Origin: a virus | Taxonomy: Duplodnaviria; Heunggongvirae; Uroviricota; Caudoviricetes | Reading direction: 5' to 3' (one strand) | Virus record (IMG/VR): IMGVR_UViG_2737471993_000002 | DNA length: 64,000 nt | Made by a program: the position numbers and the translations under genes | The notes under the pieces: generated by a model | Databases searched by the model: none | Told to the model about the DNA's origin: nothing | The model's input: the letters and a program-made list of their open reading frames with translations, nothing else | Shown here: positions 1-64,000 of the stretch, one piece after another | Layout: each line of letters starts with the position of its first letter | Position numbering within the stretch: position 1 is the first letter of the stretch

Positions 1-9200: not shown

Positions 9201-10812
9201 GAAACTGGCAGCCGGATACCAGAAGGCTCTGGACAAAGCCGATCAGCTTATGGGGCAAATGGGTGAAAGCTCTAAGGCTACGGTATCGTTTGATCAGTCT
9301 CTTCGCGATACAACGAAATCGCTGACAGATTTGGCTAATGCGGTTCCTAACGAGTTCATCACTCAAGAGATGATCGACAAGGCGAAAAAACGTCTTGAAG
9401 ACCTCAAAAATGCGACACCTGAATATCGCGAGATGTTTAATCGCCGCAATGTTGAGCAGATGATCTCCACTTGGGCACCGGAGGCGGATTCCATTATTAG
9501 TGCTGGCTATACGCCGTCTCGCGAAGAGAAAGTTGCTGATTTCGAAGACACCTACAACCGCAATCTCAAAGCGTTGATAGAACTTCGTGATAAGGCGTCT
9601 GATCCTAAAGTTGTGGCGCTTTATACAAAGAAAATCAATCAACTGATTGCTGCTGGCAATACCGCGCTTATTAAAGAGACGGGGACTGCGACGCAGAAGT
9701 TGGCACTGGAATACGAAAACTTGGCAGAGCAGATCGAAAGCACCTGGACTGATTTGTTTAGTGGCTTAACTGATGTCCTGACTGATTTCGTTATTAACGG
9801 GAAGATGAGCTTCTCCAGCCTATCTCAGTCCATTTTGAAAGATATCACCAATATGGTCGTGAAGTCGCAAATCACGCTGCCTCTAATGAACATGTTGGGG
9901 ATGGGAACCACCGCAGCTGGTAGTTCACAGAGTGGCAATTTGCTCACTGGAGTTGCTTCTGCCGTTGCCAATCAAGGTGTACGAATGGGCAACACTGTTA
10001 ATGGCGACAAGTCGGTAGGAGAAGCCACGAAGGAGACGTCCAGTTCGGTAACTGGATTGGGGCAAACAACACAGCAGACCACCAGCGCAATTGGCACAGC
10101 AACAAATGCGATTGGTAGCTGGGTATCGGGGCTATTTGATAGCACCGAAGCCAAAGATGCTGAGACAAAAGCAGTGAAGGACTCCATCTTCTCGATGCAG
10201 AACCTCAGCTCTGTTACCGGCGCTCTGTCTGCCGCGTTTGCAATGCTTGGAGCTAATGCTTCCGGCTCTGGTAATAAGTGGTTGAATTTCGGCGCGACAG
10301 TTGCATCTGGTTTGGTTTCAGTATGGGCTGGTGGTGGATTCGATGGATTGATGTCCGGTTCTTCTGGCTCAACTTCCGGGTTCAACAATCTGACCAGTTC
10401 TGCTGCCGATGGCACGAATGGTATTCCTGCAATTCCGAAGTTTGCAAATGGTGGCATATTCGGAAAAGACGGCGTGATCCCGCTCCGGGCATACCAGAAA
10501 GGCGGTATCGCCAACTCACCTCAATTGGCGTTGTTTGGGGAAGGCGATATGAATGAGGCGTATGTTCCATTGCCTGATGGTCGAACAATCCCTGTAACGC
10601 TCAGTACCGATGGTATGAGTGGAGGAGGAAATGTTCTTTCTCCGGTATCAATTGAGATCAACGTCCATAGTGACGGTAGCACAACTGAATCCGGCGATAC
10701 AGAAAGCATATGGAACAATGCCGCTCAACGGATGAAAGCAATCGCGCTTGAGACTATCGCTCAAGAGAAACGCCCTGGCGGATCACTCAACCCAAACACT
10801 CAACGTAACTAA
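6220..10812 (+). CDS. tail tape measure protein
   Basis: 1530-aa protein, largely predicted alpha-helical with Gly-rich and hydrophobic segments, in the canonical position after the chaperones. Confidence 0.85.
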   Translation: MAEDDKGMSQNVEFILSLEDKQFTASIDRAGKLLTRFGEQVTKPAQKIQTFERSLGSVARIIGVLESKLDSTADKLQDVAAGFELASDATRKMRGNITSLNSGLKALIERVDTTTSSVDKLTASLRKVQSELNDFSDWATYASKSASRFGTEVKEASVSVSGMNTRLNTTTKRLSNWGVTTSQAAEGLKKVREQMDEVIGRQQLISKPVRVRTSGSGDGGSGRRSGASGHSGKSNEGGMFSGLRGNIFLLGEIGDAARTVTDIMFGWQKPIVEAAAEMERMRVMLRGLNKEKSNPGQAAADDMKYIVDMAQNAPFAMQALTDSFVKFRSAGLDPTDGSLKALVDSVARFGGDSELLKRAAVAVQQMSGKGVVSMEELRQQLGEAVPNAMQAMADAAGITMGELTKAVASGTVEAKQALSLMFVGLRAENENAAKDMMQTYTGALAQLQTSFTLFADRVGQAGYLDSLSKGMKELASIMNSAEGISFANSLGSGLTTAIDGLRQLAQWLAKNQELVINLGKVVAAMVAFKLMRAGIMGVVGAGSQMVSTFATMATAIQTPFNLGATAVTRFNRAARMGLAPIPSLIFAIRGAITGLKGAFAGLTAFIAANPIGAAFTVATVAVAGLITYMTMLRSETSKVVDEIRKIPEAMTAAKRAQMADRAEKLEKQILADQRALKTGEGVNYVSNSAGVITHKESKADIEARLKKNQEEYQKITGTIALGDGAVAKRLAKEAAESQIEKIRAENQIFAATFVKARQEALDKIQKINDDGSLSDDEKNKLLAPLRETVNKSYLEPAQKLVDSLSSRKNATEKQIATLNDQLEKAKKDGNTEQIQKLQGSIRGYQEHLEAVAQELTQAEFERDNAAKTGKGVMSNQGTVLGLGTTDKAAQKALAQYMRNQMDSATYQRTLPDGTPMMDFEGKPIIGPKQLKTQLNLQKASSASSLEKMSDEERAAAIAALTKAREQDAAAAEKAAQRSANASQRAAKKEQAAQQKLAAGYQKALDKADQLMGQMGESSKATVSFDQSLRDTTKSLTDLANAVPNEFITQEMIDKAKKRLEDLKNATPEYREMFNRRNVEQMISTWAPEADSIISAGYTPSREEKVADFEDTYNRNLKALIELRDKASDPKVVALYTKKINQLIAAGNTALIKETGTATQKLALEYENLAEQIESTWTDLFSGLTDVLTDFVINGKMSFSSLSQSILKDITNMVVKSQITLPLMNMLGMGTTAAGSSQSGNLLTGVASAVANQGVRMGNTVNGDKSVGEATKETSSSVTGLGQTTQQTTSAIGTATNAIGSWVSGLFDSTEAKDAETKAVKDSIFSMQNLSSVTGALSAAFAMLGANASGSGNKWLNFGATVASGLVSVWAGGGFDGLMSGSSGSTSGFNNLTSSAADGTNGIPAIPKFANGGIFGKDGVIPLRAYQKGGIANSPQLALFGEGDMNEAYVPLPDGRTIPVTLSTDGMSGGGNVLSPVSIEINVHSDGSTTESGDTESIWNNAAQRMKAIALETIAQEKRPGGSLNPNTQRN

Positions 10813-10854
10813 CTATCGACTGCCCCGACCGGGGCAGTCTCACAAGGATGTGAG

Positions 10855-11190
10855 ATGGAAAGACAAACGTTTAATTGGTATCCAGATTACGAATCTGAAA
10901 AAAGCGTAAAACCGAATGTAACGGTACTTAATTTTGGTGATGACTACGAGCAGCGACAGGCTCAAGGTCTTAATCGTATTAAAGAAGAATGGTCGTTAAC
11001 CTTTACCAGATCATACAACGAAATTAATGCAATCGATGACTTCCTGACTGAGCGATCAGGCGTTGAATCGTTCTATTGGGTTAATCCAAGAGGCAAGCAG
11101 ATTGTAGTTGTATGTGACAGTCATACGGTCAAGCGATATCAGGGGTACTGTGTCTTAACTGCTACATTCAGACAAGTATTTGAGGCTTAA
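10855..11190 (+). CDS. minor tail protein (lambda gpM-like)
   Basis: 111-aa ORF immediately after the tape measure gene, matching gpM in size and position. Confidence 0.55.
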   Translation: MERQTFNWYPDYESEKSVKPNVTVLNFGDDYEQRQAQGLNRIKEEWSLTFTRSYNEINAIDDFLTERSGVESFYWVNPRGKQIVVVCDSHTVKRYQGYCVLTATFRQVFEA

Positions 11191-11272
11191 GTATCTGGAT
11201 AAGTAAGTACTAATTTACTATCATTGTGGCGCTGACAGGATGTCAGCGCCTACTTATTTCAAGGATGAAACA

Positions 11273-11971
11273 ATGGGAATTAAAGCTGATATTCAGAGCT
11301 TATCTCCCTCTGCACTCATTGAGTTGTTCGTACTGGATATGTCGAACACAACTTCAGGGGGGAAGCTATTCTTCCACGCCGGAACAAACGAACTGATGCA
11401 ACCGGTCGTCTGGCAAGGAGTGACATACGAGCCGTGGCCAATCAAAGCATCAGGCTTTGACAAAACTGGCCAGGGAACGTTGCCACGTCCAAAAATTCAG
11501 GTATCGAACTTTGCCGGAACCGTCTCTGCGGAAGTTCAGGCGAACGACGATCTTGTTGGCTGCCGCATTATTCGCAAGATGACGCTGGCTCGCTTCCTCG
11601 ATGCCGTTAATTTTAAAGACGGCAACCCAACAGCAGATCCAAACCAACATTTCCCGGATGAAATGTGGTTTATCGAACAGAAAACTCTCGAAACTCATCA
11701 GGTTGTCGAGTTTGAATTGTCCAGTGTGTTCGATTTGATGGGGGTGCAACTGCCGTATCGTCAGATCATTAAAAACACCTGCCCGTGGAAATACCGAGGG
11801 CCAGAATGCGGCTATACCGGTCCATATTTCGACAAAAATAACCAGCAGACGTCTATGTCTGGTGCGGATTACTGCACAAAACGTTATGACGCCTGTAATG
11901 CGCGTCGGAATTATTTTGCCGACGGTGTGATCCATTTTGGCGGATTTATTGGAGCTACGCGGTATGGGTAA
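11273..11971 (+). CDS. minor tail protein (lambda gpL-like)
   Basis: Cys cluster CPWKYRGPECGY...C...C as in gpL-family proteins. The likely start at 11273 follows a 10-bp hairpin and an AAGGA site; the track ORF begins at 11240. Confidence 0.65.
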   Translation: MGIKADIQSLSPSALIELFVLDMSNTTSGGKLFFHAGTNELMQPVVWQGVTYEPWPIKASGFDKTGQGTLPRPKIQVSNFAGTVSAEVQANDDLVGCRIIRKMTLARFLDAVNFKDGNPTADPNQHFPDEMWFIEQKTLETHQVVEFELSSVFDLMGVQLPYRQIIKNTCPWKYRGPECGYTGPYFDKNNQQTSMSGADYCTKRYDACNARRNYFADGVIHFGGFIGATRYG

Positions 11972-12761
11972 TAAAGCAATCCCTGAGCTTGGCTCTGACG
12001 TTATGCAGCAAATCTATCTCTGCGCCATAAATCGCTACCCTAATGAAGCGTGTGGCTTTCTGGTTAGAACTAATGGCGACAAATATCGCTTTATGGAAGC
12101 GCGGAATGTTTCGGAGAACCCGCAGAACACTTTTGTAATGCACGTTGACGACATTATGGCGGCAGAGGATGCGGGTGATGTTATCGCAATCTGGCATTCA
12201 CATACTGATGAATCAGCAGAAGCATCTGATGCCGATCGTGCAGGCTGCGAAGCGACGGAAGTTCCGTGGATGATTCTGGCTATTCGCAAGAATGTTGAGG
12301 GAGATGCCCCTTTCCATTTTAGCGAGATGAATGTGATCACACCTGATGGTTTCGAAATGCCATACCTGGGCAGACCGTATGTATTTGGCGTATTCGATTG
12401 CTGGATGTTGTGTCGGGACTATTTGAAGCGTGAGTTTAACGTCGAACTAAACCCGAACGCACACCTGCATATTCCATCGTGGTACACCGGCGATAACGAC
12501 ATTCTCGATCAGAACTACCGTAACGAGGGATTGGTGCGTCTTGCGCCCGGAACAGAGCCTCAACGTGGGGACATCTTCTTTATCCAATACGGGAAAATGC
12601 CCGACCACTGCGCGGTTTATATCGGCGATGGAATGATTCTTCATCACCAGATCGACCGCCTTAGTTGTCGTGCTTATTACGGCGGAATGTATCAGAAACA
12701 TACGACGCATCACTTGCGTCACAGAGACTTGCTCAAGGGAGATGAGACGTGTCTGAGTTAG
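11937..12761 (+). CDS. tail assembly protein (lambda gpK-like) with MPN/JAB and NlpC/P60-type peptidase motifs
   Basis: HSHTDESAEASDAD resembles a JAMM motif; a downstream Cys/His segment (DCWMLCRDY...H) resembles NlpC/P60; position between L-like and I-like genes. Confidence 0.65.
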   Translation: MADLLELRGMGNKAIPELGSDVMQQIYLCAINRYPNEACGFLVRTNGDKYRFMEARNVSENPQNTFVMHVDDIMAAEDAGDVIAIWHSHTDESAEASDADRAGCEATEVPWMILAIRKNVEGDAPFHFSEMNVITPDGFEMPYLGRPYVFGVFDCWMLCRDYLKREFNVELNPNAHLHIPSWYTGDNDILDQNYRNEGLVRLAPGTEPQRGDIFFIQYGKMPDHCAVYIGDGMILHHQIDRLSCRAYYGGMYQKHTTHHLRHRDLLKGDETCLS

Positions 12762-13342
12762 TTCATGTGCAGCTTGGCGGCCCTATGGCCAAACATTTTG
12801 GCCGCCACTGGCATCTAAAGGTGCGCAATACAAAACAGGCTCTGGATTTAATTGAGGCCAACAAGCCTGGGTTTAAAGCATGGATGAAGCGCAATATCAA
12901 AACCTATGACCGTTACCACATCCAGATCACCAATAAACAGGGCCACAAGTGGTCTGTTGACGAAAGTGAATATCAGATGATGGGGCAGTCTGACAACATT
13001 GCCAAAATCCGCATTACACCTGTTCCGCGAGGAAGCGGTGGATCTGCTTTTGGGTGGTTTCAGACGGTAGTAGGGGCCGCTTTGTTGGTTGTATCGGCGG
13101 TAGTGATGCCTGCTTTAGCACCTCTCGGTTTGTCACTGATGATGGGCGGCATATCACAAATCATATCGCCGCAAGCCACTAACGAAAGTGTGAGACAGGC
13201 AGATAACTCGAACTCTTATTATTTCGACGGCCCTCAAAATACAGAAAACCAGGGCAACCCAGTACAACTTATCTATGGCGAGGAAATTCTGGTTGGCTCA
13301 CAGGTTGTGAGTTCTTCAATCACGATTGACCAGCTAATGTAA
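12749..13342 (+). CDS. tail assembly protein (lambda gpI-like)
   Basis: 197-aa ORF with a hydrophobic segment, directly upstream of the J-like gene. Confidence 0.55.
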   Translation: MSELVHVQLGGPMAKHFGRHWHLKVRNTKQALDLIEANKPGFKAWMKRNIKTYDRYHIQITNKQGHKWSVDESEYQMMGQSDNIAKIRITPVPRGSGGSAFGWFQTVVGAALLVVSAVVMPALAPLGLSLMMGGISQIISPQATNESVRQADNSNSYYFDGPQNTENQGNPVQLIYGEEILVGSQVVSSSITIDQLM

Positions 13343-13353
13343 ACAAGGATTTT

Positions 13354-16300
13354 TTGAACATGGAACAGTTCAAGAAGAAAAAGCTACCGCTGTTTATTGC
13401 CGGTGCGGGTGGTAAAAAAAGCAGCAAAAGCTCCAGCCGTACACCGGTTGAAGCCGACGATACCGTAAATTCTCGTGCAATGGCCGCTATCCTCGATCTT
13501 CTTGGGGAAGGGGTAATTGGCGGCTTAGTAAATGGCGCAAGATCTATTTTTATCGACGATCTGCCGATTGTAAATGAAGACGGTTCCTCCAACTTCAGCG
13601 GAATCACATGGGATTTTCGCGACGGTTCGCAAGACCAAACTCCAATGTCTGGCTTTGATTTCGTTGAAACGCCTAAATCCGTCAATATCCAGTTAAAAAA
13701 AACACATTATGTAACGGTTTCAATCGATAACGATGAAGCTGATCGGGTTCGTGTCATCATGAAGTTTCCTTCTTTGCGAAGCATAGATAAAAAAACTGGT
13801 GACACGAACGGTACAACCGTTGAGTACAAGTTCCAGATAGCAAATGGCGACTCAACATTTGTAGATGTGGTCGCGGAAGGTGAAAAAAGCGTTGGCATTA
13901 AGCTAACAGCAAAGAAGACCGGCGTTTATTACCGTAGCTACGAGCTGAAGCTGCCTAAGCCTGGACGCGCATACAAGGTTCGTGTAGTCCGTATTACCGA
14001 TGATAACAGTAGCCAGTATCTCTATAACGATACATGGGTGGATTCAATCGGGGAAATTGTCGATACACCGATGAACTATCCAAACTCTGTTTTGGTTGGA
14101 TTGAAGGTAAACTCTGAGCAATTCGGCAGCACCATGCCATCTCGCTCTTATCTGGTGCGTGGCCTAAAAATTCGAGTACCTTCAAACTATAACGAGTCCA
14201 GTAACACTTACGCTGGGGTATGGGATGGCACTTTTAAGCTGTTGTCTTCTTCGAACCCCGCGTGGATTCTCTTTGATTTGCTGACCAATGCTCGATATGG
14301 CCTTGGTCAGTATGTGTCGGAATCTATGATTGACCTTGGCCAGTTGTACCAGATTGGTCGATATTGTGACGAAGAGGTCGATGATGGCTTTGGTGGCAAA
14401 GAGAAACGCTTTGCAATCAATACGCAGATCACCAGTCGACAGGACGCATACCGACTAATTCAGGATATTGCTGGAGCATTCCGCGGCATGGTGTTTTGGG
14501 CTGGTGGGATGGTTAACATCATGCAGGATAGCCCATCAGATCCGGTAATGATGTTTACCAACTCTAACGTCAAAGATGGATTGTTTACCTATAAAGGTTC
14601 TGCGCGTAAAGATCGCCCATCCGTTGCGCTCGTAACCTACAACAACAAGGAGGACGGTTATAAGCAAAACATCGAGTACGTTGAAGATCAGGACGCAATG
14701 CGCCGTTATGGTGAGCGTAAGACAGAAGTCGTAGCATTTGGCTGTACAAGCCGAGGGCAGGCTCACCGAGTTGGTTTATGGCTTTTATATACCGCCAGAA
14801 TGGAGTCGGATGTAATTACATTTACTGCCGGCTTAGACGCGTCATTTCTGATGCCTGGTGAAACCGTTCTGATTCAGAACAAATATCGCGCAGGCAAACG
14901 TAACTCAGGTCGAATTGTGGCGTTTACCAAAAACAGCGTCACACTCGATGCGCCTGTGTCGTTAGCCAAAGGCGGCTGCTTTATTCGAATACTGAATCAG
15001 GAAGGCAAAATCGTTGAACGCGATGTTCTTGAAACTGGCGAAAATATAACAAAAGTTACGTTTTCAAAAGCCCTGTCTTCGGCTGAAACGCCTGTTTTGA
15101 ACGGCGTCTGGACTATTACAGAACCAGACCTCGAACCTATGCGCGTTCGCATCGTTAACATCGCGCAGGGGGAAACGCCGGGTAGCTTTGACATCACCGC
15201 TGTTGAGAACAATCCGTCTAAATATGAGGCGATCGACAATGGTGCAACGCTTATCCCGCAAAATACGACGGTATTGGACCCGACTTACTCCAAGCCGTCT
15301 AATTTGCAAATCACCGAAGGGACTTATCTCTCAAGCCCTGGCAACCTGTCAGTAAAACTGACTGCAACATGGGAAGGGAAATCTCCAGAGTATTGGATCA
15401 GTTGGCGACGTTCTGATGAAAACAATGTATCGAACTGGCAATCGGCGCGTGTAACCGAAGAGCAATACGAAATCGTTAATGTTGCGGAGAATGGACGCTA
15501 CGACTTCCAGCTGTATGCGGTTTCATTCAACGGTAAAAAAACAGAGATTATCAGTACCGTTTATCAGGTGCTGGGCACAATGACACCGCCAGATGCCCCA
15601 ACGTCATTAACGGCCGTTGGAGACTATCGTAATGTGATACTGAATTGGGTTAATCCAGATTCGGTAGACCTTGATCACATTAATGTTTACGCGTCCCAGA
15701 CCAATAATCTGGATACGGCGAAACTGATCGCAGAGTCTGCAAGCACCACCTTTACACATGCTGGTCTTGGGGATAGCGAAACGTGGTATTACTGGGTTCG
15801 AGCATCGAACAAGCGAGGTATGTTAAGTCCTCCGAACTCAAACTTGGGTACAGAGGCGACAACTCGCGATGTACTGTCGTTCCTGACTGGCAAAATTACA
15901 TCTTCCGAGCTTGGTCAGGCTCTGCTTGAGGACATCAACAGCAAAGCCTCTCAAGAAGCCGTTGACGAGTTAAATGAGCATATCAACCAGAGCGTCGAAT
16001 CTTTGGAGGGGGCGGTAAACGACGTTAAGGAAGATATAGCTGAATTAGATAAGCAGTTCAGCGATAACCTCGCGGATTTTGAAATAAAATTCAACGAGCG
16101 TAGCGATGCTTTGGAGAACGCACAAACCGAGCTTAAAGGTGAGGTTTCGGCAACGATCGACAAGGTCAATGAAGCGTTTGAAAAAATTGATGCTACTGAT
16201 GCTGCAATTGTTGAAATCGAAAATACCGTATCTGAACACGATAAAGCTCTCGCTAATACAGTCGAGGCAATAAAGGCTGCAAGAGATGAAGCGGCGGCTC

Positions 16301-18087
16301 TTATTGCTAAGGAAAGCGAGGCTCGTGTTGAAGGCGATGCTGCAAACGCTAAACAACTGGAAGTGTTGCAGTCAACGGTAGAGGAAAGCTCCGCTGCCGT
16401 TGAAGAAATGAAAAAGACGGTTGCAGAGGTCGATCGTGCAAGTGCAGAACTGACTACGAACATTGAGGCGTTAGCCAAAACAAATATTGACCTGGCTCTT
16501 CGTCAAGATGAAGACCAGCACAAGCAGATGGTCAATAACGCGAAGATCGCAACAACACAGAAAACCTTTGCTGATGATATGTCTGCAATGGCTACGAAGG
16601 TTGAAGAAATTCGCGTAGAAATTGGCGAAGACATTAAGGCCAGTATTCTGGAAGAGTCCACCGCGCGTGCCGATGGCGATGAAGCGTTAGCAAAGCGTGT
16701 CACTCAGCTGCAATCTAAGTTTGAAGGAGATATCAGCGCGGCGATTAGTACAGAACAGGAGGCTCGTACATCTGCCGATGAAGCTTTGACGAAACAAATA
16801 ACTCAGCTTGAGTCGAAAGTAAGCAACGATATTGTCGCAGCCATTAAGGAAGAGCAAGAAGCCCGAGCAACGGAAGATTCGGCTCTGGCAAGCCAGATCA
16901 CCCAACTTCAGGCAAAAGTTGATGATGATATTTCTGCTGCAATACGCAGTGAGCAGGAGGCTCGTGCGAGCGGAGACTCTGCGTTAGCTAAACAAATAAA
17001 CCAGCTTCAAGCAAAGGTTGACGGTGATATATCCGCCGCCATCACTCAGGAGCAGGAGGCCAGAGCAAGTGCTGACGAGGCGCTCTCACGAGAAATTAAC
17101 AGCCTGCGGGCGCAGACCGGAACTGACATTGCCGCAGCCGTTGCTGTAGAGACAAAGGCAAGGACTGATGCCGATAGTGCATTGTCTACCCAGATTACGT
17201 CTCTTACAGCAAAAGCTAATGATCTCGAGGCGTCTCTTGCCAGAGAAACAACGGCTCGTGCTGATGGTGATACCGCTTTAACAAAAGAGGTTTCAAGTTT
17301 AAAAGCACAGACAGCGAAAGATATTAGTGCGGCCGTTGCAGTTGAAACGCAGGCTCGAACTGATGCTGACTCGGCGTTGTCGTCTCAGATCACCAAGCTG
17401 ACCTCTCAATACAAAGAGGATATTAAAGCGGCTGTAGCAACCGAAACGAAAACGCGTACAGAGCAAGATGCTGCATTGGCGACTCAAATCACAAACTTAG
17501 AGTCTCAAACGGCAGCCAACATTTCCGCGGCGGTAACAACTGAAACGACAGCGAGAACGCAGGCAGATAATGCTCTGAGTGGGCGAATCGATACTCTGAA
17601 AGCAGAGGTGGATGGAAATACCGCGACAATTCAACAGCAGGCAACAGCTATTGCTGATACCAACAAAAAAGTGTCAACCGCGTGGACGTTGAAAATGGAA
17701 ACTTCAACGAGCGGAGGGCAGAAGTATGTTGCTGGTATTGCGCTTGGTATCGACACCACTGGCCTTTCTCAGTTTTTGGTGCAGGCTGACAGGTTTGGTT
17801 TGGTCAACTCTGTTAACGGGAAGATCACCACGCCATTTGTTATCGAAAACAGTATCGCCTATATGAATGGTGCGTATATCAAGGATGGCACAATCACCAA
17901 TGCAAAAGTAGGCGATCTGCAATCTACCAATTTTGTTAGCGGTAGATCTGGATGGCGGTTCGGCAAAAATGGAACGCTTGAGATCAACGGTAATAGCGGG
18001 GGTAATGGGCGACTGGTCATAAATGGTCAGCGGATTGACGTTTATGACGATAACAACGTCCTACGAGTAAGAATTGGCCTTCTGTAA
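13354..18087 (+). CDS. central tail fibre / host specificity protein (lambda gpJ-like)
   Basis: 1577-aa protein after the K/I-like genes; a fibronectin-III-like region and about ten ~32-aa coiled-coil repeats in the C-terminal third. Confidence 0.8.
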   Translation: MNMEQFKKKKLPLFIAGAGGKKSSKSSSRTPVEADDTVNSRAMAAILDLLGEGVIGGLVNGARSIFIDDLPIVNEDGSSNFSGITWDFRDGSQDQTPMSGFDFVETPKSVNIQLKKTHYVTVSIDNDEADRVRVIMKFPSLRSIDKKTGDTNGTTVEYKFQIANGDSTFVDVVAEGEKSVGIKLTAKKTGVYYRSYELKLPKPGRAYKVRVVRITDDNSSQYLYNDTWVDSIGEIVDTPMNYPNSVLVGLKVNSEQFGSTMPSRSYLVRGLKIRVPSNYNESSNTYAGVWDGTFKLLSSSNPAWILFDLLTNARYGLGQYVSESMIDLGQLYQIGRYCDEEVDDGFGGKEKRFAINTQITSRQDAYRLIQDIAGAFRGMVFWAGGMVNIMQDSPSDPVMMFTNSNVKDGLFTYKGSARKDRPSVALVTYNNKEDGYKQNIEYVEDQDAMRRYGERKTEVVAFGCTSRGQAHRVGLWLLYTARMESDVITFTAGLDASFLMPGETVLIQNKYRAGKRNSGRIVAFTKNSVTLDAPVSLAKGGCFIRILNQEGKIVERDVLETGENITKVTFSKALSSAETPVLNGVWTITEPDLEPMRVRIVNIAQGETPGSFDITAVENNPSKYEAIDNGATLIPQNTTVLDPTYSKPSNLQITEGTYLSSPGNLSVKLTATWEGKSPEYWISWRRSDENNVSNWQSARVTEEQYEIVNVAENGRYDFQLYAVSFNGKKTEIISTVYQVLGTMTPPDAPTSLTAVGDYRNVILNWVNPDSVDLDHINVYASQTNNLDTAKLIAESASTTFTHAGLGDSETWYYWVRASNKRGMLSPPNSNLGTEATTRDVLSFLTGKITSSELGQALLEDINSKASQEAVDELNEHINQSVESLEGAVNDVKEDIAELDKQFSDNLADFEIKFNERSDALENAQTELKGEVSATIDKVNEAFEKIDATDAAIVEIENTVSEHDKALANTVEAIKAARDEAAALIAKESEARVEGDAANAKQLEVLQSTVEESSAAVEEMKKTVAEVDRASAELTTNIEALAKTNIDLALRQDEDQHKQMVNNAKIATTQKTFADDMSAMATKVEEIRVEIGEDIKASILEESTARADGDEALAKRVTQLQSKFEGDISAAISTEQEARTSADEALTKQITQLESKVSNDIVAAIKEEQEARATEDSALASQITQLQAKVDDDISAAIRSEQEARASGDSALAKQINQLQAKVDGDISAAITQEQEARASADEALSREINSLRAQTGTDIAAAVAVETKARTDADSALSTQITSLTAKANDLEASLARETTARADGDTALTKEVSSLKAQTAKDISAAVAVETQARTDADSALSSQITKLTSQYKEDIKAAVATETKTRTEQDAALATQITNLESQTAANISAAVTTETTARTQADNALSGRIDTLKAEVDGNTATIQQQATAIADTNKKVSTAWTLKMETSTSGGQKYVAGIALGIDTTGLSQFLVQADRFGLVNSVNGKITTPFVIENSIAYMNGAYIKDGTITNAKVGDLQSTNFVSGRSGWRFGKNGTLEINGNSGGNGRLVINGQRIDVYDDNNVLRVRIGLL

Positions 18088-18136
18088 TGTAGAAAAAAAT
18101 ATTTATATCGGTAAAAATAAGTAGGTACATACTTAA

Positions 18137-18159
18137 TGGTGGGCAAGGATAGCCCACCA
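18137..18159 (+). other. stable hairpin between the J-like and tail fibre genes
   Basis: Stem TGGTGGGC / GCCCACCA with a 7-nt loop, followed by CAAGGAG and the ATG at 18180; no T-run. Confidence 0.45.
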
Positions 18160-18179
18160 AATCAAGGAGCATATTCAAC

Positions 18180-21100
18180 ATGTGGTACAGGGAAGGTACT
18201 ATCACATTTACACAGGGCAGCAATACTCTGGTTGGGGCAGGGACAGCCTGGAACGTAACAGCTAATGGTGTGTTGCCGGGGATGATCGTCATTGGCCCCG
18301 ACAATAAGCTGTATGAGATCAAGCGCGTAACCAGTGATACGAACATTGTTCTCTCAGAACCTTATACCGGCGAAACTCAGTCTGAAGTTCCGTGCCGAAT
18401 CATTACGACCTATGAAGGCGACTTAACACAGTTTAGCGCGCGCTTTACAGCACTAATGTCGCGTATGTCGGCTGATTCCAAGTCCATGCGCAGTTGGTTG
18501 ACTGCTCTGGATGAGGTGACAATCGAGCGTGAAGACGGTACAGAAGTGACCGTTAAGCCGCTAATGCAGATCGTCAACGAGCACAACGAAAACGTTGAGT
18601 GGTATAAAAATAACACTGACGCGATTGATGCTGCTGGCGACAAAGCTCGTGAGGCGGCGGCCAGTGCTGCCGCAGCAGCAGAAAGCGCCAATACCGCTGG
18701 AGAAAAAGCCTCTCAAGCGTCTCAAAGTGCATCCGCTGCAGAGTCCTCAAAAAGCGCGGCGGCCACCAGTGCCGGTGCCGCGAAAACGTCTGAAACGAAT
18801 GCTGCAGCGTCACAAAAATCTGCAGCCACTTCTGCATCCACCGCGACCACGAAGGCGTCAGAAGCTGCCACCTCAGCCCGGGATGCGGCGGCCTCAAAAG
18901 AGGCAGCGAAATCATCAGAAACGAGCGCAGCCTCGAGCGCCAGTAATGCCGCTTCCTCGGCAACGGCGGCAGGAAATTCCGCGAAGGCGGCAAAAACGTC
19001 CGAGACGAACGCCAGGTCTTCTGAAACGGCAGCGGGACAGAGCGCCTCGGCTGCGGCAGGCTCAAAAACAGCGGCTGCGTCGTCTGCCAGTGCCGCGTCA
19101 ACAAGTGCCGGGCAGGCCTCAGCCAGTGCCACCGCCGCCGGAAAATCGGCAGAAAGTGCCGCATCGTCTGCTTCAACAGCCACAACGAAGGCTGGCGAAG
19201 CCACTGAACAGGCCAGCGCAGCAGCGAGGTCTGCTTCCGCAGCGAAGACATCCGAAACGAACGCGAAAGCGTCGGAAACCCGTGCAGAATCCTCAAAAAC
19301 GGCAGCCGCATCGTCCGCCAGTTCGGCAGCGTCATCGGCATCATCTGCGTCTGCTTCAAAAGATGAGGCGACCAGACAGGCGTCAGCAGCGAAGGGCAGC
19401 GCCACGACGGCATCCACGAAAGCAACAGAGGCGGCAGGCAGTGCGACGGCAGCATCTCAGAGCAAAACTGCTGCTGAATCCGCTGCGACCCGTGCGGAAG
19501 CTGCTGCTGATCGTGCTGAAGAGATTGCCGGTGCAGTTGCGATGGAAGACGCAAGCCTTACAACTAAAGGTGTTGTGAAACTTAGCAGTGCTGTCGACAG
19601 CACCAGTGAATCGCTGGCCGCAACGCCAAAAGCAGTTAAAGTAGTCAATGACAATGCGAACAGCAGGGTGCCATCTAACCGAAAAATTAACGGGAAAGCA
19701 CTGACTGCGGATATCACATTAACGCCGAAAGATATTGGTACTTTAAATTCAATAACGATGTCTTTCTCTGGCGGGGCCGGGTGGTTCAAACTGGCTACTG
19801 TTACAATGCCACAAGCGAGTTCCATCGTTTACATCGCATTGATTGGTGGCGCTGGTTACAACGTCGGCTCCCCACATCAGGCAGGCATTTCAGAACTGGT
19901 TCTACGAGCAGGCAATGGAAACCCCAAAGGGATTACAGGTGCTTTGTGGAAGCGTACAGCTGTCGGATTAACGAATTTCGCCTGGATCAACACATCCGGC
20001 GATACATATGATATTTACGTTGAGATTGGCAATTATGCGACTCGTGTAAATATCCATTGGGATTGTACTGCAAATGCGACAGTTTCTATTTATACATCGC
20101 CAACATATTCAGCGAGTAAGCCTTCCAGCGTTACCGATGGTGTTGTTTATACGATGTATAGCACACATCAGAAACCGACGCCGTTAGATATTGGAGCACT
20201 GCCAACAACCGGAGGAACAGTTTCAGGTCAGTTGTCTGTTACTGGTGGGATCACCGGAACATTAAATGGTAATGCAAGTACAGCAACGAAATTGCAGACG
20301 GCAAGATCTATCGGTGGAGTTGGTTTCGACGGTTCTGCAAATATCAACCTTCCAGGTGTAAATACTACGGGTAATCAGAACACCACTGGTAATGCTGCAA
20401 CTGCTACAAAACTTCAGACGGCAAGAACTATCGGCGGCGTGAGCTTTGATGGTACTGCGAATATTAATTTGCCAGGTGTTAATACGGCTGGTAATCAGAA
20501 TACAACGGGCAACGCGGCTACTGCTACGAAGTTGCAGACTGCGCGTACTATCAATGGGGTGTCGTTTGACGGCTCGGCAAATATTTCCTTGTCGCCAGCA
20601 AATATAGGTTGCCCGGCATCTCCTACTGGTTGGTTAACTACAGGAAGTAATGGCGGAGCAATAACAACAGCACAGTTAGTGACGTTATTGCAAAATAATG
20701 GAGCATTTAACACAAAGTCATGGATTGCTCGATGTGCGTGGGCCTATGCCAATAGTGCAACCATACCAAATAGTGAAACTGGTTGTGGCGTTATTCCATT
20801 GGCAGGAGCTGTTATAGAGGTATTTAATAACGGTAGTAGCTCAAACAATTATACGATCCGTATAACAACGGCCACAACGACGAGTGTCTCTGGTGCTCTC
20901 ACTAATGCGGAGTTTATCTATGTATTTAATGGCACATATTATTCTCCGGGATGGCGAAGAGTATATAACACGAAAAACAAACCAACAGCCTCTGATGTCG
21001 GTGCATTACCTCTTACCGGTGGTACATTATCTGGAGGTTTGACATCTTCTGGCGAGATCATTTCAAAATATGCAAATGGTTTCCGCATTGCTTACGGTAG

Positions 21101-22208
21101 CTTTGGGTTCTTTATCCGTAATGATGGATCGAACACATATTTCATGCTAACAGCATCAGGAGACACATTAGGTTCATGGAACGGTTTGCGACCAATTACA
21201 ATTAATAATACCAGCGGTGCTGTATCAATTGGTAATGGACTAAATGTGACTGGTGGCGTAAATGGTAGTTTGAACGGTAATGCTTCAACAGCTACGAAGT
21301 TGCAAACAGCGAGAAACATCAATGGTGTTAAGTTTGATGGCTCAGGCGATATCAACATTAATACATTGGTATCTCGTGGCCGAGTTACGGCGTTAAGCGG
21401 CTCTACTCAAGGCACTGCTGGCATTCAAATGTACGAGGCGTACAACAATAGCTACCCGACCACGTATGGCAACGTATTGCACATGAAAGGTGCGAGTGCT
21501 GCTGGTGAGGGCGAGTTGCTTATTGGCTGGAGTGGTACGAGCGGTGCACATGCGCCAGTTTTCATTCGCTCACGAAGAGATACCACAGATGCGGCATGGT
21601 CAGCGTGGGCGCAGGTATATACTGCTAAGGATTCAATCCCTGGTGTGAATACAACCGGTAATCAGAATACTACTGGTAATGCCGCAACAGCCACAAAATT
21701 GCAGACAGCAAGGAAAATTGCTGGTGTGGCGTTTGATGGCTCTGCCGATATTACTTTGACTGCGGCTAACCTTAATGCCTATACGAAAACAGAGGTAACA
21801 AACCTTCTAAGTTCCTATGTGAAGAGCAGTGCTCTTCCAAGTATGACTGTGCGAACTTCCTCTGTTTCAGGTGGGGATATGGGCATGAGTTTGTCCACAT
21901 TCATTAGCCACCTAAAATCAAATGGGGCGTTTAGCAAAAGTTATTGGATTGGCTTTGGCGATGCTATGGGATTCAATGCTGGCAGTATCAACAATATAAC
22001 GGGATTTGGTGCTGTAGAATTAGCAGAATCTATAATCGAAGTTTTTAATCTACCTAACGGTGATTATACAATTCGTTTAACAACGTCACATAAAGCTGAC
22101 TACGGTGGAGTTACAAACGCAATCCTCGTTTATCACTACCGTAGTAATAGAAGTCCGTCAGGTCAATGGCTGAAATTTGCAGGTACTGTTGGGGCAACAA
22201 GTAACTGA
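18180..22208 (+). CDS. tail fibre protein with Ala/Ser-rich repeat region and phage tail-fibre repeats
   Basis: N-terminal third is built of degenerate A/S-rich units (AAKTSETNA.SSE.AA). Downstream are six copies of GN(A)ATATKLQTAR.I.GV.FDGS.(N/D)I.L, the signature of lambdoid side-tail-fibre repeats. Confidence 0.8.
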   Translation: MWYREGTITFTQGSNTLVGAGTAWNVTANGVLPGMIVIGPDNKLYEIKRVTSDTNIVLSEPYTGETQSEVPCRIITTYEGDLTQFSARFTALMSRMSADSKSMRSWLTALDEVTIEREDGTEVTVKPLMQIVNEHNENVEWYKNNTDAIDAAGDKAREAAASAAAAAESANTAGEKASQASQSASAAESSKSAAATSAGAAKTSETNAAASQKSAATSASTATTKASEAATSARDAAASKEAAKSSETSAASSASNAASSATAAGNSAKAAKTSETNARSSETAAGQSASAAAGSKTAAASSASAASTSAGQASASATAAGKSAESAASSASTATTKAGEATEQASAAARSASAAKTSETNAKASETRAESSKTAAASSASSAASSASSASASKDEATRQASAAKGSATTASTKATEAAGSATAASQSKTAAESAATRAEAAADRAEEIAGAVAMEDASLTTKGVVKLSSAVDSTSESLAATPKAVKVVNDNANSRVPSNRKINGKALTADITLTPKDIGTLNSITMSFSGGAGWFKLATVTMPQASSIVYIALIGGAGYNVGSPHQAGISELVLRAGNGNPKGITGALWKRTAVGLTNFAWINTSGDTYDIYVEIGNYATRVNIHWDCTANATVSIYTSPTYSASKPSSVTDGVVYTMYSTHQKPTPLDIGALPTTGGTVSGQLSVTGGITGTLNGNASTATKLQTARSIGGVGFDGSANINLPGVNTTGNQNTTGNAATATKLQTARTIGGVSFDGTANINLPGVNTAGNQNTTGNAATATKLQTARTINGVSFDGSANISLSPANIGCPASPTGWLTTGSNGGAITTAQLVTLLQNNGAFNTKSWIARCAWAYANSATIPNSETGCGVIPLAGAVIEVFNNGSSSNNYTIRITTATTTSVSGALTNAEFIYVFNGTYYSPGWRRVYNTKNKPTASDVGALPLTGGTLSGGLTSSGEIISKYANGFRIAYGSFGFFIRNDGSNTYFMLTASGDTLGSWNGLRPITINNTSGAVSIGNGLNVTGGVNGSLNGNASTATKLQTARNINGVKFDGSGDININTLVSRGRVTALSGSTQGTAGIQMYEAYNNSYPTTYGNVLHMKGASAAGEGELLIGWSGTSGAHAPVFIRSRRDTTDAAWSAWAQVYTAKDSIPGVNTTGNQNTTGNAATATKLQTARKIAGVAFDGSADITLTAANLNAYTKTEVTNLLSSYVKSSALPSMTVRTSSVSGGDMGMSLSTFISHLKSNGAFSKSYWIGFGDAMGFNAGSINNITGFGAVELAESIIEVFNLPNGDYTIRLTTSHKADYGGVTNAILVYHYRSNRSPSGQWLKFAGTVGATSN

Positions 22209-22398
22209 TTTAGACATTATTTATATGGCTGTGAGGTTTAAAATGCGATCTCACAGCCGCAATCATAGGGATATATTAGTGAGTTACTAGATACGAATTT
22301 GAACAGCCGTTAAACGGTATATGCATAGGTAGGTAAGTATATACCTATAATTGAAAGGAGAAGTGTGATATAAATCCGCCATCCCGATTTGACTTTTC

Positions 22399-22734
22399 AT
22401 GGAGGAAAACATGTCGAACGAGATGGCGGGCGTTACAACAGAGCAAGTTGAGCGTATTGCCGCGATCGTTGCTCGGGAGGTTGTTGGCAAATTAGGTAAA
22501 GAGCTACGTGAAGAAATTGGCCAGGAGGTCAATGATCAGCTGAAAACCTACTTTGGTGATATGACCCCGGCGCAACATAGTATTCAACACTCCAATCTGG
22601 ACAAACTCCTTAACCGGTTAGATTCCATCTCAAGTGGGTTCTTTGGCGGCATTGTTTCTAAAATAACGTCGTTCATTATTACCGCACTGCTTTTGGGGTT
22701 AGCCGCGTATGGCGTAAAAAGTGGACTGCAATAA
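22399..22734 (+). CDS. tail-anchored membrane protein, possible holin
   Basis: 111 aa with a single C-terminal TM helix (ITSFIITALLLGLAAYGV); first gene of an operon after the fibre gene. Holin call is positional only. Confidence 0.35.
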   Translation: MEENMSNEMAGVTTEQVERIAAIVAREVVGKLGKELREEIGQEVNDQLKTYFGDMTPAQHSIQHSNLDKLLNRLDSISSGFFGGIVSKITSFIITALLLGLAAYGVKSGLQ

Positions 22735-23440
22735 CAGGAGATCAAGGATGAAGACTCCGAGAGGCATTCGTAATAATAACCCCGGTAATCTTGATAAAGG
22801 ATCACCGTGGCAAGGTCTGGTTGCGAATCCAGACGAACCGCGCTTTTGCACGTTTAAAGACCCTGTTTGGGGGATTCGTGCGCTGGCGGTGACTCTAATT
22901 ACCTACCACGACAAACGTCGCGCAAAAGACGGCTCAAGTATCGATACCATTCGTGAAGTTATTGAACGTTGGGCACCGCCGAATGAAAACAACACTGACG
23001 CCTACATTAATGAGGTGTCTAAAGCCGTTGGTGTAACCGCAGACATGATCATCGATCTGCATGATTACGACATCCTTCGACCTTTGGTTGAGGCAATCAT
23101 TCGCCACGAGAATGGTCGAGGTCCACTAAAAACGCTGAACACCTGGTATGCGGCAGAAGTTATTGAGGAAGGTCTGCGTCGAGCTGGCGTCGTTAAGCCG
23201 GTGAAAACCGTGAAGGCTGTTCCTGTAACTAAAGAAACCGCTGGCGCAACTGTTACAGCAGGTATTGGTCTGGCGCAGCTGGCCGATGTTATGCCGCAGG
23301 TTTCCGCTGCTATGGATAAAGCACAAGGTCATATCTCTAGCGGGGATACAGTACGCATCATCTTCGGTATTGCCACTATTGTTGTGGCTGGATTTATCGC
23401 CTGGTCGCAGGTAAGAAGACACCAGAAAGGGATGGTCTAA
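22721..23440 (+). CDS. putative cell-wall hydrolase (endolysin-like) with C-terminal membrane anchor
   Basis: 239 aa with GIRNNNPGNL near the N-terminus and a C-terminal TM helix. Placed in a lysis-like cassette by position; enzymatic class not established. Confidence 0.35.
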   Translation: MDCNNRRSRMKTPRGIRNNNPGNLDKGSPWQGLVANPDEPRFCTFKDPVWGIRALAVTLITYHDKRRAKDGSSIDTIREVIERWAPPNENNTDAYINEVSKAVGVTADMIIDLHDYDILRPLVEAIIRHENGRGPLKTLNTWYAAEVIEEGLRRAGVVKPVKTVKAVPVTKETAGATVTAGIGLAQLADVMPQVSAAMDKAQGHISSGDTVRIIFGIATIVVAGFIAWSQVRRHQKGMV

Positions 23441-23441
23441 T

Positions 23442-23693
23442 ATGCTAGGCAGCCTGATGACAAAGCTAAAAGTTGCTTTGATTACGCTGGCTGCCGTTCT
23501 TTTCGTTCTTGTCGGCGCTTACACGATGGGCGGAAATGCGGCGCGACGAGCAATGGAAGAGAAGGCAAAACAGGAAGACAGAAAACGACTTCAAAGCACA
23601 GTGGATGTCAAAAATGAAACGGTTAATGAAGTGCGGCAAAAAGATGCCTCTGGTGTTCATCGCGAGCTGCTTGATAAATGGGTGCGTGATTAA
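23442..23693 (+). CDS. putative i-spanin (Rz-like)
   Basis: 83 aa, N-terminal TM helix followed by a charged, helical periplasmic region. Confidence 0.4.
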   Translation: MLGSLMTKLKVALITLAAVLFVLVGAYTMGGNAARRAMEEKAKQEDRKRLQSTVDVKNETVNEVRQKDASGVHRELLDKWVRD

Positions 23694-23841
23694 GACGCAG
23701 GCTCCAGGCGTGCTATTCTGCGATGCTGCAAATCCTATCTATGTGAGTAGAGAGGATTTTATGACTGAGGAAACGGAGCGACAGTTGCTTATCCACAATA
23801 CGATAGGTGAAAGGCTGTGTGAGTGGGGGCACCTGAACTGA
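23614..23841 (+). CDS. putative o-spanin (Rz1-like lipoprotein) in an overlapping frame
   Basis: +1-frame ORF overlapping the Rz-like gene; internal start MKRLMKCGKKMPLVFIASC gives a lipobox-like IASC, followed by a Pro-containing segment. Start codon uncertain. Confidence 0.3.
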   Translation: MKRLMKCGKKMPLVFIASCLINGCVIKTQAPGVLFCDAANPIYVSREDFMTEETERQLLIHNTIGERLCEWGHLN

Positions 23842-24065
23842 GGCGATGATTGATGAGTGGTCTCAGTTTACCTTTTATCCTAAAGATGGCATCTTCACTC
23901 ATATACACGCCTGTTCACTCAAGCTCATGTTGAATCATTTAGTAATTTGATGTAGATTTATTAGGCATCCACGTAAGTGGGCACATACAGGCTACGCATC
24001 CTCGTAGCCTTCAACCCCGAGAGGGGTGCCGCAATGACACTTGTGTTAACGGCTAAGGTGGACAC

Positions 24066-24449
24066 ATGCTGAACGAGAAACGTTCTATACAAACTATTCG
24101 CGATTGCACGAGTATTATCGAGACTCATGTGCTGAATCAGCACAAGCTTGAAGTACGTAAGCTCAATAATGACGCTATTGAACCGGAAGACTCACGCTTC
24201 ATCGTTACCTTCAAAGACGATGTTGAGCGCGCTGGTGCAAGCGTGAAGCCATTAGCTGAAGCAATTTACCTGAATGGTCGTGTTCGTTTTGTAGTCAAGC
24301 CAGCTAAACAGTACCCTGAGCTGTCTCGTTTTATCGAGGCTTTTTCGGAGGTTATTGAACATTCTATTCGCCGCTTCTTACGCAATCATGGTAGCATTGT
24401 CAGCACGGTTAAGGCTGATGATTCTGCTACAAAATGGCTCCTACACTAG
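24066..24449 (+). CDS. hypothetical protein
   Basis: 127-aa ORF after a ~220-nt intergenic region; no recognisable motif. Confidence 0.45.
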   Translation: MLNEKRSIQTIRDCTSIIETHVLNQHKLEVRKLNNDAIEPEDSRFIVTFKDDVERAGASVKPLAEAIYLNGRVRFVVKPAKQYPELSRFIEAFSEVIEHSIRRFLRNHGSIVSTVKADDSATKWLLH

Positions 24450-25186
24450 ATAGCGCATATTCAAAAGATCTAAGCGAGTTTCCTCATAAAGGGGAGACTC
24501 GTGTTGTTCGTTTTGGCTTTCTTATCAATGAAGCCTCCCTCTATAAAATCTCAGAAATTGAAATCATTGAACCAGAAGATGACATTTGCCTGTATGTCTC
24601 TATGGAACGTGTAGGTGCGCGCAACCAAGGCGACCTGAGCGAATTCATCTTAGATCGAGCGGATGAAGATGCCCCTGAAGAAGAGATTATCAAAGAGGTG
24701 CTCCAGTCCGGGCTTCTGGACGAAAACAAAAATACGATCGCTGGTAGGATAGCTCTGCGTGAATATAGTTTTGTTGAAGACGGTAATGAGATCGAATGTT
24801 ACCAGGTAGCTGGTGTCGAAACTGTCAGAGAGCGTCGTCAGCGAGGATTGTGTCACCGTACCTATCTCTTTCTTCTTCATTGGTATGAGCATTTAGTCTG
24901 CGACGATACACAAACCATTCCTGGTGCTAAGATCTGGGCAGGGCCTCTCATGCGAACCGGCGATGTGCGTATATACAATGCCAAAACAGAAACGTTCGAA
25001 GATGTGTTAGGTGAGTACGGGATGGGGAAAGAAACCGGATTTTTGCCGTGGAACAGAGGATTGTTGCTTGATGCAGAGTTAAGCTCTTGGCTCCCAAACA
25101 AAGTGCAAGTTAACGTTCAGAAATTTATCGTACTTATCATCTCCCGCAAAACAAGAACTCCAGTAGGTTTATACCTAAAAGATTAA
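24434..25186 (+). CDS. hypothetical protein
   Basis: 250-aa ORF overlapping the previous stop; followed by an intrinsic terminator. Confidence 0.5.
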   Translation: MAPTLDSAYSKDLSEFPHKGETRVVRFGFLINEASLYKISEIEIIEPEDDICLYVSMERVGARNQGDLSEFILDRADEDAPEEEIIKEVLQSGLLDENKNTIAGRIALREYSFVEDGNEIECYQVAGVETVRERRQRGLCHRTYLFLLHWYEHLVCDDTQTIPGAKIWAGPLMRTGDVRIYNAKTETFEDVLGEYGMGKETGFLPWNRGLLLDAELSSWLPNKVQVNVQKFIVLIISRKTRTPVGLYLKD

Positions 25187-25191
25187 AAATC

Positions 25192-25214
25192 AGGCGACTT
25201 TGGTCGCCTTTTTT
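25192..25214 (+). terminator. rho-independent terminator
   Basis: AGGCGAC-TTTG-GTCGCCT hairpin followed by TTTTTT. Confidence 0.7.
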
Positions 25215-25362
25215 GTTAACAGCCATTAATTCTCGCCTAAAAATTCTAAGGCAGCACCTACCATTTAACCTTTACACCACAGCCGTAGGCATTTAGGCTA
25301 TATCACATATAAGAAAACAAGTTGTTTCAGACGATAATTATATACGCAAAGGGAACTCTCCA

Positions 25363-26031
25363 ATGACCAAGATCTTTGTGGTTGGCGGCACAAAGGGCGG
25401 GCCTGGCAAATCCACCGTTGCCCAGCAAATTGCCGTTTGCCTGAAAGTCAAAAAGAAGAAGAAGGTTTATATTACCGATATAGATATTCAGCGCACGACA
25501 ACGAGCTGGTGTGAAGACCGTCGACAGAACGAAGACCTTGAGCTGATTCCTTTTGCATACGTTCAGGATGACATCATTAAGCACCTAAAATCGCTTCAGG
25601 GTAGAGCTGAGTTTGTAGTGGTAGATGCTGGTGGCTTCGACTCCGAAATTCAGCGACAAGCGATGCTGATGGCTGACGTTATCATTATCCCGCTGCGTCC
25701 TAAGCGTCGTGATTTGAAATCTTTACGTGACATCGATCCTATTATCGACAATGTTCGCAATGTAAACGATAAAGTGAAGGTCCGCGCGGTCATGAACCAG
25801 TGCCCGGCTTTGCCATCACAAGTGTCTCGCATTCTGGCGGCTAAAGAGATTGTTGAGACGTTTGGCATCGAGTCTGCGCCAGTCAATCTATATAACCGCA
25901 ACGTCTATGATGATGCGGAAGAGTCTGGTCGTTCTATCTTTGAAATGACCGGTAGCGAGCGCGACAAAAAGGCGGAAGCCGAGTTTGAAGAATTTGTAGA
26001 TTATCTGTTGAGTCTGGAGGAAGAAGAATAA
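25363..26031 (+). CDS. parA: ParA-family partition ATPase
   Basis: N-terminal deviant Walker A (VVGGTKGGPGKST), 222 aa, followed by a small overlapping partner gene. Confidence 0.8.
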   Translation: MTKIFVVGGTKGGPGKSTVAQQIAVCLKVKKKKKVYITDIDIQRTTTSWCEDRRQNEDLELIPFAYVQDDIIKHLKSLQGRAEFVVVDAGGFDSEIQRQAMLMADVIIIPLRPKRRDLKSLRDIDPIIDNVRNVNDKVKVRAVMNQCPALPSQVSRILAAKEIVETFGIESAPVNLYNRNVYDDAEESGRSIFEMTGSERDKKAEAEFEEFVDYLLSLEEEE

Positions 26032-26390
26032 TGTCCATGAAAATGGGTGACCTAGCAAAGCGCAAAGAGCCTGATGCACCGGCTAAGAACACAACTCCTT
26101 TGCGCCAACCAGTCAGACCACAGGGACGCCCGACTCGTGGCAAAGAGAAAATTAAAAGCCGCACAATGTCACTGGAAGACGAATACTTCGAACTGCTGGA
26201 GATGATGAAGTTCATCCCTCGCTTCGAGAAGTTCACTCGTTCTGACGTGATTCGAGCAGCCATTTTCCATCTGGCAGAGAAGTCACCGCAGGAAATCGAG
26301 GACATCGTGAAGCTTAACGAGGCGATCACAGCTGCCGACGTTACGATGCGTACCGATGAAATTAAACGAGAGTTGATGAAGAAAGGTTGA
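26031..26390 (+). CDS. small partition-associated DNA-binding protein (ParB/ParG-like)
   Basis: 119-aa basic protein translationally coupled to parA (ATGA-type overlap); role inferred from context. Confidence 0.4.
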   Translation: MSMKMGDLAKRKEPDAPAKNTTPLRQPVRPQGRPTRGKEKIKSRTMSLEDEYFELLEMMKFIPRFEKFTRSDVIRAAIFHLAEKSPQEIEDIVKLNEAITAADVTMRTDEIKRELMKKG

Positions 26391-26392
26391 TT

Positions 26393-26419
26393 ATATTGGG
26401 CGTTTGTTACGCCCAATAT
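26393..26419. other. 10-bp stem hairpin between the partition operon and the KAP NTPase gene
   Basis: ATATTGGGCG-loop-CGCCCAATAT; no T-run, so could be a terminator, an RNA element or a protein-binding palindrome. Confidence 0.4.
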
Positions 26420-26432
26420 ATGAATTAAAGGA

Positions 26433-28136
26433 TTGATACTAATGGAATCGATAGAATCATTTCTAAAAAATTTTCTAGTTTCAGATCATCGGGTTGCCGT
26501 CATAAAAGGAGATTGGGGCGTTGGTAAAACTCATTATTGGAATAGTTTTTATACTAAGCATTCTGAAGGATTAGATTTTAATGCATATTCGTATGTTTCT
26601 TTGTTTGGGGTTAACTCTATTGGTGATATTAAAAAAGCTCTTTATCATTGTGCCACACCAATTAATGAAAAGAAATATAAAGAACTAATTTTATCTGAAA
26701 CGGATCGAACTATGATTCGTTATAGAAATGGGTTTTTGGGATGGTTGAAATACAACTCCTTGTCAAAATTTTTAATACATTTCGGAAAGAACGATTTTTT
26801 TGGGTTCAAAACAGATAACCTGCTGTCATCTCTTGAGTATAAATTTGTTAATAATTATTTGGTTTGTATTGATGATGTTGAAAGAAAAGGTAATTCGCTA
26901 GAAGTTAAAGAAATTATGGGGGTAATTGATGAATTGGCAAGAAGAAAAGGCTGCAAAGTTGTTCTAATTTTAAATGAAGATAATTTACATGATGAAACTG
27001 CAAAAAAACAGTTTTTAGAGTACAGAGAAAAAGTAATTGATGTCGAAATAAAATATGATCCTACGCCTGAGAAGAACTTACGTAAAGTTTTTTATGAAAC
27101 TGATTCTGATTTTCTTTTGTTAAAAGTCTTAGCAAATGACTTAGGCATTAAAAATATCCGTATATTAAATAAAATAAAAACATCTCTGGTTAATCTTAGG
27201 AATGAGCTAAGCTTGGCAGAGGATAAGGTTAGAGAAAGTTTTATCAATAGATTGGTTCTGTTTTCAGTGGTTTACTATTCTGGTGTTCCAGGTGTTGATT
27301 ATGCCTTGTTTAAAGAATCAATTAAAAACATACATGTATTTGATTACATGTTAGATGATAAAAAGGATGATTCTGTATATTCATTTATTAATAGTCTTGA
27401 TATTATTTATGAACGAGCGGAAATTGCTTTCGATGATGACATAGATTTTTATCTCAAGAATGGTTATCTTTCTACTGAAAGCAATATTCGAGGTATAATA
27501 GAAGAAAAAAATAAACAATATAAAGAACACAAGGCTTTATGTGAGGTTAACAATGTTTGGGATATTTTTAGTGACTCATTCAAGGACAATGAATCTGAGT
27601 TTATTTCTAAGATAAAATGTGTAATTAACGACAATCTTTCACACATACCTGTTGCTCACTTCATAGGCTTGATTGATATCTTAAATAGATTGGAGATTGA
27701 TTGTGATAGTTATATAGAGGCATATGCAGATGCCTTTGTTAGCCAAGATGATGCTTATACTGCTTTTCGGAATTTGTATGTAGAGATATTTGGTAACGAA
27801 AAGTTAGGTCTGCTAATTCAAAAAAAATTGATGGATAAGAAGCCTGAAGAGACTAATTTAGAGAATGTTTTATACAAAATAATTGAAGGCAAATTTAATC
27901 ATAGTGACATAGCATATCTTAACAGTTTCTCTGAAGATGATTATTTAAAGTGGATATTATCCCGCAATCAGGATGCTTTGGATTTAGTGAGAAAGGGGTT
28001 GCTCAGATTCAAAAGTATGCAAGAACTAACAGAAGAACAGCAAAAAATCACGAATAAAGCAATAGGTGCATTAACGAAACTGGCCTCTAGATCAAGTCTT
28101 AACAAACTACGTGTGAGCAGATTGCTTAATAATTAA
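26433..28136 (+). CDS. KAP-family P-loop NTPase (AT-rich cargo gene)
   Basis: Walker A GDWGVGKTH and Walker B LVCIDDVER fit the KAP family. The gene is visibly more AT-rich than flanking backbone genes. Confidence 0.6.
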   Translation: MILMESIESFLKNFLVSDHRVAVIKGDWGVGKTHYWNSFYTKHSEGLDFNAYSYVSLFGVNSIGDIKKALYHCATPINEKKYKELILSETDRTMIRYRNGFLGWLKYNSLSKFLIHFGKNDFFGFKTDNLLSSLEYKFVNNYLVCIDDVERKGNSLEVKEIMGVIDELARRKGCKVVLILNEDNLHDETAKKQFLEYREKVIDVEIKYDPTPEKNLRKVFYETDSDFLLLKVLANDLGIKNIRILNKIKTSLVNLRNELSLAEDKVRESFINRLVLFSVVYYSGVPGVDYALFKESIKNIHVFDYMLDDKKDDSVYSFINSLDIIYERAEIAFDDDIDFYLKNGYLSTESNIRGIIEEKNKQYKEHKALCEVNNVWDIFSDSFKDNESEFISKIKCVINDNLSHIPVAHFIGLIDILNRLEIDCDSYIEAYADAFVSQDDAYTAFRNLYVEIFGNEKLGLLIQKKLMDKKPEETNLENVLYKIIEGKFNHSDIAYLNSFSEDDYLKWILSRNQDALDLVRKGLLRFKSMQELTEEQQKITNKAIGALTKLASRSSLNKLRVSRLLNN

Positions 28137-28305
28137 GTATTCATGACCTGTTTCTGTATATAAATAATAAGTAACTTATTAAATATACGGAAGCAGGTCT
28201 TTCAAAAGATACCCACCAGAACAACTCCCTTCCGTTTCCACTTCCAAAAACTGCCACCAATCGCTATCATCAGCTCATTGTGATAAGTAAGTAACTACCT
28301 ACCAG

Positions 28306-29055
28306 GTGAGCCACATGAGCCAAATCTTTTTCGACACCATCGACAACGACCAGTACGACTTCATGACAGAGTGGAATACCGCTGTTATGGATAAGTGGGT
28401 TGCTGAAAACATTGGTTTGTCGCGCTGCAAAGACGAGGCTGAACTCTTCGATACGAAGTGGTTTGATTACCGCGACATGCATCCTCTTATGGCCACCTGT
28501 CTGTTTACGGAGGCATACAAACGTCAGTACTCAAATATCATGCTGACGCACGGTCGCGAACACTTTGAAACAGCTCCGTTCACCACCGGGTTAAAACGCC
28601 TGCCTTATCAGGAGTTGTCGACTGCCAATAAAACGTCGCTATGGAAAGCACGCCAGTTTGCTGACCGCTATTGCTGCTCATACGACTACTTTATCTCCAC
28701 CGTTCTTTCCGCAGCTGCACGACGTCTGTGGGACAAGCTGCCTCGCCCACAGCATTTGTGGCAGCCAGAACTGATTGAGATATTTGAAGAGAAATTAGCC
28801 AGACGCGCAACAACCCGTCTGGATGACTCTCTGGTTAGCTTTAAGCATATAGGAGACATGCAGTTCAACCCGATCCAGGAAAGCTATTTTGAGTGGATTC
28901 TGGAGCGTTTACGCACCATCCCCCGCAGCAAGCGCATACGCGCAATTTTCTCCGCTATCTGGCTAATGGAAATCGTTCCAGAGCGCCTTATTTCCGCCCA
29001 CTTTCCAGAAGAACTGGAAGAAGCACGGCGGTTTATTGATCCCCTATCTAATTAA
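28306..29055 (+). CDS. hypothetical protein (replication module)
   Basis: 249-aa ORF upstream of the helicase gene; no recognisable motif. Confidence 0.5.
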   Translation: MSHMSQIFFDTIDNDQYDFMTEWNTAVMDKWVAENIGLSRCKDEAELFDTKWFDYRDMHPLMATCLFTEAYKRQYSNIMLTHGREHFETAPFTTGLKRLPYQELSTANKTSLWKARQFADRYCCSYDYFISTVLSAAARRLWDKLPRPQHLWQPELIEIFEEKLARRATTRLDDSLVSFKHIGDMQFNPIQESYFEWILERLRTIPRSKRIRAIFSAIWLMEIVPERLISAHFPEELEEARRFIDPLSN

Positions 29056-29098
29056 CTAATACTAGAAAACAATTTGTTTAAAAAACAAAGGAAAGCAC

Positions 29099-30439
29099 AT
29101 GACCGAACTTTGCCATACAGGACGCGGGCTGTCCGAAGAGTTTGATGAAGATTTCCAGAACAGACTGACGGCATATTTTTGTCGTGATCACGAGTTTCTT
29201 ACTCGTGCGGGAGATCTGGTTGTGCCTAGCCAATTTGCCAATGCGGCCAATGCCATATTGGTTAATATGGTTTCGGGCTATTACCGTATGTACAAGAGCG
29301 CGCCCTCTTCATCTGCAATTCTGGATATGCTTAAGCGTGCGAAACGCGATAAGACTATCCGTGAGGAACTATTCGCCGATGTTGTTGCTGCGTTTAAGCG
29401 CATCCTTGCAGAAAAATTGTCCGATACCTCGTACATGGTTGACCAGGTATCAACCTTCGCAAAAAGCGTAGCGTTTGATGATGCTCTGATTAAGGCTGCT
29501 GAACTGAAAGAGAAAGGCGACTTTCAGGGGGCGATGGCAATCATGGCCAAGGTTCAGCAGATTGGATCGAACGAAGCGACCGGAATCTATGACTACTACA
29601 CCTCCGCAAGTGAGCGATTGAAAGCGCGTGAATATGAGGCTTCAGAGGAGTATGTACCAAACAGTATTACAACAGGACTCCCTCTTCTCGATAGGTTGCT
29701 GTACCAAAAAGGCTGGGCAAAGCGCGAAATGGTGCTTTTCATGGGGTTCGCTAAATCCGGTAAATCGACCGCAATGGGTGAGTTTTCCATAAACGCAACG
29801 CTTGCTGGCTACAATGTTCTGTATCTCTCGCTGGAGGTTCACACCAACATTTTGTCCGACCGCTTTGATGCAAGATTGTCGGAGACGGAAATGTCCAAGC
29901 TGGTGGAACGGCGCGATGAAGTTCATCGTAAGTTGGCAGAGTTGGGAGCCACTAAGGGGATTGGTAGTTTGTGGGTTGTTGAGCGTCCGTCAGGAAGTAT
30001 GTCACCGGCAGATCTGGACCGTATGCTTAACAGCATGAAAGCCAATGGCATGGTGCCTGACATGCTTGTTGTCGACTACGCAGATTTGATGCGTGCCAGT
30101 TATGACCTTCGTGATGATCGCGCCAACATTCGTAGTATCTACACCGATTTACGTGCTCTTTATGACAAACACAACGTTGCTGGTATCACAGCATCGCAAA
30201 CAAACCGTGAAGGTGGCGCGTCAGAAGTTGCCACAATGATGCACGCTGCCGACAACATCGAAAAAGTACGTATTGCTGACCTGGTAATAACGATCAACAA
30301 AACCGAAGAAGAAGAAGCGAAAGGAGAGGCTCGTCTCTACTTTGCTGGTTCGCGTAACCAGCAGGGAGGGATCAGCATTCGCGTTAAACAAAACCTCGAA
30401 CAAATGCGCTTCATTGAGCGAATCTTAGACGTTACCTAA
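29099..30439 (+). CDS. replicative DNA helicase (DnaB / gp41-like)
   Basis: Walker A GFAKSGKST preceded by a DnaB-like GLPLLDRLL segment; RecA-type core throughout the C-terminal half. Confidence 0.7.
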   Translation: MTELCHTGRGLSEEFDEDFQNRLTAYFCRDHEFLTRAGDLVVPSQFANAANAILVNMVSGYYRMYKSAPSSSAILDMLKRAKRDKTIREELFADVVAAFKRILAEKLSDTSYMVDQVSTFAKSVAFDDALIKAAELKEKGDFQGAMAIMAKVQQIGSNEATGIYDYYTSASERLKAREYEASEEYVPNSITTGLPLLDRLLYQKGWAKREMVLFMGFAKSGKSTAMGEFSINATLAGYNVLYLSLEVHTNILSDRFDARLSETEMSKLVERRDEVHRKLAELGATKGIGSLWVVERPSGSMSPADLDRMLNSMKANGMVPDMLVVDYADLMRASYDLRDDRANIRSIYTDLRALYDKHNVAGITASQTNREGGASEVATMMHAADNIEKVRIADLVITINKTEEEEAKGEARLYFAGSRNQQGGISIRVKQNLEQMRFIERILDVT

Positions 30440-30520
30440 AAAATAAGCGTGGAGAACACCTCCACGCTTGATTCATTGGTGAAACAACTTTTCTTTTGCC
30501 AAACCACAAAAGAAAAACAC

Positions 30521-31702
30521 ATGAGCCTTTATGTTATATCAACATTTAGGTTGGTCACAATATTGCCTGTTAAAAGTGGAATTATCGTGAGCGAGCTGAA
30601 AGAGCTAATTGCCGAATTAGATTTTGAACAATGGTTGGATACTGAAGGTATCGTTTATCGACGTGGAGGCGTGAGTGCTCGCGGTCGTGAAGTGAATATC
30701 AAAGAGTGTCCGGTATGCGGCAGCTCCAACTGGAAGGTATATTTCAATCTGACCAGTGGCGTCGGTAAATGCTTCGCTGGTGATCATCCCGAAGAGATTC
30801 AGTTCAATAAGCTGGTCTTCCTCAAGCACTACAGCGGCAAATCACGACGACAGTTCGAGGAATATGTGCAGAACGCCCTTCTTTCCCAGGGGTGGGCACC
30901 AAAGAAAGAAGAGCTAGTGCTTGCAAGCACAGTCGAGTTAGAGGGGCCAGTTGCACTCCCTCGTCATTACGAGCTTCCTATAGATGGCCGTCTTCCAGAC
31001 TATCTGGTTGAACGAAACATATCACCTGAAATGGCAAAGTATTTTGACCTACGATACTGCGTCGAAGGCAAGCACGCTTATGTAGATCCGTATACAGATC
31101 AGGTAAAAGGGCAGATATTCGATATGCGAATACTGATACCGGTTTACGATCTGGATGGGGTAATGAAGACATTTCAGGGACGAGACATTACCGGTACAGC
31201 AGAACGCCGCTACCTCTTTCCTATGCAGCTTCCAGCTTCAGGTAAGTTTCTCTACAACGGCCATAATGCAGTCGGCAAACAGACTGTAGTTGTCTGTGAG
31301 GGGGCGTTCGATGTTATGGGGGTTAAACGAGCTATTTTTGACGAAGAAACATTACGTGATTACGTGGAACCAATAGGAACGTTCGGGATGCATCTATCTG
31401 GTAACACCACTCAGGATGCAGAAGATCAGTTAGGCGCGTTCCTGACGCTCAAGGCGCGTGGGTTACGTAATGTGATCATGATGTGGGATAGTGAAAAGCA
31501 AGCTATACGCAACACTATGGCCGCAGCCAGGCGACTGAGCAGTATTGGTCTTAATGTGAAAATTGCATGTTTGGGCGAGGAAGGACTCGACCCCGGCGAT
31601 GCGACCCCGGGGCAGATTATCAAAGCCTACTATTGCGCAAAACCTTACTCACGACAGCTTGAACTCTTAAGCAAGGTGAAAGGCATTGCAGCACTAGTTT
31701 GA
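30521..31702 (+). CDS. DNA primase (zinc-binding plus TOPRIM)
   Basis: CPVCGS...C zinc-ribbon-like motif and acidic TOPRIM-like segment (VVCEGAFDV...MWDSE). Start placed at the ATG following the shared AGAAAAACAC leader; the track ORF starts at 30449. Confidence 0.6.
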   Translation: MSLYVISTFRLVTILPVKSGIIVSELKELIAELDFEQWLDTEGIVYRRGGVSARGREVNIKECPVCGSSNWKVYFNLTSGVGKCFAGDHPEEIQFNKLVFLKHYSGKSRRQFEEYVQNALLSQGWAPKKEELVLASTVELEGPVALPRHYELPIDGRLPDYLVERNISPEMAKYFDLRYCVEGKHAYVDPYTDQVKGQIFDMRILIPVYDLDGVMKTFQGRDITGTAERRYLFPMQLPASGKFLYNGHNAVGKQTVVVCEGAFDVMGVKRAIFDEETLRDYVEPIGTFGMHLSGNTTQDAEDQLGAFLTLKARGLRNVIMMWDSEKQAIRNTMAAARRLSSIGLNVKIACLGEEGLDPGDATPGQIIKAYYCAKPYSRQLELLSKVKGIAALV

Positions 31703-32839
31703 ACCAGTATTAGTCACATACACATTGACCGAAAATGATTTAACTTCTGTATTGAAGTTGTCAGTCATTACCGCGAGGTAGGCATTCTTGGTATCTCTGA
31801 ATTGCTTCAGGATGATTTGAACGTTATCGGTGCAAACAAACGAGGTAGCCAGATTGCCTCCTTTCTCTGAAAAATCCTTCAGGAAGGTGCAGTCAACTTT
31901 GCCATCATTAGCGGTGAAGGTAGCATCATCACCCTGCCAGGTAAATGTAGCGTTAACGCCCTTATCAATGGATTTAGCAATAAGTCGCTGGGTGGCGGAT
32001 TTTGTTTTGGCTTTGGAAGCCGGCGCTCGATATTTGCCGCTTTCTTTCAGTTCTGCAATGTAATCGCAGCCTCTTTTTTCTCCTTTATCGCAAGCAGTCT
32101 GATAAAGGTCGGCTGCTTTTTTATAGTCCTTTTTTACACCTTCCCCATTCTCATACATAATGCCAAGATTGGTTATGGCGTCGGCGTTTCCAAGTTCCGC
32201 TGCCTTTTTATACCACTTAACTGCTTCTGCATCATTGCGTTTAACGCCTAACCCATCATCGTATAGTATTCCTAATCCTATCATAGCTTCTGAACTGCCT
32301 TGGTCTGCCGCCTTTTTGTAATAAGTAAAAGCCTTTTTATAATTCTTTTTAACGCCTTTACCATATTGGTAATACGCCCCAAGAACTGAAGTTGCTTTAA
32401 CATACCCGGCATCAGAGGCTAGTTTGAAGTATTTAATGGCGAGTGCATGATCTACTTTACCAAGCATCCCCTTTTGATAAATAGCACCAAGATTGTTGTA
32501 GGCTCTACCTTCACGAGCATCCCCCGCAAGTTTGTAGTACTCAACAGCTTTATTTAGGTCTTTATCTACACCCTCGCCAAATGTGTACATAACTCCAAGT
32601 GCATAATATGCTACTTTATCTCCCTTTTCTGCAGCTAGATCAATCCACTTCTTGGCCTCAACTACATCCTTATCAAAACCATTGACACCATCAAAATAAT
32701 TTGTACCTAACTCACTTTGTGCTGCGGTATCCCCTGCGGTAGCGGCTTCTATCAGCGTTTGTTTATTGTCTGCGTTAACGAATCCAGAGTTAAAAAGCAA
32801 AGTTAATGCCAGCAACGATGAAGATTTTATGTATTTCAT
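31694..32839 (-). CDS. secreted Sel1-repeat protein
   Basis: Signal peptide MKYIKSSSLLALTLLFNSGFVNA, about seven Sel1-like repeats, and a ~110-aa C-terminal domain. Convergent with, and slightly overlapping, the primase 3' end. Confidence 0.65.
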   Translation of the reverse strand: MKYIKSSSLLALTLLFNSGFVNADNKQTLIEAATAGDTAAQSELGTNYFDGVNGFDKDVVEAKKWIDLAAEKGDKVAYYALGVMYTFGEGVDKDLNKAVEYYKLAGDAREGRAYNNLGAIYQKGMLGKVDHALAIKYFKLASDAGYVKATSVLGAYYQYGKGVKKNYKKAFTYYKKAADQGSSEAMIGLGILYDDGLGVKRNDAEAVKWYKKAAELGNADAITNLGIMYENGEGVKKDYKKAADLYQTACDKGEKRGCDYIAELKESGKYRAPASKAKTKSATQRLIAKSIDKGVNATFTWQGDDATFTANDGKVDCTFLKDFSEKGGNLATSFVCTDNVQIILKQFRDTKNAYLAVMTDNFNTEVKSFSVNVYVTNTGSN

Positions 32840-33071
32840 GTTTTTTTTCTGTTGATATAGGATGAACAGTTTAGACGCGGCAAGCGTCAAGTGTGCGAAA
32901 AAGGGTACTTAAATTTAGTTAATATGTCAGCTTTGTTGATTTAGTTTATGGTCGGTAAAGTTACTGGGAAACTAATAACCATAAGAAATAGTACGCCATT
33001 TAATTATTGTGGCACTGCTCGTGTTTTGATTAACTAATACCTGCGATAAATATAAATAAAGGGAAGCCAAC

Positions 33072-33485
33072 ATGAGCAAAAATAAGCTGATTTTAACAGG
33101 AGCTTTATTGTCTTTGTTTGCTTTAGTGGGGTGTAAGCCTACAGACGAGAAGGCTATTGCTCTGGGCCAACAAGCAATTGCGGATGATATGAAAGATCCC
33201 ACGTCGGTGATGTTTAGGAAAGATAAGTTTGTCAGGACTGATCATGACGATGGGAGTGTGACAGGCTTTGTGTGTGGTGAATTAAACGCCAAAAATGGCT
33301 TTGGTGCATACGTGGGCTATCACTCATATGTTGTTGAACTCGAAATGAAGCCAAAGGGCATGTTTTCAAAAGGGGTGGTATACAAAATCCTATCGAAGTC
33401 GTTGGCACCTAATGATCCTCATGATTTACAGCGTTATAAGCAGGTCTACAGAAAGATGTGCAACAGTGAGGCTGTAGCTCATTAA
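33072..33485 (+). CDS. putative lipoprotein
   Basis: Signal peptide with lipobox LVGC; 137 aa. Confidence 0.5.
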   Translation: MSKNKLILTGALLSLFALVGCKPTDEKAIALGQQAIADDMKDPTSVMFRKDKFVRTDHDDGSVTGFVCGELNAKNGFGAYVGYHSYVVELEMKPKGMFSKGVVYKILSKSLAPNDPHDLQRYKQVYRKMCNSEAVAH

Positions 33486-33610
33486 AGGTGAATGCTGGGC
33501 TGAGGATATGCCCGGCATCTTAGTATAAACAACTATTGCACCTAAAATGATAAGTAGATACATACTTAAGTTTTTGTAAGAATACTTTCATCCGTTAGCT
33601 AGGAGTTGGT

Positions 33611-34393
33611 ATGAAAGAAGAAATTAAGAGATTAGCCTGCAACATCATTGATAAAACTGGTTTAGAAATCAGCGAGAGCAATCGGCTAGACATCATTGAA
33701 AAAGCCGTCAATACGGCAATGGATCATATCGCCACTCGTTTGGTCGAGATCCCTCTACCGGGGCTACCTTATCTGAAGGTTAAGTTGTGCGTATGGGGCG
33801 AACCTGCACATGCACGACGTTCTGCATTAGTTGTTTTTGTACGCAAAGAAAACTTACGAACTCTAAAAGTGCAGGTTGGGGCGTGGTTTGATGGCAGAGT
33901 CATCTATACAGATACCATTATCTGTCCTCCAGGTGACGAACATATTGAAGCCGTTATTCGAGAATCAATTCGAGCTATGCGTAGTTTAGCTTTGCTGGAA
34001 GACAAGCAAAACTTTGAAGATTACTTGCTGTCGGTAAAAGCTGAACCAACATTGTCTCTGAAAGCCGATTTCGTCACCCCGACAAATCTGTTGGAGGTTT
34101 TGATTAATAAAGGGGCTAATGATGCTGTAAACCTAATCAGGGAGAGCGAATATTCGACTCTTTGGGACATGTGCAAAAGCCAGTTGGATCTTGTGCATAT
34201 CATTGTTGATGCGGGTAAGGCGTGTGATGGCGTAATGGCGGAATTTGCTGGGAAGATGGTCAGGATTGCTAACGAATTACCGATGATAGAGCAAGAGGCC
34301 AAATCATACGCCACCAATCATGTCACAGAGCTTCTTGCCCCCTATCGCTTAGAAAGCGATCAGCGCAAGATGATTAGCTGGGGAAGTTGGTAA
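33611..34393 (+). CDS. hypothetical protein
   Basis: 260-aa ORF, no recognised motif. Confidence 0.5.
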   Translation: MKEEIKRLACNIIDKTGLEISESNRLDIIEKAVNTAMDHIATRLVEIPLPGLPYLKVKLCVWGEPAHARRSALVVFVRKENLRTLKVQVGAWFDGRVIYTDTIICPPGDEHIEAVIRESIRAMRSLALLEDKQNFEDYLLSVKAEPTLSLKADFVTPTNLLEVLINKGANDAVNLIRESEYSTLWDMCKSQLDLVHIIVDAGKACDGVMAEFAGKMVRIANELPMIEQEAKSYATNHVTELLAPYRLESDQRKMISWGSW

Positions 34394-34460
34394 GCTCTCT
34401 GTGTGTCGTTTTTTACGCAAATAATGATAGGTAAGCACAAGATTATTTCTGGCGGTAATT

Positions 34461-34931
34461 GTGAAAGCTGATTTGTCAAAAGTCCCTTCTATTTCAGGAA
34501 ATAACGGTTATTCACTTCGTTGTGAGGAAGTAAAGATAAACGGTGAGTCGGCATATTGCAGCTACTCCGTTTGCCAGCACACCATTCTTGCCTTCAAAGA
34601 AAACCGTCTTCCTCGAACGTCTTTCCAGTCGTGCGCAACCGCTATTAAAGCAGGCAAATGCAAGGCGTTAAAAATGATGGTTGAAGAGATTCGTAAAGGA
34701 GAATCTCTGTATTTCGAAGATATGACCGCACTCATTAAGGAGGTTGAAGAACGGAATAAACAAGCCAGAACTATAAAACGAAAACGTGACAGTGTAACGA
34801 TTAATAGCATGGTTAAGAAGAGCGCCACATCACAAACAGCGATCACTGACGTGTATGCGGCGTTGATTGAAGAAACAACAAAAGAAACACATGAGCAAAT
34901 CGATCAACATATGGAGGCAAAACAACAATGA
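34461..34931 (+). CDS. hypothetical protein (GTG start)
   Basis: 156-aa ORF overlapping the ligase start. Confidence 0.4.
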   Translation: MKADLSKVPSISGNNGYSLRCEEVKINGESAYCSYSVCQHTILAFKENRLPRTSFQSCATAIKAGKCKALKMMVEEIRKGESLYFEDMTALIKEVEERNKQARTIKRKRDSVTINSMVKKSATSQTAITDVYAALIEETTKETHEQIDQHMEAKQQ

Positions 34932-36250
34932 AAAAGTTGATCGCACTTAAGCATAAGCTGGACGAAATGAAAGCTATGGGAACCAATGCAAAAAAAGAGG
35001 CATTGGCCAACATGGATGACTTTGAACAAAGCATGGTTTCATTGATGCTCAACCCTTTCATCCGTTTTGGGGTAAAGAAATACAAAGTGGCAGAGCCGCT
35101 TAGTGAGTCCGTCCCAAGTGACGAAAAAGCCATTGATGTACTGAATAAGCTGGCCTCTCGCGAGCTGACGGGGAACGCAGCAATAGCTGCTGTTGAGTCT
35201 ATCGTGGCGTCAATGTGCGCCGATGGGCAGGACGTGTTCCGTCGTTTCCTCTTAAAAGACCCGAAAGCGGGTGTTGGGATTAGCCTATGCAACAAGGTTT
35301 TTGAAAATCCCATTCCGAAATTCGAGGTGCAGCTGGCGTCACCGTATAAAGAAAAAGGCGACAAATACCCCTTCAAGCCAAACCCTAAAGCAAAATGGCC
35401 GATGATTGGCAGTCTTAAGCTCGATGGTTTGCGAGTAATTTGCGAGGTTATTGTTGACGAGGAAGAGGTTAACTTCCTTTCTCGTACTGGTAATCCAATC
35501 ACGTCTCTCGATCACCTAAAGCCAGCAATGCTCGAATTAGGCAAACTTTCAGGCCACAAACACATCTTCTTCGATGGTGAAGGAACAGCCGGTTCATTTA
35601 ACCAGTCCGTATCTGCATTGCGCAAAAAGAACGTGCAGGCAATTGGCGCTATTTATCATGTTTTCGACTTCTTCCTACCGGAATGGCGAGCACAGGCTAA
35701 ATCCAAAGAGTATGCAAAGACATGTATGAAGCTGAAAGAGCGCCTGGCTATGCTCGTGGCGTTGTTCAAAAACGATCGCAGTGAAGGCTACGCACAAGAC
35801 ATTCACCTGCATCCGTTCTACATCATCCATAGCCACGAAGACTTCATCGAACGCTTCATGAAACGCCTGGACGATAACGAAGAAGGGGAGATGGGCAAAG
35901 ATCCGAACTCTGTTTACGAGTTTAAACGTACCCGCAGCTGGTGGAAGTTAAAAGACGAAGATTCAGAAGATGGTGAAATTATCGATTTTGAGCCGGGCGA
36001 CCCGGACTCTGGTTTTGCCAACACGCTTGGAAAAATTGTTATTCGTCTTGAAAACGGCGTCATCGTTCGTGCGAGCGGCATTAAGCATAAATATCTGGAC
36101 GAGATCTGGAACAACAAAGAGAAGTACCGTGGTCGTATTGTCGAGGTTCATTGTCACGAGAAAACACCGGACGGCAGCTTACGCCACCCACGACTGAAAT
36201 GGCCGCGTTGCTTACGCGATACAGAAGATCGAATCGGAGATAAAGAATGA
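34928..36250 (+). CDS. ATP-dependent DNA ligase
   Basis: Adenylation motif I KLDGLR (KxDGxR) within a 440-aa protein. Confidence 0.6.
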   Translation: MKKLIALKHKLDEMKAMGTNAKKEALANMDDFEQSMVSLMLNPFIRFGVKKYKVAEPLSESVPSDEKAIDVLNKLASRELTGNAAIAAVESIVASMCADGQDVFRRFLLKDPKAGVGISLCNKVFENPIPKFEVQLASPYKEKGDKYPFKPNPKAKWPMIGSLKLDGLRVICEVIVDEEEVNFLSRTGNPITSLDHLKPAMLELGKLSGHKHIFFDGEGTAGSFNQSVSALRKKNVQAIGAIYHVFDFFLPEWRAQAKSKEYAKTCMKLKERLAMLVALFKNDRSEGYAQDIHLHPFYIIHSHEDFIERFMKRLDDNEEGEMGKDPNSVYEFKRTRSWWKLKDEDSEDGEIIDFEPGDPDSGFANTLGKIVIRLENGVIVRASGIKHKYLDEIWNNKEKYRGRIVEVHCHEKTPDGSLRHPRLKWPRCLRDTEDRIGDKE

Positions 36251-36426
36251 TGCTCGGCTGGATGATTGCATTTTTAGCGGTTGGTTTTTTAATCGGTATT
36301 GTGGTGATGTCCAGTTGCATCAATGACTACATTAAAAGCGGTGTTATAGAACGACGCGGTCGTATTTATCGCATTGTAGAAATAACCCACACAGTGAAGG
36401 AGATTAAGGATGATCGTATTAAGTAA
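36247..36426 (+). CDS. small membrane protein (59 aa, below the ORF-track size cutoff)
   Basis: ATG overlaps the ligase stop; one TM helix then GRIYRIVEITHTVKE; paralogous to 36622..36774. Confidence 0.35.
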   Translation: MMLGWMIAFLAVGFLIGIVVMSSCINDYIKSGVIERRGRIYRIVEITHTVKEIKDDRIK

Positions 36427-36625
36427 GCGGGAGAAGGAAACGCTTCATGAAATCAGTAAGTGGTCAGAGTTCCCTGAGTACTGGAAGCCTAAAACGCGGG
36501 CTAAGTTAGAGCGGTTAGGGTTGGTTGCAAACGTTTCTGAAACGAAGTGTTCGGCCAACTACCAGTTAACTGATAAAGGGAAAGTATTGCTACAGCAATT
36601 AGTAGAATCAGGAGTGTTAAAATGA
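36410..36625 (+). CDS. hypothetical small protein
   Basis: 71-aa ORF lying between the two paralogous small membrane protein genes. Confidence 0.3.
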   Translation: MIVLSKREKETLHEISKWSEFPEYWKPKTRAKLERLGLVANVSETKCSANYQLTDKGKVLLQQLVESGVLK

Positions 36626-36774
36626 TTCCATACATCTCATTAGCTTTTATGAGTGGCTTCCTTATCGGCTTCGGCATCTGTCGTGATTTAATTAAGCAGG
36701 AACTTAAAACCAAAACACTGTGCATCGGAAAGCGTGTGTATCGGGTAGTTCATGAAACAAAGGTTAGAAAATGA
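36622..36774 (+). CDS. small membrane protein (50 aa), paralogue of 36247..36426
   Basis: TM helix (FMSGFLIGFGI) then GKRVYRVVHETKVRK, mirroring the first small protein. Confidence 0.35.
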   Translation: MIPYISLAFMSGFLIGFGICRDLIKQELKTKTLCIGKRVYRVVHETKVRK

Positions 36775-37061
36775 GCAATTTAACTTCTTGGGACTGGTGG
36801 TTGGCCACCTATTGCTTAGCGGCCGGAGTCGCATTCGCCTTTTACGTAGGTCAGTTAGTCGTAAAACTGTTGCTGATTAAATTTGCTAGTCATAAACGTA
36901 TCGATGATGGTCTGTGGCGTCTTGGCACCCTGGTGGAAACTCGCTACGGGCAACTTAAGGAGAACGAAACCATTACTATCCAAGCGAAACGATTCACTGC
37001 CACCATCACAAGAACACCTAGTCGTAGAGTGGCCTTGATCAAAAAAGTCACAACCGAATAA
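36771..37061 (+). CDS. small membrane protein (96 aa)
   Basis: N-terminal TM helix; start overlaps the preceding stop. Confidence 0.35.
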   Translation: MSNLTSWDWWLATYCLAAGVAFAFYVGQLVVKLLLIKFASHKRIDDGLWRLGTLVETRYGQLKENETITIQAKRFTATITRTPSRRVALIKKVTTE

Positions 37062-37451
37062 AAACACAATAATAAGTATTTACTTACTTATCTTTTATGT
37101 ATAAGATGACTTTGTTTTCGTTGAGACGCGACTGTTTGAACTTAAATACAAGTGCAAACGAAGAAGTCTATCTGGCAGTAGCCTAATAAGCCAAACACCA
37201 GCGAGGTCAGTTTCCAGCCTCGTTACCGAAATGGGACACACTGAGCGAGTGTGATTGCAGAACGCAGGAGGGAACATGAGTGTTCCCTCCGATGAAGTAA
37301 CAGAATGGGCGGTCGGTATATTTTCAACTCCATATGACTCCCGGATTCTTAGCCTCTGACCGCCCATCCTGTTACGTCATTTTGTTCAATTATGTCGTTT
37401 ATACTGGGTTAAAAAGCGGCGACGTAGCCCGGCTGGTATGGTTAGCCAGCA

Positions 37452-37573
37452 CACAACGTTGAGGCCATTACATTTTTATCAATTCTAAGGTTCTATTCAC
37501 AGAGATACCGGCGAGCGTTGATATGTAACATGTTGGGCAAACATTCAATCGGAGTAGTGGCCTCAACGTTGTG
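37452..37573. repeat. long hairpin: 16-bp perfect inverted repeat with ~90-nt spacer
   Basis: CACAACGTTGAGGCCA at 37452-37467 and its exact reverse complement at 37558-37573; the spacer contains further small palindromes. Confidence 0.6.
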
Positions 37574-37839
37574 AAGACAGGATTGTTGTGTAGGTTTAAC
37601 CACTGTTGCCATTGGTGCCTGTTTTCACAACAAATGATTCCATACATCACATTGTATAAATTACAAAGTAGGTGCTGTCCTCAGAAACATCATCTACTTA
37701 AAGATTTTGCCTTCTACTATTGAGCGAAGTCGAAAGCGTCTGGCACTAACGAAAAGTGCAAGTAGCGGTGCGTTTCCTGGCAGAAACTAAACCGTCGCGA
37801 TTGGCACTGTTGAGTAATAAATACTGGCAGTGCCGAATT

Positions 37840-46219: not shown

Positions 46220-49200
46220 CTTCTCACTTGGGGAGTCGGCTCTAAAAGCAGAAAACGCGGTGAAGATTGCCAGAGAAGCTGGCTACACCGCTGTAATTTC
46301 AGCAGATAGCATGAATATTGCGAGCGTTATTCCACTACAACGTGCCGCTGGTGACGACATGGCGGTTATTTGTGGTGTGAAACTAAACATTGTTGATGAT
46401 CCCACATACGAGCACCGGGCTAAACTTGCTAAAGAATCTATGAGATGTATGGAATCATTAGAGCGGGGACGTAACTACTCGTTTACCGCTCTAATTAAAA
46501 ATGAGCAAGGATATCGCGACATCTGCGAACTAATGACGGCGGCCAACACACGAGAACAGTTCTACTTTGTACCGCGTCTCTCGCTCGAACAGTTGGTTTC
46601 TACATATGCCAAAGGCAACATCATCCTGCTTACTTCCGACATCGGTAGCGTGTTCCAACGCAACGATTTTGCAAAAATCATAAGCACACTGATTACAGCG
46701 GGTGGAAAAGACAACTTCTATAGTGTGGTTTATCCGCACCCTACCCCATTCTACGACCAGATTAACGTCCGGGCGATGAAAGTCGCCAGCGCATTGAAAA
46801 TAGAGCCAGTGGCGTTCTATCCCGCTTATTACGAATCGATCGACGATGCAGACATTAAAGACATTGCGCACATGGTTACGAACAACATCAAAATCGACCA
46901 GCCGCATCGTCTGCGTATCCCCCACCAGCGAGATAACGCCGTCAATGGTCGCCGCCATCTCCTTGAGGCGCTTAAAGCCTTCTCCGTTCGCATGGATGTG
47001 CCGGTAACAGCTGCAATGGCCTCAACAACGCAGGATACCATTATCGATGCCTGCACATGGCGCTGGCATGAATTGCCGCCAGCACTGCCAAAGATGGCAG
47101 ACGACGAGCCTGCAACGCTTATGAAACTGGCTGTTGCAGGGCTGCGTAAACGTCTTACCACAAAAGAGTTTGGCTACACACCACCTGCTTCTGAGAACAG
47201 GGTTTATGTTGAGCGGCTAAAGTACGAAATGGACACGCTGACTCGCCTGGGATTTTGTGGTTACTTCCTGATGGTACGCGATCTGATGAATCATAGTCGT
47301 GAAACTGGCATTCCCGTTGGGCCTGGTCGTGGTTCCTCTGCCGGTTCTCTGGTGGCGTGGTGCATAGGCATAACCAACGTCGACCCAATCCGTCACGGTC
47401 TTCTGTTTGAGCGTTTCATCAACCCTGAGCGTCTCGACTTGCCGGATGCGGACTTGGACTTCAGCCAGGCACGTCGCCATGAGGTGATCGAGTATCTGAA
47501 TGAACGCTACGGCGAAGATTACGTTGCGGGTATTCCGAACTTCACCTACCTGGGCGCAGCCTCTGCACTACGTGATACCGCTCGTATTTATGGTGTGGAG
47601 TCCGCAGATATGGCGGTATCAAAAGAACTGAAGAACGTCGAGGATGATAGCCTTCCATTGGAAGAGCTGCGCGAACAACTGGCAAGTCTCGACAAATACG
47701 CAACAAAATATCCTGATGCATTCAATGCAGCCTGCAAGTTACAAAGCCTTATGCGTGGCTTTGGTAGACATGCGGCAGGGATGATCGTAGCAGGTGTTCC
47801 TCTGACAGAACGTACACCGGTTGAGCGCCGTGGTGACGCGCGTTGTATCGCATTTGACAAGCGTTACTGCGAGGCTATGGGCCTAATTAAGCTGGACGTG
47901 CTTGGCCTGGCAACTCTCGATTTGCTCGATAGTGCAAAACGCTACATAAAAGAGAACACAGGTGAAGATATCAATCTTGATGCCATTTCTCTTGAAGATC
48001 GCAAGGTGCTGGATGGTTTTGCTGCTGGGTACACTCAAGGTGTTTTCCAGCTTGAATCAGGCCCAATGCGCAAGCTGCTTAAAGATTTAGGTGGTGGAAT
48101 TGAGCCAATGAGCTTTAAAACGGTCGTCGCTACAACTGCGCTCTTCCGGCCGGGGCCAATTCAATCAGGCATGTTGGATGACTATGTTTCTGTCGCCAAA
48201 GGCTTTATGACGCCGGAATCATTACACCCCGTTCTTGATGAACTTACCGCGGAAACAAATGGCGTGATTCTCTATCAGGAACAGACGATGAACGCGACTC
48301 GATTGCTTGCCGGCTTCACAATGGCTGAAGCTGACGCTGTGCGTTCCGCAATCGGTAAGAAGAACATGGAAAAAATGAAGAGCATGGGCGAGAAGTTCAT
48401 CGTTCAGGCTCAAGCTGGCTGGATAGACGTTGAGCTGGAAGATGGCACTACACAGCGCATTCACCGTGCGGAACATTTTAAATGCGAAGACGGAACTCTG
48501 AAAACTGTCGAAGAGGCACTTGAGCACGGCGCAAAACTACCTATAAACGCAGTACGCGTTACAGCGTCACATCCAGGGCTATCAGAGATGAAAGCGAAGG
48601 AGATCTGGACCGCATTTGAGAAAAACGGAGCCTATCAGTTCAATAAATCACACTCCGTTGCTTATTCTTTAATCAGTTATCAGTCTATGTGGCTAAAGAC
48701 GCACTACCCTGCTGAGTTCTTCGCAGCTGCGCTCACCATTCTGGGCGAGGATAAGCATCAGGGGCTGGTGAAGGATGCGCTGACCTATGGCATTCGCGTA
48801 TTGCCACCAGACGTTAATGTGTCATCTAACCGAATTGAGATCCGCACACTCGAAGACGGCAGTCAGGCACTGTATGCGCCATTCTCTGCTGTGAAAGGCT
48901 GTTCTGAAAATGGTTGTCAGGCAATTATGCGTGCGCGTGAGAAAGTTGGTGGCAAATTCGAGTCAGTGGCACAATTCGATGAAGCGGTCGAGAAGCGTGC
49001 ATGTAACAGTCGTGTACGCGAGTCGCTTCATAAAGTAGGGGCTTTTGCGTCAATTGAGCCAGGCAGTCTGCCAGCAACTGATCCTGAACGACTGCGCGAC
49101 CAGGCTGAGCTGATGGGCAATCTCATCATTGACGCTGTTAAAGCATCACGTCCGTTCGAAATGAATCCTAAGCGTTCTGCCGAAATCAACGTACTTATGA

Positions 49201-49712
49201 CACGTATGGCGGCTGAAATGGGCTTGGGTGAGGAGTTGATACGCCCGACTATTGGTATTAAACCCAAAATCATGATCATTCTGGACAATGCGAACGGCAA
49301 TGACGCTCGTACCGGCTACTTCATGGAGAACGGATACGACGACTTTAAGGCAAAACTACTGACAGTTGGAGATCTGCGCATGGGCGATCTTTATGTCACG
49401 GGTGTTTGTAAGAAGGTTAAGGACAAAGAGAAAGACTATACCAAAGACGAGATAGGCCAGTTCACAGACTTTATGCGGGAAGAAATTAATCTTGTACGAC
49501 CAACCTACATTTTGACGTGTGGTAGTCGTTCAACCGCACTATTTAACAATAAGAGTAAACCATCAGATCTGATTGGTCGTAAGGAGTACTTCCCAGAGCT
49601 TGATGCAACCGTCTTCTACGGATTTAACCCGAATATCCTGTACTTCCGACCGGAAGAAGGAGAGCGACTGGAGGCCATTCTGGCTGATATCGCGGAGACA
49701 ATAAATAAGTAA
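46194..49712 (+). CDS. dnaE: DNA polymerase III alpha subunit (DnaE-like)
   Basis: 1172 aa with DnaE-like catalytic core segments (GLIKLDVLGLATL, ILYQEQTM) and an N-terminal PHP-like region. Confidence 0.8.
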   Translation: MKALMVRTDFSLGESALKAENAVKIAREAGYTAVISADSMNIASVIPLQRAAGDDMAVICGVKLNIVDDPTYEHRAKLAKESMRCMESLERGRNYSFTALIKNEQGYRDICELMTAANTREQFYFVPRLSLEQLVSTYAKGNIILLTSDIGSVFQRNDFAKIISTLITAGGKDNFYSVVYPHPTPFYDQINVRAMKVASALKIEPVAFYPAYYESIDDADIKDIAHMVTNNIKIDQPHRLRIPHQRDNAVNGRRHLLEALKAFSVRMDVPVTAAMASTTQDTIIDACTWRWHELPPALPKMADDEPATLMKLAVAGLRKRLTTKEFGYTPPASENRVYVERLKYEMDTLTRLGFCGYFLMVRDLMNHSRETGIPVGPGRGSSAGSLVAWCIGITNVDPIRHGLLFERFINPERLDLPDADLDFSQARRHEVIEYLNERYGEDYVAGIPNFTYLGAASALRDTARIYGVESADMAVSKELKNVEDDSLPLEELREQLASLDKYATKYPDAFNAACKLQSLMRGFGRHAAGMIVAGVPLTERTPVERRGDARCIAFDKRYCEAMGLIKLDVLGLATLDLLDSAKRYIKENTGEDINLDAISLEDRKVLDGFAAGYTQGVFQLESGPMRKLLKDLGGGIEPMSFKTVVATTALFRPGPIQSGMLDDYVSVAKGFMTPESLHPVLDELTAETNGVILYQEQTMNATRLLAGFTMAEADAVRSAIGKKNMEKMKSMGEKFIVQAQAGWIDVELEDGTTQRIHRAEHFKCEDGTLKTVEEALEHGAKLPINAVRVTASHPGLSEMKAKEIWTAFEKNGAYQFNKSHSVAYSLISYQSMWLKTHYPAEFFAAALTILGEDKHQGLVKDALTYGIRVLPPDVNVSSNRIEIRTLEDGSQALYAPFSAVKGCSENGCQAIMRAREKVGGKFESVAQFDEAVEKRACNSRVRESLHKVGAFASIEPGSLPATDPERLRDQAELMGNLIIDAVKASRPFEMNPKRSAEINVLMTRMAAEMGLGEELIRPTIGIKPKIMIILDNANGNDARTGYFMENGYDDFKAKLLTVGDLRMGDLYVTGVCKKVKDKEKDYTKDEIGQFTDFMREEINLVRPTYILTCGSRSTALFNNKSKPSDLIGRKEYFPELDATVFYGFNPNILYFRPEEGERLEAILADIAETINK

Positions 49713-49717
49713 TAAAG

Positions 49718-49742
49718 AAAACCCGCCTGTTGGCGGGTTTAT
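49718..49742 (+). terminator. rho-independent terminator
   Basis: CCCGCC-TGTT-GGCGGG hairpin followed by TTTAT. Confidence 0.65.
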
Positions 49743-50015
49743 AAAGAATTATGGCGCTTGTTGAGGAAGTCACTCCTCTTACGCACTTTGTTTTGCCATG
49801 CCGGCAGTTAGCTTCTGCCTTTGACTATTCATGCGGCAACCCCGCATTTCGCCACAATGGGCAATTCACTTTTATGGAATAAACTGGCCGTTGTGTCGAT
49901 TTAATTAGCATGGCCTTACCATGCTAATTTATTCAACTTGTACAATCCTACAAATCTATCCACTCAGGCTTACACCGTCTTCGTTATTGTAGAAATGAGG
50001 ATCATCAGCGTTGAA

Positions 50016-50231
50016 TCAGCTTAGAGCAACGACATTTGCTGCTGCTGGGCCTTTAGCCCCATTCTCGATAGAGAATTCGACCTGCTGGCCTTCTTCCAAA
50101 GTGCGGAAATTATTACTCTGAATTGCCGAAAAATGTACAAAAACATCTTTACTGCCATCAGCAGGAGAAATAAAGCCAAAGCCTTTATCAGAGTTAAACC
50201 ATTTTACTAAACCAGTCATTTTATTAGACAT
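50016..50231 (-). CDS. cold-shock protein (CspA family)
   Basis: [21 protein letters not shown]...VFVHFSAI contains the RNP1/RNP2-type cold-shock motifs; the track ORF is N-terminally extended. Confidence 0.8.
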
Positions 50232-50560
50232 AGATATTACCTTCTTAATTTTGTGAGCCACATAGTGCGGCGAGAATTTGATCTGTATAGATTGGGACTT
50301 ACTTAGGCACTTAAGGAGGAGACTCACGAAGAAGGGAAATCAGAAGATAACACTGAACTGAGACTGCTTTACTAAAACTGCTTACATAAGGTCTGTCTTG
50401 CAAACCAACGATGCTATTAACGCATACCCCTTCTTTTCATGCAACCTTTATTTTTCAAAGATAACTAATTTTTGTCACCATTGGTTTAGTAAACGTTAAC
50501 GAACCAGACGATGCCAGACACCTTTACAGAGAACAGATGCCCGCCAATTGGCGGGCATCA

Positions 50561-51124
50561 TTATGCGCATTTCGCAATATCTTTGCGGCGTTTAATCAGT
50601 TTCTCCGCAATTTGCTCTATTTCGTTGAAATCTTTCGAGACGCTGTTTCGAAGCGCCAGATTCCATTTACTCAAAGTTCGGGCATTTTGGACAATTTGAT
50701 CGCCCTCTTTAAGTCGTCCGTTATTCATGAGCCATTCAGCCACATCAGCCCAATCCCAGAGAGGAGACTGGCCTTTTATGCGTTGTACAGGGCAAGGGAA
50801 GTCGCCGCTTCCGCGCTTACCGTCTTTGAGCAACGCCACCGCCTGGCGAGACAGGTCTGTCAGTTCCGCGATATCGCTTAAGCCCACAAGAGCCGAGTCG
50901 ACGGATTCAACAATTGCACCGATACCGGCTGATTCAATATTGTCGACCGCAGATGCGATAGCTGCATCAAGTGATTGTGCTTCGCGGTCAAATTCTACAT
51001 AGACGGAGTTTCCATATGCGCAAATTAGCGCATCGTCACAGCCGTTTTGGTACAGCGCGTCTTCCAGTCCTTCCGTCTCATACGATACGCCTGAGAGCGT
51101 CAGAGTGAAGTTATAAAGCGCCAT
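50561..51124 (-). CDS. putative antitoxin-like DNA-binding protein (HicB-like N-terminus plus excisionase/AlpA-type HTH)
   Basis: ATG at 51124 preceded by AGGAAA. C-terminal segment IAELTDLSRQAVALL...FPCP...W.WADVAEW fits an AlpA/excisionase-like HTH. N-terminal domain assignment is tentative. Confidence 0.3.
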   Translation of the reverse strand: MALYNFTLTLSGVSYETEGLEDALYQNGCDDALICAYGNSVYVEFDREAQSLDAAIASAVDNIESAGIGAIVESVDSALVGLSDIAELTDLSRQAVALLKDGKRGSGDFPCPVQRIKGQSPLWDWADVAEWLMNNGRLKEGDQIVQNARTLSKWNLALRNSVSKDFNEIEQIAEKLIKRRKDIAKCA

Positions 51125-51184
51125 AGTTTTCCTTTGAAGATAGTTGGACAGTTTCTGCAAAAGGCGGCTAATGCCGCCTTGAAA

Positions 51185-51409
51185 TCATTTACAACGATCA
51201 ACCATTCGTTTGATCTGTTTGGCATGGTTTTCGGGATTACCCGGAGTCGACCATACGCTCATTTGGTGAGTTTTGTGTTCACCTTCTGGATTACCGCATC
51301 GCAGTCTGCAAAAACAATGTGCAGCACCACCAGCTGCTACCCAGATCCAGCCTTTACTTAATGCATAGTCAATGGCTGCTTGAATATGCTTATTCGGATG
51401 TTGCTTCAT
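51185..51409 (-). CDS. putative HicA-like small toxin
   Basis: 74 aa, GGAGG site upstream. Loose resemblance to the HicA pattern (GW...GGAAHCF...G....H......P.N...IKRMV); low confidence. Confidence 0.3.
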   Translation of the reverse strand: MKQHPNKHIQAAIDYALSKGWIWVAAGGAAHCFCRLRCGNPEGEHKTHQMSVWSTPGNPENHAKQIKRMVDRCK

Positions 51410-51663
51410 TCGCCTCCGATAATAGTATTCTATTCACAGTGTTGACATCTGTCAACGGCGACTGAATTTCATCCGTTCATGCCACACCCCCATCCATCTC
51501 ATGTATGTGACCTAAAGATGGTCAGCACAGCTTACCAAAATAAGACAACTAATTATCTTCGGTGATCTCAATATTTTCCCCTGAACAAAGTTGACATGAC
51601 GCCATAAACCCGTTCTCTGTTTGATATAATTGATACAGATTTTATAAGTAGGAACCTATTAGA

Positions 51664-52095
51664 GTGAACACTGATATTTTTTCTAAAATCATGGCCGATC
51701 TGGAGTTCGACCGCGACAACCTTGAGGAAGTATGGCGTAAACAGCCACGGCTTTTAATGGAGTATGGGTCAAAACTAGCGCAGGCAGATCGAGATGTCGC
51801 AGAGGCAAAACTTAACCTTGAAGCTGTTGAAGCAAAGCTATACGACACAGAGCGTAAGAACTTGAGTATGAACGGCATTAAGTTCAACGAGTCTGTACTG
51901 GACGCTAAGGTTAAAACAAACCCACAGTATCTGTCTAAACGGCAGAAGTTGGATGAAGCACGGCACATCGCAGACATATACAAACATGCTGTCGCCGCCT
52001 TTTCGCATCGCCGAGACATGATCGTTCAGGCGTCAAAGATGGCCATCGTTGAATTAGAGCGATTAGGCTCTGAACGCTTTATTACTCCCCGTTGA
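51664..52095 (+). CDS. hypothetical coiled-coil protein, possibly UvsY-like recombination mediator
   Basis: 143 aa with GTG start, directly upstream of the gp32-like SSB; size and position fit UvsY but similarity by eye is weak. Confidence 0.3.
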   Translation: MNTDIFSKIMADLEFDRDNLEEVWRKQPRLLMEYGSKLAQADRDVAEAKLNLEAVEAKLYDTERKNLSMNGIKFNESVLDAKVKTNPQYLSKRQKLDEARHIADIYKHAVAAFSHRRDMIVQASKMAIVELERLGSERFITPR

Positions 52096-52212
52096 TTTTT
52101 GATAGATAATAAGTAAGTACTGATCTATCATTTAACAGCTCGAAAGAGCCACGAATGAACGAAAGCCCAACGCGCATAGCGCCATCGGCCAAATCACAAC
52201 AAGGAGAAACAC

Positions 52213-53241
52213 ATGTCTAAGACATTACTTGATTTGCTTAACAAAACTCGTGAAGACATTGCCGCCAAACGTGGCAACAACGTTGATCTGACTCGCTTAA
52301 AAGACGGCGTCAACTATATCCGCATCTTCCCGAATAAAGACGACCCAAACGGTAAGTTCTTCCAGACTTTCGGTATGCACTACGTTAAGTATCAGAACGA
52401 GGAAGGTAAAGAAGCAACCAACGCTTATATTTGTGAGCAACATACTCACGGTCGCGCTTGTCAGCTATGCGAAATGGTTATGGAAGGTCGCGCTCGTCAC
52501 AAGGGTAACAAAGCAATGGAAGAACGCATCGGTCAAATGCGTGCCACTCCTCGCTACCTGGTCAACGGCATTCTTTCTGCTCGTGAGGATTTCGCAGATG
52601 CTGAGAAATGCCAGTTAATCGAGCTGCCGTCTACTGTATTCGATGATATCTGCAAAGCAATCACCGAAGACATCGCTGATGATATCGGCAATCCACTGAG
52701 CAAAGAGGAAGGCTACGCATTCCTGATTAAACGTACTGGCTCTGGTCGCGATACCAAATATGACGTCTCGCCTAAGCGTAAAGTCTACAAAGGCGATATC
52801 GAAGATAAATTCTGGAACACCCAGCATGATCTGATCGCATACGCAAATCAGGCTGATGAAACTCGTCTTCTGTCGACAGTTCGCACTATGGGTCGTCTGA
52901 TTGGCATCGCTGCACCAACTGCCGCAGCATCTGCACCAGCAATTTCCTCAACCGCGAAAACATCGGCTGCGGCACTACCTGGATTTGGCTCTGTCACTGG
53001 TCATACAGAAGGAGCGACGGCTGTAGCAACCGCGCACACACCGGCTTCTGAACCAACCAGTCTGGTTGATGAAGAAATCCTCCGTGCCGTTGAAACTGAA
53101 TTTAAACCAGAGGCAAGTTCCGCTGCCGTTGCCGTATCAGTCAAAGAGTCTGAAGCAGTCGCAGCGACATCTGTAGCAACCGCATCTGCGACGGAAGATG
53201 AAGGTCTGGATGACCTACTGAGAGAGCTGGACTCTCTGTAA
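52213..53241 (+). CDS. single-stranded DNA-binding protein (T4 gp32-like)
   Basis: Zn-binding-like C..H..C..C cluster (CEQHTHGRACQLCEM), N-terminal segment resembling the gp32 core, and acidic C-terminal tail (DEGLDDLLRELDSL). Confidence 0.6.
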   Translation: MSKTLLDLLNKTREDIAAKRGNNVDLTRLKDGVNYIRIFPNKDDPNGKFFQTFGMHYVKYQNEEGKEATNAYICEQHTHGRACQLCEMVMEGRARHKGNKAMEERIGQMRATPRYLVNGILSAREDFADAEKCQLIELPSTVFDDICKAITEDIADDIGNPLSKEEGYAFLIKRTGSGRDTKYDVSPKRKVYKGDIEDKFWNTQHDLIAYANQADETRLLSTVRTMGRLIGIAAPTAAASAPAISSTAKTSAAALPGFGSVTGHTEGATAVATAHTPASEPTSLVDEEILRAVETEFKPEASSAAVAVSVKESEAVAATSVATASATEDEGLDDLLRELDSL

Positions 53242-53250
53242 TCCCATTAC

Positions 53251-54246
53251 GTGACCAGTAAGGCGTCTACGGACGCCTTACTTTTTGGAAGGAATGTACC
53301 GGTGAATTATCTCTTCGTAGATGGCAATAGCCTGGGTTATTACCATCAACAATCTGACAAATTGCACAACGGCGAAATGGAAGTACAGGCTGCTTTCGGC
53401 TTTGTTAAGAACGTCCGTCGTTATGCCTCCATCCTCCATGCCCGACCTATGATTCTTTGGGATGGATTTAGTGACAAGCGTCGCGACTTTTACCCGGACT
53501 ACAAAGCAAATCGCGACGACGATCCTGATATGAAAAAGATGAAGGAAGGCTTTGCTATCCAGAAGCCATACATCCTCAAAATGATGACCGCGCTTGGAGT
53601 TACCCAACTCATTGCAAAAGATGCAGAAGCGGATGATCTGGCCGGGCTGCTGGTATCCCGCATGGCACCGCAGCCAACCGTTGAACACATCTATCTGTTA
53701 ACAGGCGATAGCGACTGGCTTCAGTTAGTTCGTGAAAACGTAAGCTGGGTAAGCCTGCGTGAAGACGCCAAAAACAAGCAGGTTAATTTTGAGCAATTTG
53801 CGGAGCTGACAGGATTCGCCACGCCTCGCGCATTTTTGGAAGCAAAAGCATTACAAGGCGATAACTCGGACAACATTAGCGGTGTTGGTGGCATTGGTGC
53901 TGGCGGTGCGAAAGAGCTGCTGCATGAATGGGGAAGTGTCGCAACGATGGTACGCGGCATCAACGACGGCTCAATCGTGGTTAATAAAGGGCGTCATAAG
54001 ACCGCCTTCAACAAACTAGCGAAGAATGCCTTCAACGAGAAAACAGGCTGTCGAATGCTCGAAGCGTTCAAGAGAAACATCACGCTAATGAACCTGATTG
54101 AGACGAAGTTTCCGCCTACCGAAATCGAAACAATCAAAGGCAATCGTGACGTGAAAGCATTCGAGCAACTGTGCTACGAGCTGAATTTCCGTTCGTTCCT
54201 TGAAGACCTTGAAGTGTTTGTTCTTCCATTCGAAAGGTATTTCTAA
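53251..54246 (+). CDS. 5'-3' exonuclease / flap endonuclease (RNase H-like)
   Basis: H3TH-like Gly-rich segment GDNSDNISGVGGIGAGGAKELL and N-terminal acidic PIN-like region (YLFVDGNSLGYY, TGDSDWLQL). Confidence 0.7.
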   Translation: MTSKASTDALLFGRNVPVNYLFVDGNSLGYYHQQSDKLHNGEMEVQAAFGFVKNVRRYASILHARPMILWDGFSDKRRDFYPDYKANRDDDPDMKKMKEGFAIQKPYILKMMTALGVTQLIAKDAEADDLAGLLVSRMAPQPTVEHIYLLTGDSDWLQLVRENVSWVSLREDAKNKQVNFEQFAELTGFATPRAFLEAKALQGDNSDNISGVGGIGAGGAKELLHEWGSVATMVRGINDGSIVVNKGRHKTAFNKLAKNAFNEKTGCRMLEAFKRNITLMNLIETKFPPTEIETIKGNRDVKAFEQLCYELNFRSFLEDLEVFVLPFERYF

Positions 54247-54512
54247 TGCTTAAATCGATTATCAATGGCGCTACAACCACCCCTGCCCAACTGGCAAAAG
54301 AGATTGTCTTTTATCACGGTGAGTACGCTGTCATCGCACTGCCGTCAATTCTAGGCGCTGCCGGAATGAAAGCGACAGATCGCGAGTTTGGATTAGTCAG
54401 CGAGCAGGTCGTAAAAATCCTCGCTCGTGTATCCAGACTCCTTAACCACGATGCGATTGTATTCGATGAATCCGCCGCTTTAAAACGAATCAACGAAACA
54501 AAAGGAGCCTGA
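54246..54512 (+). CDS. hypothetical protein
   Basis: 88-aa ORF translationally coupled between the FEN and RecA-like genes. Confidence 0.4.
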   Translation: MLKSIINGATTTPAQLAKEIVFYHGEYAVIALPSILGAAGMKATDREFGLVSEQVVKILARVSRLLNHDAIVFDESAALKRINETKGA

Positions 54513-54514
54513 TC

Positions 54515-55588
54515 ATGGCAAAAGGAAAATCCGCACTGGCACTTGCTCTGAAAAAGAAAATCGGTAGCAACGACGAAATTCAGAAAGTAACTCATTGGAT
54601 TGATACAGGCTTTCCACCGTTAAACAAAGCTATTTCTGGTCGTTACGATGGCGGCTTCCCATGTGGTCGTATCGTCGAAGTATTCGGTCCTCCAAGTGCA
54701 GGGAAAACGTTCCTTGCAACAGCAGCGATGATCTCCGCTCAAAAACAAGATGGTCTGGCGGTATTCCTCGATCATGAAAACAGTTTTGACGTTGGCCTGG
54801 CTGTCGCCAATGGCCTGAACGCAGATGAGGATGACGGTCAGTGGGTATACAAGCAGCCAGATACCTTCGAAGACTCTGTAGAGTTGATCGGCACAATACT
54901 TAAATTGGTTCGTGATGAAGAGCTTATCCCCGAATCAGCACCAATCTGTATCGTGGCTGACTCTCTTGCGTCTATGGTTCCGAACTCCAAAGCCGAGAAG
55001 TTCGAAAAGATGGCTGAAGGCACTGCCAAAGACAAAGATCAGCTAAACATGAACGACAATACGGCACTGGCTCGTGCGACGAGTGCGAACTTCCCTACTC
55101 TGGCTTTGTGGGCACGCAAATACAACGCCTGCATCATCTTCTTGAATCAGGTTCGCACAAAAATCGGTGTAATGTTTGGCGACCCTACTACGTCGCCAGG
55201 TGGAGATTCACCGAAGTTCTACGCTTCTGTACGTATCCGTCTTGGTGCATCGGTGATGAAGGATGGTAAAGAGAAGATCGGCCAGGACGTAGGCGCAGAA
55301 TGCATCAAAAACAAAGTTGCACCACCGTATGGCAAATGCACCTGGAAATTCTACTTCGATCCTACTCGTGGCCTCGACGTTATCGAATCGCTCGTCGAGT
55401 ACATGCTGGAAGAAGGATACCTGCCAAAGAACGCCAGCGGGCGAGTTGAAATTGGTGACAAGAAATACACCAAATCGCAGATCGTCGAGATGTATCGGGA
55501 GAAGCCACTGGCTGAAATCATTGCGGCTTTGCAGGCAATCGACGACCGAAGAGCAAAAGACAACCCCACCGAGTCAGTAGAAGAGTAA
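54515..55588 (+). CDS. RecA/UvsX-family recombinase
   Basis: Walker A GPPSAGKTF and overall RecA-core layout; 357 aa. Confidence 0.75.
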   Translation: MAKGKSALALALKKKIGSNDEIQKVTHWIDTGFPPLNKAISGRYDGGFPCGRIVEVFGPPSAGKTFLATAAMISAQKQDGLAVFLDHENSFDVGLAVANGLNADEDDGQWVYKQPDTFEDSVELIGTILKLVRDEELIPESAPICIVADSLASMVPNSKAEKFEKMAEGTAKDKDQLNMNDNTALARATSANFPTLALWARKYNACIIFLNQVRTKIGVMFGDPTTSPGGDSPKFYASVRIRLGASVMKDGKEKIGQDVGAECIKNKVAPPYGKCTWKFYFDPTRGLDVIESLVEYMLEEGYLPKNASGRVEIGDKKYTKSQIVEMYREKPLAEIIAALQAIDDRRAKDNPTESVEE

Positions 55589-55593
55589 ACACA

Positions 55594-55617
55594 AGGCGTC
55601 CACAGGACGCCTTTTTT
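55594..55617 (+). terminator. rho-independent terminator
   Basis: AGGCGTC-CACAG-GACGCCT followed by TTTTTT. Confidence 0.7.
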
Positions 55618-55680
55618 ATCTCTTGAAAATATATAAGCACTTACTTATTATTTTCGCATAACAACCACATAGGAAAACAC

Positions 55681-55881
55681 ATGATCAAAATCTATCTATT
55701 GGCAGTAGCCACAGGCCTTTCAGTGGCTCTCATCTACGGTTTACTGGTTCCGTCGCTGATTTCTACCAAGAGTGATTTAGCCGTCATGTTTGGAGTTATC
55801 GTTGGTTTTGGTGCTCCTGTAATCGGTCTTATTGCTGGTCGTAAGTTTATCAACTCATTAATCAAAGCAAAGGGGAAATAA
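55681..55881 (+). CDS. small two-TM membrane protein
   Basis: 66 aa, two hydrophobic helices, immediately upstream of the SPFH gene. Confidence 0.4.
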   Translation: MIKIYLLAVATGLSVALIYGLLVPSLISTKSDLAVMFGVIVGFGAPVIGLIAGRKFINSLIKAKGK

Positions 55882-55884
55882 GTA

Positions 55885-56715
55885 ATGAAGAAAGGTTTAC
55901 TTGCAGTTGCTCTGGCGGCTATTTGCACAATGGGTCTTACTGGCTGTGATCGCGTGGAGCCTGGATACGTTGGCATCAAAGTAAACAAATTAGGTGAAGA
56001 CAAAGGGATTGGTGAAGTGGTTGGCGTTGGTCGCCAATGGACAGGTCTTAACACCGAACTTTACGTATTCCCGACCTTCAAACAAATGAAGACCTACGAC
56101 GAGCCGTTCACATTCCAGATGAGTGACGGTACTGCTATTGGTCACAAAATTGGCGTTGCGTATCTGGTTAATCGTGACAAGGTAACGACGGTGTTCCAGA
56201 CCTATCGCAAAGGCGTAGACGATATCACCGAATCAGATCTGCGTCAGAAAATTGCCGACTCTCTAAACCGTTTGGCCAGCCGTATGACCACTGACTCATT
56301 TATCGACGGTGGTAAGGCACAATTGCTGGACAACGCACTGAAAGATATTCAGAAAGAGATGTCTCCGGTTGGTATTGAGGTACTGAGCCTGTCATGGGTT
56401 GGAAAGCCTGATTACCCAAAAACTGTCATTGAATCTATTAACGCCAAAGTAACGGCTAACCAGCGTACTCTGCAACGTCAGCAGGAAGTTGAACAACGTA
56501 AAGCTGAGGCGAATATGCTACGTGAACAGGCTAATGGTGAAGCTGATGCTATCCGTGCTCGTGCGCAAGCAGAAGCAGACGCCATTCGTCTGCGCGGTGA
56601 AGCTCTGCGTCAAAACCCGAACGTTATGGAACTGGAAGCCATCAATAAATGGAATGGCCAGTTACCGCAGTACATGACTCAAGGGGCTAACACTCCTTTC
56701 ATTACAGTGAAATAA
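55885..56715 (+). CDS. SPFH/band-7 (stomatin/prohibitin-like) lipoprotein
   Basis: Lipobox LTGC after the signal peptide; band-7 core followed by a charged coiled-coil tail (QRQQEVEQRKAEANMLREQANGEADAIRARAQAEADAIRLRGEALRQ). Confidence 0.7.
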   Translation: MKKGLLAVALAAICTMGLTGCDRVEPGYVGIKVNKLGEDKGIGEVVGVGRQWTGLNTELYVFPTFKQMKTYDEPFTFQMSDGTAIGHKIGVAYLVNRDKVTTVFQTYRKGVDDITESDLRQKIADSLNRLASRMTTDSFIDGGKAQLLDNALKDIQKEMSPVGIEVLSLSWVGKPDYPKTVIESINAKVTANQRTLQRQQEVEQRKAEANMLREQANGEADAIRARAQAEADAIRLRGEALRQNPNVMELEAINKWNGQLPQYMTQGANTPFITVK

Positions 56716-56731
56716 CTCCCCTAAAAAGTTC

Positions 56732-56757
56732 AGGCGTCCAGTTGGACGCCTTTTTTA
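56732..56757 (+). terminator. rho-independent terminator, near-identical to the one at 55594
   Basis: CAGGCGTCCA-GTTGGACGCC followed by TTTTTT; same stem sequence as the 55594 terminator. Confidence 0.7.
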
Positions 56758-56806
56758 TCGCAATTATCTTATTAAGAAAACAATTTGTTTAAAAGGATAA
56801 GAAAAC

Positions 56807-57232
56807 ATGACAGCTATTAAGAAACTCTACGATGCCGCAAACGTGGCTCTGGATGTTATTGATGATGAAGCAGCAAAAGGCTTTCCTGAACCTGATTGGG
56901 CGCATCAGCTACGAAACGCTATCGCCGAAATGAATCCACCAGATCCGACCACCGACGAGACAGACTGGCAGCGATTTATCCGTATGTACGCTCAGGAAAT
57001 AGGTCCAACGCCAACGGCAGAGCAAGCAATGCTGCTGAAATACTTCAAAGAGGCGGGAGAGGATTTACCAATTGATGACTCAGCATATTGGTTCCACTGC
57101 GCATGGCGTAAGTATGACGTGATATTCACACAAGGCATGGGGAGCAAAGATATGGTTGTGTGGCATCTACTCCATATAGACACAGCCGTTGACAGAGTTA
57201 TTGAACAGTTTTTCCCTAAACAAGAAGATTGA
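56807..57232 (+). CDS. hypothetical protein
   Basis: 141-aa ORF preceded by the shared GAAAACAATTTGTTTAAAA element. Confidence 0.45.
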   Translation: MTAIKKLYDAANVALDVIDDEAAKGFPEPDWAHQLRNAIAEMNPPDPTTDETDWQRFIRMYAQEIGPTPTAEQAMLLKYFKEAGEDLPIDDSAYWFHCAWRKYDVIFTQGMGSKDMVVWHLLHIDTAVDRVIEQFFPKQED

Positions 57233-57287
57233 TCGCCTATTCATAACTAACAAAATAAGTAAACACTAACCACAAAAGGAAAAACAC

Positions 57288-57563
57288 ATGAGAGTTTTAG
57301 TTCGAATCGTTACCAGCACTGTCTATGACGTGTTTCCGCTTTTTATGGTCAAAGCCGATGGCCTTAACGACGAAGAAACTGACGCGCTGATCCAGCGTAT
57401 TCTCGTTGAATATACAGGTCATGACGCTGATTCAGTGATGGTTGATGATGATGGTGTTTGTTGGCATAACGGCAACTGTTGGTACGTAGAAGAGACTCAA
57501 CAAATCAGTGATGAAGATGCCGCACATCTTGAGCGTATTTTAAGCATCAGCACTTTTGAGTGA
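57288..57563 (+). CDS. hypothetical protein
   Basis: 91-aa acidic ORF preceded by the AAAGGAAAAACACATG leader. Confidence 0.45.
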   Translation: MRVLVRIVTSTVYDVFPLFMVKADGLNDEETDALIQRILVEYTGHDADSVMVDDDGVCWHNGNCWYVEETQQISDEDAAHLERILSISTFE

Positions 57564-57778
57564 GTTTACAGTAAAATTTATATAAGTTAGTGTCTACCTA
57601 TCATGAAGATTTTTATTGAATACTTGTTACTCATCGTTTCAATAGCTTTTGTCATCGACTGCATTTTCACCGGTGTCATTCGTAAAGTCTTTTCCCCGGT
57701 GAACGACGTAGTCATAAACGCTTTGGCTATCGTGCTCGTATTTAATTCAGCATTTGATGTAATCAAAGAGGTGGCAGC

Positions 57779-58114
57779 ATGAAGGCCATCCCATTCGCGC
57801 TGTTGTTCCTTTCTTCGATCGTTGTGGCCGACACCACTGTTTATCAGTGTGAAATGTCTGTAGCCGACGTTAAGAATGGCGCTCTTACCGACGTCATAAA
57901 AGCACCATATGGAGCGATGGTCGTAGACAGCGGCGACCAGTTCTATGTTGTGCGTGACGATCGAGTGTTGTCATCCCCATATCTCACAAATCGTAATGGC
58001 AAATTAACCGGCGTCGGAGAAGACCACTTCGTATACAACAAATACAAGGGCTTCTATGGTGTTCACGCTTCTCAGCAAAGCTACCTTTTCGATGACTGCA
58101 AGGAGGTTGGATAA
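57779..58114 (+). CDS. hypothetical secreted protein
   Basis: 111 aa with N-terminal signal peptide (MKAIPFALLFLSSIVVA). Confidence 0.45.
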   Translation: MKAIPFALLFLSSIVVADTTVYQCEMSVADVKNGALTDVIKAPYGAMVVDSGDQFYVVRDDRVLSSPYLTNRNGKLTGVGEDHFVYNKYKGFYGVHASQQSYLFDDCKEVG

Positions 58115-58326
58115 TGGCATTAACACTGGCAGGTCTGGAAATCGAGAAAACAAGCGGCTACTGGCGTGCTAAGGGTTTCAAGCAGCCTGGCATTCTTGAG
58201 CGTCTGGAACGTGAAGATGGGTATATCGTCCACCAGCGGCGTGAATGGCGTATGTACGATCCAGAAACAGGAAAACTGACTACAAAAGCCGGAACACTTT
58301 GGGGTCTGTTAAAGAAAATACACTAA
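58114..58326 (+). CDS. hypothetical protein
   Basis: 70-aa ORF coupled to the previous gene; followed by an 8-bp stem hairpin at 58336-58357. Confidence 0.4.
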   Translation: MALTLAGLEIEKTSGYWRAKGFKQPGILERLEREDGYIVHQRREWRMYDPETGKLTTKAGTLWGLLKKIH

Positions 58327-58373
58327 ATGCAAACTGACTGCGGCACGTTCCGCAGTCATATTTCATAGTCGTC

Positions 58374-58906
58374 ACCGCTGACAGCATACACAATCAACTA
58401 CCGCTGATAGCATATCGAGAGTCTATCTCACCGCTCACAGCATACTTTACTCGATTTTTTACCGCTGACAGCATACTTAAGACATTGCATGAATAATGTG
58501 TACCGGTATGGGTATAACCAGAACAAAATTACCGCTGGCAGCATACGAAGGTCTGACATATACCATTAATTACCGCTGATAGCATATCCAAACAAAAATT
58601 CCTCAATAAAACACCGCTGACAGCATACGTTCTATCAGGGAGCAGCAGGCAATAAATGCCTTTCACTACAAGCAATCAGCGCAATAGCAATAGAATGTTA
58701 GTGAGCGCAAACCTATATGGAATGCACTCTTCGAGGTTAGTAACCACTGGGGAGGTATGACAGAGCATTGAGTGGTGATAGATGATTTACCGCCCACAGC
58801 ATACGTTCATCTCACTATACCGCTGGTAGCATATATTTAACCGTTTACAGCATACTTTTCAGAAAAATAGCCGCTGATAGCATACATTTCACCGCTGACA
58901 GCATAT
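58374..58906. repeat. iteron array downstream of repA (incA-like): twelve copies of a 16-bp repeat
   Basis: ACCGCTGACAGCATAC and one- or two-base variants at 58374, 58400, 58430, 58461, 58531, 58572, 58613, 58789, 58819, 58840, 58870 and 58891, with irregular spacing and mixed spacer lengths. Confidence 0.8.
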
Positions 58907-60000
58907 CAAAGCAGTTTGAGACTATTGGAAAGGATCTCAATCATCTTGATATTTTCAGGCGTCAAATTCTGCGAAAGTTCGGTTATCTTGTTGATAATGT
59001 TCTGTTTGGCATCAATTTCCCCAGCTTTCTCATCTAGTTTTTTGGGTTCGATGTCTTCAGGTTTTGGCGGTGCGACTTTGAGTTTTGGATTGCGGCTGTG
59101 AATCTGGATATAGATCGACCGCCCTCGCTTAATCTCGCTGTATTCGAGATAACCCAAATCTTGGAGAGCTTTTAAGCCGTTGCGTATAGTCTGATTCTGC
59201 GAGCTGACATTCCTGCTACTCAAATTGAGTCGCGCACGCAATCGAGCAAGCGATACCGGCGCAGGCTTGGTTGGAAGACTTTCGATGAAGGTGTACAGAG
59301 CCTGTGCTGTTTCTTTGCGTGGTAGCTTATTGATAACCTTTAACTGCAAAAGAACCTTATGGTCAAAGCGATATAGTTCGGCCAGCTTCGGTTCTGCATA
59401 GAACACCACCGTATCTTTCTGCTCGTTGTAGTCCACGCTATTGATGAGGTGCACCATCAGAAGCGAGATCTTGTTAGAGCCGTCGACGTTCTTTTCTTCA
59501 TACGTTCTCTGGAAAGACAGAGTTGTACGCATGATCTTCAAAAGACTGTTTGTAAGCCGGTCGCGGAGTGTTTTGCGGATCTGTGACGATGGATAGCCAC
59601 AAAACTTCGCAAATTTCGTGATGCTTAACTCGACACGACCGTTAGGTTCGCCGTATTCTGCCAGCGAACGCACAACGCCCACCCACGTTTTGAAATCATG
59701 ATCCATGTCGAGACGAGGACCGGTTATCTTGATATCGGAATAGCCTTCAGAACGGGCTACTTCGAGCTGAACAAGCTCCTTTGAAGCATCGATCTCATTT
59801 GGCTTGTTACGCTTGCTGTATTTTGTCCCCTTGAGCGTGGGCACGAACAATCCCAGCCGCATCAACGCAATTGGTTGGACTGTATTGTTGCTATTAGGGA
59901 CAAGTTCCCCTGTGTACAATTCAAGGGAACCTTCTTCAAAGTTGTCGAGATTATCTTCTACTTCTTTGTTATTTTTACCTTTTTTATTTTTTGTGGACAT
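58906..60000 (-). CDS. repA: iteron-binding replication initiator RepA
   Basis: 364-aa basic protein flanked on both sides by the same 16-bp iterons. The track ORF (to 60120) is extended through the upstream iterons; the ATG at 60000 (MSTKNKKGK...) is the plausible start. Confidence 0.7.
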   Translation of the reverse strand: MSTKNKKGKNNKEVEDNLDNFEEGSLELYTGELVPNSNNTVQPIALMRLGLFVPTLKGTKYSKRNKPNEIDASKELVQLEVARSEGYSDIKITGPRLDMDHDFKTWVGVVRSLAEYGEPNGRVELSITKFAKFCGYPSSQIRKTLRDRLTNSLLKIMRTTLSFQRTYEEKNVDGSNKISLLMVHLINSVDYNEQKDTVVFYAEPKLAELYRFDHKVLLQLKVINKLPRKETAQALYTFIESLPTKPAPVSLARLRARLNLSSRNVSSQNQTIRNGLKALQDLGYLEYSEIKRGRSIYIQIHSRNPKLKVAPPKPEDIEPKKLDEKAGEIDAKQNIINKITELSQNLTPENIKMIEILSNSLKLL

Positions 60001-60020
60001 GTGGACACCTTTGTCATTCA

Positions 60021-60122
60021 ACCGCTGACAGCATACTTGATTTGCCGCTGACAGAATACCAAAAACAGTTGGCAGCATACGGTGAACCGCTGACAGACTA
60101 TCAATTACCGCTGACAGCATAC
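60021..60122. repeat. iteron array upstream of repA (incC/origin-like): four to five copies
   Basis: ACCGCTGACAGCATAC-type repeats at 60021, 60044, 60086 and 60107, plus a partial copy near 60067. Confidence 0.8.
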
Positions 60123-60162
60123 ATGAACATGGCTTCAGACCAGTCGTGGCGCGGCTTACAGC

Positions 60163-60235
60163 GATCGGGGATCTTATTTGATCTATACAAGGATCTATCT
60201 ATGGATCTCTTTATTAGGATCTATCCTGTGGATAT
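60163..60235. promoter_or_regulatory. origin-like region: six GATC sites in GGATCTAT-type repeats plus a DnaA-box-like site
   Basis: GATC at 60163, 60170, 60180, 60192, 60204 and 60218; TGTGGATAT at 60227-60235 is one mismatch from the reverse complement of the DnaA box TTATCCACA. Confidence 0.5.
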
Positions 60236-60321
60236 GTGAATAATTAAAACAGGCATTTACTACCTTCGGCGCACCTGGTGGGTTATCGTTGCCTCGGCTA
60301 ACAATCACAGAAAAATGACAT

Positions 60322-60966
60322 ATGGATCTAAAACGTACGCGCTGGGTTCGTCGTCTTGAAGACGGCTCCTACACTATCGAATCAAATTCCAACCTGAATA
60401 AGCAGAAGTTGCTTTGTGACATCTGCGGTATAGCGGCGAAGTGCCCGATCTACGAAACCAGAATTAAACTTGATAAGGCTGGTGTGAATTTTCATTTAAA
60501 CAGTTGCATCAGGTACGTTCCATTACTCGCATTTCGTAAACCGATCATCGGATTGGATGCTCCCTACTTCAACACACTCCGTTCAGGTGTGACGTGGCGA
60601 GATCGTTTATCACCAGACAAGCTGATTTGCCTCGTATCCGCAGACACAGGGAAAATCATCCGTTTTGGGAAAGTAGACAAGGTTTACTCAGGCCCAGTAG
60701 ACGAAATGTTGCGGAAACACAGCCGGTTTAATCATCTCTGTATGGGTGGTGAGAAAATCGAGAAAGTAGAAGAAGTGATCCGCAAATCCTACGGACACTT
60801 TCTGACCAAAGATAGCCTGCTCACCGCAATCTACATCAGACATGTAAAACGTGAGTTCGACCTCGAATACCACAGCGAAGAAGAGCTTAACCTTGTTGAC
60901 CCACGTCCAAAAGCTGGCGTCATAAGCATAAACGCAGCGCGTAAAAAGCCCACTGACGCGCTGTAA
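60322..60966 (+). CDS. hypothetical protein
   Basis: 214-aa ORF downstream of the origin; no recognisable motif. Confidence 0.5.
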   Translation: MDLKRTRWVRRLEDGSYTIESNSNLNKQKLLCDICGIAAKCPIYETRIKLDKAGVNFHLNSCIRYVPLLAFRKPIIGLDAPYFNTLRSGVTWRDRLSPDKLICLVSADTGKIIRFGKVDKVYSGPVDEMLRKHSRFNHLCMGGEKIEKVEEVIRKSYGHFLTKDSLLTAIYIRHVKREFDLEYHSEEELNLVDPRPKAGVISINAARKKPTDAL

Positions 60967-61220
60967 CCCTCCAGATCGTATATTGGCGTAGATAGAATCT
61001 ACGCCCCCTCAAAATAGCTCTCATAGCGTTCTACAGTGATCCTGTCTTATTTTTAGTCATACAGACAAGCAAAGTTGCGCCACGATAAATAGGTATATAC
61101 TTACTTATAAATTTTGTATATTAAGGCGCTCGTTTCATTCCTAACATACCGTTATGCATAGTTGTTTACCTCCTCATTGCTCTTAGAATTTGTATCAAAA
61201 TAACCACAAAGGAAAAATAC

Positions 61221-62306
61221 ATGACTTTGCCATACGGCGTCATTTCTGACTGCCACTACCACAAATGGGATGCGTTCTCCACGACGAACGCTGAGGGGCT
61301 TAACTCCAGACTTGAAATACAGTTGGAAGCAACGAAAGAAGCAGCCATCGCCATGAAGAAGGCCGGTTGTAAGTACATGTTGGTTGCCGGTGATACATTT
61401 CACGTCCGAGGAACTGTGTCCCCTTCTGTTTTGCATTACGTAACTGAAACGTACAAGTGGATTATCAACGAGCTTGATCTGACAGTAGTAATGCTGGCCG
61501 GTAATCACGATCTTGAAACCAACGATTCAGTATATAGCGCCAACGCAGCAGCATCGCTGAGTTCTATCGGCGTGGTAATCGTATGTGGCAAGCGCCCACA
61601 CTCAATAAAAATTGGTGATGTGACTGTCCACCTGATTAGCTGGCGTAACAATCATGCGGAGCTTATCAGCGATCTGAAAGCATTACGTAAGAGCGTAGAA
61701 GGTGATAATCATGACGTTGTTATCCATACATCCATTAACAAAGCCATTCCAACAATGCCTGACGTCGGTATCGATGCGCAGGAGTTAAAGGATATCGGCT
61801 TTCGTCTCGTGCTTAGTGGGCATTACCACAACCACAAAGAGGTCATTCCTGGAGTTATCAGTGTCGGTGCACTGACTCATCAAAATTGGGGAGATGTTGG
61901 ATCTCTGGCTGGCTACATGATCGTAAACCCGGACGGCAGTTTCAGTCACTACGAAACCAGTGCGCCTAAATTCATTAACCTGGAAGATGATGTTGCTGAT
62001 GACCAAATTCGCGGCAACTACGTGCGTTTCCGCGCCGTAATTGAGAACGATGAAGAAGGCATTAAGTACCAGAACATCCTCAAAACAATGGGTGCAAAAG
62101 GTGTCGTGTGCAACTTCATCCGTAAGTCATCAATGATGGAAGGGACAGCCAGCACAACTGAAACCAGCAAAATCGATAGCCTGGGAGAGTCGGTATCTGC
62201 TTATTGCAAGATTGTCCACGATACTGACGGCGGATTTGATCTGAGCAAATTGGATATTTTGTGTCAGGAAATCCTCACCGAAGCGGAGAGTTCGGAGGCT
62301 GTGTGA
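61221..62306 (+). CDS. SbcD/Mre11-family nuclease (T4 gp47-like)
   Basis: Calcineurin-like phosphoesterase motifs DCHYH, GDTFH, GNHD and GHYH in canonical order. Confidence 0.7.
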   Translation: MTLPYGVISDCHYHKWDAFSTTNAEGLNSRLEIQLEATKEAAIAMKKAGCKYMLVAGDTFHVRGTVSPSVLHYVTETYKWIINELDLTVVMLAGNHDLETNDSVYSANAAASLSSIGVVIVCGKRPHSIKIGDVTVHLISWRNNHAELISDLKALRKSVEGDNHDVVIHTSINKAIPTMPDVGIDAQELKDIGFRLVLSGHYHNHKEVIPGVISVGALTHQNWGDVGSLAGYMIVNPDGSFSHYETSAPKFINLEDDVADDQIRGNYVRFRAVIENDEEGIKYQNILKTMGAKGVVCNFIRKSSMMEGTASTTETSKIDSLGESVSAYCKIVHDTDGGFDLSKLDILCQEILTEAESSEAV

Positions 62307-62535
62307 AGCAAAGTCGTTATGGGAGCTTTCGAGACTTTGCCATCACGATGAAAAGACTTGAACGAGGCCAGACGGTGATGTTTCACAAGCCCTACCCGCC
62401 ACAAGGAAATCCCGTAGCGTTTTATCTTGGAAGGTTAACAAGAAAAGGCGTATTGAGGCGCAGATCCTTCCCGGCGCATACGGAGTTCAGATTGAAAGAA
62501 GGCCAAAAGCTAACACACGGTATCAGAGGTGTTAT

Positions 62536-64000
62536 ATGAAGTTTTTAAAGCTCCAGGTTGAGAATTTTATGGCTATCGCCAGCGCGGAGGTCGAGTTAGA
62601 TCAGCGTGGTTTAGTGCTTATTCAGGGTGTTAATAGTGATGATAGTTCCGCATCAAGTAATGGCTCTGGAAAGTCAACTCTAATGAATAGCCTGATGTGG
62701 TGTCTTTATGGCGAAACAGCTCATGGTGTGAAGGGTGACGATGTGTTGTCTACCGACCATGAAAAGAACTGTCGTGTTGCAGTAACCATCGAGGATGAAG
62801 GCAAGAGATACGCAATCATTCGTCACCGTAAACACAAAGAGTTCAAAAATCGTCTTATCGTTCGTGGTGAAGATGGCGATATGACGAAAGGCAAAGATGC
62901 GCTGACGCAGGAGTTCGTCGAGCGTCTGATCGGTGCATCTAAAGAGGTTTTCATGGCTTCCATCTATGCGAGCCAAGAAGCTATGCCAGATTTACCTGGA
63001 ATGTCCGACAAAAACCTCAAAACCATCGTAGAAGAAGCCGCTGGCGTTGACAGACTGACACGCGCCTACGCTATTGCTCGTGAGCGAGCTAATGCAGCTG
63101 CCGCACGTATGGATGTGGTTAAAACCAAATTGGAGTCGACAATCTCGACCATTGAGGCAACACAGTCAGAAATTGAGTCAGCGAAAGCCTCCTCTGAATC
63201 ATGGGAGCAAGAGCGTTCTAAACGTTATGACGATGCCCTGGCTGGGCTGGCCAGTGCCGAAGTTGAGTTAACGGAAGTTGAACTTGAGATCCGCACTCTT
63301 CCCGAACAGATACGTGATACCGAGAAGGCAATCGAAAGTGAGCGCAAAAAGTTAGCCTCAAAAGAAGAACATGACGCCAAGTTGCTCAAAGTTCGTGGTG
63401 CGATAACTGATATTCGGGCAAGCATCAAAGCTACAGAAAATAGTCAGGCTGATGCAATGAGCCGCGCGCGCAATTTTAAGACCAAAGCAGAAGAGGTTGG
63501 TACTAAAGTAGGATCACCATGCCCTACTTGTGGCAAAGCCTACTGCGAAGAAGATCTATCAACGGTGAAGGAGAATTTCATTGAACAAGCACGTCAGGAA
63601 ATTGGTCAGGCGAAGACACTTGCAGAGGCAATGGCTAAACACAAAACGAATCTTGAGAAAGCGTTAAGCATTGAGTCTGCCCTTGTTAAAACGACACCTG
63701 ATGTAACGGCTATCATTGCCCGGATTGAAGAGCTTACGAAACAACTCTCATCTTTGCGTCATCGTGAGAAGGAGGTTGTTGCTATTGAGTCTCTTGTGAC
63801 TCGTGCTCGTACTGAGGTCGATCGTATATCAAAAGAGATTAATCCGTTTATTGCTCTTATCGCCAGACACGAAGATAACTTGGTATCCAGTAAGTCTACC
63901 TTCAAGTCCTTAAAAGATGAGTTGAAGGCTATTCAGGAACAAACGTTGCTATTGGAAAAAGCTCGTCAGGTCTACTCTCCTGCCGGGGTGCGTTCTCATA
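62536..64000 (+). CDS. SbcC/Rad50-family ATPase (T4 gp46-like), 5' partial, runs off the window
   Basis: N-terminal Walker A (NGSGKST) after MKFLKLQVENF, then a long coiled-coil; frame is open to the window end. Not in the ORF track because no stop is reached. Confidence 0.65.
   Translation, partial: MKFLKLQVENFMAIASAEVELDQRGLVLIQGVNSDDSSASSNGSGKSTLMNSLMWCLYGETAHGVKGDDVLSTDHEKNCRVAVTIEDEGKRYAIIRHRKHKEFKNRLIVRGEDGDMTKGKDALTQEFVERLIGASKEVFMASIYASQEAMPDLPGMSDKNLKTIVEEAAGVDRLTRAYAIARERANAAAARMDVVKTKLESTISTIEATQSEIESAKASSESWEQERSKRYDDALAGLASAEVELTEVELEIRTLPEQIRDTEKAIESERKKLASKEEHDAKLLKVRGAITDIRASIKATENSQADAMSRARNFKTKAEEVGTKVGSPCPTCGKAYCEEDLSTVKENFIEQARQEIGQAKTLAEAMAKHKTNLEKALSIESALVKTTPDVTAIIARIEELTKQLSSLRHREKEVVAIESLVTRARTEVDRISKEINPFIALIARHEDNLVSSKSTFKSLKDELKAIQEQTLLLEKARQVYSPAGVRSH

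Follow-up and report, generated by a model that had tools for sequence, protein, structure and literature searches.

Two accessory genes with predicted exported products beside the primase gene of an E. coli phage-plasmid, candidate periplasm-facing morons

The stretch of DNA analysed here (64,000 nucleotides, hereafter the window) represents an E. coli phage-plasmid of the SSU5/pHCM2 type. A variable slot lies between its primase gene and the next gene of the replication region, which encodes a 260-aa product. This slot is occupied by two divergent genes, one for a Sel1-repeat protein and one for a lipoprotein; their neighbours are thus the primase gene and the 260-aa gene, and they are located in the replication region rather than in the tail region. 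The following features can be distinguished:

31694-31702, no strand: convergent ends of the primase and Sel1 genes, overlapping by 9 nt; left insertion edge in comparison with empty-site relatives
31694-32839, minus strand: gene for a predicted exported Sel1-repeat protein of 381 aa with a modelled C-terminal beta-barrel (ORF, Pfam, RefSeq orthologue, dN/dS)
31697-31984, minus strand: C-terminal domain of ~96 aa (aa 286-381), conserved more strongly than the rest of the protein and containing two invariant Cys
32078-32725, minus strand: six Sel1 repeats of 36 aa (aa 39-254; Pfam), mosaic and the most variable part of the gene
32771-32839, minus strand: Sec-type signal peptide, codons 1-23, predicted cleavage after VNA (direct sequence reading)
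32840-33071, no strand: divergent intergenic region of 232 bp, 34.5% GC, in which the promoters of both genes are presumed to lie
33072-33485, plus strand: lipoprotein gene, 137 aa, lipobox LVGC with Cys21 (ORF, sequence motif)
33492-33518, plus strand: GC-rich 9-bp hairpin directly 3' of the lipoprotein stop codon, without a U-tract (RNA fold)
33535-33545, no strand: approximate right edge of the ~1.85-kb segment missing from empty-site relatives (drawn from a comparison of 31560-33680 of the window with 6560-6860 of L001)

The maximal Sel1 ORF spans 31694-32890 on the minus strand and opens at a TTG at 32890. The ATG at 32839 is the likely start, since the RefSeq orthologue measures 1146 nt and homologues open with MKF or MKL. 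As described in the initial annotation, the gene converges on the primase gene: its stop codon lies within a 9-nt overlap with the end of the primase gene, which is likewise annotated in the relatives L002, L004, L033 and L034. The N-terminus reads MKYIKSSSLLALTLLFNSGFVNA before the predicted cleavage site and DNKQ after it, and its two Lys, hydrophobic core and V-x-A at -3/-1 agree with the signal peptide that had been proposed. This signal is kept in homologues, with a lipobox (LLGC) in its place in the copy from Pantoea. The Pfam model Sel1 (PF08238) matches with an E-value of 1.5e-53, a score of 177.8 bits (gathering threshold 30.7) and six scoring repeats. Delimitation by hand also yielded six repeats, with capping helices on the N- and C-terminal sides; alleles of 417-420 aa contain seven, so that the earlier count of about seven was a fair one. 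The protein matches phrog_8741 over its full length, and the PHROGs entries for both the Sel1 and the lipoprotein families list their function as unknown. The closest named sequences in the PDB are EsiB/c5321 (E 9.3e-65), LpnE (4.3e-56) and HcpC (2.1e-38). A PADLOC match to PtuA was rejected as a local match of 40 residues within the repeats (22 bits), with no stretch passing on its own, and the lipoprotein matched none of the PADLOC defence profiles.

The last ~96-110 aa of the Sel1 protein match no family in Pfam or NCBIfam, in line with their earlier description as an unassigned domain. Structure prediction, proposed at that stage as a check, models this part as an eight-stranded up-and-down beta-barrel, which is probably disulfide-bonded via the conserved Cys. 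The domain is very rare: its organism-named matches are confined to Enterobacterales, mostly on mobile elements, and include no Klebsiella or Pseudomonas protein. An eighth match, P0013, was discarded as spurious because it is a repetitive 598-aa protein matching through a short motif (VNGTFTWSGD). Membership of the PliC/MliC family was likewise rejected, as the signature motifs are absent from the sequence and the Pfam MliC model gives no match. Since DUF4251, Cap15 and designed barrels reach equal or better Z-scores against the domain than the lysozyme-inhibitor barrels PliC/MliC/PhiA/ACP, only the fold class is common to it and PliC/MliC.

The adjoining small plus-strand gene had been annotated as encoding a lipoprotein, and the lipobox supports this assignment. 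Its product opens with MSKNKLILTGALLSLFALVGC followed by KPT, in which L18-V19-G20-C21 succeeds a basic n-region and a hydrophobic core; the criterion applied was an N-terminal signal sequence ending in [LVI][ASTVI][GAS]C. The Lys at +2 leads to a predicted outer-membrane location. With a signal peptide on one product and a lipobox on the other, the envelope location anticipated for both is retained as a prediction. The lipoprotein is modelled confidently with a cystatin/NTF2-like fold and contains two nearly invariant Cys, C68 (invariant) and C130 (at least 90% conserved). Single-sequence word-indexed searches returned four close matches each, and a profile was needed to reach the family, which numbers at least 1,265 proteins, with no fewer than 420 loci in IMG/VR. 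Phages of Paracoccus, Comamonas and Pseudomonas from the environment carry members of it too. A lipobox is present in 94 of 120 database homologues and in 79 of 80 sampled IMG/VR homologues. Neither Pfam nor NCBIfam has a model for the family, a BFVD search for viral folds returned unnamed phage proteins only, and neither gene came up in literature searches on SSU5 phage-plasmids and phrog_2320. Fusions to SPOR or PG_binding_1 domains in 5 of 78 family members place the family at the peptidoglycan.

Both ORFs can be considered real genes, as homologues exist and dN/dS is low (0.12-0.23 for the Sel1 gene, 0-0.10 for the lipoprotein gene); both are under purifying selection. The Sel1 gene is also mosaic. 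In comparison with L034, its flanks are 97-100% identical, while identity drops to 59-77% over 31937-32536, roughly repeats R3-R6 with the cap and linker, where there is also a 108-nt indel of one repeat. Because pN/pS stays below 1 everywhere except in one 23-codon comparison of the signal peptide (2.6), this pattern looks like the import of alleles rather than positive selection. A chromosomal copy of the Sel1-barrel gene in E. whittamii was not counted as a non-phage context of its own: with IS3 and a primase fragment on its flanks, it is a captured piece of a phage-plasmid. Two further ORFs of 419 aa near the Pantoea copy proved to be unrelated membrane proteins and not paralogues.

As a strict scan of the 232-bp intergenic region for the sigma-70 consensus gave no site, the promoters there are only inferred. 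Folding of 33480-33545 gives -21.3 kcal/mol (z -3.07), and the hairpin within it, a stretch missing from the empty site, might possibly serve as a weak terminator or RNA end. The initial annotation had also described both genes as AT-enriched. The enrichment is present, with 41.6% GC in the Sel1 gene and 42.5% in the lipoprotein gene against 45.9% in the window, but it is slight: the whole segment (41.1%) ranks at the 8th percentile among windows of its size, about 1.3 sd below average, and its composition is a weak argument for a conversion or exclusion module. Elsewhere in the window, the KAP NTPase gene (26433-28136, 30.6% GC) is a far stronger composition outlier than this segment.

The ~1.85-kb segment is absent from four close phage records, namely PhiR41_1, Cyrano and two CMS-2020a records, in all of which the primase gene is immediately followed by the 260-aa gene. 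In PhiR41_1 the primase gene and the 260-aa gene lie 75 bp apart, compared with ~1.9 kb in the window. Of 395 plasmids whose primase region matches, 50 carry the segment in full, and it was found in 62 of 5,426 complete E. coli genomes, in each case on a plasmid. Among relatives, the slot can be empty, hold the lipoprotein gene, the Sel1 gene or both of them, or be occupied by an unrelated gene. With at least five such states, the slot beside the primase gene is a minor hotspot for cargo. Elements with the Sel1 gene only are found in Citrobacter and Enterobacter, those with the lipoprotein gene only in Salmonella and Cronobacter, and among the loci examined the two genes never occur together outside E. 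coli-type SSU5 phage-plasmids. These independent distributions rule out a single co-inherited module, the form in which the pair had tentatively been presented. The expectation that the genes would prove accessory was confirmed: the isolated phages PhiR41_1 and Cyrano lack both, so lytic growth needs neither. Several copies are disrupted, by ISSen4, by IS1, by frameshifts in lipoprotein genes and in one case as a deletion scar, so that these genes are not under selection everywhere.

The genomic company of the two families elsewhere is informative as well. The lipoprotein family is mostly found inside tail operons, adjoining the tape-measure gene. Among 25 sequence clusters, 7-8 are placed directly upstream and 3 directly downstream of the tape-measure gene, 4 lie between tail genes K and I, and 5 follow ogr at the end of P2-like prophages; one homologue, in a Vibrio prophage, lies directly downstream of a CI-type repressor gene and beside an Ail/Lom gene. 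For the Sel1-barrel gene, one copy in a myovirus contig is flanked by the tail tube gene and by an ORF of 582 aa, which has no Pfam match and is assumed to be the tape-measure gene. Other copies are located at prophage ends after the tail-fibre gene, and the copy in Pseudenterobacter sits among orphan CdiA toxin fragments. Each gene is thus also found alone in the add-on slots of other phages and can be regarded as ordinary phage cargo; judged by this company, both families fit lysogenic-conversion or exclusion cargo.

A moron is defined as extra DNA separating two genes that are neighbours in related phages (Juhala/Hendrix definition; PMC3594210), which is the arrangement observed here. The definition also includes a nucleotide composition unlike that of the flanking genes, where the segment shows only a weak difference, and a promoter and terminator of its own with expression from the repressed prophage, where the segment offers no consensus sigma-70 site and a hairpin lacking a U-tract. 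The reading that we favour, with a rough probability of 0.4, is that the Sel1 and lipoprotein genes are two separate morons with periplasm-facing products, which would probably act in superinfection exclusion or envelope protection. It is carried by the accessory status of the genes, their independence, their predicted export signals and folds, the purifying selection and the recurrent moron slots, with gp15, Ltp, IltA and EnhC (see below) as precedents. Against it speak the absence of PliC/MliC motifs, of a genuine PADLOC match and of a consensus promoter, the location in the replication region, the disrupted copies, and the fact that placement in tail operons is a circumstantial argument. 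Both proteins would be made in the plasmid (lysogenic) state. The Sel1 product is predicted to be a soluble periplasmic protein in which the repeat solenoid may form a variable binding scaffold, with the barrel at its C-terminus, and the lipoprotein would be anchored in the outer membrane with its cystatin/NTF2-like domain facing the periplasm. We infer that each shields the carrier cell through binding to an agent that arrives in the periplasm from the exterior. For the lipoprotein, the most likely action would be interference with the tail tip or the tape-measure protein while a superinfecting phage delivers its genome, which amounts to superinfection exclusion, and the Sel1-barrel protein would most likely block an incoming enzyme that acts in the periplasm, for instance a peptidoglycan hydrolase borne by a virion or toxin. 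The joint proposal that the lipoprotein family is a tape-measure-blocking exclusion class of Gram-negative hosts, that the Sel1-barrel protein is the first phage-borne periplasmic inhibitor of peptidoglycan hydrolases, and that the two form a stacked shield is rather unlikely to hold as a whole.

Several other explanations have to be weighed against two morons of this kind. The Sel1-barrel gene, and perhaps the lipoprotein gene, could be orphan immunity genes that neutralise periplasm-acting toxins of competitors (T6SS, CDI, colicins), in which case the phage-plasmid would defend its host against rival bacteria and not against phages. Proven Sel1-repeat immunity proteins of the T6SS exist in Enterobacteriaceae (PMC7108748), the setting of the Pseudenterobacter copy is suggestive, and the repeats are mosaic although the backbones compared are otherwise nearly identical. 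However, no effector gene lies beside the Sel1 gene in the window, in its relatives or in any phage-plasmid examined, which disposes of an immunity pair with an adjacent T6SS effector. In addition, the immunity-type Sel1 structure from Pseudomonas (5jkp) scores only E 1.6e-12 compared with 8e-90 for generic Sel1 proteins, the barrel has no organism-named counterpart in Klebsiella or Pseudomonas, and with pN/pS below 1 nearly throughout, imported alleles are likelier than positive selection. As the strong link of the lipoprotein to tail operons is also left unexplained, orphan immunity appears a fairly improbable role. Both products could instead be directed at the animal host. E. coli EsiB binds secretory IgA, Legionella LpnE and Helicobacter Hcp act on the animal host, and the lambda proteins Bor and Lom are conversion proteins; the Sel1 protein would resemble the former and the lipoprotein the latter. 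This would suit the best named PDB relatives of the Sel1 protein, the Ail/Lom neighbour in the Vibrio prophage, and carriers isolated from the gut of humans, livestock and birds as well as from extraintestinal infections. Even so, the PDB similarity is driven by the repeats and leaves out the conserved barrel, the Sel1 protein has a Sec signal only and no evident route to the surface, and the lipoprotein family extends to the phages of environmental bacteria listed above. Sampled carrier lists also mix pathotypes (STEC, ETEC, AIEC-type) with isolates from healthy animals, food and water, and we consider a role in host interaction unlikely.

A third proposal takes the genes as a functional pair that tunes a cell-wall enzyme of the bacterial host, with the Sel1 protein inhibiting a lytic transglycosylase and the lipoprotein serving as anti-inhibitor. 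The IltA/LiiA system controlling MltF is built from a matching pair of component types (PMC10746161), in the E. coli elements the genes are neighbours with divergent orientation, and some members of the lipoprotein family carry peptidoglycan-binding domains. Since each gene is found alone in the slot in other genera and at every non-phage-plasmid locus examined, and IltA has three repeats and no barrel, such a pair is very improbable. Least credible is that these are backbone genes for replication or lytic growth, or else decaying, non-functional DNA. Their position inside the replication block, the overlap with the primase stop codon and the disrupted copies might be cited in its favour, yet the absence of both genes from viable isolated phages rules out a backbone replication function and contradicts the version in which they are needed, and the export signals on both products and the clear purifying selection on intact copies speak against decay.

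Clinical and animal Enterobacteriaceae commonly carry SSU5/pHCM2-type phage-plasmids, and what these do for the host depends on their cargo. The lipoprotein is the more useful lead, as a member of a very large unmodelled phage family with strikingly regular adjacency to the tape-measure gene and a cheap, testable candidate for a new Gram-negative exclusion mechanism; the Sel1-barrel protein adds a rare domain architecture. If neither gene alters sensitivity to phages or toxins, they are simply two more hypothetical cargo genes.

Among known systems, EsiB (c5321) of uropathogenic E. coli is the best match to a named E. coli Sel1 protein whose structure has been solved. Its solved chain is longer (467 residues) and the match covers residues 26-254 of the 381-residue query, excluding the barrel; orthology of the Sel1-barrel gene to EsiB is not supported by the sequence comparison. 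Klebsiella Sel1E, an immunity protein against the T6SS effector VgrG4 with an uncharacterised C-terminal extension (PMC7108748), and Pseudomonas PA5086-5088 are toxin-neutralising Sel1 arrays. Here, an adjacent effector is missing and the likeness is that of generic repeats. The periplasmic Sel1-like protein IltA inhibits MltF and has the outer-membrane lipoprotein LiiA as its partner (PMC10746161), and the Sel1-repeat protein EnhC of Legionella inhibits SltL (PMC5608400). These are chromosomal housekeeping or virulence genes without a C-terminal barrel, so that the likeness lies in the repeat type; unlike IltA and LiiA, the two genes of the window are not obligate partners. For the lipoprotein, Ltp of TP-J34 excludes phages by binding the tape-measure protein (PMC3952083), and together with Llp (T5) and Cor (phi80/N15/HK022), both of which act on FhuA, it represents the phage lipoproteins that block phage entry. 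None of the three was found among the 60 best PDB fold matches or the PHROG matches of the lipoprotein, whose family spans hosts with different receptors. A positional parallel is HK97 gp15, the first moron to be described and a proven exclusion protein, whose gene is placed between those for the tail chaperone and the tape measure (PMC3594210). While gp15 is a small inner-membrane YebO-like protein encoded in a tail operon, the window encodes its cystatin/NTF2-like lipoprotein of 137 aa in the replication region, and the likeness is positional only. Like the lipoprotein, gp15 is optional cargo with an envelope product, and homologues of the lipoprotein occupy the exact gp15 slot in many siphovirus prophages.

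The window DNA matches a 111.6-kb E. coli plasmid at 100% identity. Its identity to many non-mobilizable plasmids of ~110 kb, and to phages PhiR41_1, Cyrano and CMS-2020a, is 92-99%. Together with its ~110-kb relatives, which were typed as IncFIB or rep_cluster_488 among those examined, it belongs to the SSU5/pHCM2-type phage-plasmids (PMC7969092). Genes for a DnaB-like helicase, a DnaG/Toprim primase and an ATP-dependent ligase surround a variable slot between the primase gene and a 260-aa gene, in which two genes are found here:

31694-32890, minus strand: open reading frame of the Sel1-repeat protein, likeliest start ATG at 32839 (381 aa)
33072-33485, plus strand: open reading frame of the 137-aa lipoprotein, lipobox LVGC with Lys at +2

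The initial annotation described this gene pair accurately, and the observation holds. The ATG at 32839 is preferred because the RefSeq orthologue is annotated accordingly and the corresponding Met opens the homologues. At its other end, the gene shares the final 9 nt of the primase gene, in which its stop codon falls. The protein starts with a typical Sec signal peptide (MKYIKSSSLLALTLLFNSGFVNA, followed by D after the predicted cleavage site), ahead of six Sel1 repeats detected in a Pfam search (E 1.5e-53), and manual counting yields six 36-aa units (aa 39-254) with capping helices at both sides. No Pfam or NCBIfam model covers the last ~96-110 aa. This C-terminal domain is modeled by AlphaFold (pLDDT 82.8) as an eight-stranded up-and-down barrel with two invariant Cys, and the predicted barrel shares its fold class with lysozyme inhibitors. 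Under the established +2 rule, Lys next to the lipobox Cys predicts that the 137-aa lipoprotein goes to the outer membrane.

GC content is 41.6% in the Sel1 gene, 42.5% in the lipoprotein gene and 34.5% in the intergenic stretch; the window as a whole has 45.9%. Since the segment ranks at the 8th percentile among windows of its own size, the AT enrichment noted initially is real but weak. Two other regions differ in composition. A KAP-family P-loop NTPase gene (567 aa, 26433-28136, plus strand; 30.6% GC, GC3 25%) is an outlier far beyond the Sel1/lipoprotein segment; in PADLOC its product scores against the candidate defence family PDC-S49 (E 1.8e-22), and its position is taken in relatives by other genes, e.g. 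for DUF2971 proteins. A 444-aa ORF in an island of 33% GC lies next to a tyrosine-integrase-family gene (38593-39927, minus strand, and 40527-41630, plus strand); this ORF scores 21.4 bits against putAbiC (Pfam, putative abortive-infection protein), just below the cut-off of 22, and may represent further defence cargo.

In PhiR41_1, 75 bp separate the primase stop codon from the 260-aa gene; the window carries ~1.85 kb more (31690-33545), and the final primase codons differ too. As PhiR41_1 and Cyrano are isolated phages that lack both genes, lytic growth needs neither of them, which leaves the proposed conversion or exclusion role standing. The whole segment is present in 50 of 395 plasmids with a matching primase region and in 62 of 5,426 complete E. 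coli genomes, where all 63 places are plasmid-borne and the chromosomes contain no copy. At least five states of the slot are observed:

empty
lipoprotein gene alone, in the same direction as the primase gene (Salmonella pZ1322HSL0038-2, Cronobacter pCS1)
417-aa Sel1 gene alone (Citrobacter, Enterobacter)
both genes (E. coli, with 381-aa and 417-aa Sel1 alleles)
unrelated 350-aa gene, minus strand, 5905-6957 of the pHCM2 locus (S. Typhi)

The 350-aa gene has no match in Pfam, NCBIfam or PADLOC, and its product no signal peptide evident by eye at the N-terminus; its presence makes the slot a general cargo hotspot. Just downstream, the 260-aa gene (33611-34393, plus strand; phrog_4248, function unknown, without Pfam family) is hypervariable, with dN of 0.11 between the window and pGD31-F25, whose primase proteins are identical, and ~0.55 against Citrobacter and Cronobacter elements.

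The barrel domain occurs in 91 plasmids (60 Escherichia, 22 Enterobacter, 8 Citrobacter, 1 uncultured) and lipoprotein relatives in 86, with a different genus mix. None of 76 viral loci with the lipoprotein outside phage-plasmids contains the Sel1-barrel gene, and none of the Sel1-barrel loci examined outside E. coli-type elements contains the lipoprotein gene. "Envelope cargo" is a reasonable reading, but the proposed "module" finds no support in the slot states or in co-occurrence elsewhere. By analogy, the two proteins could form an IltA/LiiA-like pair; this is very improbable, and their independent distributions speak against it.

Intact copies of both genes are under purifying selection (dN/dS 0.12-0.23 for Sel1, 0-0.10 for the lipoprotein and 0.02-0.15 for the primase). 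Others are disrupted by ISSen4, IS1, frameshifts or a deletion scar. This scar, in E. coli pE16EC1016-4 (locus L036, 2400-2750), leaves the last 47 codons (~141 nt) of the Sel1 gene beside the primase gene; at least some "empty" sites were therefore produced by loss. Compared with pGMI17-003_2 (L034) and locus L035, the Sel1 gene is mosaic with sharp internal boundaries. Against pGMI17-003_2, a central stretch (31937-32536, roughly repeats R3-R6, cap and linker) shows 59-77% identity and a difference of exactly one repeat, its flanks are 97-100% identical, and the encoded barrel has 99% amino-acid identity. Because pN/pS stays below 1 along the gene, except for 2.6 in one 23-codon signal-peptide comparison, this pattern suggests an exchange of alleles and not positive selection, and the exchange appears confined to the repeat array.

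A search of 1.84 billion proteins with the C-terminal domain returned only eight representatives, one of which was rejected as spurious. In longer matches, Sel1-repeat consensus lies upstream of the domain, and the shortest barely exceed it. The domain was found at five loci in 185,579 species genomes and in 24 IMG/VR contigs. Outside phage-plasmids, its contexts are:

Leclercia: frameshifted copy behind lambdoid tail-fibre genes
prophage end: copy behind a tail-fibre gene
myovirus contig: flanked by the tail tube gene and a 582-aa ORF without Pfam match, taken to be the tape-measure gene
Pseudenterobacter: amid orphan CdiA fragments
Pantoea: megaplasmid copy
E. whittamii chromosome (L028, 3300-7100): IS3-flanked islet between yciB and yciA

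The E. whittamii islet, with a 7-repeat Sel1-barrel gene and a fragment of an SSU5-type primase, is a phage-plasmid piece captured in the chromosome.

The lipoprotein family comprises at least 1,265 proteins in a profile search (Enterobacterales, Pseudomonas, Vibrio, Comamonas, Paracoccus), most with a lipobox, with the core KDPxSxxF...G.VCG.VNAKNxxGAYxG...C and without any Pfam domain save occasional SPOR or PG_binding_1 fusions. Grouped at 70% identity, the best 80 of at least 420 IMG/VR loci form 25 clusters. In 7-8 of these the lipoprotein gene sits immediately upstream of the tape-measure gene, in three immediately downstream of it, in four between tail genes K and I, in five behind ogr where P2-like prophages end, and in two in the SSU5 slot. 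A Vibrio prophage carries a homolog immediately 3' of a CI-type repressor gene. In many siphovirus prophages (loci L013-L016, 6001-6342, and IMG/VR loci L070-L116), homologs are co-directional in the slot between tail chaperone (G/T) and tape-measure genes.

Both genes fit the known class of phage morons encoding envelope proteins. The analysis shows their predicted export signals and folds, their independence, purifying selection and placement in phage-moron slots. We infer that both products may shield the carrier against something that enters the periplasm. An unlikely alternative is that they are orphan immunity proteins acting on bacterial toxins, for which Sel1E is a precedent, and a role as host-interaction factors, suggested by the similarity of the Sel1 protein to EsiB and LpnE, is judged slightly less probable still. 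Under the favoured protective reading, the Sel1-barrel protein would bind and block an incoming periplasm-acting enzyme, for which IltA and EnhC, Sel1 proteins inhibiting lytic transglycosylases, provide precedent. The lipoprotein would interfere with incoming tail-tip or tape-measure proteins. Its large, unnamed, tape-measure-adjacent family is the most useful lead, and this positional regularity merits its own study. The proven exclusion moron HK97 gp15 occupies the same chaperone/tape-measure slot as the homologs, and Ltp, likewise a lipoprotein, excludes phages via tape-measure protein binding.

Follow-up and report, generated by a model that had tools for sequence, protein, structure and literature searches.

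The cluster of small genes directly downstream of an ATP-dependent DNA ligase gene in a 64,000-nucleotide stretch of viral DNA (IMG/VR record IMGVR_UViG_2737471993_000002; hereafter the window) includes two genes, A and B, which on the evidence of their sequences are true and old tandem paralogues of one mini-protein family. A membrane protein of another family is encoded by gene C, and the minimal conserved unit is a single A/B-type gene in translational coupling with C, immediately 3' of the ligase. The chances are evenly balanced that the products of this unit act as a cytoplasm-facing inner-membrane module made alongside the lytic replication enzymes. The element that carries the cluster is an Escherichia coli phage-plasmid of the SSU5/pHCM2 type, and the region is 98.5% identical to phage Cyrano and 100% identical to plasmid CP099286.

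All genes of the cluster are encoded on the plus strand. The ligase (34928..36250, 440 aa) was recognized by its open reading frame and KLDG motif, by the DNA ligase annotation in Cyrano and SSU5 and by PF01068 on orthologues. Gene A (36247..36426, 59 aa, PHROG 4381) encodes a transmembrane (TM) helix at about residues 2–25 with G13xxxG17, followed by a basic tail containing GRIYRIVEIT. Gene D (36410..36625, 71 aa, PHROG 4054), located between A and B, encodes a soluble protein that is probably a winged helix-turn-helix (wHTH). Gene B (36622..36774, 50 aa, PHROG 6302) encodes a TM helix at about residues 2–20 with G12xxxG16 and a very basic tail containing GKRVYRVVHET. Gene C (36771..37061, 96 aa, PHROG 4507) encodes an N-terminal TM helix at about residues 9–31, a basic amphipathic helix and a predicted beta-hairpin. 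The four genes A-D-B-C form a chain of overlapping genes 3' of the ligase gene: the ligase stop and the A start have an ATGA in common, D starts 17 nt ahead of the A stop, and ATGA overlaps occur at both the D/B and the B/C junctions. Each start is preceded at 7 nt by a Shine-Dalgarno-like motif (GGAG, AGGAG, AGGAG and AAGG for A, D, B and C). An earlier note on this DNA had described each start as overlapping the previous stop, which is real once D is counted, but the note had overlooked D, the wHTH-like gene between the paralogues. It had also described A and B as missed by the list of open reading frames; they are indeed absent from that list, but merely because of its 60-aa cutoff.

The cluster is best read as the tail end of a lytic replication operon that includes helicase, primase, two unknowns and the ATP-dependent ligase. 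A simple scan detected no promoter-like site on either strand between 36000 and 37100, and the only terminator-like site listed in the cluster is a 5-bp hairpin on the plus strand inside C (36796-36809), which is not convincing. A tRNA array begins at 37840, 780 nt 3' of the cluster. The argument from tRNA proximity in the earlier note is not supported, because the genes are part of the replication/ligase operon and not of the tRNA island, and an RNA gene with an apparent promoter of its own lies between. Annotation of the cluster is uneven among relatives. All four genes are annotated in SSU5, A is absent from the annotation of phage Cyrano, and B is lacking in two PLSDB plasmid gene tables, which are incomplete.

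Judged by selection on their codons, A, B and C are genuine conserved genes. Against diverged orthologues, dN/dS was 0.10–0.19 for A, 0.16–0.21 for B and 0.09–0.11 for C at dS of about 0.9–2; for D, dN was 0.24–0.31 with dS saturated. Intact orthologues of these genes are found in 478–670 plasmids. The coordinates, lengths and sequences claimed earlier for A, B and C were accurate, and with dN/dS of 0.09–0.21 all three are real genes. It is highly improbable that the short reading frames are not functional proteins and owe their conservation to constraints on DNA or RNA, such as the 15-nt motif at the B start. Codons 1–5 of B do fall on that conserved DNA motif, and seven lineages agree there in their choice of synonymous codons. 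Beyond those five codons, however, substitution at synonymous sites approaches saturation although the protein stays conserved (dN/dS 0.1–0.2), and on the basis of dN/dS and the codon comparison the motif was rejected as the cause of B conservation for everything past them. Furthermore, the distant relative L010 retains the peptide xIPY using other codons, and the numerous intact orthologues and the good Shine-Dalgarno motif at each gene also speak for proteins.

The motif itself, AATGATTCCATACATCTCAT (36621..36640, plus strand), overlaps B codons 1–5 (MIPYI). This polar 15-nt motif is present in five copies in the window against 0.14 expected. The codons ATT CCA TAC ATC at the start of B are identical in seven diverged lineages, for which other parts of these genes show dS of about 1 or higher. 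The polar DNA motif (AATGATTCCATACATC) converges on a palindrome adjoining the integrase gene (40527-41630), beside which a repressor gene is located at 41625-42011.

The relationship between A and B was examined at several levels. In a single BLASTP comparison, A and B were 33% identical over 45 aa (E 1e-5). Their Smith-Waterman score was 56, compared with 21.8 +/- 4.3 for whole-sequence shuffles (z 7.9), and a score of 56 was reached by just 0.05% of shuffles that kept the architecture of hydrophobic head and basic tail. Taken separately, the parts were weak in shuffles, with p 0.055 for the tails and p 0.019 for the TM segments. Profile comparison by hhalign of 26 A-type against 21 B-type sequences gave a probability of 82% and an E of 1e-5 over 49 gapless columns. 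In a joint MAFFT alignment of 20 sequences the shared core was gapless, A being longer than B at both ends; G13, G17, R39, Y41, R42 and T47 were invariant in both families, and K30 and K51 were at least 90% conserved. Both families carry in register the signature of a TM helix with G-x3-G followed by K...R-x-Y-R-[IV]-[VI]-x-x-T. An exhaustive profile search recovered the intermediates P0110 and P0115, the latter combining a B-like MIPYI... N-terminus with an A-like RVYRVVEIT tail, and a joint A/B profile recovered A at 98 bits and B at 91 bits. In the relative L022, A and B stand directly in tandem and D is absent. The homology of A and B is settled by these bridging sequences together with the direct A-B tandem.

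The two proteins had been called clear paralogues in the earlier note. The paralogy holds on family evidence, but "clear" was too strong for the pairwise case. Alignment, a check which that note had asked for, left the similarity of A and B intact and gapless in the shared core and placed C as unrelated to them; C was rejected as a third paralogue with an hhalign probability of 0.3% and shuffle p of 0.4–0.5 against A/B. Proteins A (E 7.9e-39, 1-59/59) and B (E 3e-36, 1-50/50) match phrog_4381 and phrog_6302, respectively. These two PHROGs are catalogued separately, and the bridging members show them to be, at the level of sequence, one family.

The presence of one N-terminal hydrophobic helix in each of A, B and C, followed by a basic tail, agreed with the earlier description when hydropathy and charge were calculated. 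No lysine or arginine precedes the hydrophobic segment in any of the three, and the net charge of the tail is +3, +7 and +8, respectively. Because basic residues are absent before the helix and present after it, the proteins are suggested to be N-out/C-in with cytoplasmic tails; just 1–8 residues per protein are predicted to lie outside the cytoplasm. On a simple Hessa-scale sum, B (+2.2 kcal/mol) and C (+2.0 kcal/mol) are marginal, and the Kyte-Doolittle criterion is passed at 1.8–2.0. The invariant R-x-Y-R-[IV]-V core of the approximately 30-residue A/B tail has the periodicity of a basic amphipathic helix, the helical hydrophobic moment of the tail motif, muH(100 degrees), being 0.63 for A and 0.92 for B. 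AF2 modelled A (joint alignment) as one long helix with pLDDT of ~80–90 in the TM third, ~72 at residues 21–30 and ~59 in the tail. The model of C has a helix at 6–59 and strands at 67–71 and 76–80 at low confidence (mean pLDDT 63), the TM helix alone being confident.

The arrangement of the genes is strongly conserved. Almost every relative examined has an A/B-type gene directly 3' of the ligase, and almost every distant one examined has the minimal unit of an A/B-type gene and C there. Wherever a distant relative possesses a ligase gene, the stop codon of that gene overlaps or adjoins a member of the A/B family, and C follows the B-type gene in nearly all intact variants. Among the IMG/VR loci the dominant order is LIG-A-D-B-C, and B-C is retained in all of the variants LIG-D-B-C, LIG-B-C and LIGfragment-B-C. 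The A-D-B-C order is retained in the distant L010, D is missing from some distant relatives, and L008 and L020 have a single A/B-type gene with C. Searches of PLSDB recovered A in 532, B in 682 and C in 653 records. The corresponding numbers were 139, 218 and 218 in Escherichia, 49, 49 and 48 in Salmonella, and 43, 43 and 43 in Yersinia. Gene A is thus dispensable and often lost, for example from about one third of E. coli plasmids. The small genes remain after loss or truncation of the ligase in L019 and in Yersinia pestis pMT1, so that the position behind the ligase could be operon inheritance and not a functional link.

Published transcript data exist for E. coli lysogenic for Cyrano, the 98.5%-identical relative, in which D, B and C correspond to CYRAN_37-39. 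The data do not cover A because it is unannotated in Cyrano. In overnight LB cultures of LF82(Cyrano), the RNA-seq values were 5.9 for the ligase, 6.4 for D, 5.0 for B and 7.6 for C, in a dataset where the median for the prophage is 9.8 and the cutoff for morons is 49 (PMC9928086 S1 Table). These genes are at or below the prophage background and are thus silent in the lysogen. Under non-LB conditions, D, B and C had about 3–4 times the ligase signal (PMC9928086 S1 Table), which hints that they may have some independent transcription. The silence in the lysogen argues against a prophage-expressed exclusion function, and A, B and C are probably cytoplasm-facing and not lysogenic-conversion genes. 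Beyond the LF82/Cyrano lysogen RNA-seq, a literature search on small membrane proteins of SSU5, pHCM2 and pMT1, on induction transcriptomes and on the DNA motif yielded nothing relevant.

The earlier note had proposed exclusion factors, small toxins or lysis modulators, a guess left unsupported by a lysis cassette located elsewhere, the lack of any functional family match and the silence of D, B and C in the lysogen. T4 Imm and Sp, P22 SieA and SieB, and HK97 gp15 are, like A, B and C, small phage-encoded inner-membrane proteins, but there is no similarity between them, and A, B and C are predicted to expose hardly any residues to the periplasm. Temperate phages express their exclusion genes from the prophage; the A-C cluster, by contrast, is silent in the lysogen. 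Exclusion confined to lytic growth, in which DNA entry of a second phage would be blocked in the manner of T4 Imm, is an improbable reading. It would suit small membrane proteins, the varying presence of A among strains and the variable accessory region that adjoins the cluster. However, unlike the exclusion genes of temperate phages the cluster is not expressed from the plasmid-prophage, and proteins with nearly all of their predicted mass in the cytoplasm have little with which to meet incoming DNA or a periplasmic injection machinery. Moreover, A, B and C matched no defence or exclusion family in PADLOC and no functional PHROG, and the A and B tails are under purifying selection with low diversity and not under arms-race diversification.

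A role as small membrane toxins or modulators of lysis timing, either depolarisers like Hok and TisB or antiholin-like proteins, is very unlikely. The type I toxins Hok/Gef, TisB, Ldr and Ibs resemble these proteins in having about 50 aa and one hydrophobic helix, and C has a match, although an insignificant one, to a holin family (phrog_2359, E 0.13). Type I toxins are as a rule encoded at loci of their own, each with an antisense RNA, whereas A, B and C are embedded in an ATGA-coupled operon in which neither strand offers a promoter-like site, as scanned above. The C-terminus of Hok is periplasmic; the basic tails of A, B and C are predicted to be cytoplasmic. No match to Hok (PF01848) was obtained at E <= 1, none to holin or toxin families at E <= 0.1, and no holin match in Pfam or NCBIfam. 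In Cyrano the holin, endolysin, Rz and Rz1 genes occupy 26739-28157, corresponding to ~22400-23830 of the window, which places a canonical holin-endolysin-Rz/Rz1 cassette about 13 kb upstream of the cluster, in the late region.

Searches for families of known function were equally negative. No homologue of known function was found for A, B or C among Pfam, NCBIfam, PADLOC, PHROGs and the PDB, and PDB profile searches with A/B, C and D returned nothing significant. Proteins C (E 5e-58) and D (E 6e-45) match phrog_4507 and phrog_4054 over their full length, and PHROGs 4381, 6302, 4507 and 4054 are all catalogued as of unknown function. The RefSeq name of C, "C-type natriuretic protein", was rejected as a propagated label, there being no match to a natriuretic-peptide family in Pfam or NCBIfam. 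The wHTH assignment of D, which is annotated as a putative transcriptional regulator in Cyrano, draws on sub-threshold matches at residues ~30–66 to the Csa3 wHTH (E 5e-4), SSO5209 (E 0.007), EarA (E 0.055), HTH_45 (E 0.06), and TubR and PA1607 (E ~0.5).

Rather unlikely, too, is an early-lytic host takeover, in which the small proteins would bind a host protein in or at the inner membrane and inhibit it, and so arrest the host during replication. The target might be the division machinery, as for lambda Kil or Caulobacter SidA and DidA, or a transporter, as for modulators of the AcrZ type. Phage division inhibitors usually sit with early replication and recombination genes, and so do these genes, which are silent in the lysogen. 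Their products are small, span the membrane once through a helix bearing G-x3-G, and carry a basic amphipathic motif that is predicted to be cytoplasmic. AcrZ, MgrB, SidA and DidA of Caulobacter, and lambda Kil belong to the same size class with one TM helix and an expected helix-helix action (G-x3-G), but they are not homologous, and their genes belong to host stress regulons or to lambda pL and have no link to a ligase. A takeover role also finds no sequence or profile similarity to such families, and it leaves unexplained both the strict linkage to the ligase and the free loss of A.

In the preferred reading, that of a cytoplasm-facing inner-membrane module, an A/B-type protein and C would assemble through their TM helices into a small inner-membrane complex, made solely in lytic growth while the replication genes are on. 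The basic tails would work at the cytoplasmic face of the membrane, where the likeliest job would be to tether phage DNA replication or repair, or D as a small, putatively DNA-binding protein; the second likeliest would be to alter a host inner-membrane protein. Formation of this putative complex we infer solely from the conserved adjacency and overlap of the genes, and the topology, timing of expression and target assigned to the module are likewise deductions. One comparison is with phi29, whose p16.7 and p1 are membrane anchors of Bacillus phage DNA replication. Like the products of the present cluster, they are small, early and encoded among replication genes, each having a single hydrophobic stretch in the membrane and a portion in the cytoplasm. 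There is, however, no sequence similarity, and p16.7 has 130 aa and contains a defined dimer domain that binds DNA, whereas the tails of A, B and C have 30–65 aa and the host is Gram-negative. A more specific proposal, made by analogy and improbable as a whole, is that an A/B-type protein and C, with the help of D in most lineages, form an inner-membrane tether for replication and ligation of the ~110-kb phage-plasmid, a Gram-negative counterpart of phi29 p16.7/p1, with the 15-nt motif acting as its handle on the DNA or as the switch that controls its expression.

The 780 nt downstream of C hold an unannotated tmRNA-like RNA resembling a tag template, with a putative tag of ...ANEEVYLAVA, which is more interesting than the cluster itself. 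This RNA, common to the phage-plasmids, P22-like phages and Felix O1-like phages, separates the cluster from the tRNA island and apparently has its own promoter. ARAGORN at default settings did not call it, nor did Rfam in 6.5 kb of sequence, whether at the gathering cutoff or at E <= 1; it comes to light only when the search windows are small or the thresholds are lowered. No tRNA-like domain was found in it. A "permuted tmRNA" call by ARAGORN at the 70% threshold begins inside gene C, and its tRNA-like part is regarded as spurious.

Small membrane proteins without a known function are ubiquitous in phages, and the cluster as such is an unremarkable finding; the neighbouring tmRNA-like RNA and polar motif matter more. 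Among clinical E. coli, Klebsiella, Salmonella Typhi and Yersinia pestis, phage-plasmids of the SSU5/pHCM2/pMT1 type are common, and four of their most constantly placed small genes have had no assigned function and uneven annotation. What is gained is the merging of two "unknown" families into one, the definition of a minimal unit, and the turning of a hypothetical block into a testable three-gene deletion.

The region carrying the small membrane-protein genes shares 98.5% identity with Escherichia phage Cyrano, which is the SSU5-like phage-plasmid carried by E. coli LF82, and 79% with Salmonella phage SSU5. A 901-nt cluster query had 100% identity to E. coli plasmid CP099286 and matched 751 PLSDB plasmids, whose hosts are Klebsiella, Escherichia, Enterobacter, Salmonella, Yersinia pestis (pMT1), and Citrobacter. 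These matches identify the element as an SSU5/pHCM2/pMT1-type phage-plasmid. On the plus strand, the gene of a 440-aa ATP-dependent DNA ligase (34928-36250) is followed by A (36247-36426, 59 aa), D (36410-36625, 71 aa), B (36622-36774, 50 aa), and C (36771-37061, 96 aa), and is preceded on the same strand by helicase and primase genes and two genes of unknown function. The ligase/A, D/B, and B/C overlaps are all ATGA and the A/D overlap is 17 nt, so that ligase-A-D-B-C is a continuous overlapping chain once D is counted. Shine-Dalgarno-like motifs are found 7 nt 5' of each start (A, GGAG; D and B, AGGAG; C, AAGG). The earlier note had placed A, B, and C exactly, and the start/stop overlaps that it described hold for the chain including D, a gene absent from that note.

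Comparison of A, B, and C with their orthologues from SSU5, pMT1, and Klebsiella gave dS of 0.9-2.0, which is near or at saturation, and dN of 0.12-0.20. The corresponding dN/dS was 0.10-0.19 for A, 0.16-0.21 for B, and 0.09-0.11 for C, and these ratios reject the reading that the ORFs are conserved at the DNA level alone. For D, dN was 0.24-0.31 and dS was saturated. All four proteins have full-length PHROG matches (A, 4381; D, 4054; B, 6302; C, 4507), each to a family of unknown function, and searches of Pfam, NCBIfam, and PADLOC with A, B, and C returned no significant match. A, D, B, and C are real genes, under selection and translationally coupled, and their products belong to catalogued unknown-function families; those of A, B, and C are small phage membrane proteins. 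RefSeq and PGAP records commonly give C the name 'C-type natriuretic protein'; because no family in Pfam or NCBIfam supports the label, it looks like a propagated mis-annotation.

The proposal that A and B are paralogues has been borne out. BLASTP aligns them with 33% identity over 45 residues (E 1e-5), and their local alignment score lies 7.9 sd over whole-sequence shuffles. Against shuffles that randomise the hydrophobic head and the basic tail each within itself, the score still ranks in the top 0.05%; the halves taken singly are weak (p 0.019 and 0.055). The pairwise evidence is thus moderate, and the evidence at the family level is decisive. Profile-profile alignment of 26 A-type with 21 B-type proteins covered 49 gapless columns (probability 82%, E 1e-5), and a joint MAFFT alignment had no internal gap, with the top-conserved positions of both families coinciding at G13/G17 (a helix G-x3-G), K30, R39, Y41, R42, T47, and K51. 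When 1.84 billion representatives were searched exhaustively by HMMER, the joint profile recovered 25 proteins in all. One of them, P0115 (MMIPYIILG...RRRVYRVVEITEK), is a bridge that joins a B-type head to an A-type tail, and P0110, P0109, P0119, P0120, and P0121 are further bridging proteins. On a distant contig of ~112 kb, presumably a related phage-plasmid (L022), an A-type and a B-type gene stand directly in tandem after the ligase; another locus (L010) retains the order A-D-B-C despite far greater divergence, and two others (L008 and L020) have one A/B-family gene followed by a C-type gene. Together, the profile alignment, the bridging proteins, and the tandem and variant loci show that A and B are old tandem duplicates of one family, which PHROGs splits into two. 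Of the three proteins for which an alignment had been suggested, A and B are therefore homologous and C is unrelated, its kinship to A/B being rejected by an hhalign probability of 0.3%.

Natural variants of the cluster have been found. Searches of PLSDB by tblastn gave 532 records for A, 682 for B, and 653 for C. The three genes travel jointly in Salmonella (49/49/48 records for A/B/C), Yersinia (43/43/43), and Enterobacter (86/89/90), whereas Escherichia has 139 records of A versus 218 each of B and C; the Klebsiella records number 178, 241, and 210. In one locus (L003), A is cleanly deleted and the ligase gene runs directly into D. K. pneumoniae plasmid NZ_CP129731 (L006, 1303-1551) has lost most of the ligase, A, and D through an in-frame fusion of 82 aa, which joins the first ~70 ligase codons to the last D codons and spares both B and C; two IMG/VR loci carry this fusion too. 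Another locus (L007) has A-D intact, B truncated, and C replaced. Among IMG/VR loci, ligase-A-D-B-C is the commonest arrangement and B-C is kept in most variants; in two loci with ligase-A-D-B, C was undetected. Frameshifted copies of A and B exist among the cluster representatives, and in Y. pestis pMT1 the ligase gene is truncated by IS100 with all four small genes kept. D is present in most, not all, lineages. From these deletions and architectures it follows that the constant core is one A/B-type gene and C after the ligase; both A and D are dispensable.

Residues 2-20 of A are strongly hydrophobic (Hessa-type sum -2.5 kcal/mol), and the N-terminal segments of B and C are moderately so (+2.2 and +2.0, with Kyte-Doolittle 19-residue means of 1.8-2.0). 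No K or R precedes the hydrophobic segment in A, B, or C, and the tails are net positive, at +3, +7, and +8, respectively. With this charge distribution, the positive-inside rule predicts an N-out/C-in topology with cytoplasmic tails for all three. The shared tail motif G-[KR]-R-[VI]-Y-R-[VI]-V has an alpha-helical hydrophobic moment of 0.92 in B and 0.63 in A, and therefore the periodicity of a basic amphipathic helix. The structural half of the previous interpretation, namely paralogy and a hydrophobic N-terminal segment with a basic tail, was correct. AlphaFold2 has modeled A as a single long helix with good confidence over the TM helix only (10-residue block means of 80, 90, 72, 59, 60, and 58), and C as a helix (6-59) and a beta-hairpin (67-80) with a mean pLDDT of 63; the confidence of both models is below use for fold searching. 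No relatives of A/B or C were found in a PDB search. D is soluble and has several independent sub-threshold matches to winged-helix domains (Csa3, HTH_45, EarA, and TubR).

The only transcript data found are for LF82 carrying Cyrano (PMC9928086, S1 Table) and cover the ligase, D, B, and C, A being unannotated in Cyrano. Normalised counts in overnight LB were 5.9 for the ligase, 6.4 for D, 5.0 (the floor) for B, and 7.6 for C, against a prophage median of 9.8 and the authors' cutoff of 49 for 'morons' expressed in lysogeny (PMC9928086). The cluster, as covered by D, B, and C, is silent in the lysogen, and is therefore not a lysogenic-conversion locus. In the other four conditions (columns B1, B6, MB1, and MB6), log2 values for D, B, and C were ~5.3-6.3 versus 3.9-4.3 for the ligase (PMC9928086). 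This rise of ~3-4-fold above the ligase hints at some independent transcription from a weak internal promoter upstream of D. The holin, endolysin, Rz, and Rz1 of Cyrano map to ~22.4-23.8 kb, 13 kb from the cluster. Silence in the lysogen and the distance from the lysis genes leave the functions first guessed (exclusion factor, toxin, or lysis modulator) unsupported, and both Imm-like exclusion, now to be placed in lytic growth, and toxicity or lysis modulation are weakened. The preferred reading, which is by analogy, is that the proteins tether or organise replication and repair, or D, at the membrane. A, D, B, and C would be expressed with the replication genes during lytic growth, an A/B-type protein and C would assemble via their helices, as the G-x3-G, the constant adjacency, and the gene overlap suggest, and the proteins would act on the cytoplasmic face of the inner membrane. 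Such a module would resemble phi29 p16.7/p1 by role, not by sequence. Besides the two weakened readings, a further rival to a tether is that these small proteins inhibit division or a host membrane protein.

The first five codons of B (ATG ATT CCA TAC ATC) are one copy of a 15-nt motif, AATGATTCCATACAT(C), found five times in the window versus 0.14 expected. Single copies lie at the start of B (36621) and 1012 nt downstream (37633), two form a 33-nt palindrome (40396-40428; 13-7-13, AATGATTCCATAC-CTACTAT-GTATGGAATCATT) located 99 nt upstream of the integrase gene (40527-41630), and one is inside the Pol III alpha gene (46445, minus strand); a degenerate copy is inside the integrase gene, ~720 nt from the palindrome. 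The 12-nt core ATGATTCCATAC has exactly five exact copies in the 108-kb Cyrano genome, all inside 9.2 kb, and no further one-mismatch variants in that whole genome. In 114 IMG/VR contigs, the palindrome arms are exact, the 7-nt spacer has at least nine forms, and the single copies are nearly all oriented toward the palindrome from either side (four exceptions). In seven lineages with dS of ~1 or more elsewhere in these genes, the copy at the start of B is written with the same synonymous codons. The motif resembles a protein-binding DNA site, for which D is an obvious candidate binder; it could be a scattered asymmetric operator, as for P1 C1, or a set of recombinase sites. A literature search on the motif found nothing.

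Directly after C, within the 780 nt between C and the tRNAs, is a tmRNA-like RNA (37079-37390, plus strand). Its tag-like frame at 37154-37189 (GCA AAC GAA GAA GTC TAT CTG GCA GTA GCC TAA TAA) reads ANEEVYLAVA and two stops, compared with ANDENYALAA in the E. coli SsrA tag. A promoter-like TTTACT-N17-TAAGAT (37079-37107) precedes the frame, and a covarying hairpin and pseudoknot follow it, with more conserved hairpins to ~37390 (MFE z-score -5.5). The 778-nt query matched 317 INPHARED phage records, among them homologous stretches of ~110 nt that are 74-77% identical. Homologues occur in the HK620 late leader (between qut and tQ), Felix O1-like tRNA arrays, other siphophages, and >120 IMG/VR contigs. 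In the Felix O1-like Citrobacter phage Michonne, the copy lies within the tRNA array, follows a TTGACA-N17-TAAGAT promoter, and stops 2-3 nt short of tRNA-Arg. In a set of 80 unique copies, the tag takes the form AN[DE]xx[YF]LAVA, with codon changes consistent with the frame. In 53 copies of HK620 and Felix type, five paired variants of the hairpin stem occur and the stem is paired in 52, the loop-to-downstream pairing is CCGA/UCGG, CCAA/UUGG, or CCAG/CUGG, and the third helix is CAC/GUG, UAC/GUA, CAU/AUG, or CAG/CUG; pseudoknot and third helix are paired in all 53. Rfam models match the tag region only, far under threshold (tmRNA_permuted, 15-20 bits; beta_tmRNA, 14; tmRNA, 11). ARAGORN called the window copy at the 70% threshold only, as 'tmRNAp' with tag ANEEVYLAVA and both stops, and its single default-threshold call among the loci compared was a 749-nt 'tmRNA*'. 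No convincing tRNA-like domain was found in the RNA. Since an 'ssrA' called by ARAGORN appears in genome announcements for Felix O1 and Moogle, the element is not wholly new in those phages; it is unannotated in SSU5-type and HK620-type genomes.

A second, strongly structured non-coding piece (37440-37590) has 20-nt inverted arms (CACAACGTTGAGGCC...) 82 nt apart (z -4.7), and a related inverted repeat (CACAGCGTTGAGCGG...) is found just 3' of tRNA-Ser (38400-38477); the two may serve in processing or termination within the RNA island. Two stretches, 37916-40378 and 31661-33550, are missing or different in Cyrano. The former is a variable accessory region that begins directly behind the first tRNA (tRNA-Asn) and stops 18 nt short of the palindrome, and here it holds an extra tRNA-Tyr and a 444-aa ORF (38593-39927, minus strand); the cargo in relatives is AbiH, the Y. 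pestis caf1 (F1 capsule) operon, or a porphyrin-biosynthesis-like gene. Overall, the membrane genes are of modest interest, and the flanking tmRNA-like RNA and the DNA motif merit separate study.

Follow-up and report, generated by a model that had tools for sequence, protein, structure and literature searches.

Two probable replication programmes in an SSU5-like phage-plasmid: a P1-type replicon set within a conserved replication and recombination gene array

The 64,000-nucleotide stretch of Caudoviricetes DNA analysed here (the window; IMG/VR record IMGVR_UViG_2737471993_000002) carries a plasmid origin next to a set of genes typical of recombination-primed lytic replication. This raises the question of whether a single element replicates in two different ways. 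A preliminary description had concluded that it does, and that a T4-like enzyme set serves the lytic mode. On sequence grounds, the window is an Escherichia coli SSU5-type phage-plasmid, a well-known type of phage that lives as a plasmid. This type is defined by an SSU5-like genome with siphovirus structural genes and plasmid replication/partition genes on one replicon of ~100-110 kb; similarity to SSU5 relatives, a ParA-like gene, and RepA with iterons are all present in the window. Its nucleotide sequence is 98% identical to that of the phages Cyrano and PhiR41_1 and 79-80% identical to that of SSU5 across the structural and replication regions. Plasmid CP099286.1 carries 51664-55588 at 100% identity, and 761 of 944 matching plasmids hold at least 80% of it. 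In substance, the co-residence of the two gene sets is already known, and the public Cyrano record names these genes UvsY, gp32-like SSB, RecA, SbcCD, and RepA. Cyrano, whose repA cassette is a different one, has a low copy number of 5.5 per chromosome, and it is induced 39-fold by ciprofloxacin.

All genes named in the preliminary description were recovered in place by Pfam, PHROG, and fold comparison (Table 1). Positions 51664-55588 form a five-gene operon for a UvsY-like protein, a gp32-type SSB, a FEN-type nuclease, an 88-aa protein (orf88), and RecA, as judged from their abutting starts and stops and from the terminator downstream of recA. The FEN stop and the start of orf88 share 1 nt, and the orf88 stop is separated from the recA start by 2 nt. 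The UvsY-like protein matched PHROG 231 ('UvsY-like') over almost its full length (E = 1.9e-4); it had no Pfam match and no PDB match by sequence, and Pfam UvsY (PF11056) was weakly matched by five of 43 distant relatives (best E = 0.0016). When its AF2 model (pLDDT 91.5) was submitted to Foldseek, PDB matches 1-19 were all T4 UvsY, with TM scores of 0.72-0.80 (query-normalised) and 0.72-0.93 (target-normalised) over 128-139 columns, and the best non-UvsY match had a TM score of at most 0.5. The ~140-aa product is thus predicted to have the UvsY fold over its whole chain. Its gene adjoins those of the recombinase and the gp32-type SSB, as in most of 80 distant viral loci.

Table 1. Positions of replication, recombination, and associated features in the window
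Feature	Position	Strand	Evidence or remarks
DnaB-like helicase	29099..30439	+	
DnaG-like primase	30449..31702	+	
ATP-dependent DNA ligase	34928..36250	+	PF01068 1.5e-12
Tyrosine recombinase	40527-41630		
DnaE (Pol III alpha)	46194..49712	+	PHP, DNA_pol3_alpha, finger, HHH_6 domains
Insertion between dnaE and uvsY-like: cspA-like gene with thermoregulator leader, then hicB, hicA	49991..51409	-	
UvsY-like recombination mediator, 143 aa	51664..52095	+	PHROG 231, AF2 fold
gp32-type SSB, 342 aa	52213..53241	+	PF08804
FEN-type 5'-3' exonuclease	53251..54246	+	PF02739 + PF01367
88-aa ORF (orf88)	54246..54512	+	PHROG 2207 (unknown function), sole match
RecA-family recombinase, 357 aa, intein-free allele	54515..55588	+	PF00154 2.2e-42
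Intrinsic terminator closing the operon	55593..55621	+	9-bp stem, 6 GC pairs, then T run
Insertion between recA and replicon: small membrane ORF, SPFH protein, five small ORFs	55622..58343	+	
12 iterons downstream of repA	58374..58906		incA-like copy-control array
repA, P1/RepFIB-type initiator, 364 aa from ATG at 60000	58906..60000	-	Rep3_N 5e-9
5 iterons directly upstream of repA	60021..60122		origin + promoter iterons
GATC cluster	60163-60221		6 sites
Two tandem DnaA boxes	60227-60243		1 mismatch each
Conserved ORF ('ASCH' in Cyrano)	60322..60966	+	ancestral array member
SbcD/Mre11-like nuclease	61221..62306	+	Metallophos 8.4e-10; PHROG 100 3e-93
SbcC/Rad50-like ATPase	62536..64000, runs past window end	+	AAA_23 3.7e-16

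The SSB matched PF08804 with E = 1.7e-66 and 224.7 bits (cut-off 26.8), and its six best fold matches were gp32 of T4 and RB69 (E = 8e-8 to 6e-4; seventh match, 0.24). It has a predicted OB-fold core and an N-terminal helix, and ends in a disordered linker followed by a conserved acidic C-terminal tail, DEGLDDLLRELDSL. Residues H56, C74, C83, and C86 are invariant among 21 homologues and constitute a putative zinc site, at positions which we take to be those of the T4 ligands (one His, three Cys). The FEN-type protein carries an N-terminal resolvase-like nuclease domain and an H3TH/SAM-fold domain (PF02739, 2.2e-24, 86.4 bits; PF01367, 6.9e-12, 46.1 bits; both above cut-off). The closest solved structures were the T5 D15 exonuclease (4e-15) and the Pol I 5' nuclease, and T4 RNase H was absent from the matches at E = 0.001 or better. 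The recombinase, with the Walker A motif GPPSAGKT, matched bacterial RecA structures with E values of 1e-31 to 1e-35, compared to 1.5e-10 and 2.3e-9 for UvsX-type phage recombinases and 1.1e-5 for T4 UvsX (3io5); it is nearer to bacterial RecA than to UvsX. Calling the set T4-like was therefore an overstatement: UvsY and gp32 alone are of T4 type, by their folds, whereas the recombinase, the FEN, and the polymerase (DnaE) are nearer other systems. The SbcCD pair consists of a metallophosphoesterase subunit and, next to it, an SMC-like ATPase whose coiled coil bears a CxxC hook (CPTC); the C-terminal ATPase half of the latter lies beyond the window.

The plasmid origin on the same element, which had been described as an iteron/RepA origin, was confirmed: repA, 5 + 12 iterons, a GATC cluster, and two DnaA boxes are all present. 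RepA is 43.5% identical to P1/P7 RepA, 99% to that of PhiR41_1, and 48% to those of Cyrano and SSU5. The 17 iterons share the core ACCGCTGACAGCATAC with at most three mismatches, and only one weak match to this core was found elsewhere in the 64 kb. With six sites in 59 bp, the GATC cluster is the densest 80-bp GATC stretch of the window (background, 3.9 per kb). The DnaA boxes are assigned by their tandem position, since DnaA-box-like 9-mers of similar stringency are not enriched window-wide. Together, repA and the iterons make up a 1.8-kb cassette (58344-60133) between recA and ASCH/sbcD. This cassette has no nucleotide similarity to Cyrano, its flanks are 97-99% identical to that phage, and the Cyrano iteron core differs from that of the window; the part with the GATC sites and DnaA boxes belongs to the common backbone. 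The cassette has been swapped between near-identical backbones.

The array around the cassette also occurs without it. The Pseudomonas phage nickie (Nickievirus, 112 kb) is colinear with the window over ORF 28306-29055 (upstream of the helicase gene), helicase, primase, ligase, CobT/S, DnaE, the UvsY-like protein (in nickie, a C-terminal domain within a 426-aa protein), gp32, FEN, RecA, ASCH, SbcD, and SbcC. When the window proteins were compared, no homologues of RepA, ParA, the integrase, the repressor, HicAB, the SPFH protein, or orf88 were found in nickie, and the two insertions at 49991-51409 and 55622-58343 likewise have no homologues there. The leader of the cspA-like gene in the first insertion matched Rfam RF01766 (185.7 bits), and the names hicB and hicA are taken from the Cyrano record; the SPFH protein of the second matched Band_7 (2.6e-30). 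Nickieviruses have long terminal repeats and are virulent according to predictions from gene content (PMC11256456; PMC8537276). Across 80 distant viral loci, the order DnaE, UvsY, gp32, FEN, RecA, (ASCH), SbcD, SbcC is kept, with UvsY detected in 75, gp32 and FEN in 67 each, and RecA in 56. The ORF labelled ASCH had no Pfam match; homologues were found in nickie (2.8e-13) and in 19 of these loci.

This conservation bears on the idea that the module is a general recombination/repair or anti-defence kit, dispensable for replication in both states, which would mend damage by restriction, CRISPR, or RecBCD and promote mosaic exchange among related elements. Phage-plasmids often swap genes, and the SSU5 supergroup has RecA-like genes among its persistent ones (PMC7969092); moreover, the cassette swap and an intein polymorphism show active recombination in this very region. 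But the order DnaE, UvsY, gp32, FEN, RecA, SbcDC is strictly conserved even though the UvsY proteins are only ~25-45% identical, which points to a core role linked to the replisome, and gp32-type SSB and FEN are replication proteins. We therefore consider such a kit improbable.

Expression data are available for Cyrano. In RNA-seq of the LF82 lysogen, which covers an overnight LB culture only and a relative whose repA cassette differs, normalised counts were 133 for repA and 96 for the repressor, compared to 10 for dnaE, 11 for uvsY, 9 for gp32, 7 for exo, and 10 for recA at a floor of 5, and the SbcD log2 values fell within the low range of these array genes (PMC9928086 S1 Table). That is, as a lysogen this 98%-identical relative expresses repA and keeps the array genes at background. 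This pattern speaks against a role of the module in the plasmid state, where it would restart forks and prevent multimers of a low-copy plasmid of 100 kb. Such a role could be suggested by the full-length retention of the module in Yersinia pestis pMT1, for which we know of no virion production, and in many plasmids that were never shown to be phages. However, the module is also present in predicted-virulent relatives without homologues of the plasmid genes, and the tyrosine recombinase is available for multimer resolution, so that we regard a plasmid-state function as barely credible.

Taken together, the colinearity with nickie, which has no homologue of the replicon, the cassette swap, and the lysogen expression support a reading with two programmes. 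It is very probable that the element carries two separately regulated replication systems, and this part of the proposed switch between replication modes is supported; the recombination-primed part is drawn by analogy. That recombination-dependent replication is the major or an essential lytic mode, as the comparison with T4 suggests, seems to us a slightly less than even prospect. As a whole, a P1-type plasmid replicon combined with a separately controlled ancestral lytic array is the explanation we favour, with some confidence. The closer relationship of the recombinase to RecA, the absence of a gp59-type loader among the proteins identified, and the retention of the module in pMT1 were counted against it. 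In the searchable literature, we found no replication-intermediate or recombination-mutant experiments on SSU5-type elements.

According to this favoured explanation, the element would be maintained in the plasmid state by theta replication as in P1. RepA would bind the five iterons beside the GATC-rich stretch and the two DnaA boxes and presumably recruit host DnaA, DnaB, and Pol III, and the twelve downstream iterons would limit the copy number like P1 incA, probably by handcuffing. In the lytic state, the ancestral array would be turned on, from helicase, primase, and ligase through DnaE, the UvsY-like protein, gp32, and FEN to RecA, ASCH, SbcD, and SbcC, together with RuvC and a UvsW-like helicase encoded outside the window. 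The phage would then assemble a DnaE replisome of its own, in which gp32 covers the single strands and FEN removes the primers. DNA ends may be resected by SbcCD, and with the help of the UvsY-like mediator RecA would be loaded on 3' tails coated by gp32; the D-loops formed would prime new forks, leading to branched concatemers for packaging, similar to late replication of T4.

Alternatively, the recombination genes could chiefly handle DNA ends instead of initiating forks, which we judge rather unlikely. They could circularise terminally repeated virion DNA on entry, as plasmid establishment needs, and late in infection repair genomes or link them together and resolve branched DNA, while lytic replication starts at oriR or at a dedicated lytic origin. 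Relatives indeed have long direct terminal repeats, of 3.6 kb in B1VFA (PMC12509600) and listed as 'DTR (long)' for the Nickievirus Nican01 (PMC11256456), and such repeats require recombination or annealing for circularisation or concatemer formation. There could also be a separate origin for lytic growth that uses an initiator of its own: the ORF at 28306-29055, conserved in the window and nickie, is a candidate for an initiator or loader. Nevertheless, the predicted-virulent relatives, which never need plasmid establishment, keep the full set, the genes lie inside the replisome array and share an operon with SSB and FEN, and no second iteron or tandem array was found in the 64-kb window.

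The favoured explanation can be placed among known systems. SSU5-type elements (Salmonella phage SSU5; pLF82, i.e., Cyrano; PhiR41_1; pHCM2/pMT1-like) are colinear with the window genome-wide at 79-99% identity and share its replication, recombination, and structural genes in unchanged order. The window differs from Cyrano and SSU5 in its repA/iteron cassette (48% aa identity; other iterons), and its recA has no intein, unlike that of Cyrano, where 1264 bp are inserted after window position 54706. Some accessory ORFs also appear different from those of SSU5-type relatives, e.g., 26433-28136. In P1, the replicon comprises oriR, RepA, and the incC and incA iterons. The window replicon resembles it in that repA is preceded by five iterons and followed by a larger array, and in the GATC repeats and two DnaA boxes at the origin end. 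Its iterons have another sequence, however, and number 12 downstream of repA, against 9 in P1. For lytic growth, P1 relies on a distinct oriL/RepL and, to our knowledge, has no DnaE, RecA, UvsY, or gp32-type SSB of its own.

The Rhizobium phages B1VFA and RHEph10 share the array of DnaE, UvsY-like protein, gp32-like protein, exonuclease, RecA, and nuclease; B1VFA has a RepC-type replicon, placed upstream of dnaE (PMC12509600), whereas that of the window is located between recA and sbcD. The occurrence of a different replicon with this array in another host also speaks for the favoured explanation. Features in common with the recombination-dependent replication of T4 are the UvsY fold, the gp32 fold, in which the His/Cys3 positions are conserved, a recombinase of the RecA family, and nucleases of the SbcCD type and the FEN family. 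Of the T4 set UvsX, UvsY, gp32, gp46/47, gp59, gp41/61, UvsW, and gp49, analogues of all but the helicase loader gp59 were found by Pfam and PHROG, with the UvsW-like (branch helicase) and RuvC (resolvase) genes, which lie outside the window, taken from the Cyrano annotation alone. The polymerase is a C-family DnaE, in contrast to the B-family gp43 of T4, and the helicase is DnaB-like. Unlike T4, the element is temperate and kept as a plasmid.

Judging from nucleotide similarity, the window (64 kb) belongs to the SSU5 group and represents an E. coli phage-plasmid of the SSU5 type. The stretch 51000-63000 shares 98% identity with the Escherichia phages PhiR41_1 and Cyrano (pLF82), 79% with Salmonella phage SSU5, and 99% with many E. 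coli plasmids of ~100-112 kb, and the first 25 kb of the window match the structural genes of PhiR41_1/Cyrano/SSU5-type phages. Phage-plasmids of this type are often found in clinical Enterobacteriaceae, and they carry resistance genes. The recombination module (51664-55588) is 100% identical in plasmid CP099286.1, and 761 of the 944 matching plasmids contain 80% of it or more; the hosts of module-matching plasmids are Klebsiella, Escherichia, Enterobacter, Yersinia, Salmonella, and others. In substance, the co-residence of this module with a plasmid replicon is already known, and the gene content is annotated in public records: the Cyrano entry carries the labels 'UvsY recombination mediator', 'SSB T4 gp32-like', 'Exonuclease', 'RecA', and 'RepA', as well as 'SbcD-like' and 'SbcC-like' endonuclease subunits. 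The persistent genes of the SSU5 supergroup include RecA-like proteins and resolvases, and phage nickie and Acinetobacter phage-plasmids are distant relatives of the group (Pfeifer et al., PMC7969092). In the literature on SSU5-type elements, we found no paper on recombination-dependent replication or virion termini, and none on the replicon as a cassette or its position inside the replication array. A 2026 preprint on heteroresistance was not pertinent; its phage-plasmid family is a 49-kb, unrelated one.

All genes named in the preliminary description proved to be real by domain, profile, and fold matches. The possible UvsY-like mediator lacked a Pfam match and showed a weak, full-length match to PHROG 231 ('UvsY-like recombination mediator', E 1.9e-4). 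Since searches of PDB sequences with the ORF and two family profiles returned nothing meaningful, it was fold comparison that resolved its identity. A confident model (pLDDT 91.5), built on 18 homologues, had T4 UvsY chains as all of its 19 best PDB matches (query-normalised TM 0.72-0.80, 128-139 aligned columns), followed by unrelated helical proteins at TM <=0.5. Among 1.84 billion representative proteins, a profile search detected 3458 relatives at E <=0.001; Pfam UvsY was weakly matched by 5 of 43 sampled relatives, and no other family recurred. Based on PHROG 231, the predicted fold, the Pfam matches of its relatives, and the adjacency to gp32 and recA, we accept the ORF as a distant UvsY-type protein with putative mediator activity. 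In many relatives (P0084-P0211; 10155-11435 in L164, the nickie locus), the domain occupies the C-terminal third of proteins 300-420 aa in length, a placement also seen in PHROGs 1069, 9245, and 4969.

The gp32-like identity was likewise settled against the PDB by fold, since phmmer gave no match to PDB sequences even at E 10. With a predicted model built on 21 homologues, the top six PDB matches were T4 and RB69 gp32 (E 8e-8 to 6e-4), and the match after these had an E of 0.24. Residues H56, C74, C83, and C86 are invariant in the 21 homologues, a pattern that presumably represents the His/Cys3 zinc site of T4 gp32, and the protein has a disordered linker followed by an acidic tail. The gene proposed to encode a FEN/RNase H is indeed of the FEN type; its nearest matches are T5 D15 exonuclease and the 5' nuclease of Pol I rather than T4 RNase H. 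The suggested RecA/UvsX-like recombinase belongs to the RecA family; its likeness to UvsX is weaker, with matches of 1e-31 to 1e-35 to bacterial RecA structures versus 1e-9 to 1e-10 to UvsX-type phage recombinases and 1e-5 to T4 UvsX. We also confirmed the accompanying DnaE, DnaB-like helicase, primase, and ATP-dependent ligase. The module consists of five ORFs arranged head to tail: the 88-aa ORF, whose sole match is PHROG 2207 (function unassigned), begins on the final base of the FEN stop codon, and recA starts 2 nt past the stop of this ORF. A sigma-70 promoter scan found fewer sites than in shuffles and no convincing operon promoter, and Rfam gave no RNA element within 51.4-62.6 kb.

Coordinates of the replication, recombination, and accessory features
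Feature	Position	Strand	Remarks
567-aa accessory ORF	26433-28136		in the window's GC minimum (26001-28000, GC 0.34)
249-aa ORF	28306-29055		directly upstream of helicase
Sel1-repeat protein, accessory	31694-32890	minus	
Accessory ORF	38593-39927	minus	weak AbiC-like match; low-GC stretch
UvsY-like mediator (putative)	51664-52095		
gp32-like SSB	52213-53241		Pfam gp32, 1.7e-66
FEN-type 5'-3' exonuclease	53251-54246		both FEN domains matched
88-aa ORF	54246-54512		between FEN and recA, abutting both
RecA-family recombinase	54515-55588		
Intrinsic terminator	55593-55621		strong; directly after recA
Iterons, 12	58374-58906		downstream of repA
repA	likeliest start ATG at 60000	minus	364 aa
Iterons, 5	60021-60122		directly upstream of repA
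SbcD	61221-62306		confirmed
SbcC	from 62536		confirmed; first 488 residues in window

Two of these replication genes show further features. In Cyrano and many plasmids, the RecA P-loop GPPSAGKT is interrupted between K64 and T65 (window position 54706) by an insertion of 1264 bp, annotated as LAGLIDADG homing endonuclease or as intein-containing RecA; the allele of the window is the empty one, and several distant loci have recA ORFs of 2.1-2.4 kb. The C-terminus of DnaE (49061-49712, residues ~956-1172), ~215 residues past HHH_6, is without a Pfam match.

The plasmid origin that had been described next to this gene set was also found. The RepA protein contains a Rep3 WH1 domain and shares 43.5% identity with its P1 and P7 counterparts, and repA is flanked by 17 copies of ACCGCTGACAGCATAC, for which the rest of the 64 kb holds one weak match only. 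Apart from the tail-fibre repeats, no other iteron-like or tandem array was found in the window. Past the upstream iterons come six GATC sites in a 59-bp segment, a density reached nowhere else in the window, and two tandem DnaA boxes. We take this arrangement to be the layout of P1 oriR with incC and incA; P1 oriR is a theta replicon that needs RepA, DnaA, and Dam methylation. Compared to Cyrano, the window is 99.4% identical up to 54706, 96.7% from 54704 to 58343, and 97.3% from 60134 to its end. The intervening 58344-60133, comprising the iterons on both sides and repA, has zero nucleotide similarity to Cyrano 20612-22692 (L001, the Cyrano locus). The two RepA proteins are 48% identical, and the Cyrano iteron core differs (TAYAGTGGAT); the RepA of the window shares 99% identity with the PhiR41_1 protein and 87.5% with the RepA proteins of Klebsiella phage-plasmids. 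Since this cassette, its RepA, and its iterons differ and the GATC cluster and DnaA boxes sit in a backbone common to both elements, the specificity part of the origin is swapped as one unit among near-identical elements. The block replacement looks like replicon (incompatibility) swapping.

We subsequently compared the array with more distant relatives. Using a distant UvsY-like protein as bait, we fetched 80 viral loci (UvsY ~34-47% identical to the bait; many loci truncated) and searched their six-frame ORFs with the window proteins. The same order DnaE, UvsY, gp32, FEN, RecA, (ASCH), SbcD, SbcC was found, with DnaE detected in 76, UvsY in 75, gp32 and FEN in 67 each, and RecA in 56 of the 80 loci, and many of the contigs are 100-120 kb long. 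RepA, HicB, and SPFH had no match in these loci. By eye, the recA-sbcD gaps contained no initiator or Rep-like gene; they hold divergent ASCH ORFs, a conserved ~135-aa ORF, a cell-wall-hydrolase-like ORF, and one transposase-like ORF. Cultured phages with UvsY-like relatives are Pseudomonas Nickievirus phages, Rhizobium phages such as RHEph10 and B1VFA, and one Xanthomonas phage, all with genomes of 106-122 kb. We rebuilt the whole 112-kb genome of the Nickievirus nickie, against which 35 window proteins were used as queries. Colinear homologues were found for orf28306, helicase, primase, orf34461, ligase, CobT, CobS, DnaE, UvsY-like, gp32, FEN, RecA, ASCH, SbcD, and SbcC. The genome is without homologues of RepA, ParA, the ParE-like ORF, integrase, HTH repressor (41625-42011), Csp, HicA, HicB, the 88-aa ORF, SPFH, five small ORFs, and several low-GC accessory ORFs. 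Nickieviruses are predicted to be virulent, with no lysogeny genes and with long direct terminal repeats, and their authors guessed at a role of RecA in replication (PMC11256456; PMC8537276). B1VFA has the same array, but carries parAB and a RepC-type replicon upstream of dnaE, and its terminal repeats are 3.6 kb (PMC12509600). From the comparisons with nickie, B1VFA, and the distant loci, the window genes fall into two groups: a replication-recombination core, common to phages without any homologue of the plasmid replicon, and plasmid/lysogeny genes added at various sites. The 4.7 kb separating recA from ASCH, with the replicon inside, are one of these additions. In terms of gene content, the array appears to be older than the plasmid lifestyle.

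Expression in the lysogenic state was taken from a study of LF82, a Cyrano lysogen, grown overnight in LB (PMC9928086, S1 Table); the values are average normalised counts from an overnight culture of a relative with a different repA cassette. Counts were 294 for hicA, 141 for hicB, 133 for repA, and 96 for the repressor, compared to 10.9 for uvsY, 10.2 for recA, 10.1 for dnaE, 9.1 for gp32, and 6.6 for the exonuclease, with a floor value of 5. For sbcD, the log2 values lie in the low range of dnaE and recA. The repressor count is 10x its local background, which is therefore ~10. Since repA stands at 133 and the array genes are near this background, repA is on and the array is off in the plasmid state of Cyrano. 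Cyrano is kept at 5.5 copies per chromosome, and ciprofloxacin induces it 39-fold (PMC9928086). SOS control of the operon through LexA was not supported, since the sole LexA box of the window (0.82 expected by chance) is far from the module. This box, CTGTTTACTTATACAG, fits the pattern perfectly; it lies at 40483-40498, just upstream of the tyrosine recombinase gene, and overlaps one copy of the ATAAGTA motif.

These results confirm the observation made in the preliminary description and partly support its interpretation as a switch between two replication modes. Array and replicon are separable in nickie and by the cassette swap, and are expressed differently in the Cyrano lysogen, and we consider the presence of two separately regulated replication systems very probable. 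In the plasmid state, RepA and the iterons together with host DnaA and the host replisome would maintain a low-copy theta plasmid, with the downstream iterons holding copy number down. In the lytic state, the repressed array would be expressed and the phage would build its own DnaE replisome. By analogy to T4 (reviews: PMC3016280, PMC3016281), SbcCD would resect ends, the UvsY-like protein would put RecA on gp32-coated tails, D-loops would prime forks and yield concatemers, and branches would be processed by RuvC and a UvsW-like helicase, both annotated in Cyrano outside the window. These presumed steps fit the terminal repeats seen in relatives. The main rival explanation is that the module serves in end handling, i.e., circularisation on entry, concatemer joining, and repair, with forks starting from a separate lytic origin. 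The 249-aa ORF, conserved in nickie (1.2e-16) and matching only PHROG 2500 (function unassigned), could be a helicase loader or the lytic initiator that such an origin would employ. We put recombination-primed replication as a major lytic mode at slightly below even odds. The proposed mechanism is reasonable, with more support than the first reading could show. The module may matter in the plasmid state, too, for which its full retention in Y. pestis pMT1 is a mild argument.

A dispersed intergenic motif, ATAAGTAAGTA, often a ~24-bp palindrome, occurs window-wide just upstream of plus-strand genes (e.g., 4694-4717, 11199, 18117-18136, 28283, 33550-33569, 37072-37091, 52109, 55638, and 61085-61108). 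At <=2 mismatches we counted 44 matches versus 14.9 +/- 3.6 in shuffles; the repA cassette holds no match, and nickie has none at <=1 mismatch. The motif may act as a repressor operator occurring at many sites, in the manner of P1 C1, or else as a phage-specific promoter. Between dnaE and hicAB, on the minus strand, lies a cold-shock gene resembling cspA, whose cspA thermoregulator leader is complete (49991-50409), where the Cyrano annotation has no CDS; this leader was the only Rfam match in the scanned stretch (RF01766, 185.7 bits). The terminators at 55593-55621 and 56732-56760 have nearly the same stem (AGGCGTCC...GGACGCCT) and bracket a pair of genes, a small membrane ORF and an SPFH gene with 76% nucleotide identity to one in Escherichia phage P88, which looks like a moron cassette. 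The three accessory ORFs within the replication region, all without a homologue in nickie, may be defence or host-interaction genes.

A wider reading covers a large siphovirus clade of ~100-120 kb genomes, comprising SSU5-type phages, Nickievirus, the Rhizobium RHEph10/B1VFA types, and many environmental contigs. Its members would obligatorily use recombination-primed lytic replication, in which a DnaE replisome works together with a UvsY mediator, a gp32 SSB, and a RecA of cellular type. Insertion of replicon cassettes suited to the host into the array (P1-type RepA in enterobacteria, RepC in rhizobia) would have given rise to plasmid lysogeny on more than one occasion, and incompatibility would be set by cassette swaps between near-identical backbones. 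Taken as a whole, we consider this reading unlikely. 

If the mechanism proposed above for the plasmid and lytic states is right, plasmid replicon and lytic machinery could be disabled separately, e.g., for curing the plasmid or blocking induction; repA typing would misjudge relatedness, since the replicon is a swappable cassette; and the clade would provide a natural case in which recombination proteins of the T4 style work with a DnaE replisome of the bacterial type.

With respect to known systems, the replicon is homologous to P1 oriR/RepA and would work like it. The label 'T4-like' fits the recombination set in part: UvsY and gp32 are alike, but the recombinase, FEN, helicase, and polymerase differ from those of T4.

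Follow-up and report, generated by a model that had tools for sequence, protein, structure and literature searches.

The region between the recA-like recombinase gene and the DUF7238 gene of the window, by which we mean the whole 64,000-nucleotide stretch of DNA analysed here, probably constitutes a self-contained, moron-type accessory cassette of an SSU5-like phage-plasmid, located just downstream of the terminator of the recA operon and both insulated and delimited by terminator repeats. The window itself represents an E. coli SSU5-like phage-plasmid, and shares 99-100% identity with E. coli SSU5-like phage-plasmids. Two terminators, T1 and T2, enclose a promoter, a gene for a small membrane protein (smp) and a gene for an SPFH lipoprotein, and nothing else (Table 1). 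As close relatives that are missing the cassette retain exactly one terminator copy, it is an ordinary moron-like accessory module, gained or lost, with a neat boundary signature. It provides a clean and countable example of accessory gene gain and loss in phage-plasmids, in which a duplicated terminator doubles as transcriptional insulator and indel boundary. The smp and SPFH lipoprotein genes furthermore form a unit that is conserved, in some cases as a fusion, among very different phages including N4, and this unit represents a reasonable experimental target for work on phage interactions with the inner membrane of the host.

Table 1. Features of the cassette and its surroundings, with positions and strand in the window.
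Feature	Position (strand)	Sequence or product	Evidence and remarks
T0	53258..53287 (+)	GTAAGGCGTC-TACG-GACGCCTTAC, then TTTTT	Between gp32-like SSB gene and exonuclease gene
recA-like recombinase gene	54515..55588 (+)	No intein in the window	Pfam RecA, E = 2.2e-42; RecA/recombinase in relatives; left neighbour of the cassette
T1	55593..55620 (+)	AAGGCGTCC-ACA-GGACGCCTT hairpin (55593-55613), then TTTTATC	Intrinsic terminator of the recA operon; left copy of 27-28 nt direct repeat
Cassette promoter, sigma-70 type	55623..55651 (+)	TTGAAA, 17-nt spacer, TATTAT	10/12 consensus positions
smp	55681..55881 (+)	66 aa; two hydrophobic helices, basic C-terminal tail	phrog_1130, E = 2e-25; hydropathy
SPFH/Band 7 lipoprotein gene	55885..56715 (+)	276 aa	Pfam Band_7 PF01145, E = 2.6e-30; phrog_200, E = 3e-108
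T2	56732..56759 (+)	AGGCGTCC-AGTT-GGACGCCT hairpin (56732-56751), plus TTTTTATC; TTTTTAT after the hairpin	Intrinsic terminator of the cassette; right copy of the direct repeat
AAGAAAACAATTTGTTT conserved element	56774..56790 (+)	Palindrome AAACAA-T-TTGTTT (56778-56790)	Just 3' of T2 and 5' of DUF7238
DUF7238 gene	56807..57232 (+)	 	Pfam PF23885, E = 2.3e-37; right neighbour of the cassette

The initial annotation proposed that two near-identical terminators bracket a two-gene module, and this is borne out by comparison of T1 with T2. Leaving the loops aside, the two match at 25 positions, made up of AGGCGTCC (plus the first loop base, A) and GGACGCCTTTTTTATC, the latter forming a perfect 16-nt direct repeat with a spacing of 1139 nt. 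Both are strong hairpins, with a 9-bp stem and 3-nt loop in T1 and an 8-bp stem and 4-nt loop in T2, each followed by six T residues, and their folding energies (-15.0 and -15.4 kcal/mol, respectively; z approximately -4.9) were equalled in 0/200 shuffles. T1 and T2 accordingly display the G+C-rich stem, short loop and directly adjoining U-run of intrinsic terminators.

The comparison across relatives recommended in the initial annotation revealed the presence/absence pattern of a cassette. Among 80 IMG/VR loci, 41 are intact, five are truncated or replaced and 34 are without the SPFH gene, while the junction is contiguous, and the site therefore empty, in 8 of the 204 E. coli genomes that carry it. 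The empty sites (L005, L078, L079, L006, L086-L090 and the Klebsiella-type loci) contain exactly one terminator copy, with the same left and right flanks joined, indicating that the repeats mark the ends of the insertion or deletion. The cassette is thereby sited, with clean boundaries, between genes that are adjacent in relatives. Among the E. coli split matches displayed, query position 133 is the end of the left piece and position 107 the start of most of the right pieces, the overlap corresponding to the 27-nt terminator. In E. coli D9 plasmid A (L005), as well as in L078 and L079, the recA stop codon is followed by CAAGGCGTCC-ACA-GGACGCC-TTTTTTATCG and the right flank, which joins the left side of T1 to the right side of T2, and DUF7238 directly adjoins the recA terminator. 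The Enterobacter-type empty sites retain the T2 loop, ACTT, together with the left flank of T1, and hence the crossover point differs from that of the E. coli type. A crossover within only 7-8 nt would be needed at the Enterobacter-type junction. Breakpoints are not all placed at the terminators, since an allele swap between the window and the related element Cyrano has its ends within recA and at the start of the SPFH gene.

These junctions bear on whether the likeness of T1 and T2 could reflect coincidental convergence of short, G+C-rich terminators, irrelevant to the movement of the cassette. An exact 16-mer repeat is not very rare in 64 kb, with approximately 0.5 expected by our estimate, and terminator stems are restricted in composition. 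The repeat is, however, found exactly at both ends of the indel in many genomes, the empty site holds one copy with hybrid flanks, and the T1/T2 pair is kept in SSU5 at about 80% overall identity. The empty-site junctions thus render coincidence very unlikely, to the point of being barely credible, and it is this comparative evidence of a single copy at empty sites that places the pairing of T1 and T2 beyond chance.

T2 probably represents a paralog of T1, the recA terminator. T1 would end the transcripts of the recombination operon, while T2 would end those of the cassette upstream of the operator-like element and the genes that follow it. Recombination between the terminator direct repeats would then remove the cassette precisely and leave one terminator behind, and the empty sites inside occupied clades would represent loss by such recombination rather than repeated gain, a direction of change that we infer by parsimony. 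Conversely, the empty state might be ancestral and the cassette gained, possibly repeatedly, at the recA terminator, with the duplicated terminator a by-product of insertion and not a substrate for loss. The symmetry of the junction structure is compatible with insertion and deletion alike, and the most numerous and most divergent lineage, the Klebsiella type, is entirely empty with one terminator. An ancestral empty site is nevertheless unlikely, given that empty elements are found nested within the occupied E. coli type, with flanks at 99% identity. L078 and L079 share 99.2-99.5% identity with occupied relatives across both flanks, and L005 is not their nearest relative; with two empty lineages that are not mutually nearest, at least two events are indicated. 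Furthermore, cassette and recA diverge in step between the E. coli and SSU5 types (window versus SSU5, dS of 1.7 for the SPFH gene and 1.5 for recA), which indicates that the cassette has co-diverged with its flanks and is old in both lineages, and in the still more distant L011 both the locus of the module and its promoter are the same.

The initial annotation further noted that T1 and T2 share the same stem. They form the closest pair, with a common 8-nt arm, among the 11 terminator candidates identified by scanning the entire 64-kb window, but the stem is not exclusive to them. A third hairpin, T0 (AAGGCGTC-TACG-GACGCCTT at 53260-53279; -19.8 kcal/mol; z = -4.7), contains the 7-8 bp stem core common to T1 and T2, and is kept in SSU5, in Enterobacter and Klebsiella elements and in the distant L011, as well as in genomes without the cassette. 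As T0 carries the same stem family-wide, even where the cassette is missing, the stem characterizes a local terminator lineage and is not specific to the module, and part of the similarity between T1 and T2 could be due to the use of one local type of terminator instead of a cassette-linked duplication. A similar hairpin is also located at position 25192.

The occurrence of three same-stem hairpins on one strand within 3.5 kb, with the stem kept even in the 73%-identical L011, raises the alternative that the hairpin acts at several gene boundaries as a signal in RNA or DNA, recognized by its sequence by, for instance, a phage antiterminator, an RNA-binding regulator, a nuclease or a site-specific recombinase, and that its recurrence around the cassette reflects this function and not duplication. 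This is quite improbable. The T1 of L040 carries a compensatory stem, GGCGCCC/GGGCGCC, and that of L059 a G-U intermediate, from which it follows that the hairpin is under structural selection and that its structure, and not its sequence, is conserved. T-runs typical of intrinsic terminators follow T0, T1 and T2 alike, a search of Rfam returned no matching family, and the N4-like phage Jura also has neighbouring terminators with a common stem, suggesting that such reuse may be common in phages. The loops likewise vary freely, with ACA, AGTT, ATT, GTT, AAAC, GAAT and ACTT occurring among the relatives, and are as such weak markers.

The claim that the module forms its own transcription unit holds as a reading of its structure, which comprises a conserved TTGAAA-17-TATTAT promoter and an end at T2, and RNA levels above those of the flanks have been recorded in Cyrano. 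The promoter is conserved in the alignment across lineages, down to the distant Klebsiella element L011, and its spacer, ATATATAAG(C/T)ACTTACT, is nearly invariant and may represent a candidate operator; compared by eye with a few host regulator boxes, it showed no convincing likeness. When searched for in IMG/VR outside SSU5-like elements, the promoter was found in SSU5-like contexts only, and the promoter-bearing cassette thus shows no sign of movement between phage types as a unit. Downstream of T2, the AAGAAAACAATTTGTTT element is invariant in occupied and empty relatives, with similar copies before a parA-like gene (25301) and a helicase gene (29053), and may serve the genes that follow as an operator or as an element of their promoter. 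In some relatives the gap between recA and DUF7238 carries other cargo, among it a gene for a type I methylase and additional genes without an assigned function.

Cyrano is a 95%-identical relative whose T2 hairpin and T-tract are those of the window, while its T1, promoter and smp allele differ. In macrophages at 6 h, its smp and SPFH genes reach log2 values of approximately 7.3-7.7, against approximately 4 for recA upstream and CYRAN_58 downstream (PMC9928086 S1 Table), placing cassette RNA about 10-fold above both silent flanks. Gene-level counts drop approximately 10-fold from the SPFH gene to the next gene, across T2, whereas T1 cannot be judged as recA is silent; these data derive from a single study with two replicates. 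Some structural genes are also raised in the 6 h macrophage sample, and partial induction is therefore possible (PMC9928086). In LB, the cassette remains near background (log2 2.3-4.3), and its genes are missing from the list of morons and genes expressed in LB lysogens (PMC9928086). The setting given in the initial annotation, in a phage, accordingly requires correction, as a phage-plasmid is concerned and LB lysogens do not express the module.

The SPFH start codon lies 3 nt past the smp stop codon, and the proposed partnership of the two proteins finds good support in the synteny of their genes in many phages and in natural fusions. Homologs of smp are located upstream of SPFH genes in the N4-like Jura (gp19), PVP-SE1, phiP27, P88, the P1-like L009 and L011, with the pair thus extending to N4-like, rV5-like, P1-like, P2-like and Stx phages; one small gene separates the two in PVP-SE1, and 11 of 79 distant homologs are smp-SPFH fusions. 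In the P1-like plasmid L009, smp and the SPFH gene occupy the same region as P1 upl-plp, between dmt and ban. P1 upl-plp, considered as a candidate for the same module, was rejected, as P1 plp encodes 125 aa and lies on the opposite strand. A loop motif, LLVPSLISTKSD, is conserved in smp. Its dN/dS values (0.08-0.27) show no sign of diversifying selection, and smp is simply less constrained than the SPFH gene (dN/dS 0.03).

In the SPFH product, a signal peptide and a lipobox (LTGC, Cys21) with Asp at +2 precede the SPFH domain, after which come a long coiled-coil helix and a C-terminal tail. It matches the superfamily profile PF01145 over residues 23-209 with 106 bits (cut-off: 23.6). Lipoboxes conform to [LVI][ASTVI][GAS]C, and Asp at +2 is the Lol-avoidance signal by an established E. 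coli rule. The N-terminus, MKKGLLAVALAAICTMGLTGC-D, displays both the lipobox and the Asp +2 of an inner-membrane lipoprotein, and on this basis the protein is predicted to remain in the inner membrane. The lipobox Cys is invariant in nine phage homologs, with Asp or Glu next in most of the enterobacterial ones, and 55 of the 79 distant homologs contain a lipobox-like motif. An AlphaFold monomer model built with representative homologs reached a pLDDT of 92.8, with a helix at residues 179-243 (a single-sequence model, with a pLDDT of 47, was unusable). The model was matched by Foldseek to prohibitin, HflC/HflK, erlin and stomatin (E = 1e-13 to 1e-11; 260-300 aligned columns), as well as to flotillin and QmcA, and with its predicted SPFH fold leading into a long coiled-coil helix it resembles the subunits of HflK/C and prohibitin cages.

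We suggest that smp and the SPFH lipoprotein may assemble into one periplasm-facing oligomeric complex. Most tentatively of all, this complex might act on the inner membrane early during infection or under envelope stress, for instance in keeping out incoming phage DNA, in membrane protection or in the control of a membrane protease; the initial annotation likewise proposed a possible role in envelope stress or exclusion. A more specific proposal, possible but doubtful, is that the two phage-encoded proteins would build a cage like that of HflK/C or prohibitin, facing the periplasm and used on the inner membrane by both virulent and temperate phages (N4 gp19-gp20, rV5-like, P1-like, P2-like, Stx and SSU5-like). 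Within it a machine of the host membrane, either FtsH or a component required for incoming phage DNA to enter, would be enclosed or sequestered. The smp protein would then serve as a membrane-embedded adaptor, exchanged as alleles between elements while the SPFH protein is invariant. The smp, SPFH and DUF7238 proteins match no family in PADLOC-DB 2.0 at E values up to 0.1. A literature search on SPFH proteins in phages, superinfection, lysis inhibition, defence and N4 gp19/gp20 retrieved no functional study, and a paper on Pseudomonas SPFH proteins mentions neither phages nor lipoproteins.

Among known systems, morons, a concept of Juhala and Hendrix, are reportedly promoter-gene-terminator units located between otherwise adjacent genes of temperate phages. 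The definition is applied here as used in PMC9928086. The cassette resembles morons in its position between two genes, recA and DUF7238, that adjoin each other in close relatives, in possessing its own sigma-70 promoter and intrinsic terminator, as identified in silico, and in its transcription independently of silent flanks, a pattern seen in Cyrano. It differs in that its terminator is a copy of its neighbour's and that it shows no contrast in base composition, with a G+C content of 45.4% (window: 45.9%; recA: 48.9%; DUF7238: 46.7%), the same as that of the genome and thus negative for foreign origin by this measure. The same gene pair, moreover, also occurs inside the early operon region of a P2-like and a P1-like phage and in a virulent N4-like phage.

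HflK/HflC and prohibitin provide the best profile and structural matches to the SPFH protein over its full length, taking in the SPFH domain, the coiled-coil helix and the C-terminal segment. The SPFH domain of HflK/C sits on the periplasmic side, and that of the cassette protein is predicted to do likewise. Identity is, however, only 14-18%, the predicted anchor of the cassette protein is a lipid instead of an N-terminal helix, and there is a single SPFH gene in place of a K/C pair. The protein scores far below the NCBIfam equivalog cut-offs for both HflC and HflK (TIGR01932: 30.2 bits versus 134.4; TIGR01933: 18.7 versus 159.4), and a link to FtsH was not among the results for the cassette. 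The SPFH-NfeD operons (QmcA-YbbJ, YqiK-YqiJ and archaeal stomatin-NfeD) similarly combine an SPFH gene with a co-transcribed gene for a small, apparently dedicated and sometimes fused membrane partner. Unlike these partners, smp has only two helices, lies upstream and is without an NfeD domain, yielding no match in Pfam or NCBIfam, and QmcA is a weaker match to the SPFH protein (E = 0.008 in the profile comparison of sequences and 2.5e-7 in that of folds).

A further parallel is N4 gp19-gp20 (phrog_1130/phrog_200). Jura, a virulent phage, differs in that its pair lies among gp17-gp24 (BLAST to N4), with flanking terminators, annotated in its record on both sides of the pair, that are not mutual copies. 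It nevertheless harbors the same two-gene module, in which gp19 (68 aa) overlaps gp20, an SPFH lipoprotein sharing 64% identity.

The cassette lies between the RecA-like recombinase and DUF7238 genes and comprises a promoter-like site, the small gene smp, the SPFH gene and a terminator (see table). This region shares 99-100% identity with E. coli SSU5-like phage-plasmids (Escherichia phage CMS-2020a, plasmid CP099286) and ~80% identity with Salmonella phage SSU5. The RecA-like gene of the window is free of inteins (1074 nt), while in many close relatives, including Cyrano, a phage-plasmid of E. coli LF82, it is lengthened to 2340 nt by ~1.27 kb of LAGLIDADG intein or homing-endonuclease insertion. 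Several genes of the block start translation in nearly the same context, (A/G)GGA(G/A)AAACACATG (52196-52215, 55664-55683 and 57271-57290). Four 18-nt direct repeats (TCACCGCTGACAGCATAC; 58372-58476), with a spacing of 26-31 nt, adjoin the RepA gene and probably represent iterons belonging to the plasmid replicon.

Features of the cassette and its surroundings (positions in the window, except where a relative's locus is named)
Feature	Position	Strand	Sequence or context
Element AAGAAAACAA-N-TTGTTT, copy	25301-25324		before parA-like gene (25363)
Element AAGAAAACAA-N-TTGTTT, copy	29053-29076		before helicase gene (29099)
gp32-like SSB gene		+	first of block
Terminator T0	53258-53287		hairpin AAGGCGTC-TACG-GACGCCTT at 53260-53279; between SSB and exonuclease genes; from window scan
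5'-3' exonuclease gene		+	after SSB gene
Small ORF		+	between exonuclease and RecA-like genes
RecA-like recombinase gene	54515-55588	+	left neighbour of smp/SPFH
Terminator T1	55593-55613		AAGGCGTCC-ACA-GGACGCCTT, then TTTTATC
Cassette promoter-like site	55623-55651		TTGAAA, 17 nt, TATTAT; directly after T1
smp gene	55681-55881	+	66-aa ORF
SPFH gene	55885-56715	+	276-aa ORF
Terminator T2	56732-56751		AGGCGTCC-AGTT-GGACGCCT, then TTTTTATC
Element AAGAAAACAA-N-TTGTTT	56774-56790		palindrome AAACAA-N-TTGTTT, TATC before; just upstream of DUF7238
DUF7238 gene	56807-57232	+	right neighbour of smp/SPFH; then more small genes, toward RepA replicon
RepA gene	58906-60120	-	
Intein- or insertion-bearing RecA-like genes	L001 (Cyrano) 1950-4289; L005 1501-3840; L006 1501-3843		
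HsdM gene replacing SPFH	L010 5146-7774		also L032, L033, L082, L091

The initial annotation described smp and SPFH as bracketed by two near-identical terminators; the observation is real and its structural interpretation right. T1 and T2, each with a folding energy of ~-15 kcal/mol and z near -4.9, match at 25 positions outside their loops, and a perfect 16-nt direct repeat (GGACGCCTTTTTTATC) occurs in the two, 1139 nt apart. They also form the closest pair among the 11 terminator candidates obtained when the entire window was scanned for hairpins followed by T-runs. Their likeness is, however, not confined to the pair, since the stem core is shared by T0 (arms GTAAGGCGTC and GACGCCTTAC, UACG tetraloop; -19.8 kcal/mol), which is retained throughout the family, in SSU5, in Enterobacter and Klebsiella elements and in the distant L011, cassette-free genomes included; the claim that T1 and T2 resemble each other more than other terminators thus holds only in part. 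A small lineage of local terminators has this stem in common, and a looser relative of these hairpins is located at 25192. That the T1/T2 hairpin is a sequence-specific signal is argued against by a compensatory GGCGCCC/GGGCGCC stem present in T1 only in one relative (L040) and a G-U intermediate in another (L059). They speak for a hairpin selected for its structure, and T1 and T2 are not evolving in concert. Two consecutive annotated terminators of the N4-like phage Jura (L093 854-875 and 1256-1278) likewise have a common stem, GCCCTCC...GGAGGGC, suggesting that phages may often reuse one stem at adjacent gene boundaries.

The decisive result is the comparison of empty with occupied relatives, which bears out the cassette-like presence and absence envisaged earlier; this evidence and the occurrence of the stem in the older T0 are the improvements on the first reading. 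E. coli D9 plasmid A (L005), with flanks 97% identical to those of the window, lacks both smp and SPFH, its recA stop codon being followed by CAAGGCGTCC-ACA-GGACGCC-TTTTTTATCG, the right flank and DUF7238. This single terminator is T1 up to and including the loop, and T2 to the right of it. SSU5-related Enterobacter-type elements are also empty, with a T2-type loop (ACTT) and the T1 left flank, and Klebsiella-type elements contain one terminator with the loop ATT. Among 80 IMG/VR loci retrieved via the RecA protein, the cassette is intact in 41 and truncated or replaced in five, while SPFH is absent from 34, two of which keep an smp fragment. The junction is present in 204/5426 complete E. coli genomes, always plasmid-borne; it is contiguous in eight of these, and the query is split in two in the rest. 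Among the matches listed, the left part of the query stops at 133 and most right parts begin at 107, the overlap being the 27-nt terminator.

The junctions alone are symmetrical as to gain or loss. The empty loci L078 and L079 share 99.2-99.5% identity with occupied neighbours on both flanks, and L005 is not their closest relative, indicating at least two events with the same product. The crossover point differs in the Enterobacter-type empties, the cassette has diverged in step with its flanks (dS from the window to SSU5, 1.7 in SPFH and 1.5 in recA), and in distant L011 both module and promoter occupy this same locus. Together these features favour loss as the explanation for empties nested inside occupied clades. 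An original insertion that duplicated the recA terminator is compatible with the data, the Klebsiella lineage being uniformly empty.

Recombination is not limited to the terminators. Between the window and Cyrano, a 400-nt patch at 55500-55900 that spans the end of recA, T1, promoter and smp has 58-88% identity, with 100% identity to either side of it. It is an allele swap that left SPFH untouched, and smp therefore exists as exchangeable alleles, of at least four types, on an invariant SPFH background. Loci of the L008 type (L008 5297-7317; also L004, L017, L028 and L029) harbor three extra genes after T2, between the AAGAAAACAA-N-TTGTTT element and DUF7238; one encodes a DUF1281_C/Api92-like domain, and a deletion in L020 begins at SPFH codon 50 and reaches into the third. 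The SSU5 type contains a NinX-like gene in the recA-DUF7238 gap. Only the first ~60 codons of SPFH remain in the L010 type; an HsdM-type N6 DNA methylase gene (type I restriction-modification) comes next, showing that the gap also receives defence cargo.

The proposal that the module is its own transcription unit is supported by a promoter-like site, T2 and published RNA-seq. The promoter, spacer included, is more conserved than the surrounding coding sequence in an alignment of seven lineages, and is kept in the Klebsiella element L011 despite a recA identity of only 73%. Its 17-nt spacer (55629-55645; ATATATAAGCACTTACT), containing TAAG-CA-CTTA, is nearly invariant among lineages that differ by 20-40% elsewhere, which suggests regulator binding. 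Cyrano shares 95% identity with the window, encodes an identical SPFH protein and has the same T2 hairpin and T-tract. Its expression in E. coli LF82 was re-read from S1 Table of PMC9928086 as log2(FPKM+5), covering LB stationary phase and, at 1 and 6 h each, bacteria alone and macrophages. From LB to macrophages at 6 h, smp (CYRAN_56) rose from 2.32 (floor) to 7.6-7.7 and SPFH (CYRAN_57) from 3.0-4.3 to 7.25-7.4, whereas recA (CYRAN_55) went from 3.1-3.6 to 4.06/4.05 and the downstream CYRAN_58 from 2.3-2.7 to 4.2/3.9. These values, which come from two replicates in a single study and from a T1/promoter/smp allele differing from that of the window, support an independent unit ending at T2 and show that it is regulated, not constitutive; the unit is also absent from the list of LB-expressed morons (PMC9928086). 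Whether or not the cassette is present, the AAGAAAACAA-N-TTGTTT element is found invariant after the terminator in all relatives. Four matches to it occur in the window, where 0.31 would be expected, and it probably serves as an operator or as a promoter element specific to the phage. Should the downstream genes be under its control, a cassette upstream would need its own terminator, and shielding those genes is a plausible rationale for the insulation.

The smp product (66 aa, phrog_1130) has two hydrophobic helices, a basic tail and a conserved loop motif, LLVPSLIS-x-KSD, and is under purifying selection (omega 0.08-0.27), as is SPFH (omega = 0.03). The smp stop codon lies 3 nt before the SPFH ATG, with the ribosome-binding site within the smp 3' end, and the two genes overlap in P88, L011 and Jura. 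An smp homologue is located just upstream of SPFH, or one small gene apart, in Jura (gp19-gp20), PVP-SE1, phiP27 (unannotated), P88, a P1-like plasmid and L011. Furthermore, the two-helix domain is fused to the SPFH N-terminus, before the lipobox region, in 11/79 distant homologues, strong genomic evidence that smp and SPFH act together. Phage records with SPFH homologues number 413, including many virulent phages, and the pair lies within early-operon regions in P88 and the P1-like element, making an infection-cycle role at least as likely as host benefit. In the latter (L009 1445-4660), smp (78 aa) and SPFH lie between dmt and a dnaB/ban homologue, where P1 itself carries plp, upl and tciABC, and the pair has been exchanged into this variable region; a candidate tRNA-like sequence was seen by eye just past the SPFH stop codon.

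In kind, smp/SPFH is ordinary: an accessory cassette resembling a moron, in a variable position within a well-known family of phage-plasmids, whose two genes are already catalogued as families of unassigned function. The part worth following up is the conserved, sometimes fused module across unrelated phages. No PADLOC model matches it, and a literature search found no functional study of the module; a prophage HflK/C-like protein of Pasteurella, reported to be a virulence factor (PMC9872710), is a possible lead. The 276-aa protein belongs to the SPFH/Band 7 family (PF01145, E = 2.6e-30; phrog_200, E = 3e-108), with 195 relatives at E <=1e-30 and 902 at E <=1e-10 among 1.84 billion representatives. 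Its N-terminus comprises a signal peptide and an LTGC lipobox followed by Asp. In E. coli, Asp after the lipobox Cys retains a lipoprotein in the inner membrane (+2 rule), and the protein is thus predicted to be an inner-membrane lipoprotein facing the periplasm. Its AlphaFold model (79 diverse homologues as input; pLDDT 92.8) consists of the SPFH domain, a 65-residue helix and a short C-terminal segment. By Foldseek, it aligns over 260-300 columns (E 4e-14 to 2.5e-7) with prohibitin, HflC, HflK, erlin, stomatin, flotillin and QmcA, the subunits of which form membrane cages, while its sequence falls far below the HflK and HflC model cut-offs, placing it in a separate subfamily.

Follow-up and report, generated by a model that had tools for sequence, protein, structure and literature searches.

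The region at positions 58374 to 60235 of the window (the whole stretch of 64,000 nucleotides that we analysed) is the plasmid-maintenance replication module of an E. coli phage-plasmid of the pECOH89/SSU5 group, and it consists of an origin, the initiator gene repA, and a copy-control repeat array. By homology with the P1 R replicon and other Rep_3 initiators, this theta-type, iteron-controlled replicon very probably keeps a siphovirus of the pECOH89 type (SSU5 supergroup) in the cell as a circular plasmid prophage of low copy number (probability about 0.9). The sequence-only reading had proposed a P1-type iteron replicon, in the P1 R order of GATC/DnaA region, iterons, repA, and twelve more iterons, and both the order of the parts and the homology to P1 RepA and oriR bear this out. 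That reading is correct but ordinary: the replicon type is already catalogued and is not new. Judged from its sequence, the replicon is a member of the P1 family by descent and not P1 itself. Because RepA is 46% identical and the origin core 78% identical to P1, the likeness is real homology that goes beyond mere layout.

Origin core and origin iterons

We mapped the following parts of the origin.

60227..60243, minus strand: two tandem DnaA boxes at the outer origin edge, with one base shared between them
60243-60235, minus strand: DnaA box TTATTCACA, 0 mismatches to TTWTNCACA
60235-60227, minus strand: DnaA box ATATCCACA, 1 mismatch to TTWTNCACA
60163..60221, minus strand: six GATC (Dam) sites in 59 bp, starting at 60163, 60170, 60180, 60192, 60204, and 60218
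60124..60160, minus strand: GC-rich spacer (…CGATCGCTGTAAGCCGCGCCACGACTGG…) between the GATC cluster and the iterons, A+T 43%
60021..60121, minus strand: origin iteron array, five direct copies of gTATGCTGTCAGCGGT, spaced 21/21/21/23 bp along the repA sense

A GATC cluster with one DnaA-box-like site had been noted at this end of the region. The cluster stands, with its six sites, but the single box proved to be two tandem boxes (60243-60227), which carry the feature to 60243 and so slightly past the end at 60235 that it had been given. Homology with P1 oriR extends further still, to 60254. Across the origin core (DnaA boxes, GATC cluster, and spacer), 93 of 119 columns are identical to P1 oriR (78%), and the alignment score was 96, versus 15 ± 2.3 for shuffled sequences. 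The tandem DnaA boxes of P1 oriR (TTATCCACATTATCCAC) align with the two boxes in the window, its annotated Dam sites align one-for-one with the six GATC sites, and the spacer is conserved between the two, the P1 counterpart being CTGATCGTTGCAGGCCGCGCCACGTCTGG. The Cronobacter and Citrobacter relatives have the DnaA-box sequence TTATTCACATTATCCACA.

Five of the six GATC sites lie in (T/G)AGATC(C/A) repeats and the other lies in CGATCG. The cluster is the densest in the window, where the runner-up has 3 sites per 70 bp; with 0.27 sites expected per 70 bp, the Poisson probability of at least six is 4.7e-7. Over 60160-60240 the DNA is moderately AT-rich (63% A+T), and this is the most A+T-rich part of the origin.

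The iterons share a 15-nt core, which reads CCGCTGACAGCATA on the plus strand and TATGCTGTCAGCGG in the repA sense. When up to 3 mismatches were allowed, we observed 23 matches in the 64-kb window, compared with 4.75 ± 2.35 (maximum 12) in shuffles, and 17 of the 23 were inside the replicon in a single orientation. At up to 2 mismatches, there was no match elsewhere in the window or in the rest of a 110-kb relative. The origin cores start at 60021, 60044, 60065, 60086, and 60107 (spacing 23/21/21/21), and the middle one is degenerate, with 3 mismatches. The number of origin iterons upstream of repA, previously put at four to five, is therefore settled as five. Five origin iterons, spaced as in the window, were present in 5 of the 6 relatives scanned (PhiR41_1, pECOH89, and the Klebsiella, Citrobacter, and Cronobacter relatives); in Salmonella AnCo3 the same scan found four only.

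The repA promoter is probably located in the origin iteron array. Scanning the minus strand upstream of repA for consensus promoters turned up none. A relaxed scan gave weak candidates inside the origin array, the best of which matched 7 to 9 of 12 positions with spacers of 18 to 19 bp.

RepA and its start codon

58906..60000, minus strand: repA, encoding an initiator of 364 aa (short form), with its stop codon at 58906-58908

RepA belongs to the Rep_3 class. Pfam PF01051 (Rep3_N) matched residues 118-239, scoring 37.5 bits where the cut-off is 22.4 (E 3.9e-9), and the protein matched PHROG 775 with an E value of 4.6e-133. Initiators of this class (RepE, pi, and pPS10 RepA) have two tandem winged-helix domains, the WH1-WH2 fold. 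By BLASTP, 129 of 278 positions were identical to P1 RepA (46%, E 4e-86), covering residues 20-284 of the 286 in the P1 protein, and tblastn gave a match to P1 and P7 at E 2e-64. The comparison with plasmid Rep families that had been proposed as a check thus yielded Rep3_N together with the RepA proteins of P1 (46%), SSU5 (52%), and RepFIB (~47%). NCBIfam searches gave no match for RepA or for the neighbouring 214-aa ORF, and a PDB sequence search with RepA gave none at E ≤ 1. An AlphaFold model of RepA predicted from the single sequence had a mean pLDDT of 38, too low to be of use.

The open reading frame of repA continues for 40 codons through the iterons, as had been noted, and we confirmed this 404-aa ORF. 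NCBI PGAP starts RepA there, at 60120. Were the 404-aa form the genuine one, RepA would start within the origin iterons, and its promoter would lie in the GC spacer/GATC region. The long form is what RefSeq gives for E. coli, Klebsiella, and Salmonella records, in which the frame through the iterons is open. However, the iterons are phased at 21 bp (7 codons) and have no stop in that frame, so the frame stays open through them, and the ATG of the long form is the iteron's own, lying within iteron 1 (T-ATG-CTGTCAGCGG). In Citrobacter and Cronobacter, the frame upstream of repA closes after 28 codons and contains no ATG, yet the start formed by a Shine-Dalgarno sequence, ATG, and MxTxKKK is still conserved. 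The ATG at 60000 is preceded by the Shine-Dalgarno sequence AAAGGTG, and AAAGGT(G/A)-N5-ATG is conserved in six replicons. Homology to the RepA proteins of P1 and SSU5 starts only at residues 30-32 of the short form, and the PhiR41_1 record annotates a 364-aa RepA. We consider the long form improbable. The sequence comparisons support a start at ATG 60000 over the 404-codon database call, in agreement with the earlier view that this start was the more plausible one.

Downstream control array

58789..58905, minus strand: proximal sub-array of the control (incA-like) array, five direct iterons adjoining the repA stop, spaced 21/30/21/30 bp
58374..58627, minus strand: distal sub-array of the control (incA-like) array, seven direct iterons, spaced 26/30/31/70/41/41 bp

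Twelve further iterons had been reported downstream of repA, and we mapped all twelve core starts between 58374 and 58891. The array runs from 58905 to 58374 and begins at the repA stop codon. The proximal cores start at 58789, 58819, 58840, 58870, and 58891, and the distal cores start at 58374, 58400, 58430, 58461, 58531, 58572, and 58613. The long iteron-free gap is real. It covers 161 bp (58628-58788), with a start-to-start spacing of 176 bp, and it splits the twelve iterons into 5 and 7, which agrees with the suggestion that the array may be two sub-arrays.

All control iterons are direct, both in the window (12) and in six relatives. The copy number of the array is 9, 11, or 12 among relatives; PhiR41_1 is without the three outermost distal iterons through an 87-bp iteron-to-iteron deletion. 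A constant set of five origin iterons (5 of 6 relatives) together with a variable control array is consistent with an origin that is essential and a control locus that can be tuned.

A conserved non-iteron element in the gap

58694..58755, plus strand: conserved ~62-bp non-iteron element AATGTTAGTGAGCGCAAACC…GAGGTTAGTAACCACTGGGG in the control-array gap

The element contains two GTTAGT motifs 39 bp apart, as well as CAAAC and CACTGGG. It is common to replicons with different RepA and iteron specificities, and its position is inside or outside the array, in either orientation, depending on the replicon. Neither P1 nor the RepFIB example that we examined (pJIE186-2) has it, and the P1 model offers no counterpart.

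We favour a duplex protein-binding site over an RNA or a hairpin. As an RNA, the alignment folded without covariation (covariation term +0.18, one compensatory pair). Rfam, searched with 57500-61000 at E ≤ 1, returned nothing, and thus no known RNA regulator is present. As a hairpin, the single-strand DNA folded no better than shuffles in five of six cases. We also rejected a repeated site, such as a centromere near parA, since the window contains one copy of the element, and so does the 110-kb relative over its full length. A tie to the C-terminal tail of RepA failed because RepFIB has the tail but is without the element, and it is further undercut by the H89 and SSU5 tails, which are not alignable. 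The likeness to an Xer (dif/cer) or IHF site, judged by eye only, was unconvincing.

We raise, as a rather doubtful suggestion, that the gap element may be a second class of regulatory site that modulates handcuffing or copy control and is bound by a host factor or a factor encoded by the SSU5-type backbone. If this were true, the element might, for example, couple plasmid replication to the state of lysogeny or lysis. The control region of Vibrio cholerae chromosome 2 contains non-iteron 39-mers, and the logic of the gap element would then resemble that of these 39-mers.

Partition module and phage-plasmid backbone

58335..58358, no strand assigned: GC-rich hairpin TGACTGCGG-n6-CCGCAGTCA, terminator-like on both strands
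25363..26390, plus strand: partition module, 33 kb from the replicon
25363-26031, plus strand: ParA-type Walker ATPase of 222 aa, small class (Pfam MipZ/AAA_31/CbiA)
26031-26390, plus strand: ParA partner of 119 aa

The hairpin is the outer boundary of the replicon toward a convergent operon of small ORFs (57779-58326). A ParA had been called at 25363, and Pfam together with PHROG 164 ("ParA-like partition protein," E 4.2e-51) confirmed the gene at 25363-26031.

The window is 96 to 99.9% identical to NZ_CP027358.1, a 110-kb circular E. coli plasmid, and is collinear with it apart from some gaps. The window element is a mosaic relative and not an identical record. The genes of NZ_CP027358.1 include those for capsid, terminase, tape-measure, tail, DnaE, primase, and NrdAB, and the window element encodes its own DnaE, primase, and DnaB-like helicase. 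Virion and DNA-metabolism genes, with replicon-flanking genes syntenic with those of SSU5 and pMT1, place the element on the SSU5-like backbone. The idea that the element is a plasmid-prophage holds up well: a collinear circular plasmid carries virion genes, the replicon is 98.5% identical in phage PhiR41_1, and ParA is confirmed. Derivatives in E. albertii, 62 to 64 kb in size and IS-ridden, have kept repA, the iterons, and both partition genes. For one of these, of which 50 of 63.8 kb were examined, no capsid or tail genes were listed and dnaE was truncated.

Distribution and typing

The replicon is 100% identical to that of NZ_CP027358.1, and 143 plasmid records match it. Among 5,426 complete E. 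coli genomes, 120 contained a total of 185 matching places, all of which were on plasmids and none on the chromosome. The repA gene is intact and 96 to 100% conserved in about 120 plasmids. MOB-suite assigns rep_cluster_488 both to pECOH89 and to the 100%-identical record. The PlasmidFinder reference for IncFIB(H89-PhagePlasmid) is presumably pECOH89, as the name of the type indicates.

The replicon of pECOH89 (HG530657 / NC_023916.1) is 98.8% identical to that of the window over 1,826 bp without gaps, the differences being point changes only. It shares the 12+5 layout (17 iterons) and spacing, and its RepA is identical at 362 of 364 positions. The replicon of p09EL50 (NC_018651.1) is 98.9% identical, and both plasmids have the same phage-plasmid backbone as the window. 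PhiR41_1 was deposited as a phage with E. coli MG1655 as host; a literature search found no paper on it. Both pECOH89 and p09EL50 have been described as E. coli phage-like plasmids (Falgenhauer et al. 2014, PMC3999498), and that paper already gave 48% RepA identity between pECOH89 and the pLF82 type. The literature groups pECOH89 with SSU5.

The replicon type is a standard typing target, so the practical value of these findings is modest. The family of E. coli phage-plasmids that it identifies is widespread, occurring in about 2% of complete genomes, and some members carry CTX-M-15. In databases the protein of this replicon is simply a "RepB family initiator," and the start codon given there is probably incorrect. 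In the searchable literature we found no published iteron, DnaA-box, and GATC anatomy of the H89 type, although this is not proof of absence. What we add is an anatomical map of the H89 replicon (DnaA boxes, Dam cluster, 5+12 iterons, and a probable true start codon), direct evidence that the host-factor half of the origin has stayed alike in this replicon and P1 despite the divergence of RepA and the iterons, and one candidate extra control element in the gap. Such divergence of RepA and iterons with the host-factor half kept is the expected route out of incompatibility. The current understanding of iteron replicons is unchanged by these findings.

Proposed mechanism and alternative readings

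We found no experiments on the H89 replicon type (mini-replicon, footprint, copy number, or incompatibility) in the searchable literature, so each step of the mechanism is borrowed from P1 and RepFIB. One 2026 preprint describes copy-number mutants of a phage-plasmid, but that element is of the CopA/IncFII type and 49 kb in size, which makes the preprint irrelevant here. Indirect support for autonomous replication comes from the confinement of the replicon to plasmids and from its retention in the degraded E. albertii derivatives. In the proposed mechanism, RepA would be translated from the ATG at 60000, and RepA monomers would occupy the five phased iterons of the origin. Together with RepA, host DnaA bound to the two outer boxes would open the region of the GATC cluster and load DnaB. 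The six GATC sites would tie initiation to full Dam methylation, and sequestration of hemimethylated DNA by SeqA would block immediate re-initiation. RepA on the origin iterons would also repress its own promoter, which would be located inside the array. The twelve downstream iterons would act like P1 incA, titrating RepA and "handcuffing" the origin iterons in cis and in trans; titration and handcuffing together would hold the copy number near one to two per chromosome and set incompatibility. For segregation, the element would rely on a separate system, the distant small ParA module. Because its iteron sequence is unlike those of P1, SSU5/pMT1, and RepFIB, the element is expected to be compatible with them.

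Two other readings bear on this mechanism, and we regard both as very unlikely. One is that the downstream repeats are a second origin or a partition centromere and not a copy-control locus. In its favour are the length of the array (12 copies, 530 bp), its division into two parts, and the fact that our work identified no centromere for the ParA module. However, in sequence and orientation the downstream repeats match the origin iterons, so RepA must bind them too, and the array occupies the exact position of P1 incA, from the stop codon. It is also without DnaA boxes, a GATC cluster, or an AT-rich tract. The repeat number varies freely among close relatives, an infectious phage included, as one would expect for a control array but not for an origin. 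The other reading, which has as little to recommend it, is that the whole replicon is a dispensable relic and that the phage DnaE-like polymerase, primase, and DnaB-like helicase keep the prophage from another origin. The element does carry a full set of phage replication proteins, and the searchable literature yielded no experiment on this RepA. Against this, the conservation of an intact repA across about 120 plasmids is accompanied by an obvious pattern of constraint in the iteron arrays. In the degraded E. albertii derivatives, dnaE is truncated and IS elements have inserted, yet repA, the iterons, and ParA are intact, and homologous RepA replicons drive P1, pMT1, and the IncFIB plasmids.

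Comparison with P1, SSU5-type, and RepFIB replicons

Replication from a P1-type R replicon needs RepA, DnaA, Dam methylation, and DnaK/DnaJ/GrpE, and the downstream array exerts copy control and incompatibility. P1 (oriR - repA - incA, IncY) shares the order of parts with the window: tandem DnaA boxes, GATC repeats, GC spacer, five iterons, repA, and control array. The origin iterons lie just upstream of repA at about two helical turns in both, spaced 21/21/21/22 bp in P1 and 23/21/21/21 bp in the window. The first incA iteron of P1 starts at the last base of repA, and the array in the window likewise starts from the stop codon; control-array spacings of ~30 and 41 bp occur in both. The iterons themselves differ. 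That of P1 is the 19-bp GATGTGTGCTGGAGGGAAA and that of the window is TATGCTGTCAGCGGT, with only a CAGCA(Y)AC-like stretch in common. Thus, specificity and incompatibility group differ as well, and this is not a P1/IncY replicon. P1 has nine control iterons (3 direct and 6 inverted, as read from its sequence), whereas the window has 12, all direct. The mixed orientation in P1 incA is a descriptive feature and is not known to be a requirement for control. The handcuffing geometry need not be identical, since the control iterons of the window are all direct, unlike those of P1 and RepFIB. The 161-bp gap with its conserved non-iteron element is found in the window and not in P1. Compared with P1 RepA, the RepA of the window has an extra lysine-rich N-terminal stretch of ~30 aa and a C-terminal extension of ~55 aa. 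In P1 the large parA-parB-parS locus adjoins incA, whereas in the window the array is followed by the terminator-like hairpin and convergent small ORFs, and the small ParA is 33 kb away. P1 is a myovirus, and the window element is a siphovirus.

SSU5 and the Y. pestis plasmid pMT1 carry their replicon in the same syntenic slot of the phage backbone as the window: a 111-aa ORF, a 70-aa ORF, control array, repA, origin, and a 214-aa ORF. SSU5 RepA is 52% identical to that of the window, and SSU5, pHCM2, and pMT1 have the same DnaA-box/GATC origin design. The SSU5-type replicon also has the conserved ~62-bp non-iteron element of the window downstream of repA, but there it is inverted relative to repA. 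Its iteron differs (…CCACTGTAG…), its control iterons are in both orientations, and pMT1 has an additional iteron cluster past the GATC region.

RepFIB of F-type plasmids, for which we took pJIE186-2 as the example, has a RepA ~47% identical to that of the window. A DnaA box and a GATC cluster adjoin the iterons in its origin, and iterons flank repA on both sides, as in the window. In both proteins the C-terminal tail ends in a short amphipathic helix. This kinship explains the "IncFIB" and "RepB family" labels. The RepFIB iteron differs (ACATAAGCTGT…), its downstream repeats are mostly inverted, and the replicon is carried by a conjugative plasmid and not by a phage.

The replicon and its type

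The sequence-only reading, a P1-type iteron replicon at 58374-60235, proved accurate, and its interpretation is supported. The layout was borne out by RepA homology, by alignment of the origin DNA and by the same order of parts. Because P1 homology reaches into the origin DNA, the P1-type call is one of homology and not of analogy alone.

Features of the replicon (window positions).
58374, 58400, 58430, 58461, 58531, 58572, 58613 (starts): control array, distal group, downstream of the ORF
58789, 58819, 58840, 58870, 58891 (starts): control array, proximal group, downstream of the ORF
58906-60000, minus strand: repA, initiator of 364 aa
60021, 60044, 60065, 60086, 60107 (starts): origin array, five iterons upstream of repA, spacing 23/21/21/21 bp
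Between origin iterons and GATC cluster: GC-rich spacer
60163-60221: six GATC sites in 59 bp
60235-60227, repA strand: DnaA box, inner of a tandem pair, ATATCCACA
60243-60235, repA strand: DnaA box, outer of the pair, TTATTCACA

This replicon is an already known type from a known phage-plasmid family. The 2-kb region has a 100% identical counterpart in the 110-kb E. coli plasmid NZ_CP027358.1. In all, 143 plasmid records match it, and 136 of these are non-mobilizable. Compared with pECOH89, it is 98.8% identical without gaps, with 362 of 364 RepA residues shared and an identical 12+5 iteron layout. Among 5,426 complete E. coli genomes, 120 carry the replicon; all 185 matching places lie on plasmids and none is chromosomal. 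The deposited phage PhiR41_1 (listed host E. coli MG1655) has a 98.5% identical replicon. The 2014 description of pECOH89 presents it as a phage-like plasmid with p09EL50, pHCM2 and phage SSU5 as relatives, and reports that its RepA matches p09EL50 RepA exactly and the pLF82 type at 48% identity (PMC3999498). IncFIB(H89-PhagePlasmid) is a type name in routine use in surveillance papers, and phage-plasmid surveys assign the group, mostly IncFIB-typed, to the SSU5 supercommunity of siphoviruses. What remains of value here is an explicit anatomical map, a likely start-codon correction and an unexplained gap element.

Iteron arrays

De novo repeat search and pattern search found 17 copies of one repeat, in a single orientation, within 58374-60121. 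The core is CCGCTGACAGCATA on the plus strand (gTATGCTGTCAGCGGT in the repA sense). At ≤3 mismatches it has 23 matches in the whole window, compared with 4.75 ± 2.35 (maximum 12) in 100 shuffles; at ≤2 mismatches there are none outside the replicon in the window and none in the remainder of the 110-kb relative. Upstream of repA, where "four to five" iterons had been proposed, the scan gave exactly five (60021-60107). The twelve proposed downstream were all found, in groups of seven and five, the first adjoining the repA stop codon.

Five origin iterons with unchanged spacing were present in five of the six relatives scanned, and four were found in Salmonella AnCo3. Control iterons number 12 in the window and pECOH89, 11 in the Citrobacter, Cronobacter and Salmonella AnCo3 relatives, and 9 in Klebsiella pJX9-2. 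PhiR41_1 also has 9, having lost three distal copies by an exact 87-bp iteron-to-iteron deletion (L002 4075-4145 versus window 58374-58461). Thus, control-array copy number is polymorphic (9 to 12) among functional relatives. This pattern of constraint, a constant origin array and a variable control array, fits a P1-like control model.

In the Citrobacter and Cronobacter relatives (L007 992-1028, L010 2220-2256), an inverted pair of SSU5-type iteron-like sequences, TATCCACTATGGGAAG / CTTCCCATAGTGGTTA, ends the H89-type arrays distally. The pair could be left over from a different replicon type that previously occupied this position, or could be just a terminator hairpin. The window carries another hairpin at the corresponding position (58335-58358).

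RepA and its start codon

The search of RepA against plasmid Rep families matched the Pfam winged-helix domain Rep3_N (37.5 bits, cut-off 22.4) and PHROG 775, the family containing P1 RepA (E 4.6e-133). Identity is 46% to P1 RepA (129/278, E 4e-86, nearly its full length), 52% to SSU5 RepA and ~47-50% to IncFIB(K)- and RepFIB-type initiators, which are present on at least 5,000 enterobacterial plasmids. Searching NCBIfam and the PDB sequences with RepA gave no match, and a single-sequence AlphaFold model had a pLDDT of 38, too low for use.

The ORF track had been suspected of overextending RepA by 40 codons, with a start at 60000 likelier, and our comparisons agree. The ATG at 60000 has AAAGGTG plus 5 nt ahead of it, and this SD-ATG-M(S/P)T(K/R)KKK start is kept in PhiR41_1 and in Klebsiella, Salmonella, Citrobacter and Cronobacter relatives. 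A 404-codon ORF through the origin iterons does exist. Its 40-codon extension spans 60001-60120, starts from the ATG within the outermost origin iteron, iteron 1 (T-ATG-CTG-TCA-GCG-GT), and owes its open frame solely to the 21-bp (7-codon) phasing of the iterons. In Citrobacter and Cronobacter the upstream frame shuts after 28 codons, without an ATG. P1 and SSU5 RepA homology begins at residues 30-32 of the short form. PGAP calls RepA at 404-405 aa (NZ_CP027358.1, L001 6607-7821, and three further records, L006 1774-2991, L009 2715-3932 and L014 101-1315), and the PhiR41_1 record annotates 364 aa. The conserved SD-ATG, the iteron-borne ATG, the frame closure in relatives and the start of homology indicate that RefSeq/PGAP probably overextends RepA by about 40 codons in replicons of this type, with the conserved start at the SD-ATG at 60000.

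The N-terminal extension of RepA is lysine-rich. The C-terminal tail of ~55 aa (58906-59075, residues ~310-364) has an acidic, proline-rich linker and then a short amphipathic helix (…ENIKMIEILSNSLKLL).

Origin host-factor region

Of the proposed GATC cluster and single DnaA-box-like site, the cluster stands and the box count does not, since there are two tandem boxes. The cluster is the window's densest: the runner-up has three sites, and 0.27 are expected per 70 bp (P(≥6) ~5e-7). Window 60140-60254 aligned with P1 oriR at 93 of 119 identical columns, covering the tandem DnaA boxes, the AGATCC repeats and the spacer GCCGCGCCACG; the score was 96, compared with 15 ± 2.3 (maximum 23) for shuffles. 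A three-way alignment including SSU5 was also made. By distant BLAST search, the same ~110 bp occurs at ~83% identity in many ~95-kb enterobacterial plasmids.

A 214-aa ORF at 60322-60966 (PHROG 2105) is the invariant divergent neighbor of the origin in all SSU5-supergroup loci examined (E. coli, Klebsiella, Citrobacter, Cronobacter, Salmonella, SSU5 and pMT1), and a seventh GATC (60325) overlaps its start codon. Beyond the window, NZ_CP027358.1 36442-37035 encodes a phage-type N6-adenine methyltransferase; "dam" is among the shared genes listed for pECOH89 (PMC3999498). By analogy with P1's Dmt, this enzyme could methylate the origin GATC cluster without host Dam.

An element in the control-array gap

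The long iteron-free gap noted at 58629-58788 is real (161 bp; 176 bp start to start). It contains a ~62-bp non-iteron element, 58694-58755, in which GTTAGT (twice, 39 bp apart), CAAAC and CACTGGG are invariant across seven replicons. The element occurs once per plasmid (window and whole 110-kb relative). It lies within the array in E. coli, Salmonella, Citrobacter and Cronobacter replicons and distal to it, outside, in Klebsiella pJX9-2. In SSU5 and pMT1, whose iterons differ from the H89 type, it is inverted relative to repA, and it was not found at the P1 and RepFIB loci examined. It had no Rfam match, no covariation in the alignment fold and no stable single-strand fold. We take it to be a putative duplex protein-binding site whose distribution follows the SSU5-type backbone and not RepA specificity.

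Phage-plasmid context

The element had been read as a plasmid-prophage, partly from a ParA at 25363. This reading is upheld by virion genes on a collinear plasmid, by the replicon in phage PhiR41_1 and by ParA itself.

Partition genes.
25363-26031: small ParA-type ATPase (Pfam MipZ/AAA_31/CbiA; PHROG 164 "ParA-like")
Directly after the ParA gene: 119-aa partner protein

The window is 96-99.9% identical to NZ_CP027358.1 and collinear except for some gaps; it is therefore a mosaic relative rather than another copy of that record. That plasmid has annotated virion genes (major capsid, terminase, tape-measure, tail) and genes for DnaE, primase, DnaB-like helicase, ligase, NrdAB, integrase and the N6-adenine methyltransferase. 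It also has 1,264 bp (L001 1141-2405) more than the window (~54705), inside a LAGLIDADG family homing endonuclease gene that is named "RecA-like protein" in PhiR41_1. Close relatives apparently vary in whether they carry an intein or homing endonuclease here. A gene for a 567-aa KAP-family P-loop NTPase (26433-28136; Pfam KAP_NTPase, E 1.6e-5) adjoins the ParA/partner pair and may be a defense or accessory gene.

In E. albertii, plasmids between 62 and 64 kb long carry the replicon at 99% identity: p2014C-4015-1 (63.8 kb) and six comparable records of 62 kb. Over its first 50 kb, p2014C-4015-1 is interrupted by IS110 and IS911, has gained hdeAB, retains only a truncated dnaE and lacks virion genes, yet repA, the iterons and the ParA module are all intact. 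These plasmids are degraded phage-plasmid derivatives, a natural deletion series. Such derivatives recur in several bird isolates.

Proposed mechanism

By homology with the replicon of P1 (R) and with Rep_3 initiators (PMC6090056 reviews how iterons work in general), RepA monomers would occupy the five phased origin iterons, and DnaA on the outer boxes would assist DnaB loading and melting of the GATC cluster region, which at 63% A+T is richer in A+T than any other part of the origin. Through the six GATC sites, initiation would depend on Dam methylation and be subject to SeqA sequestration. The repA promoter would lie inside the origin array, making RepA autorepressing; the promoter candidates found, TTGATA-19-TATGCT and TTGGTA-18-AAGTAT, are both weak. 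The 12 control iterons would titrate RepA and handcuff origins, giving low copy number and incompatibility.

Comparison with P1, SSU5/pMT1 and RepFIB

From curated annotation and sequence, P1 has the same order: DnaA boxes, five Dam sites, five iterons at 21-22 bp, repA and nine incA iterons. The incA iterons start at the last base of repA, much as the first control iteron here abuts the stop codon, and spacings of ~30 and ~41 bp occur in both control arrays. PrepA spans iteron 11 in P1, and the candidate TTGGTA-18-AAGTAT spans iteron 4 here. However, the iteron sequence differs, so specificity and incompatibility group are predicted to differ from those of P1. Control iterons are all direct here, whereas P1 has three direct and six inverted, those of RepFIB are mostly inverted and those of SSU5/pMT1 are mixed. 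Unlike P1 RepA, RepA here carries the lysine-rich N-terminal extension. It also shares with the SSU5, pMT1 and RepFIB initiators a kind of C-terminal tail, unalignable among them, that P1 RepA lacks. Finally, P1 parAB abuts incA, whereas partition here is unlinked and uses a small ParA.
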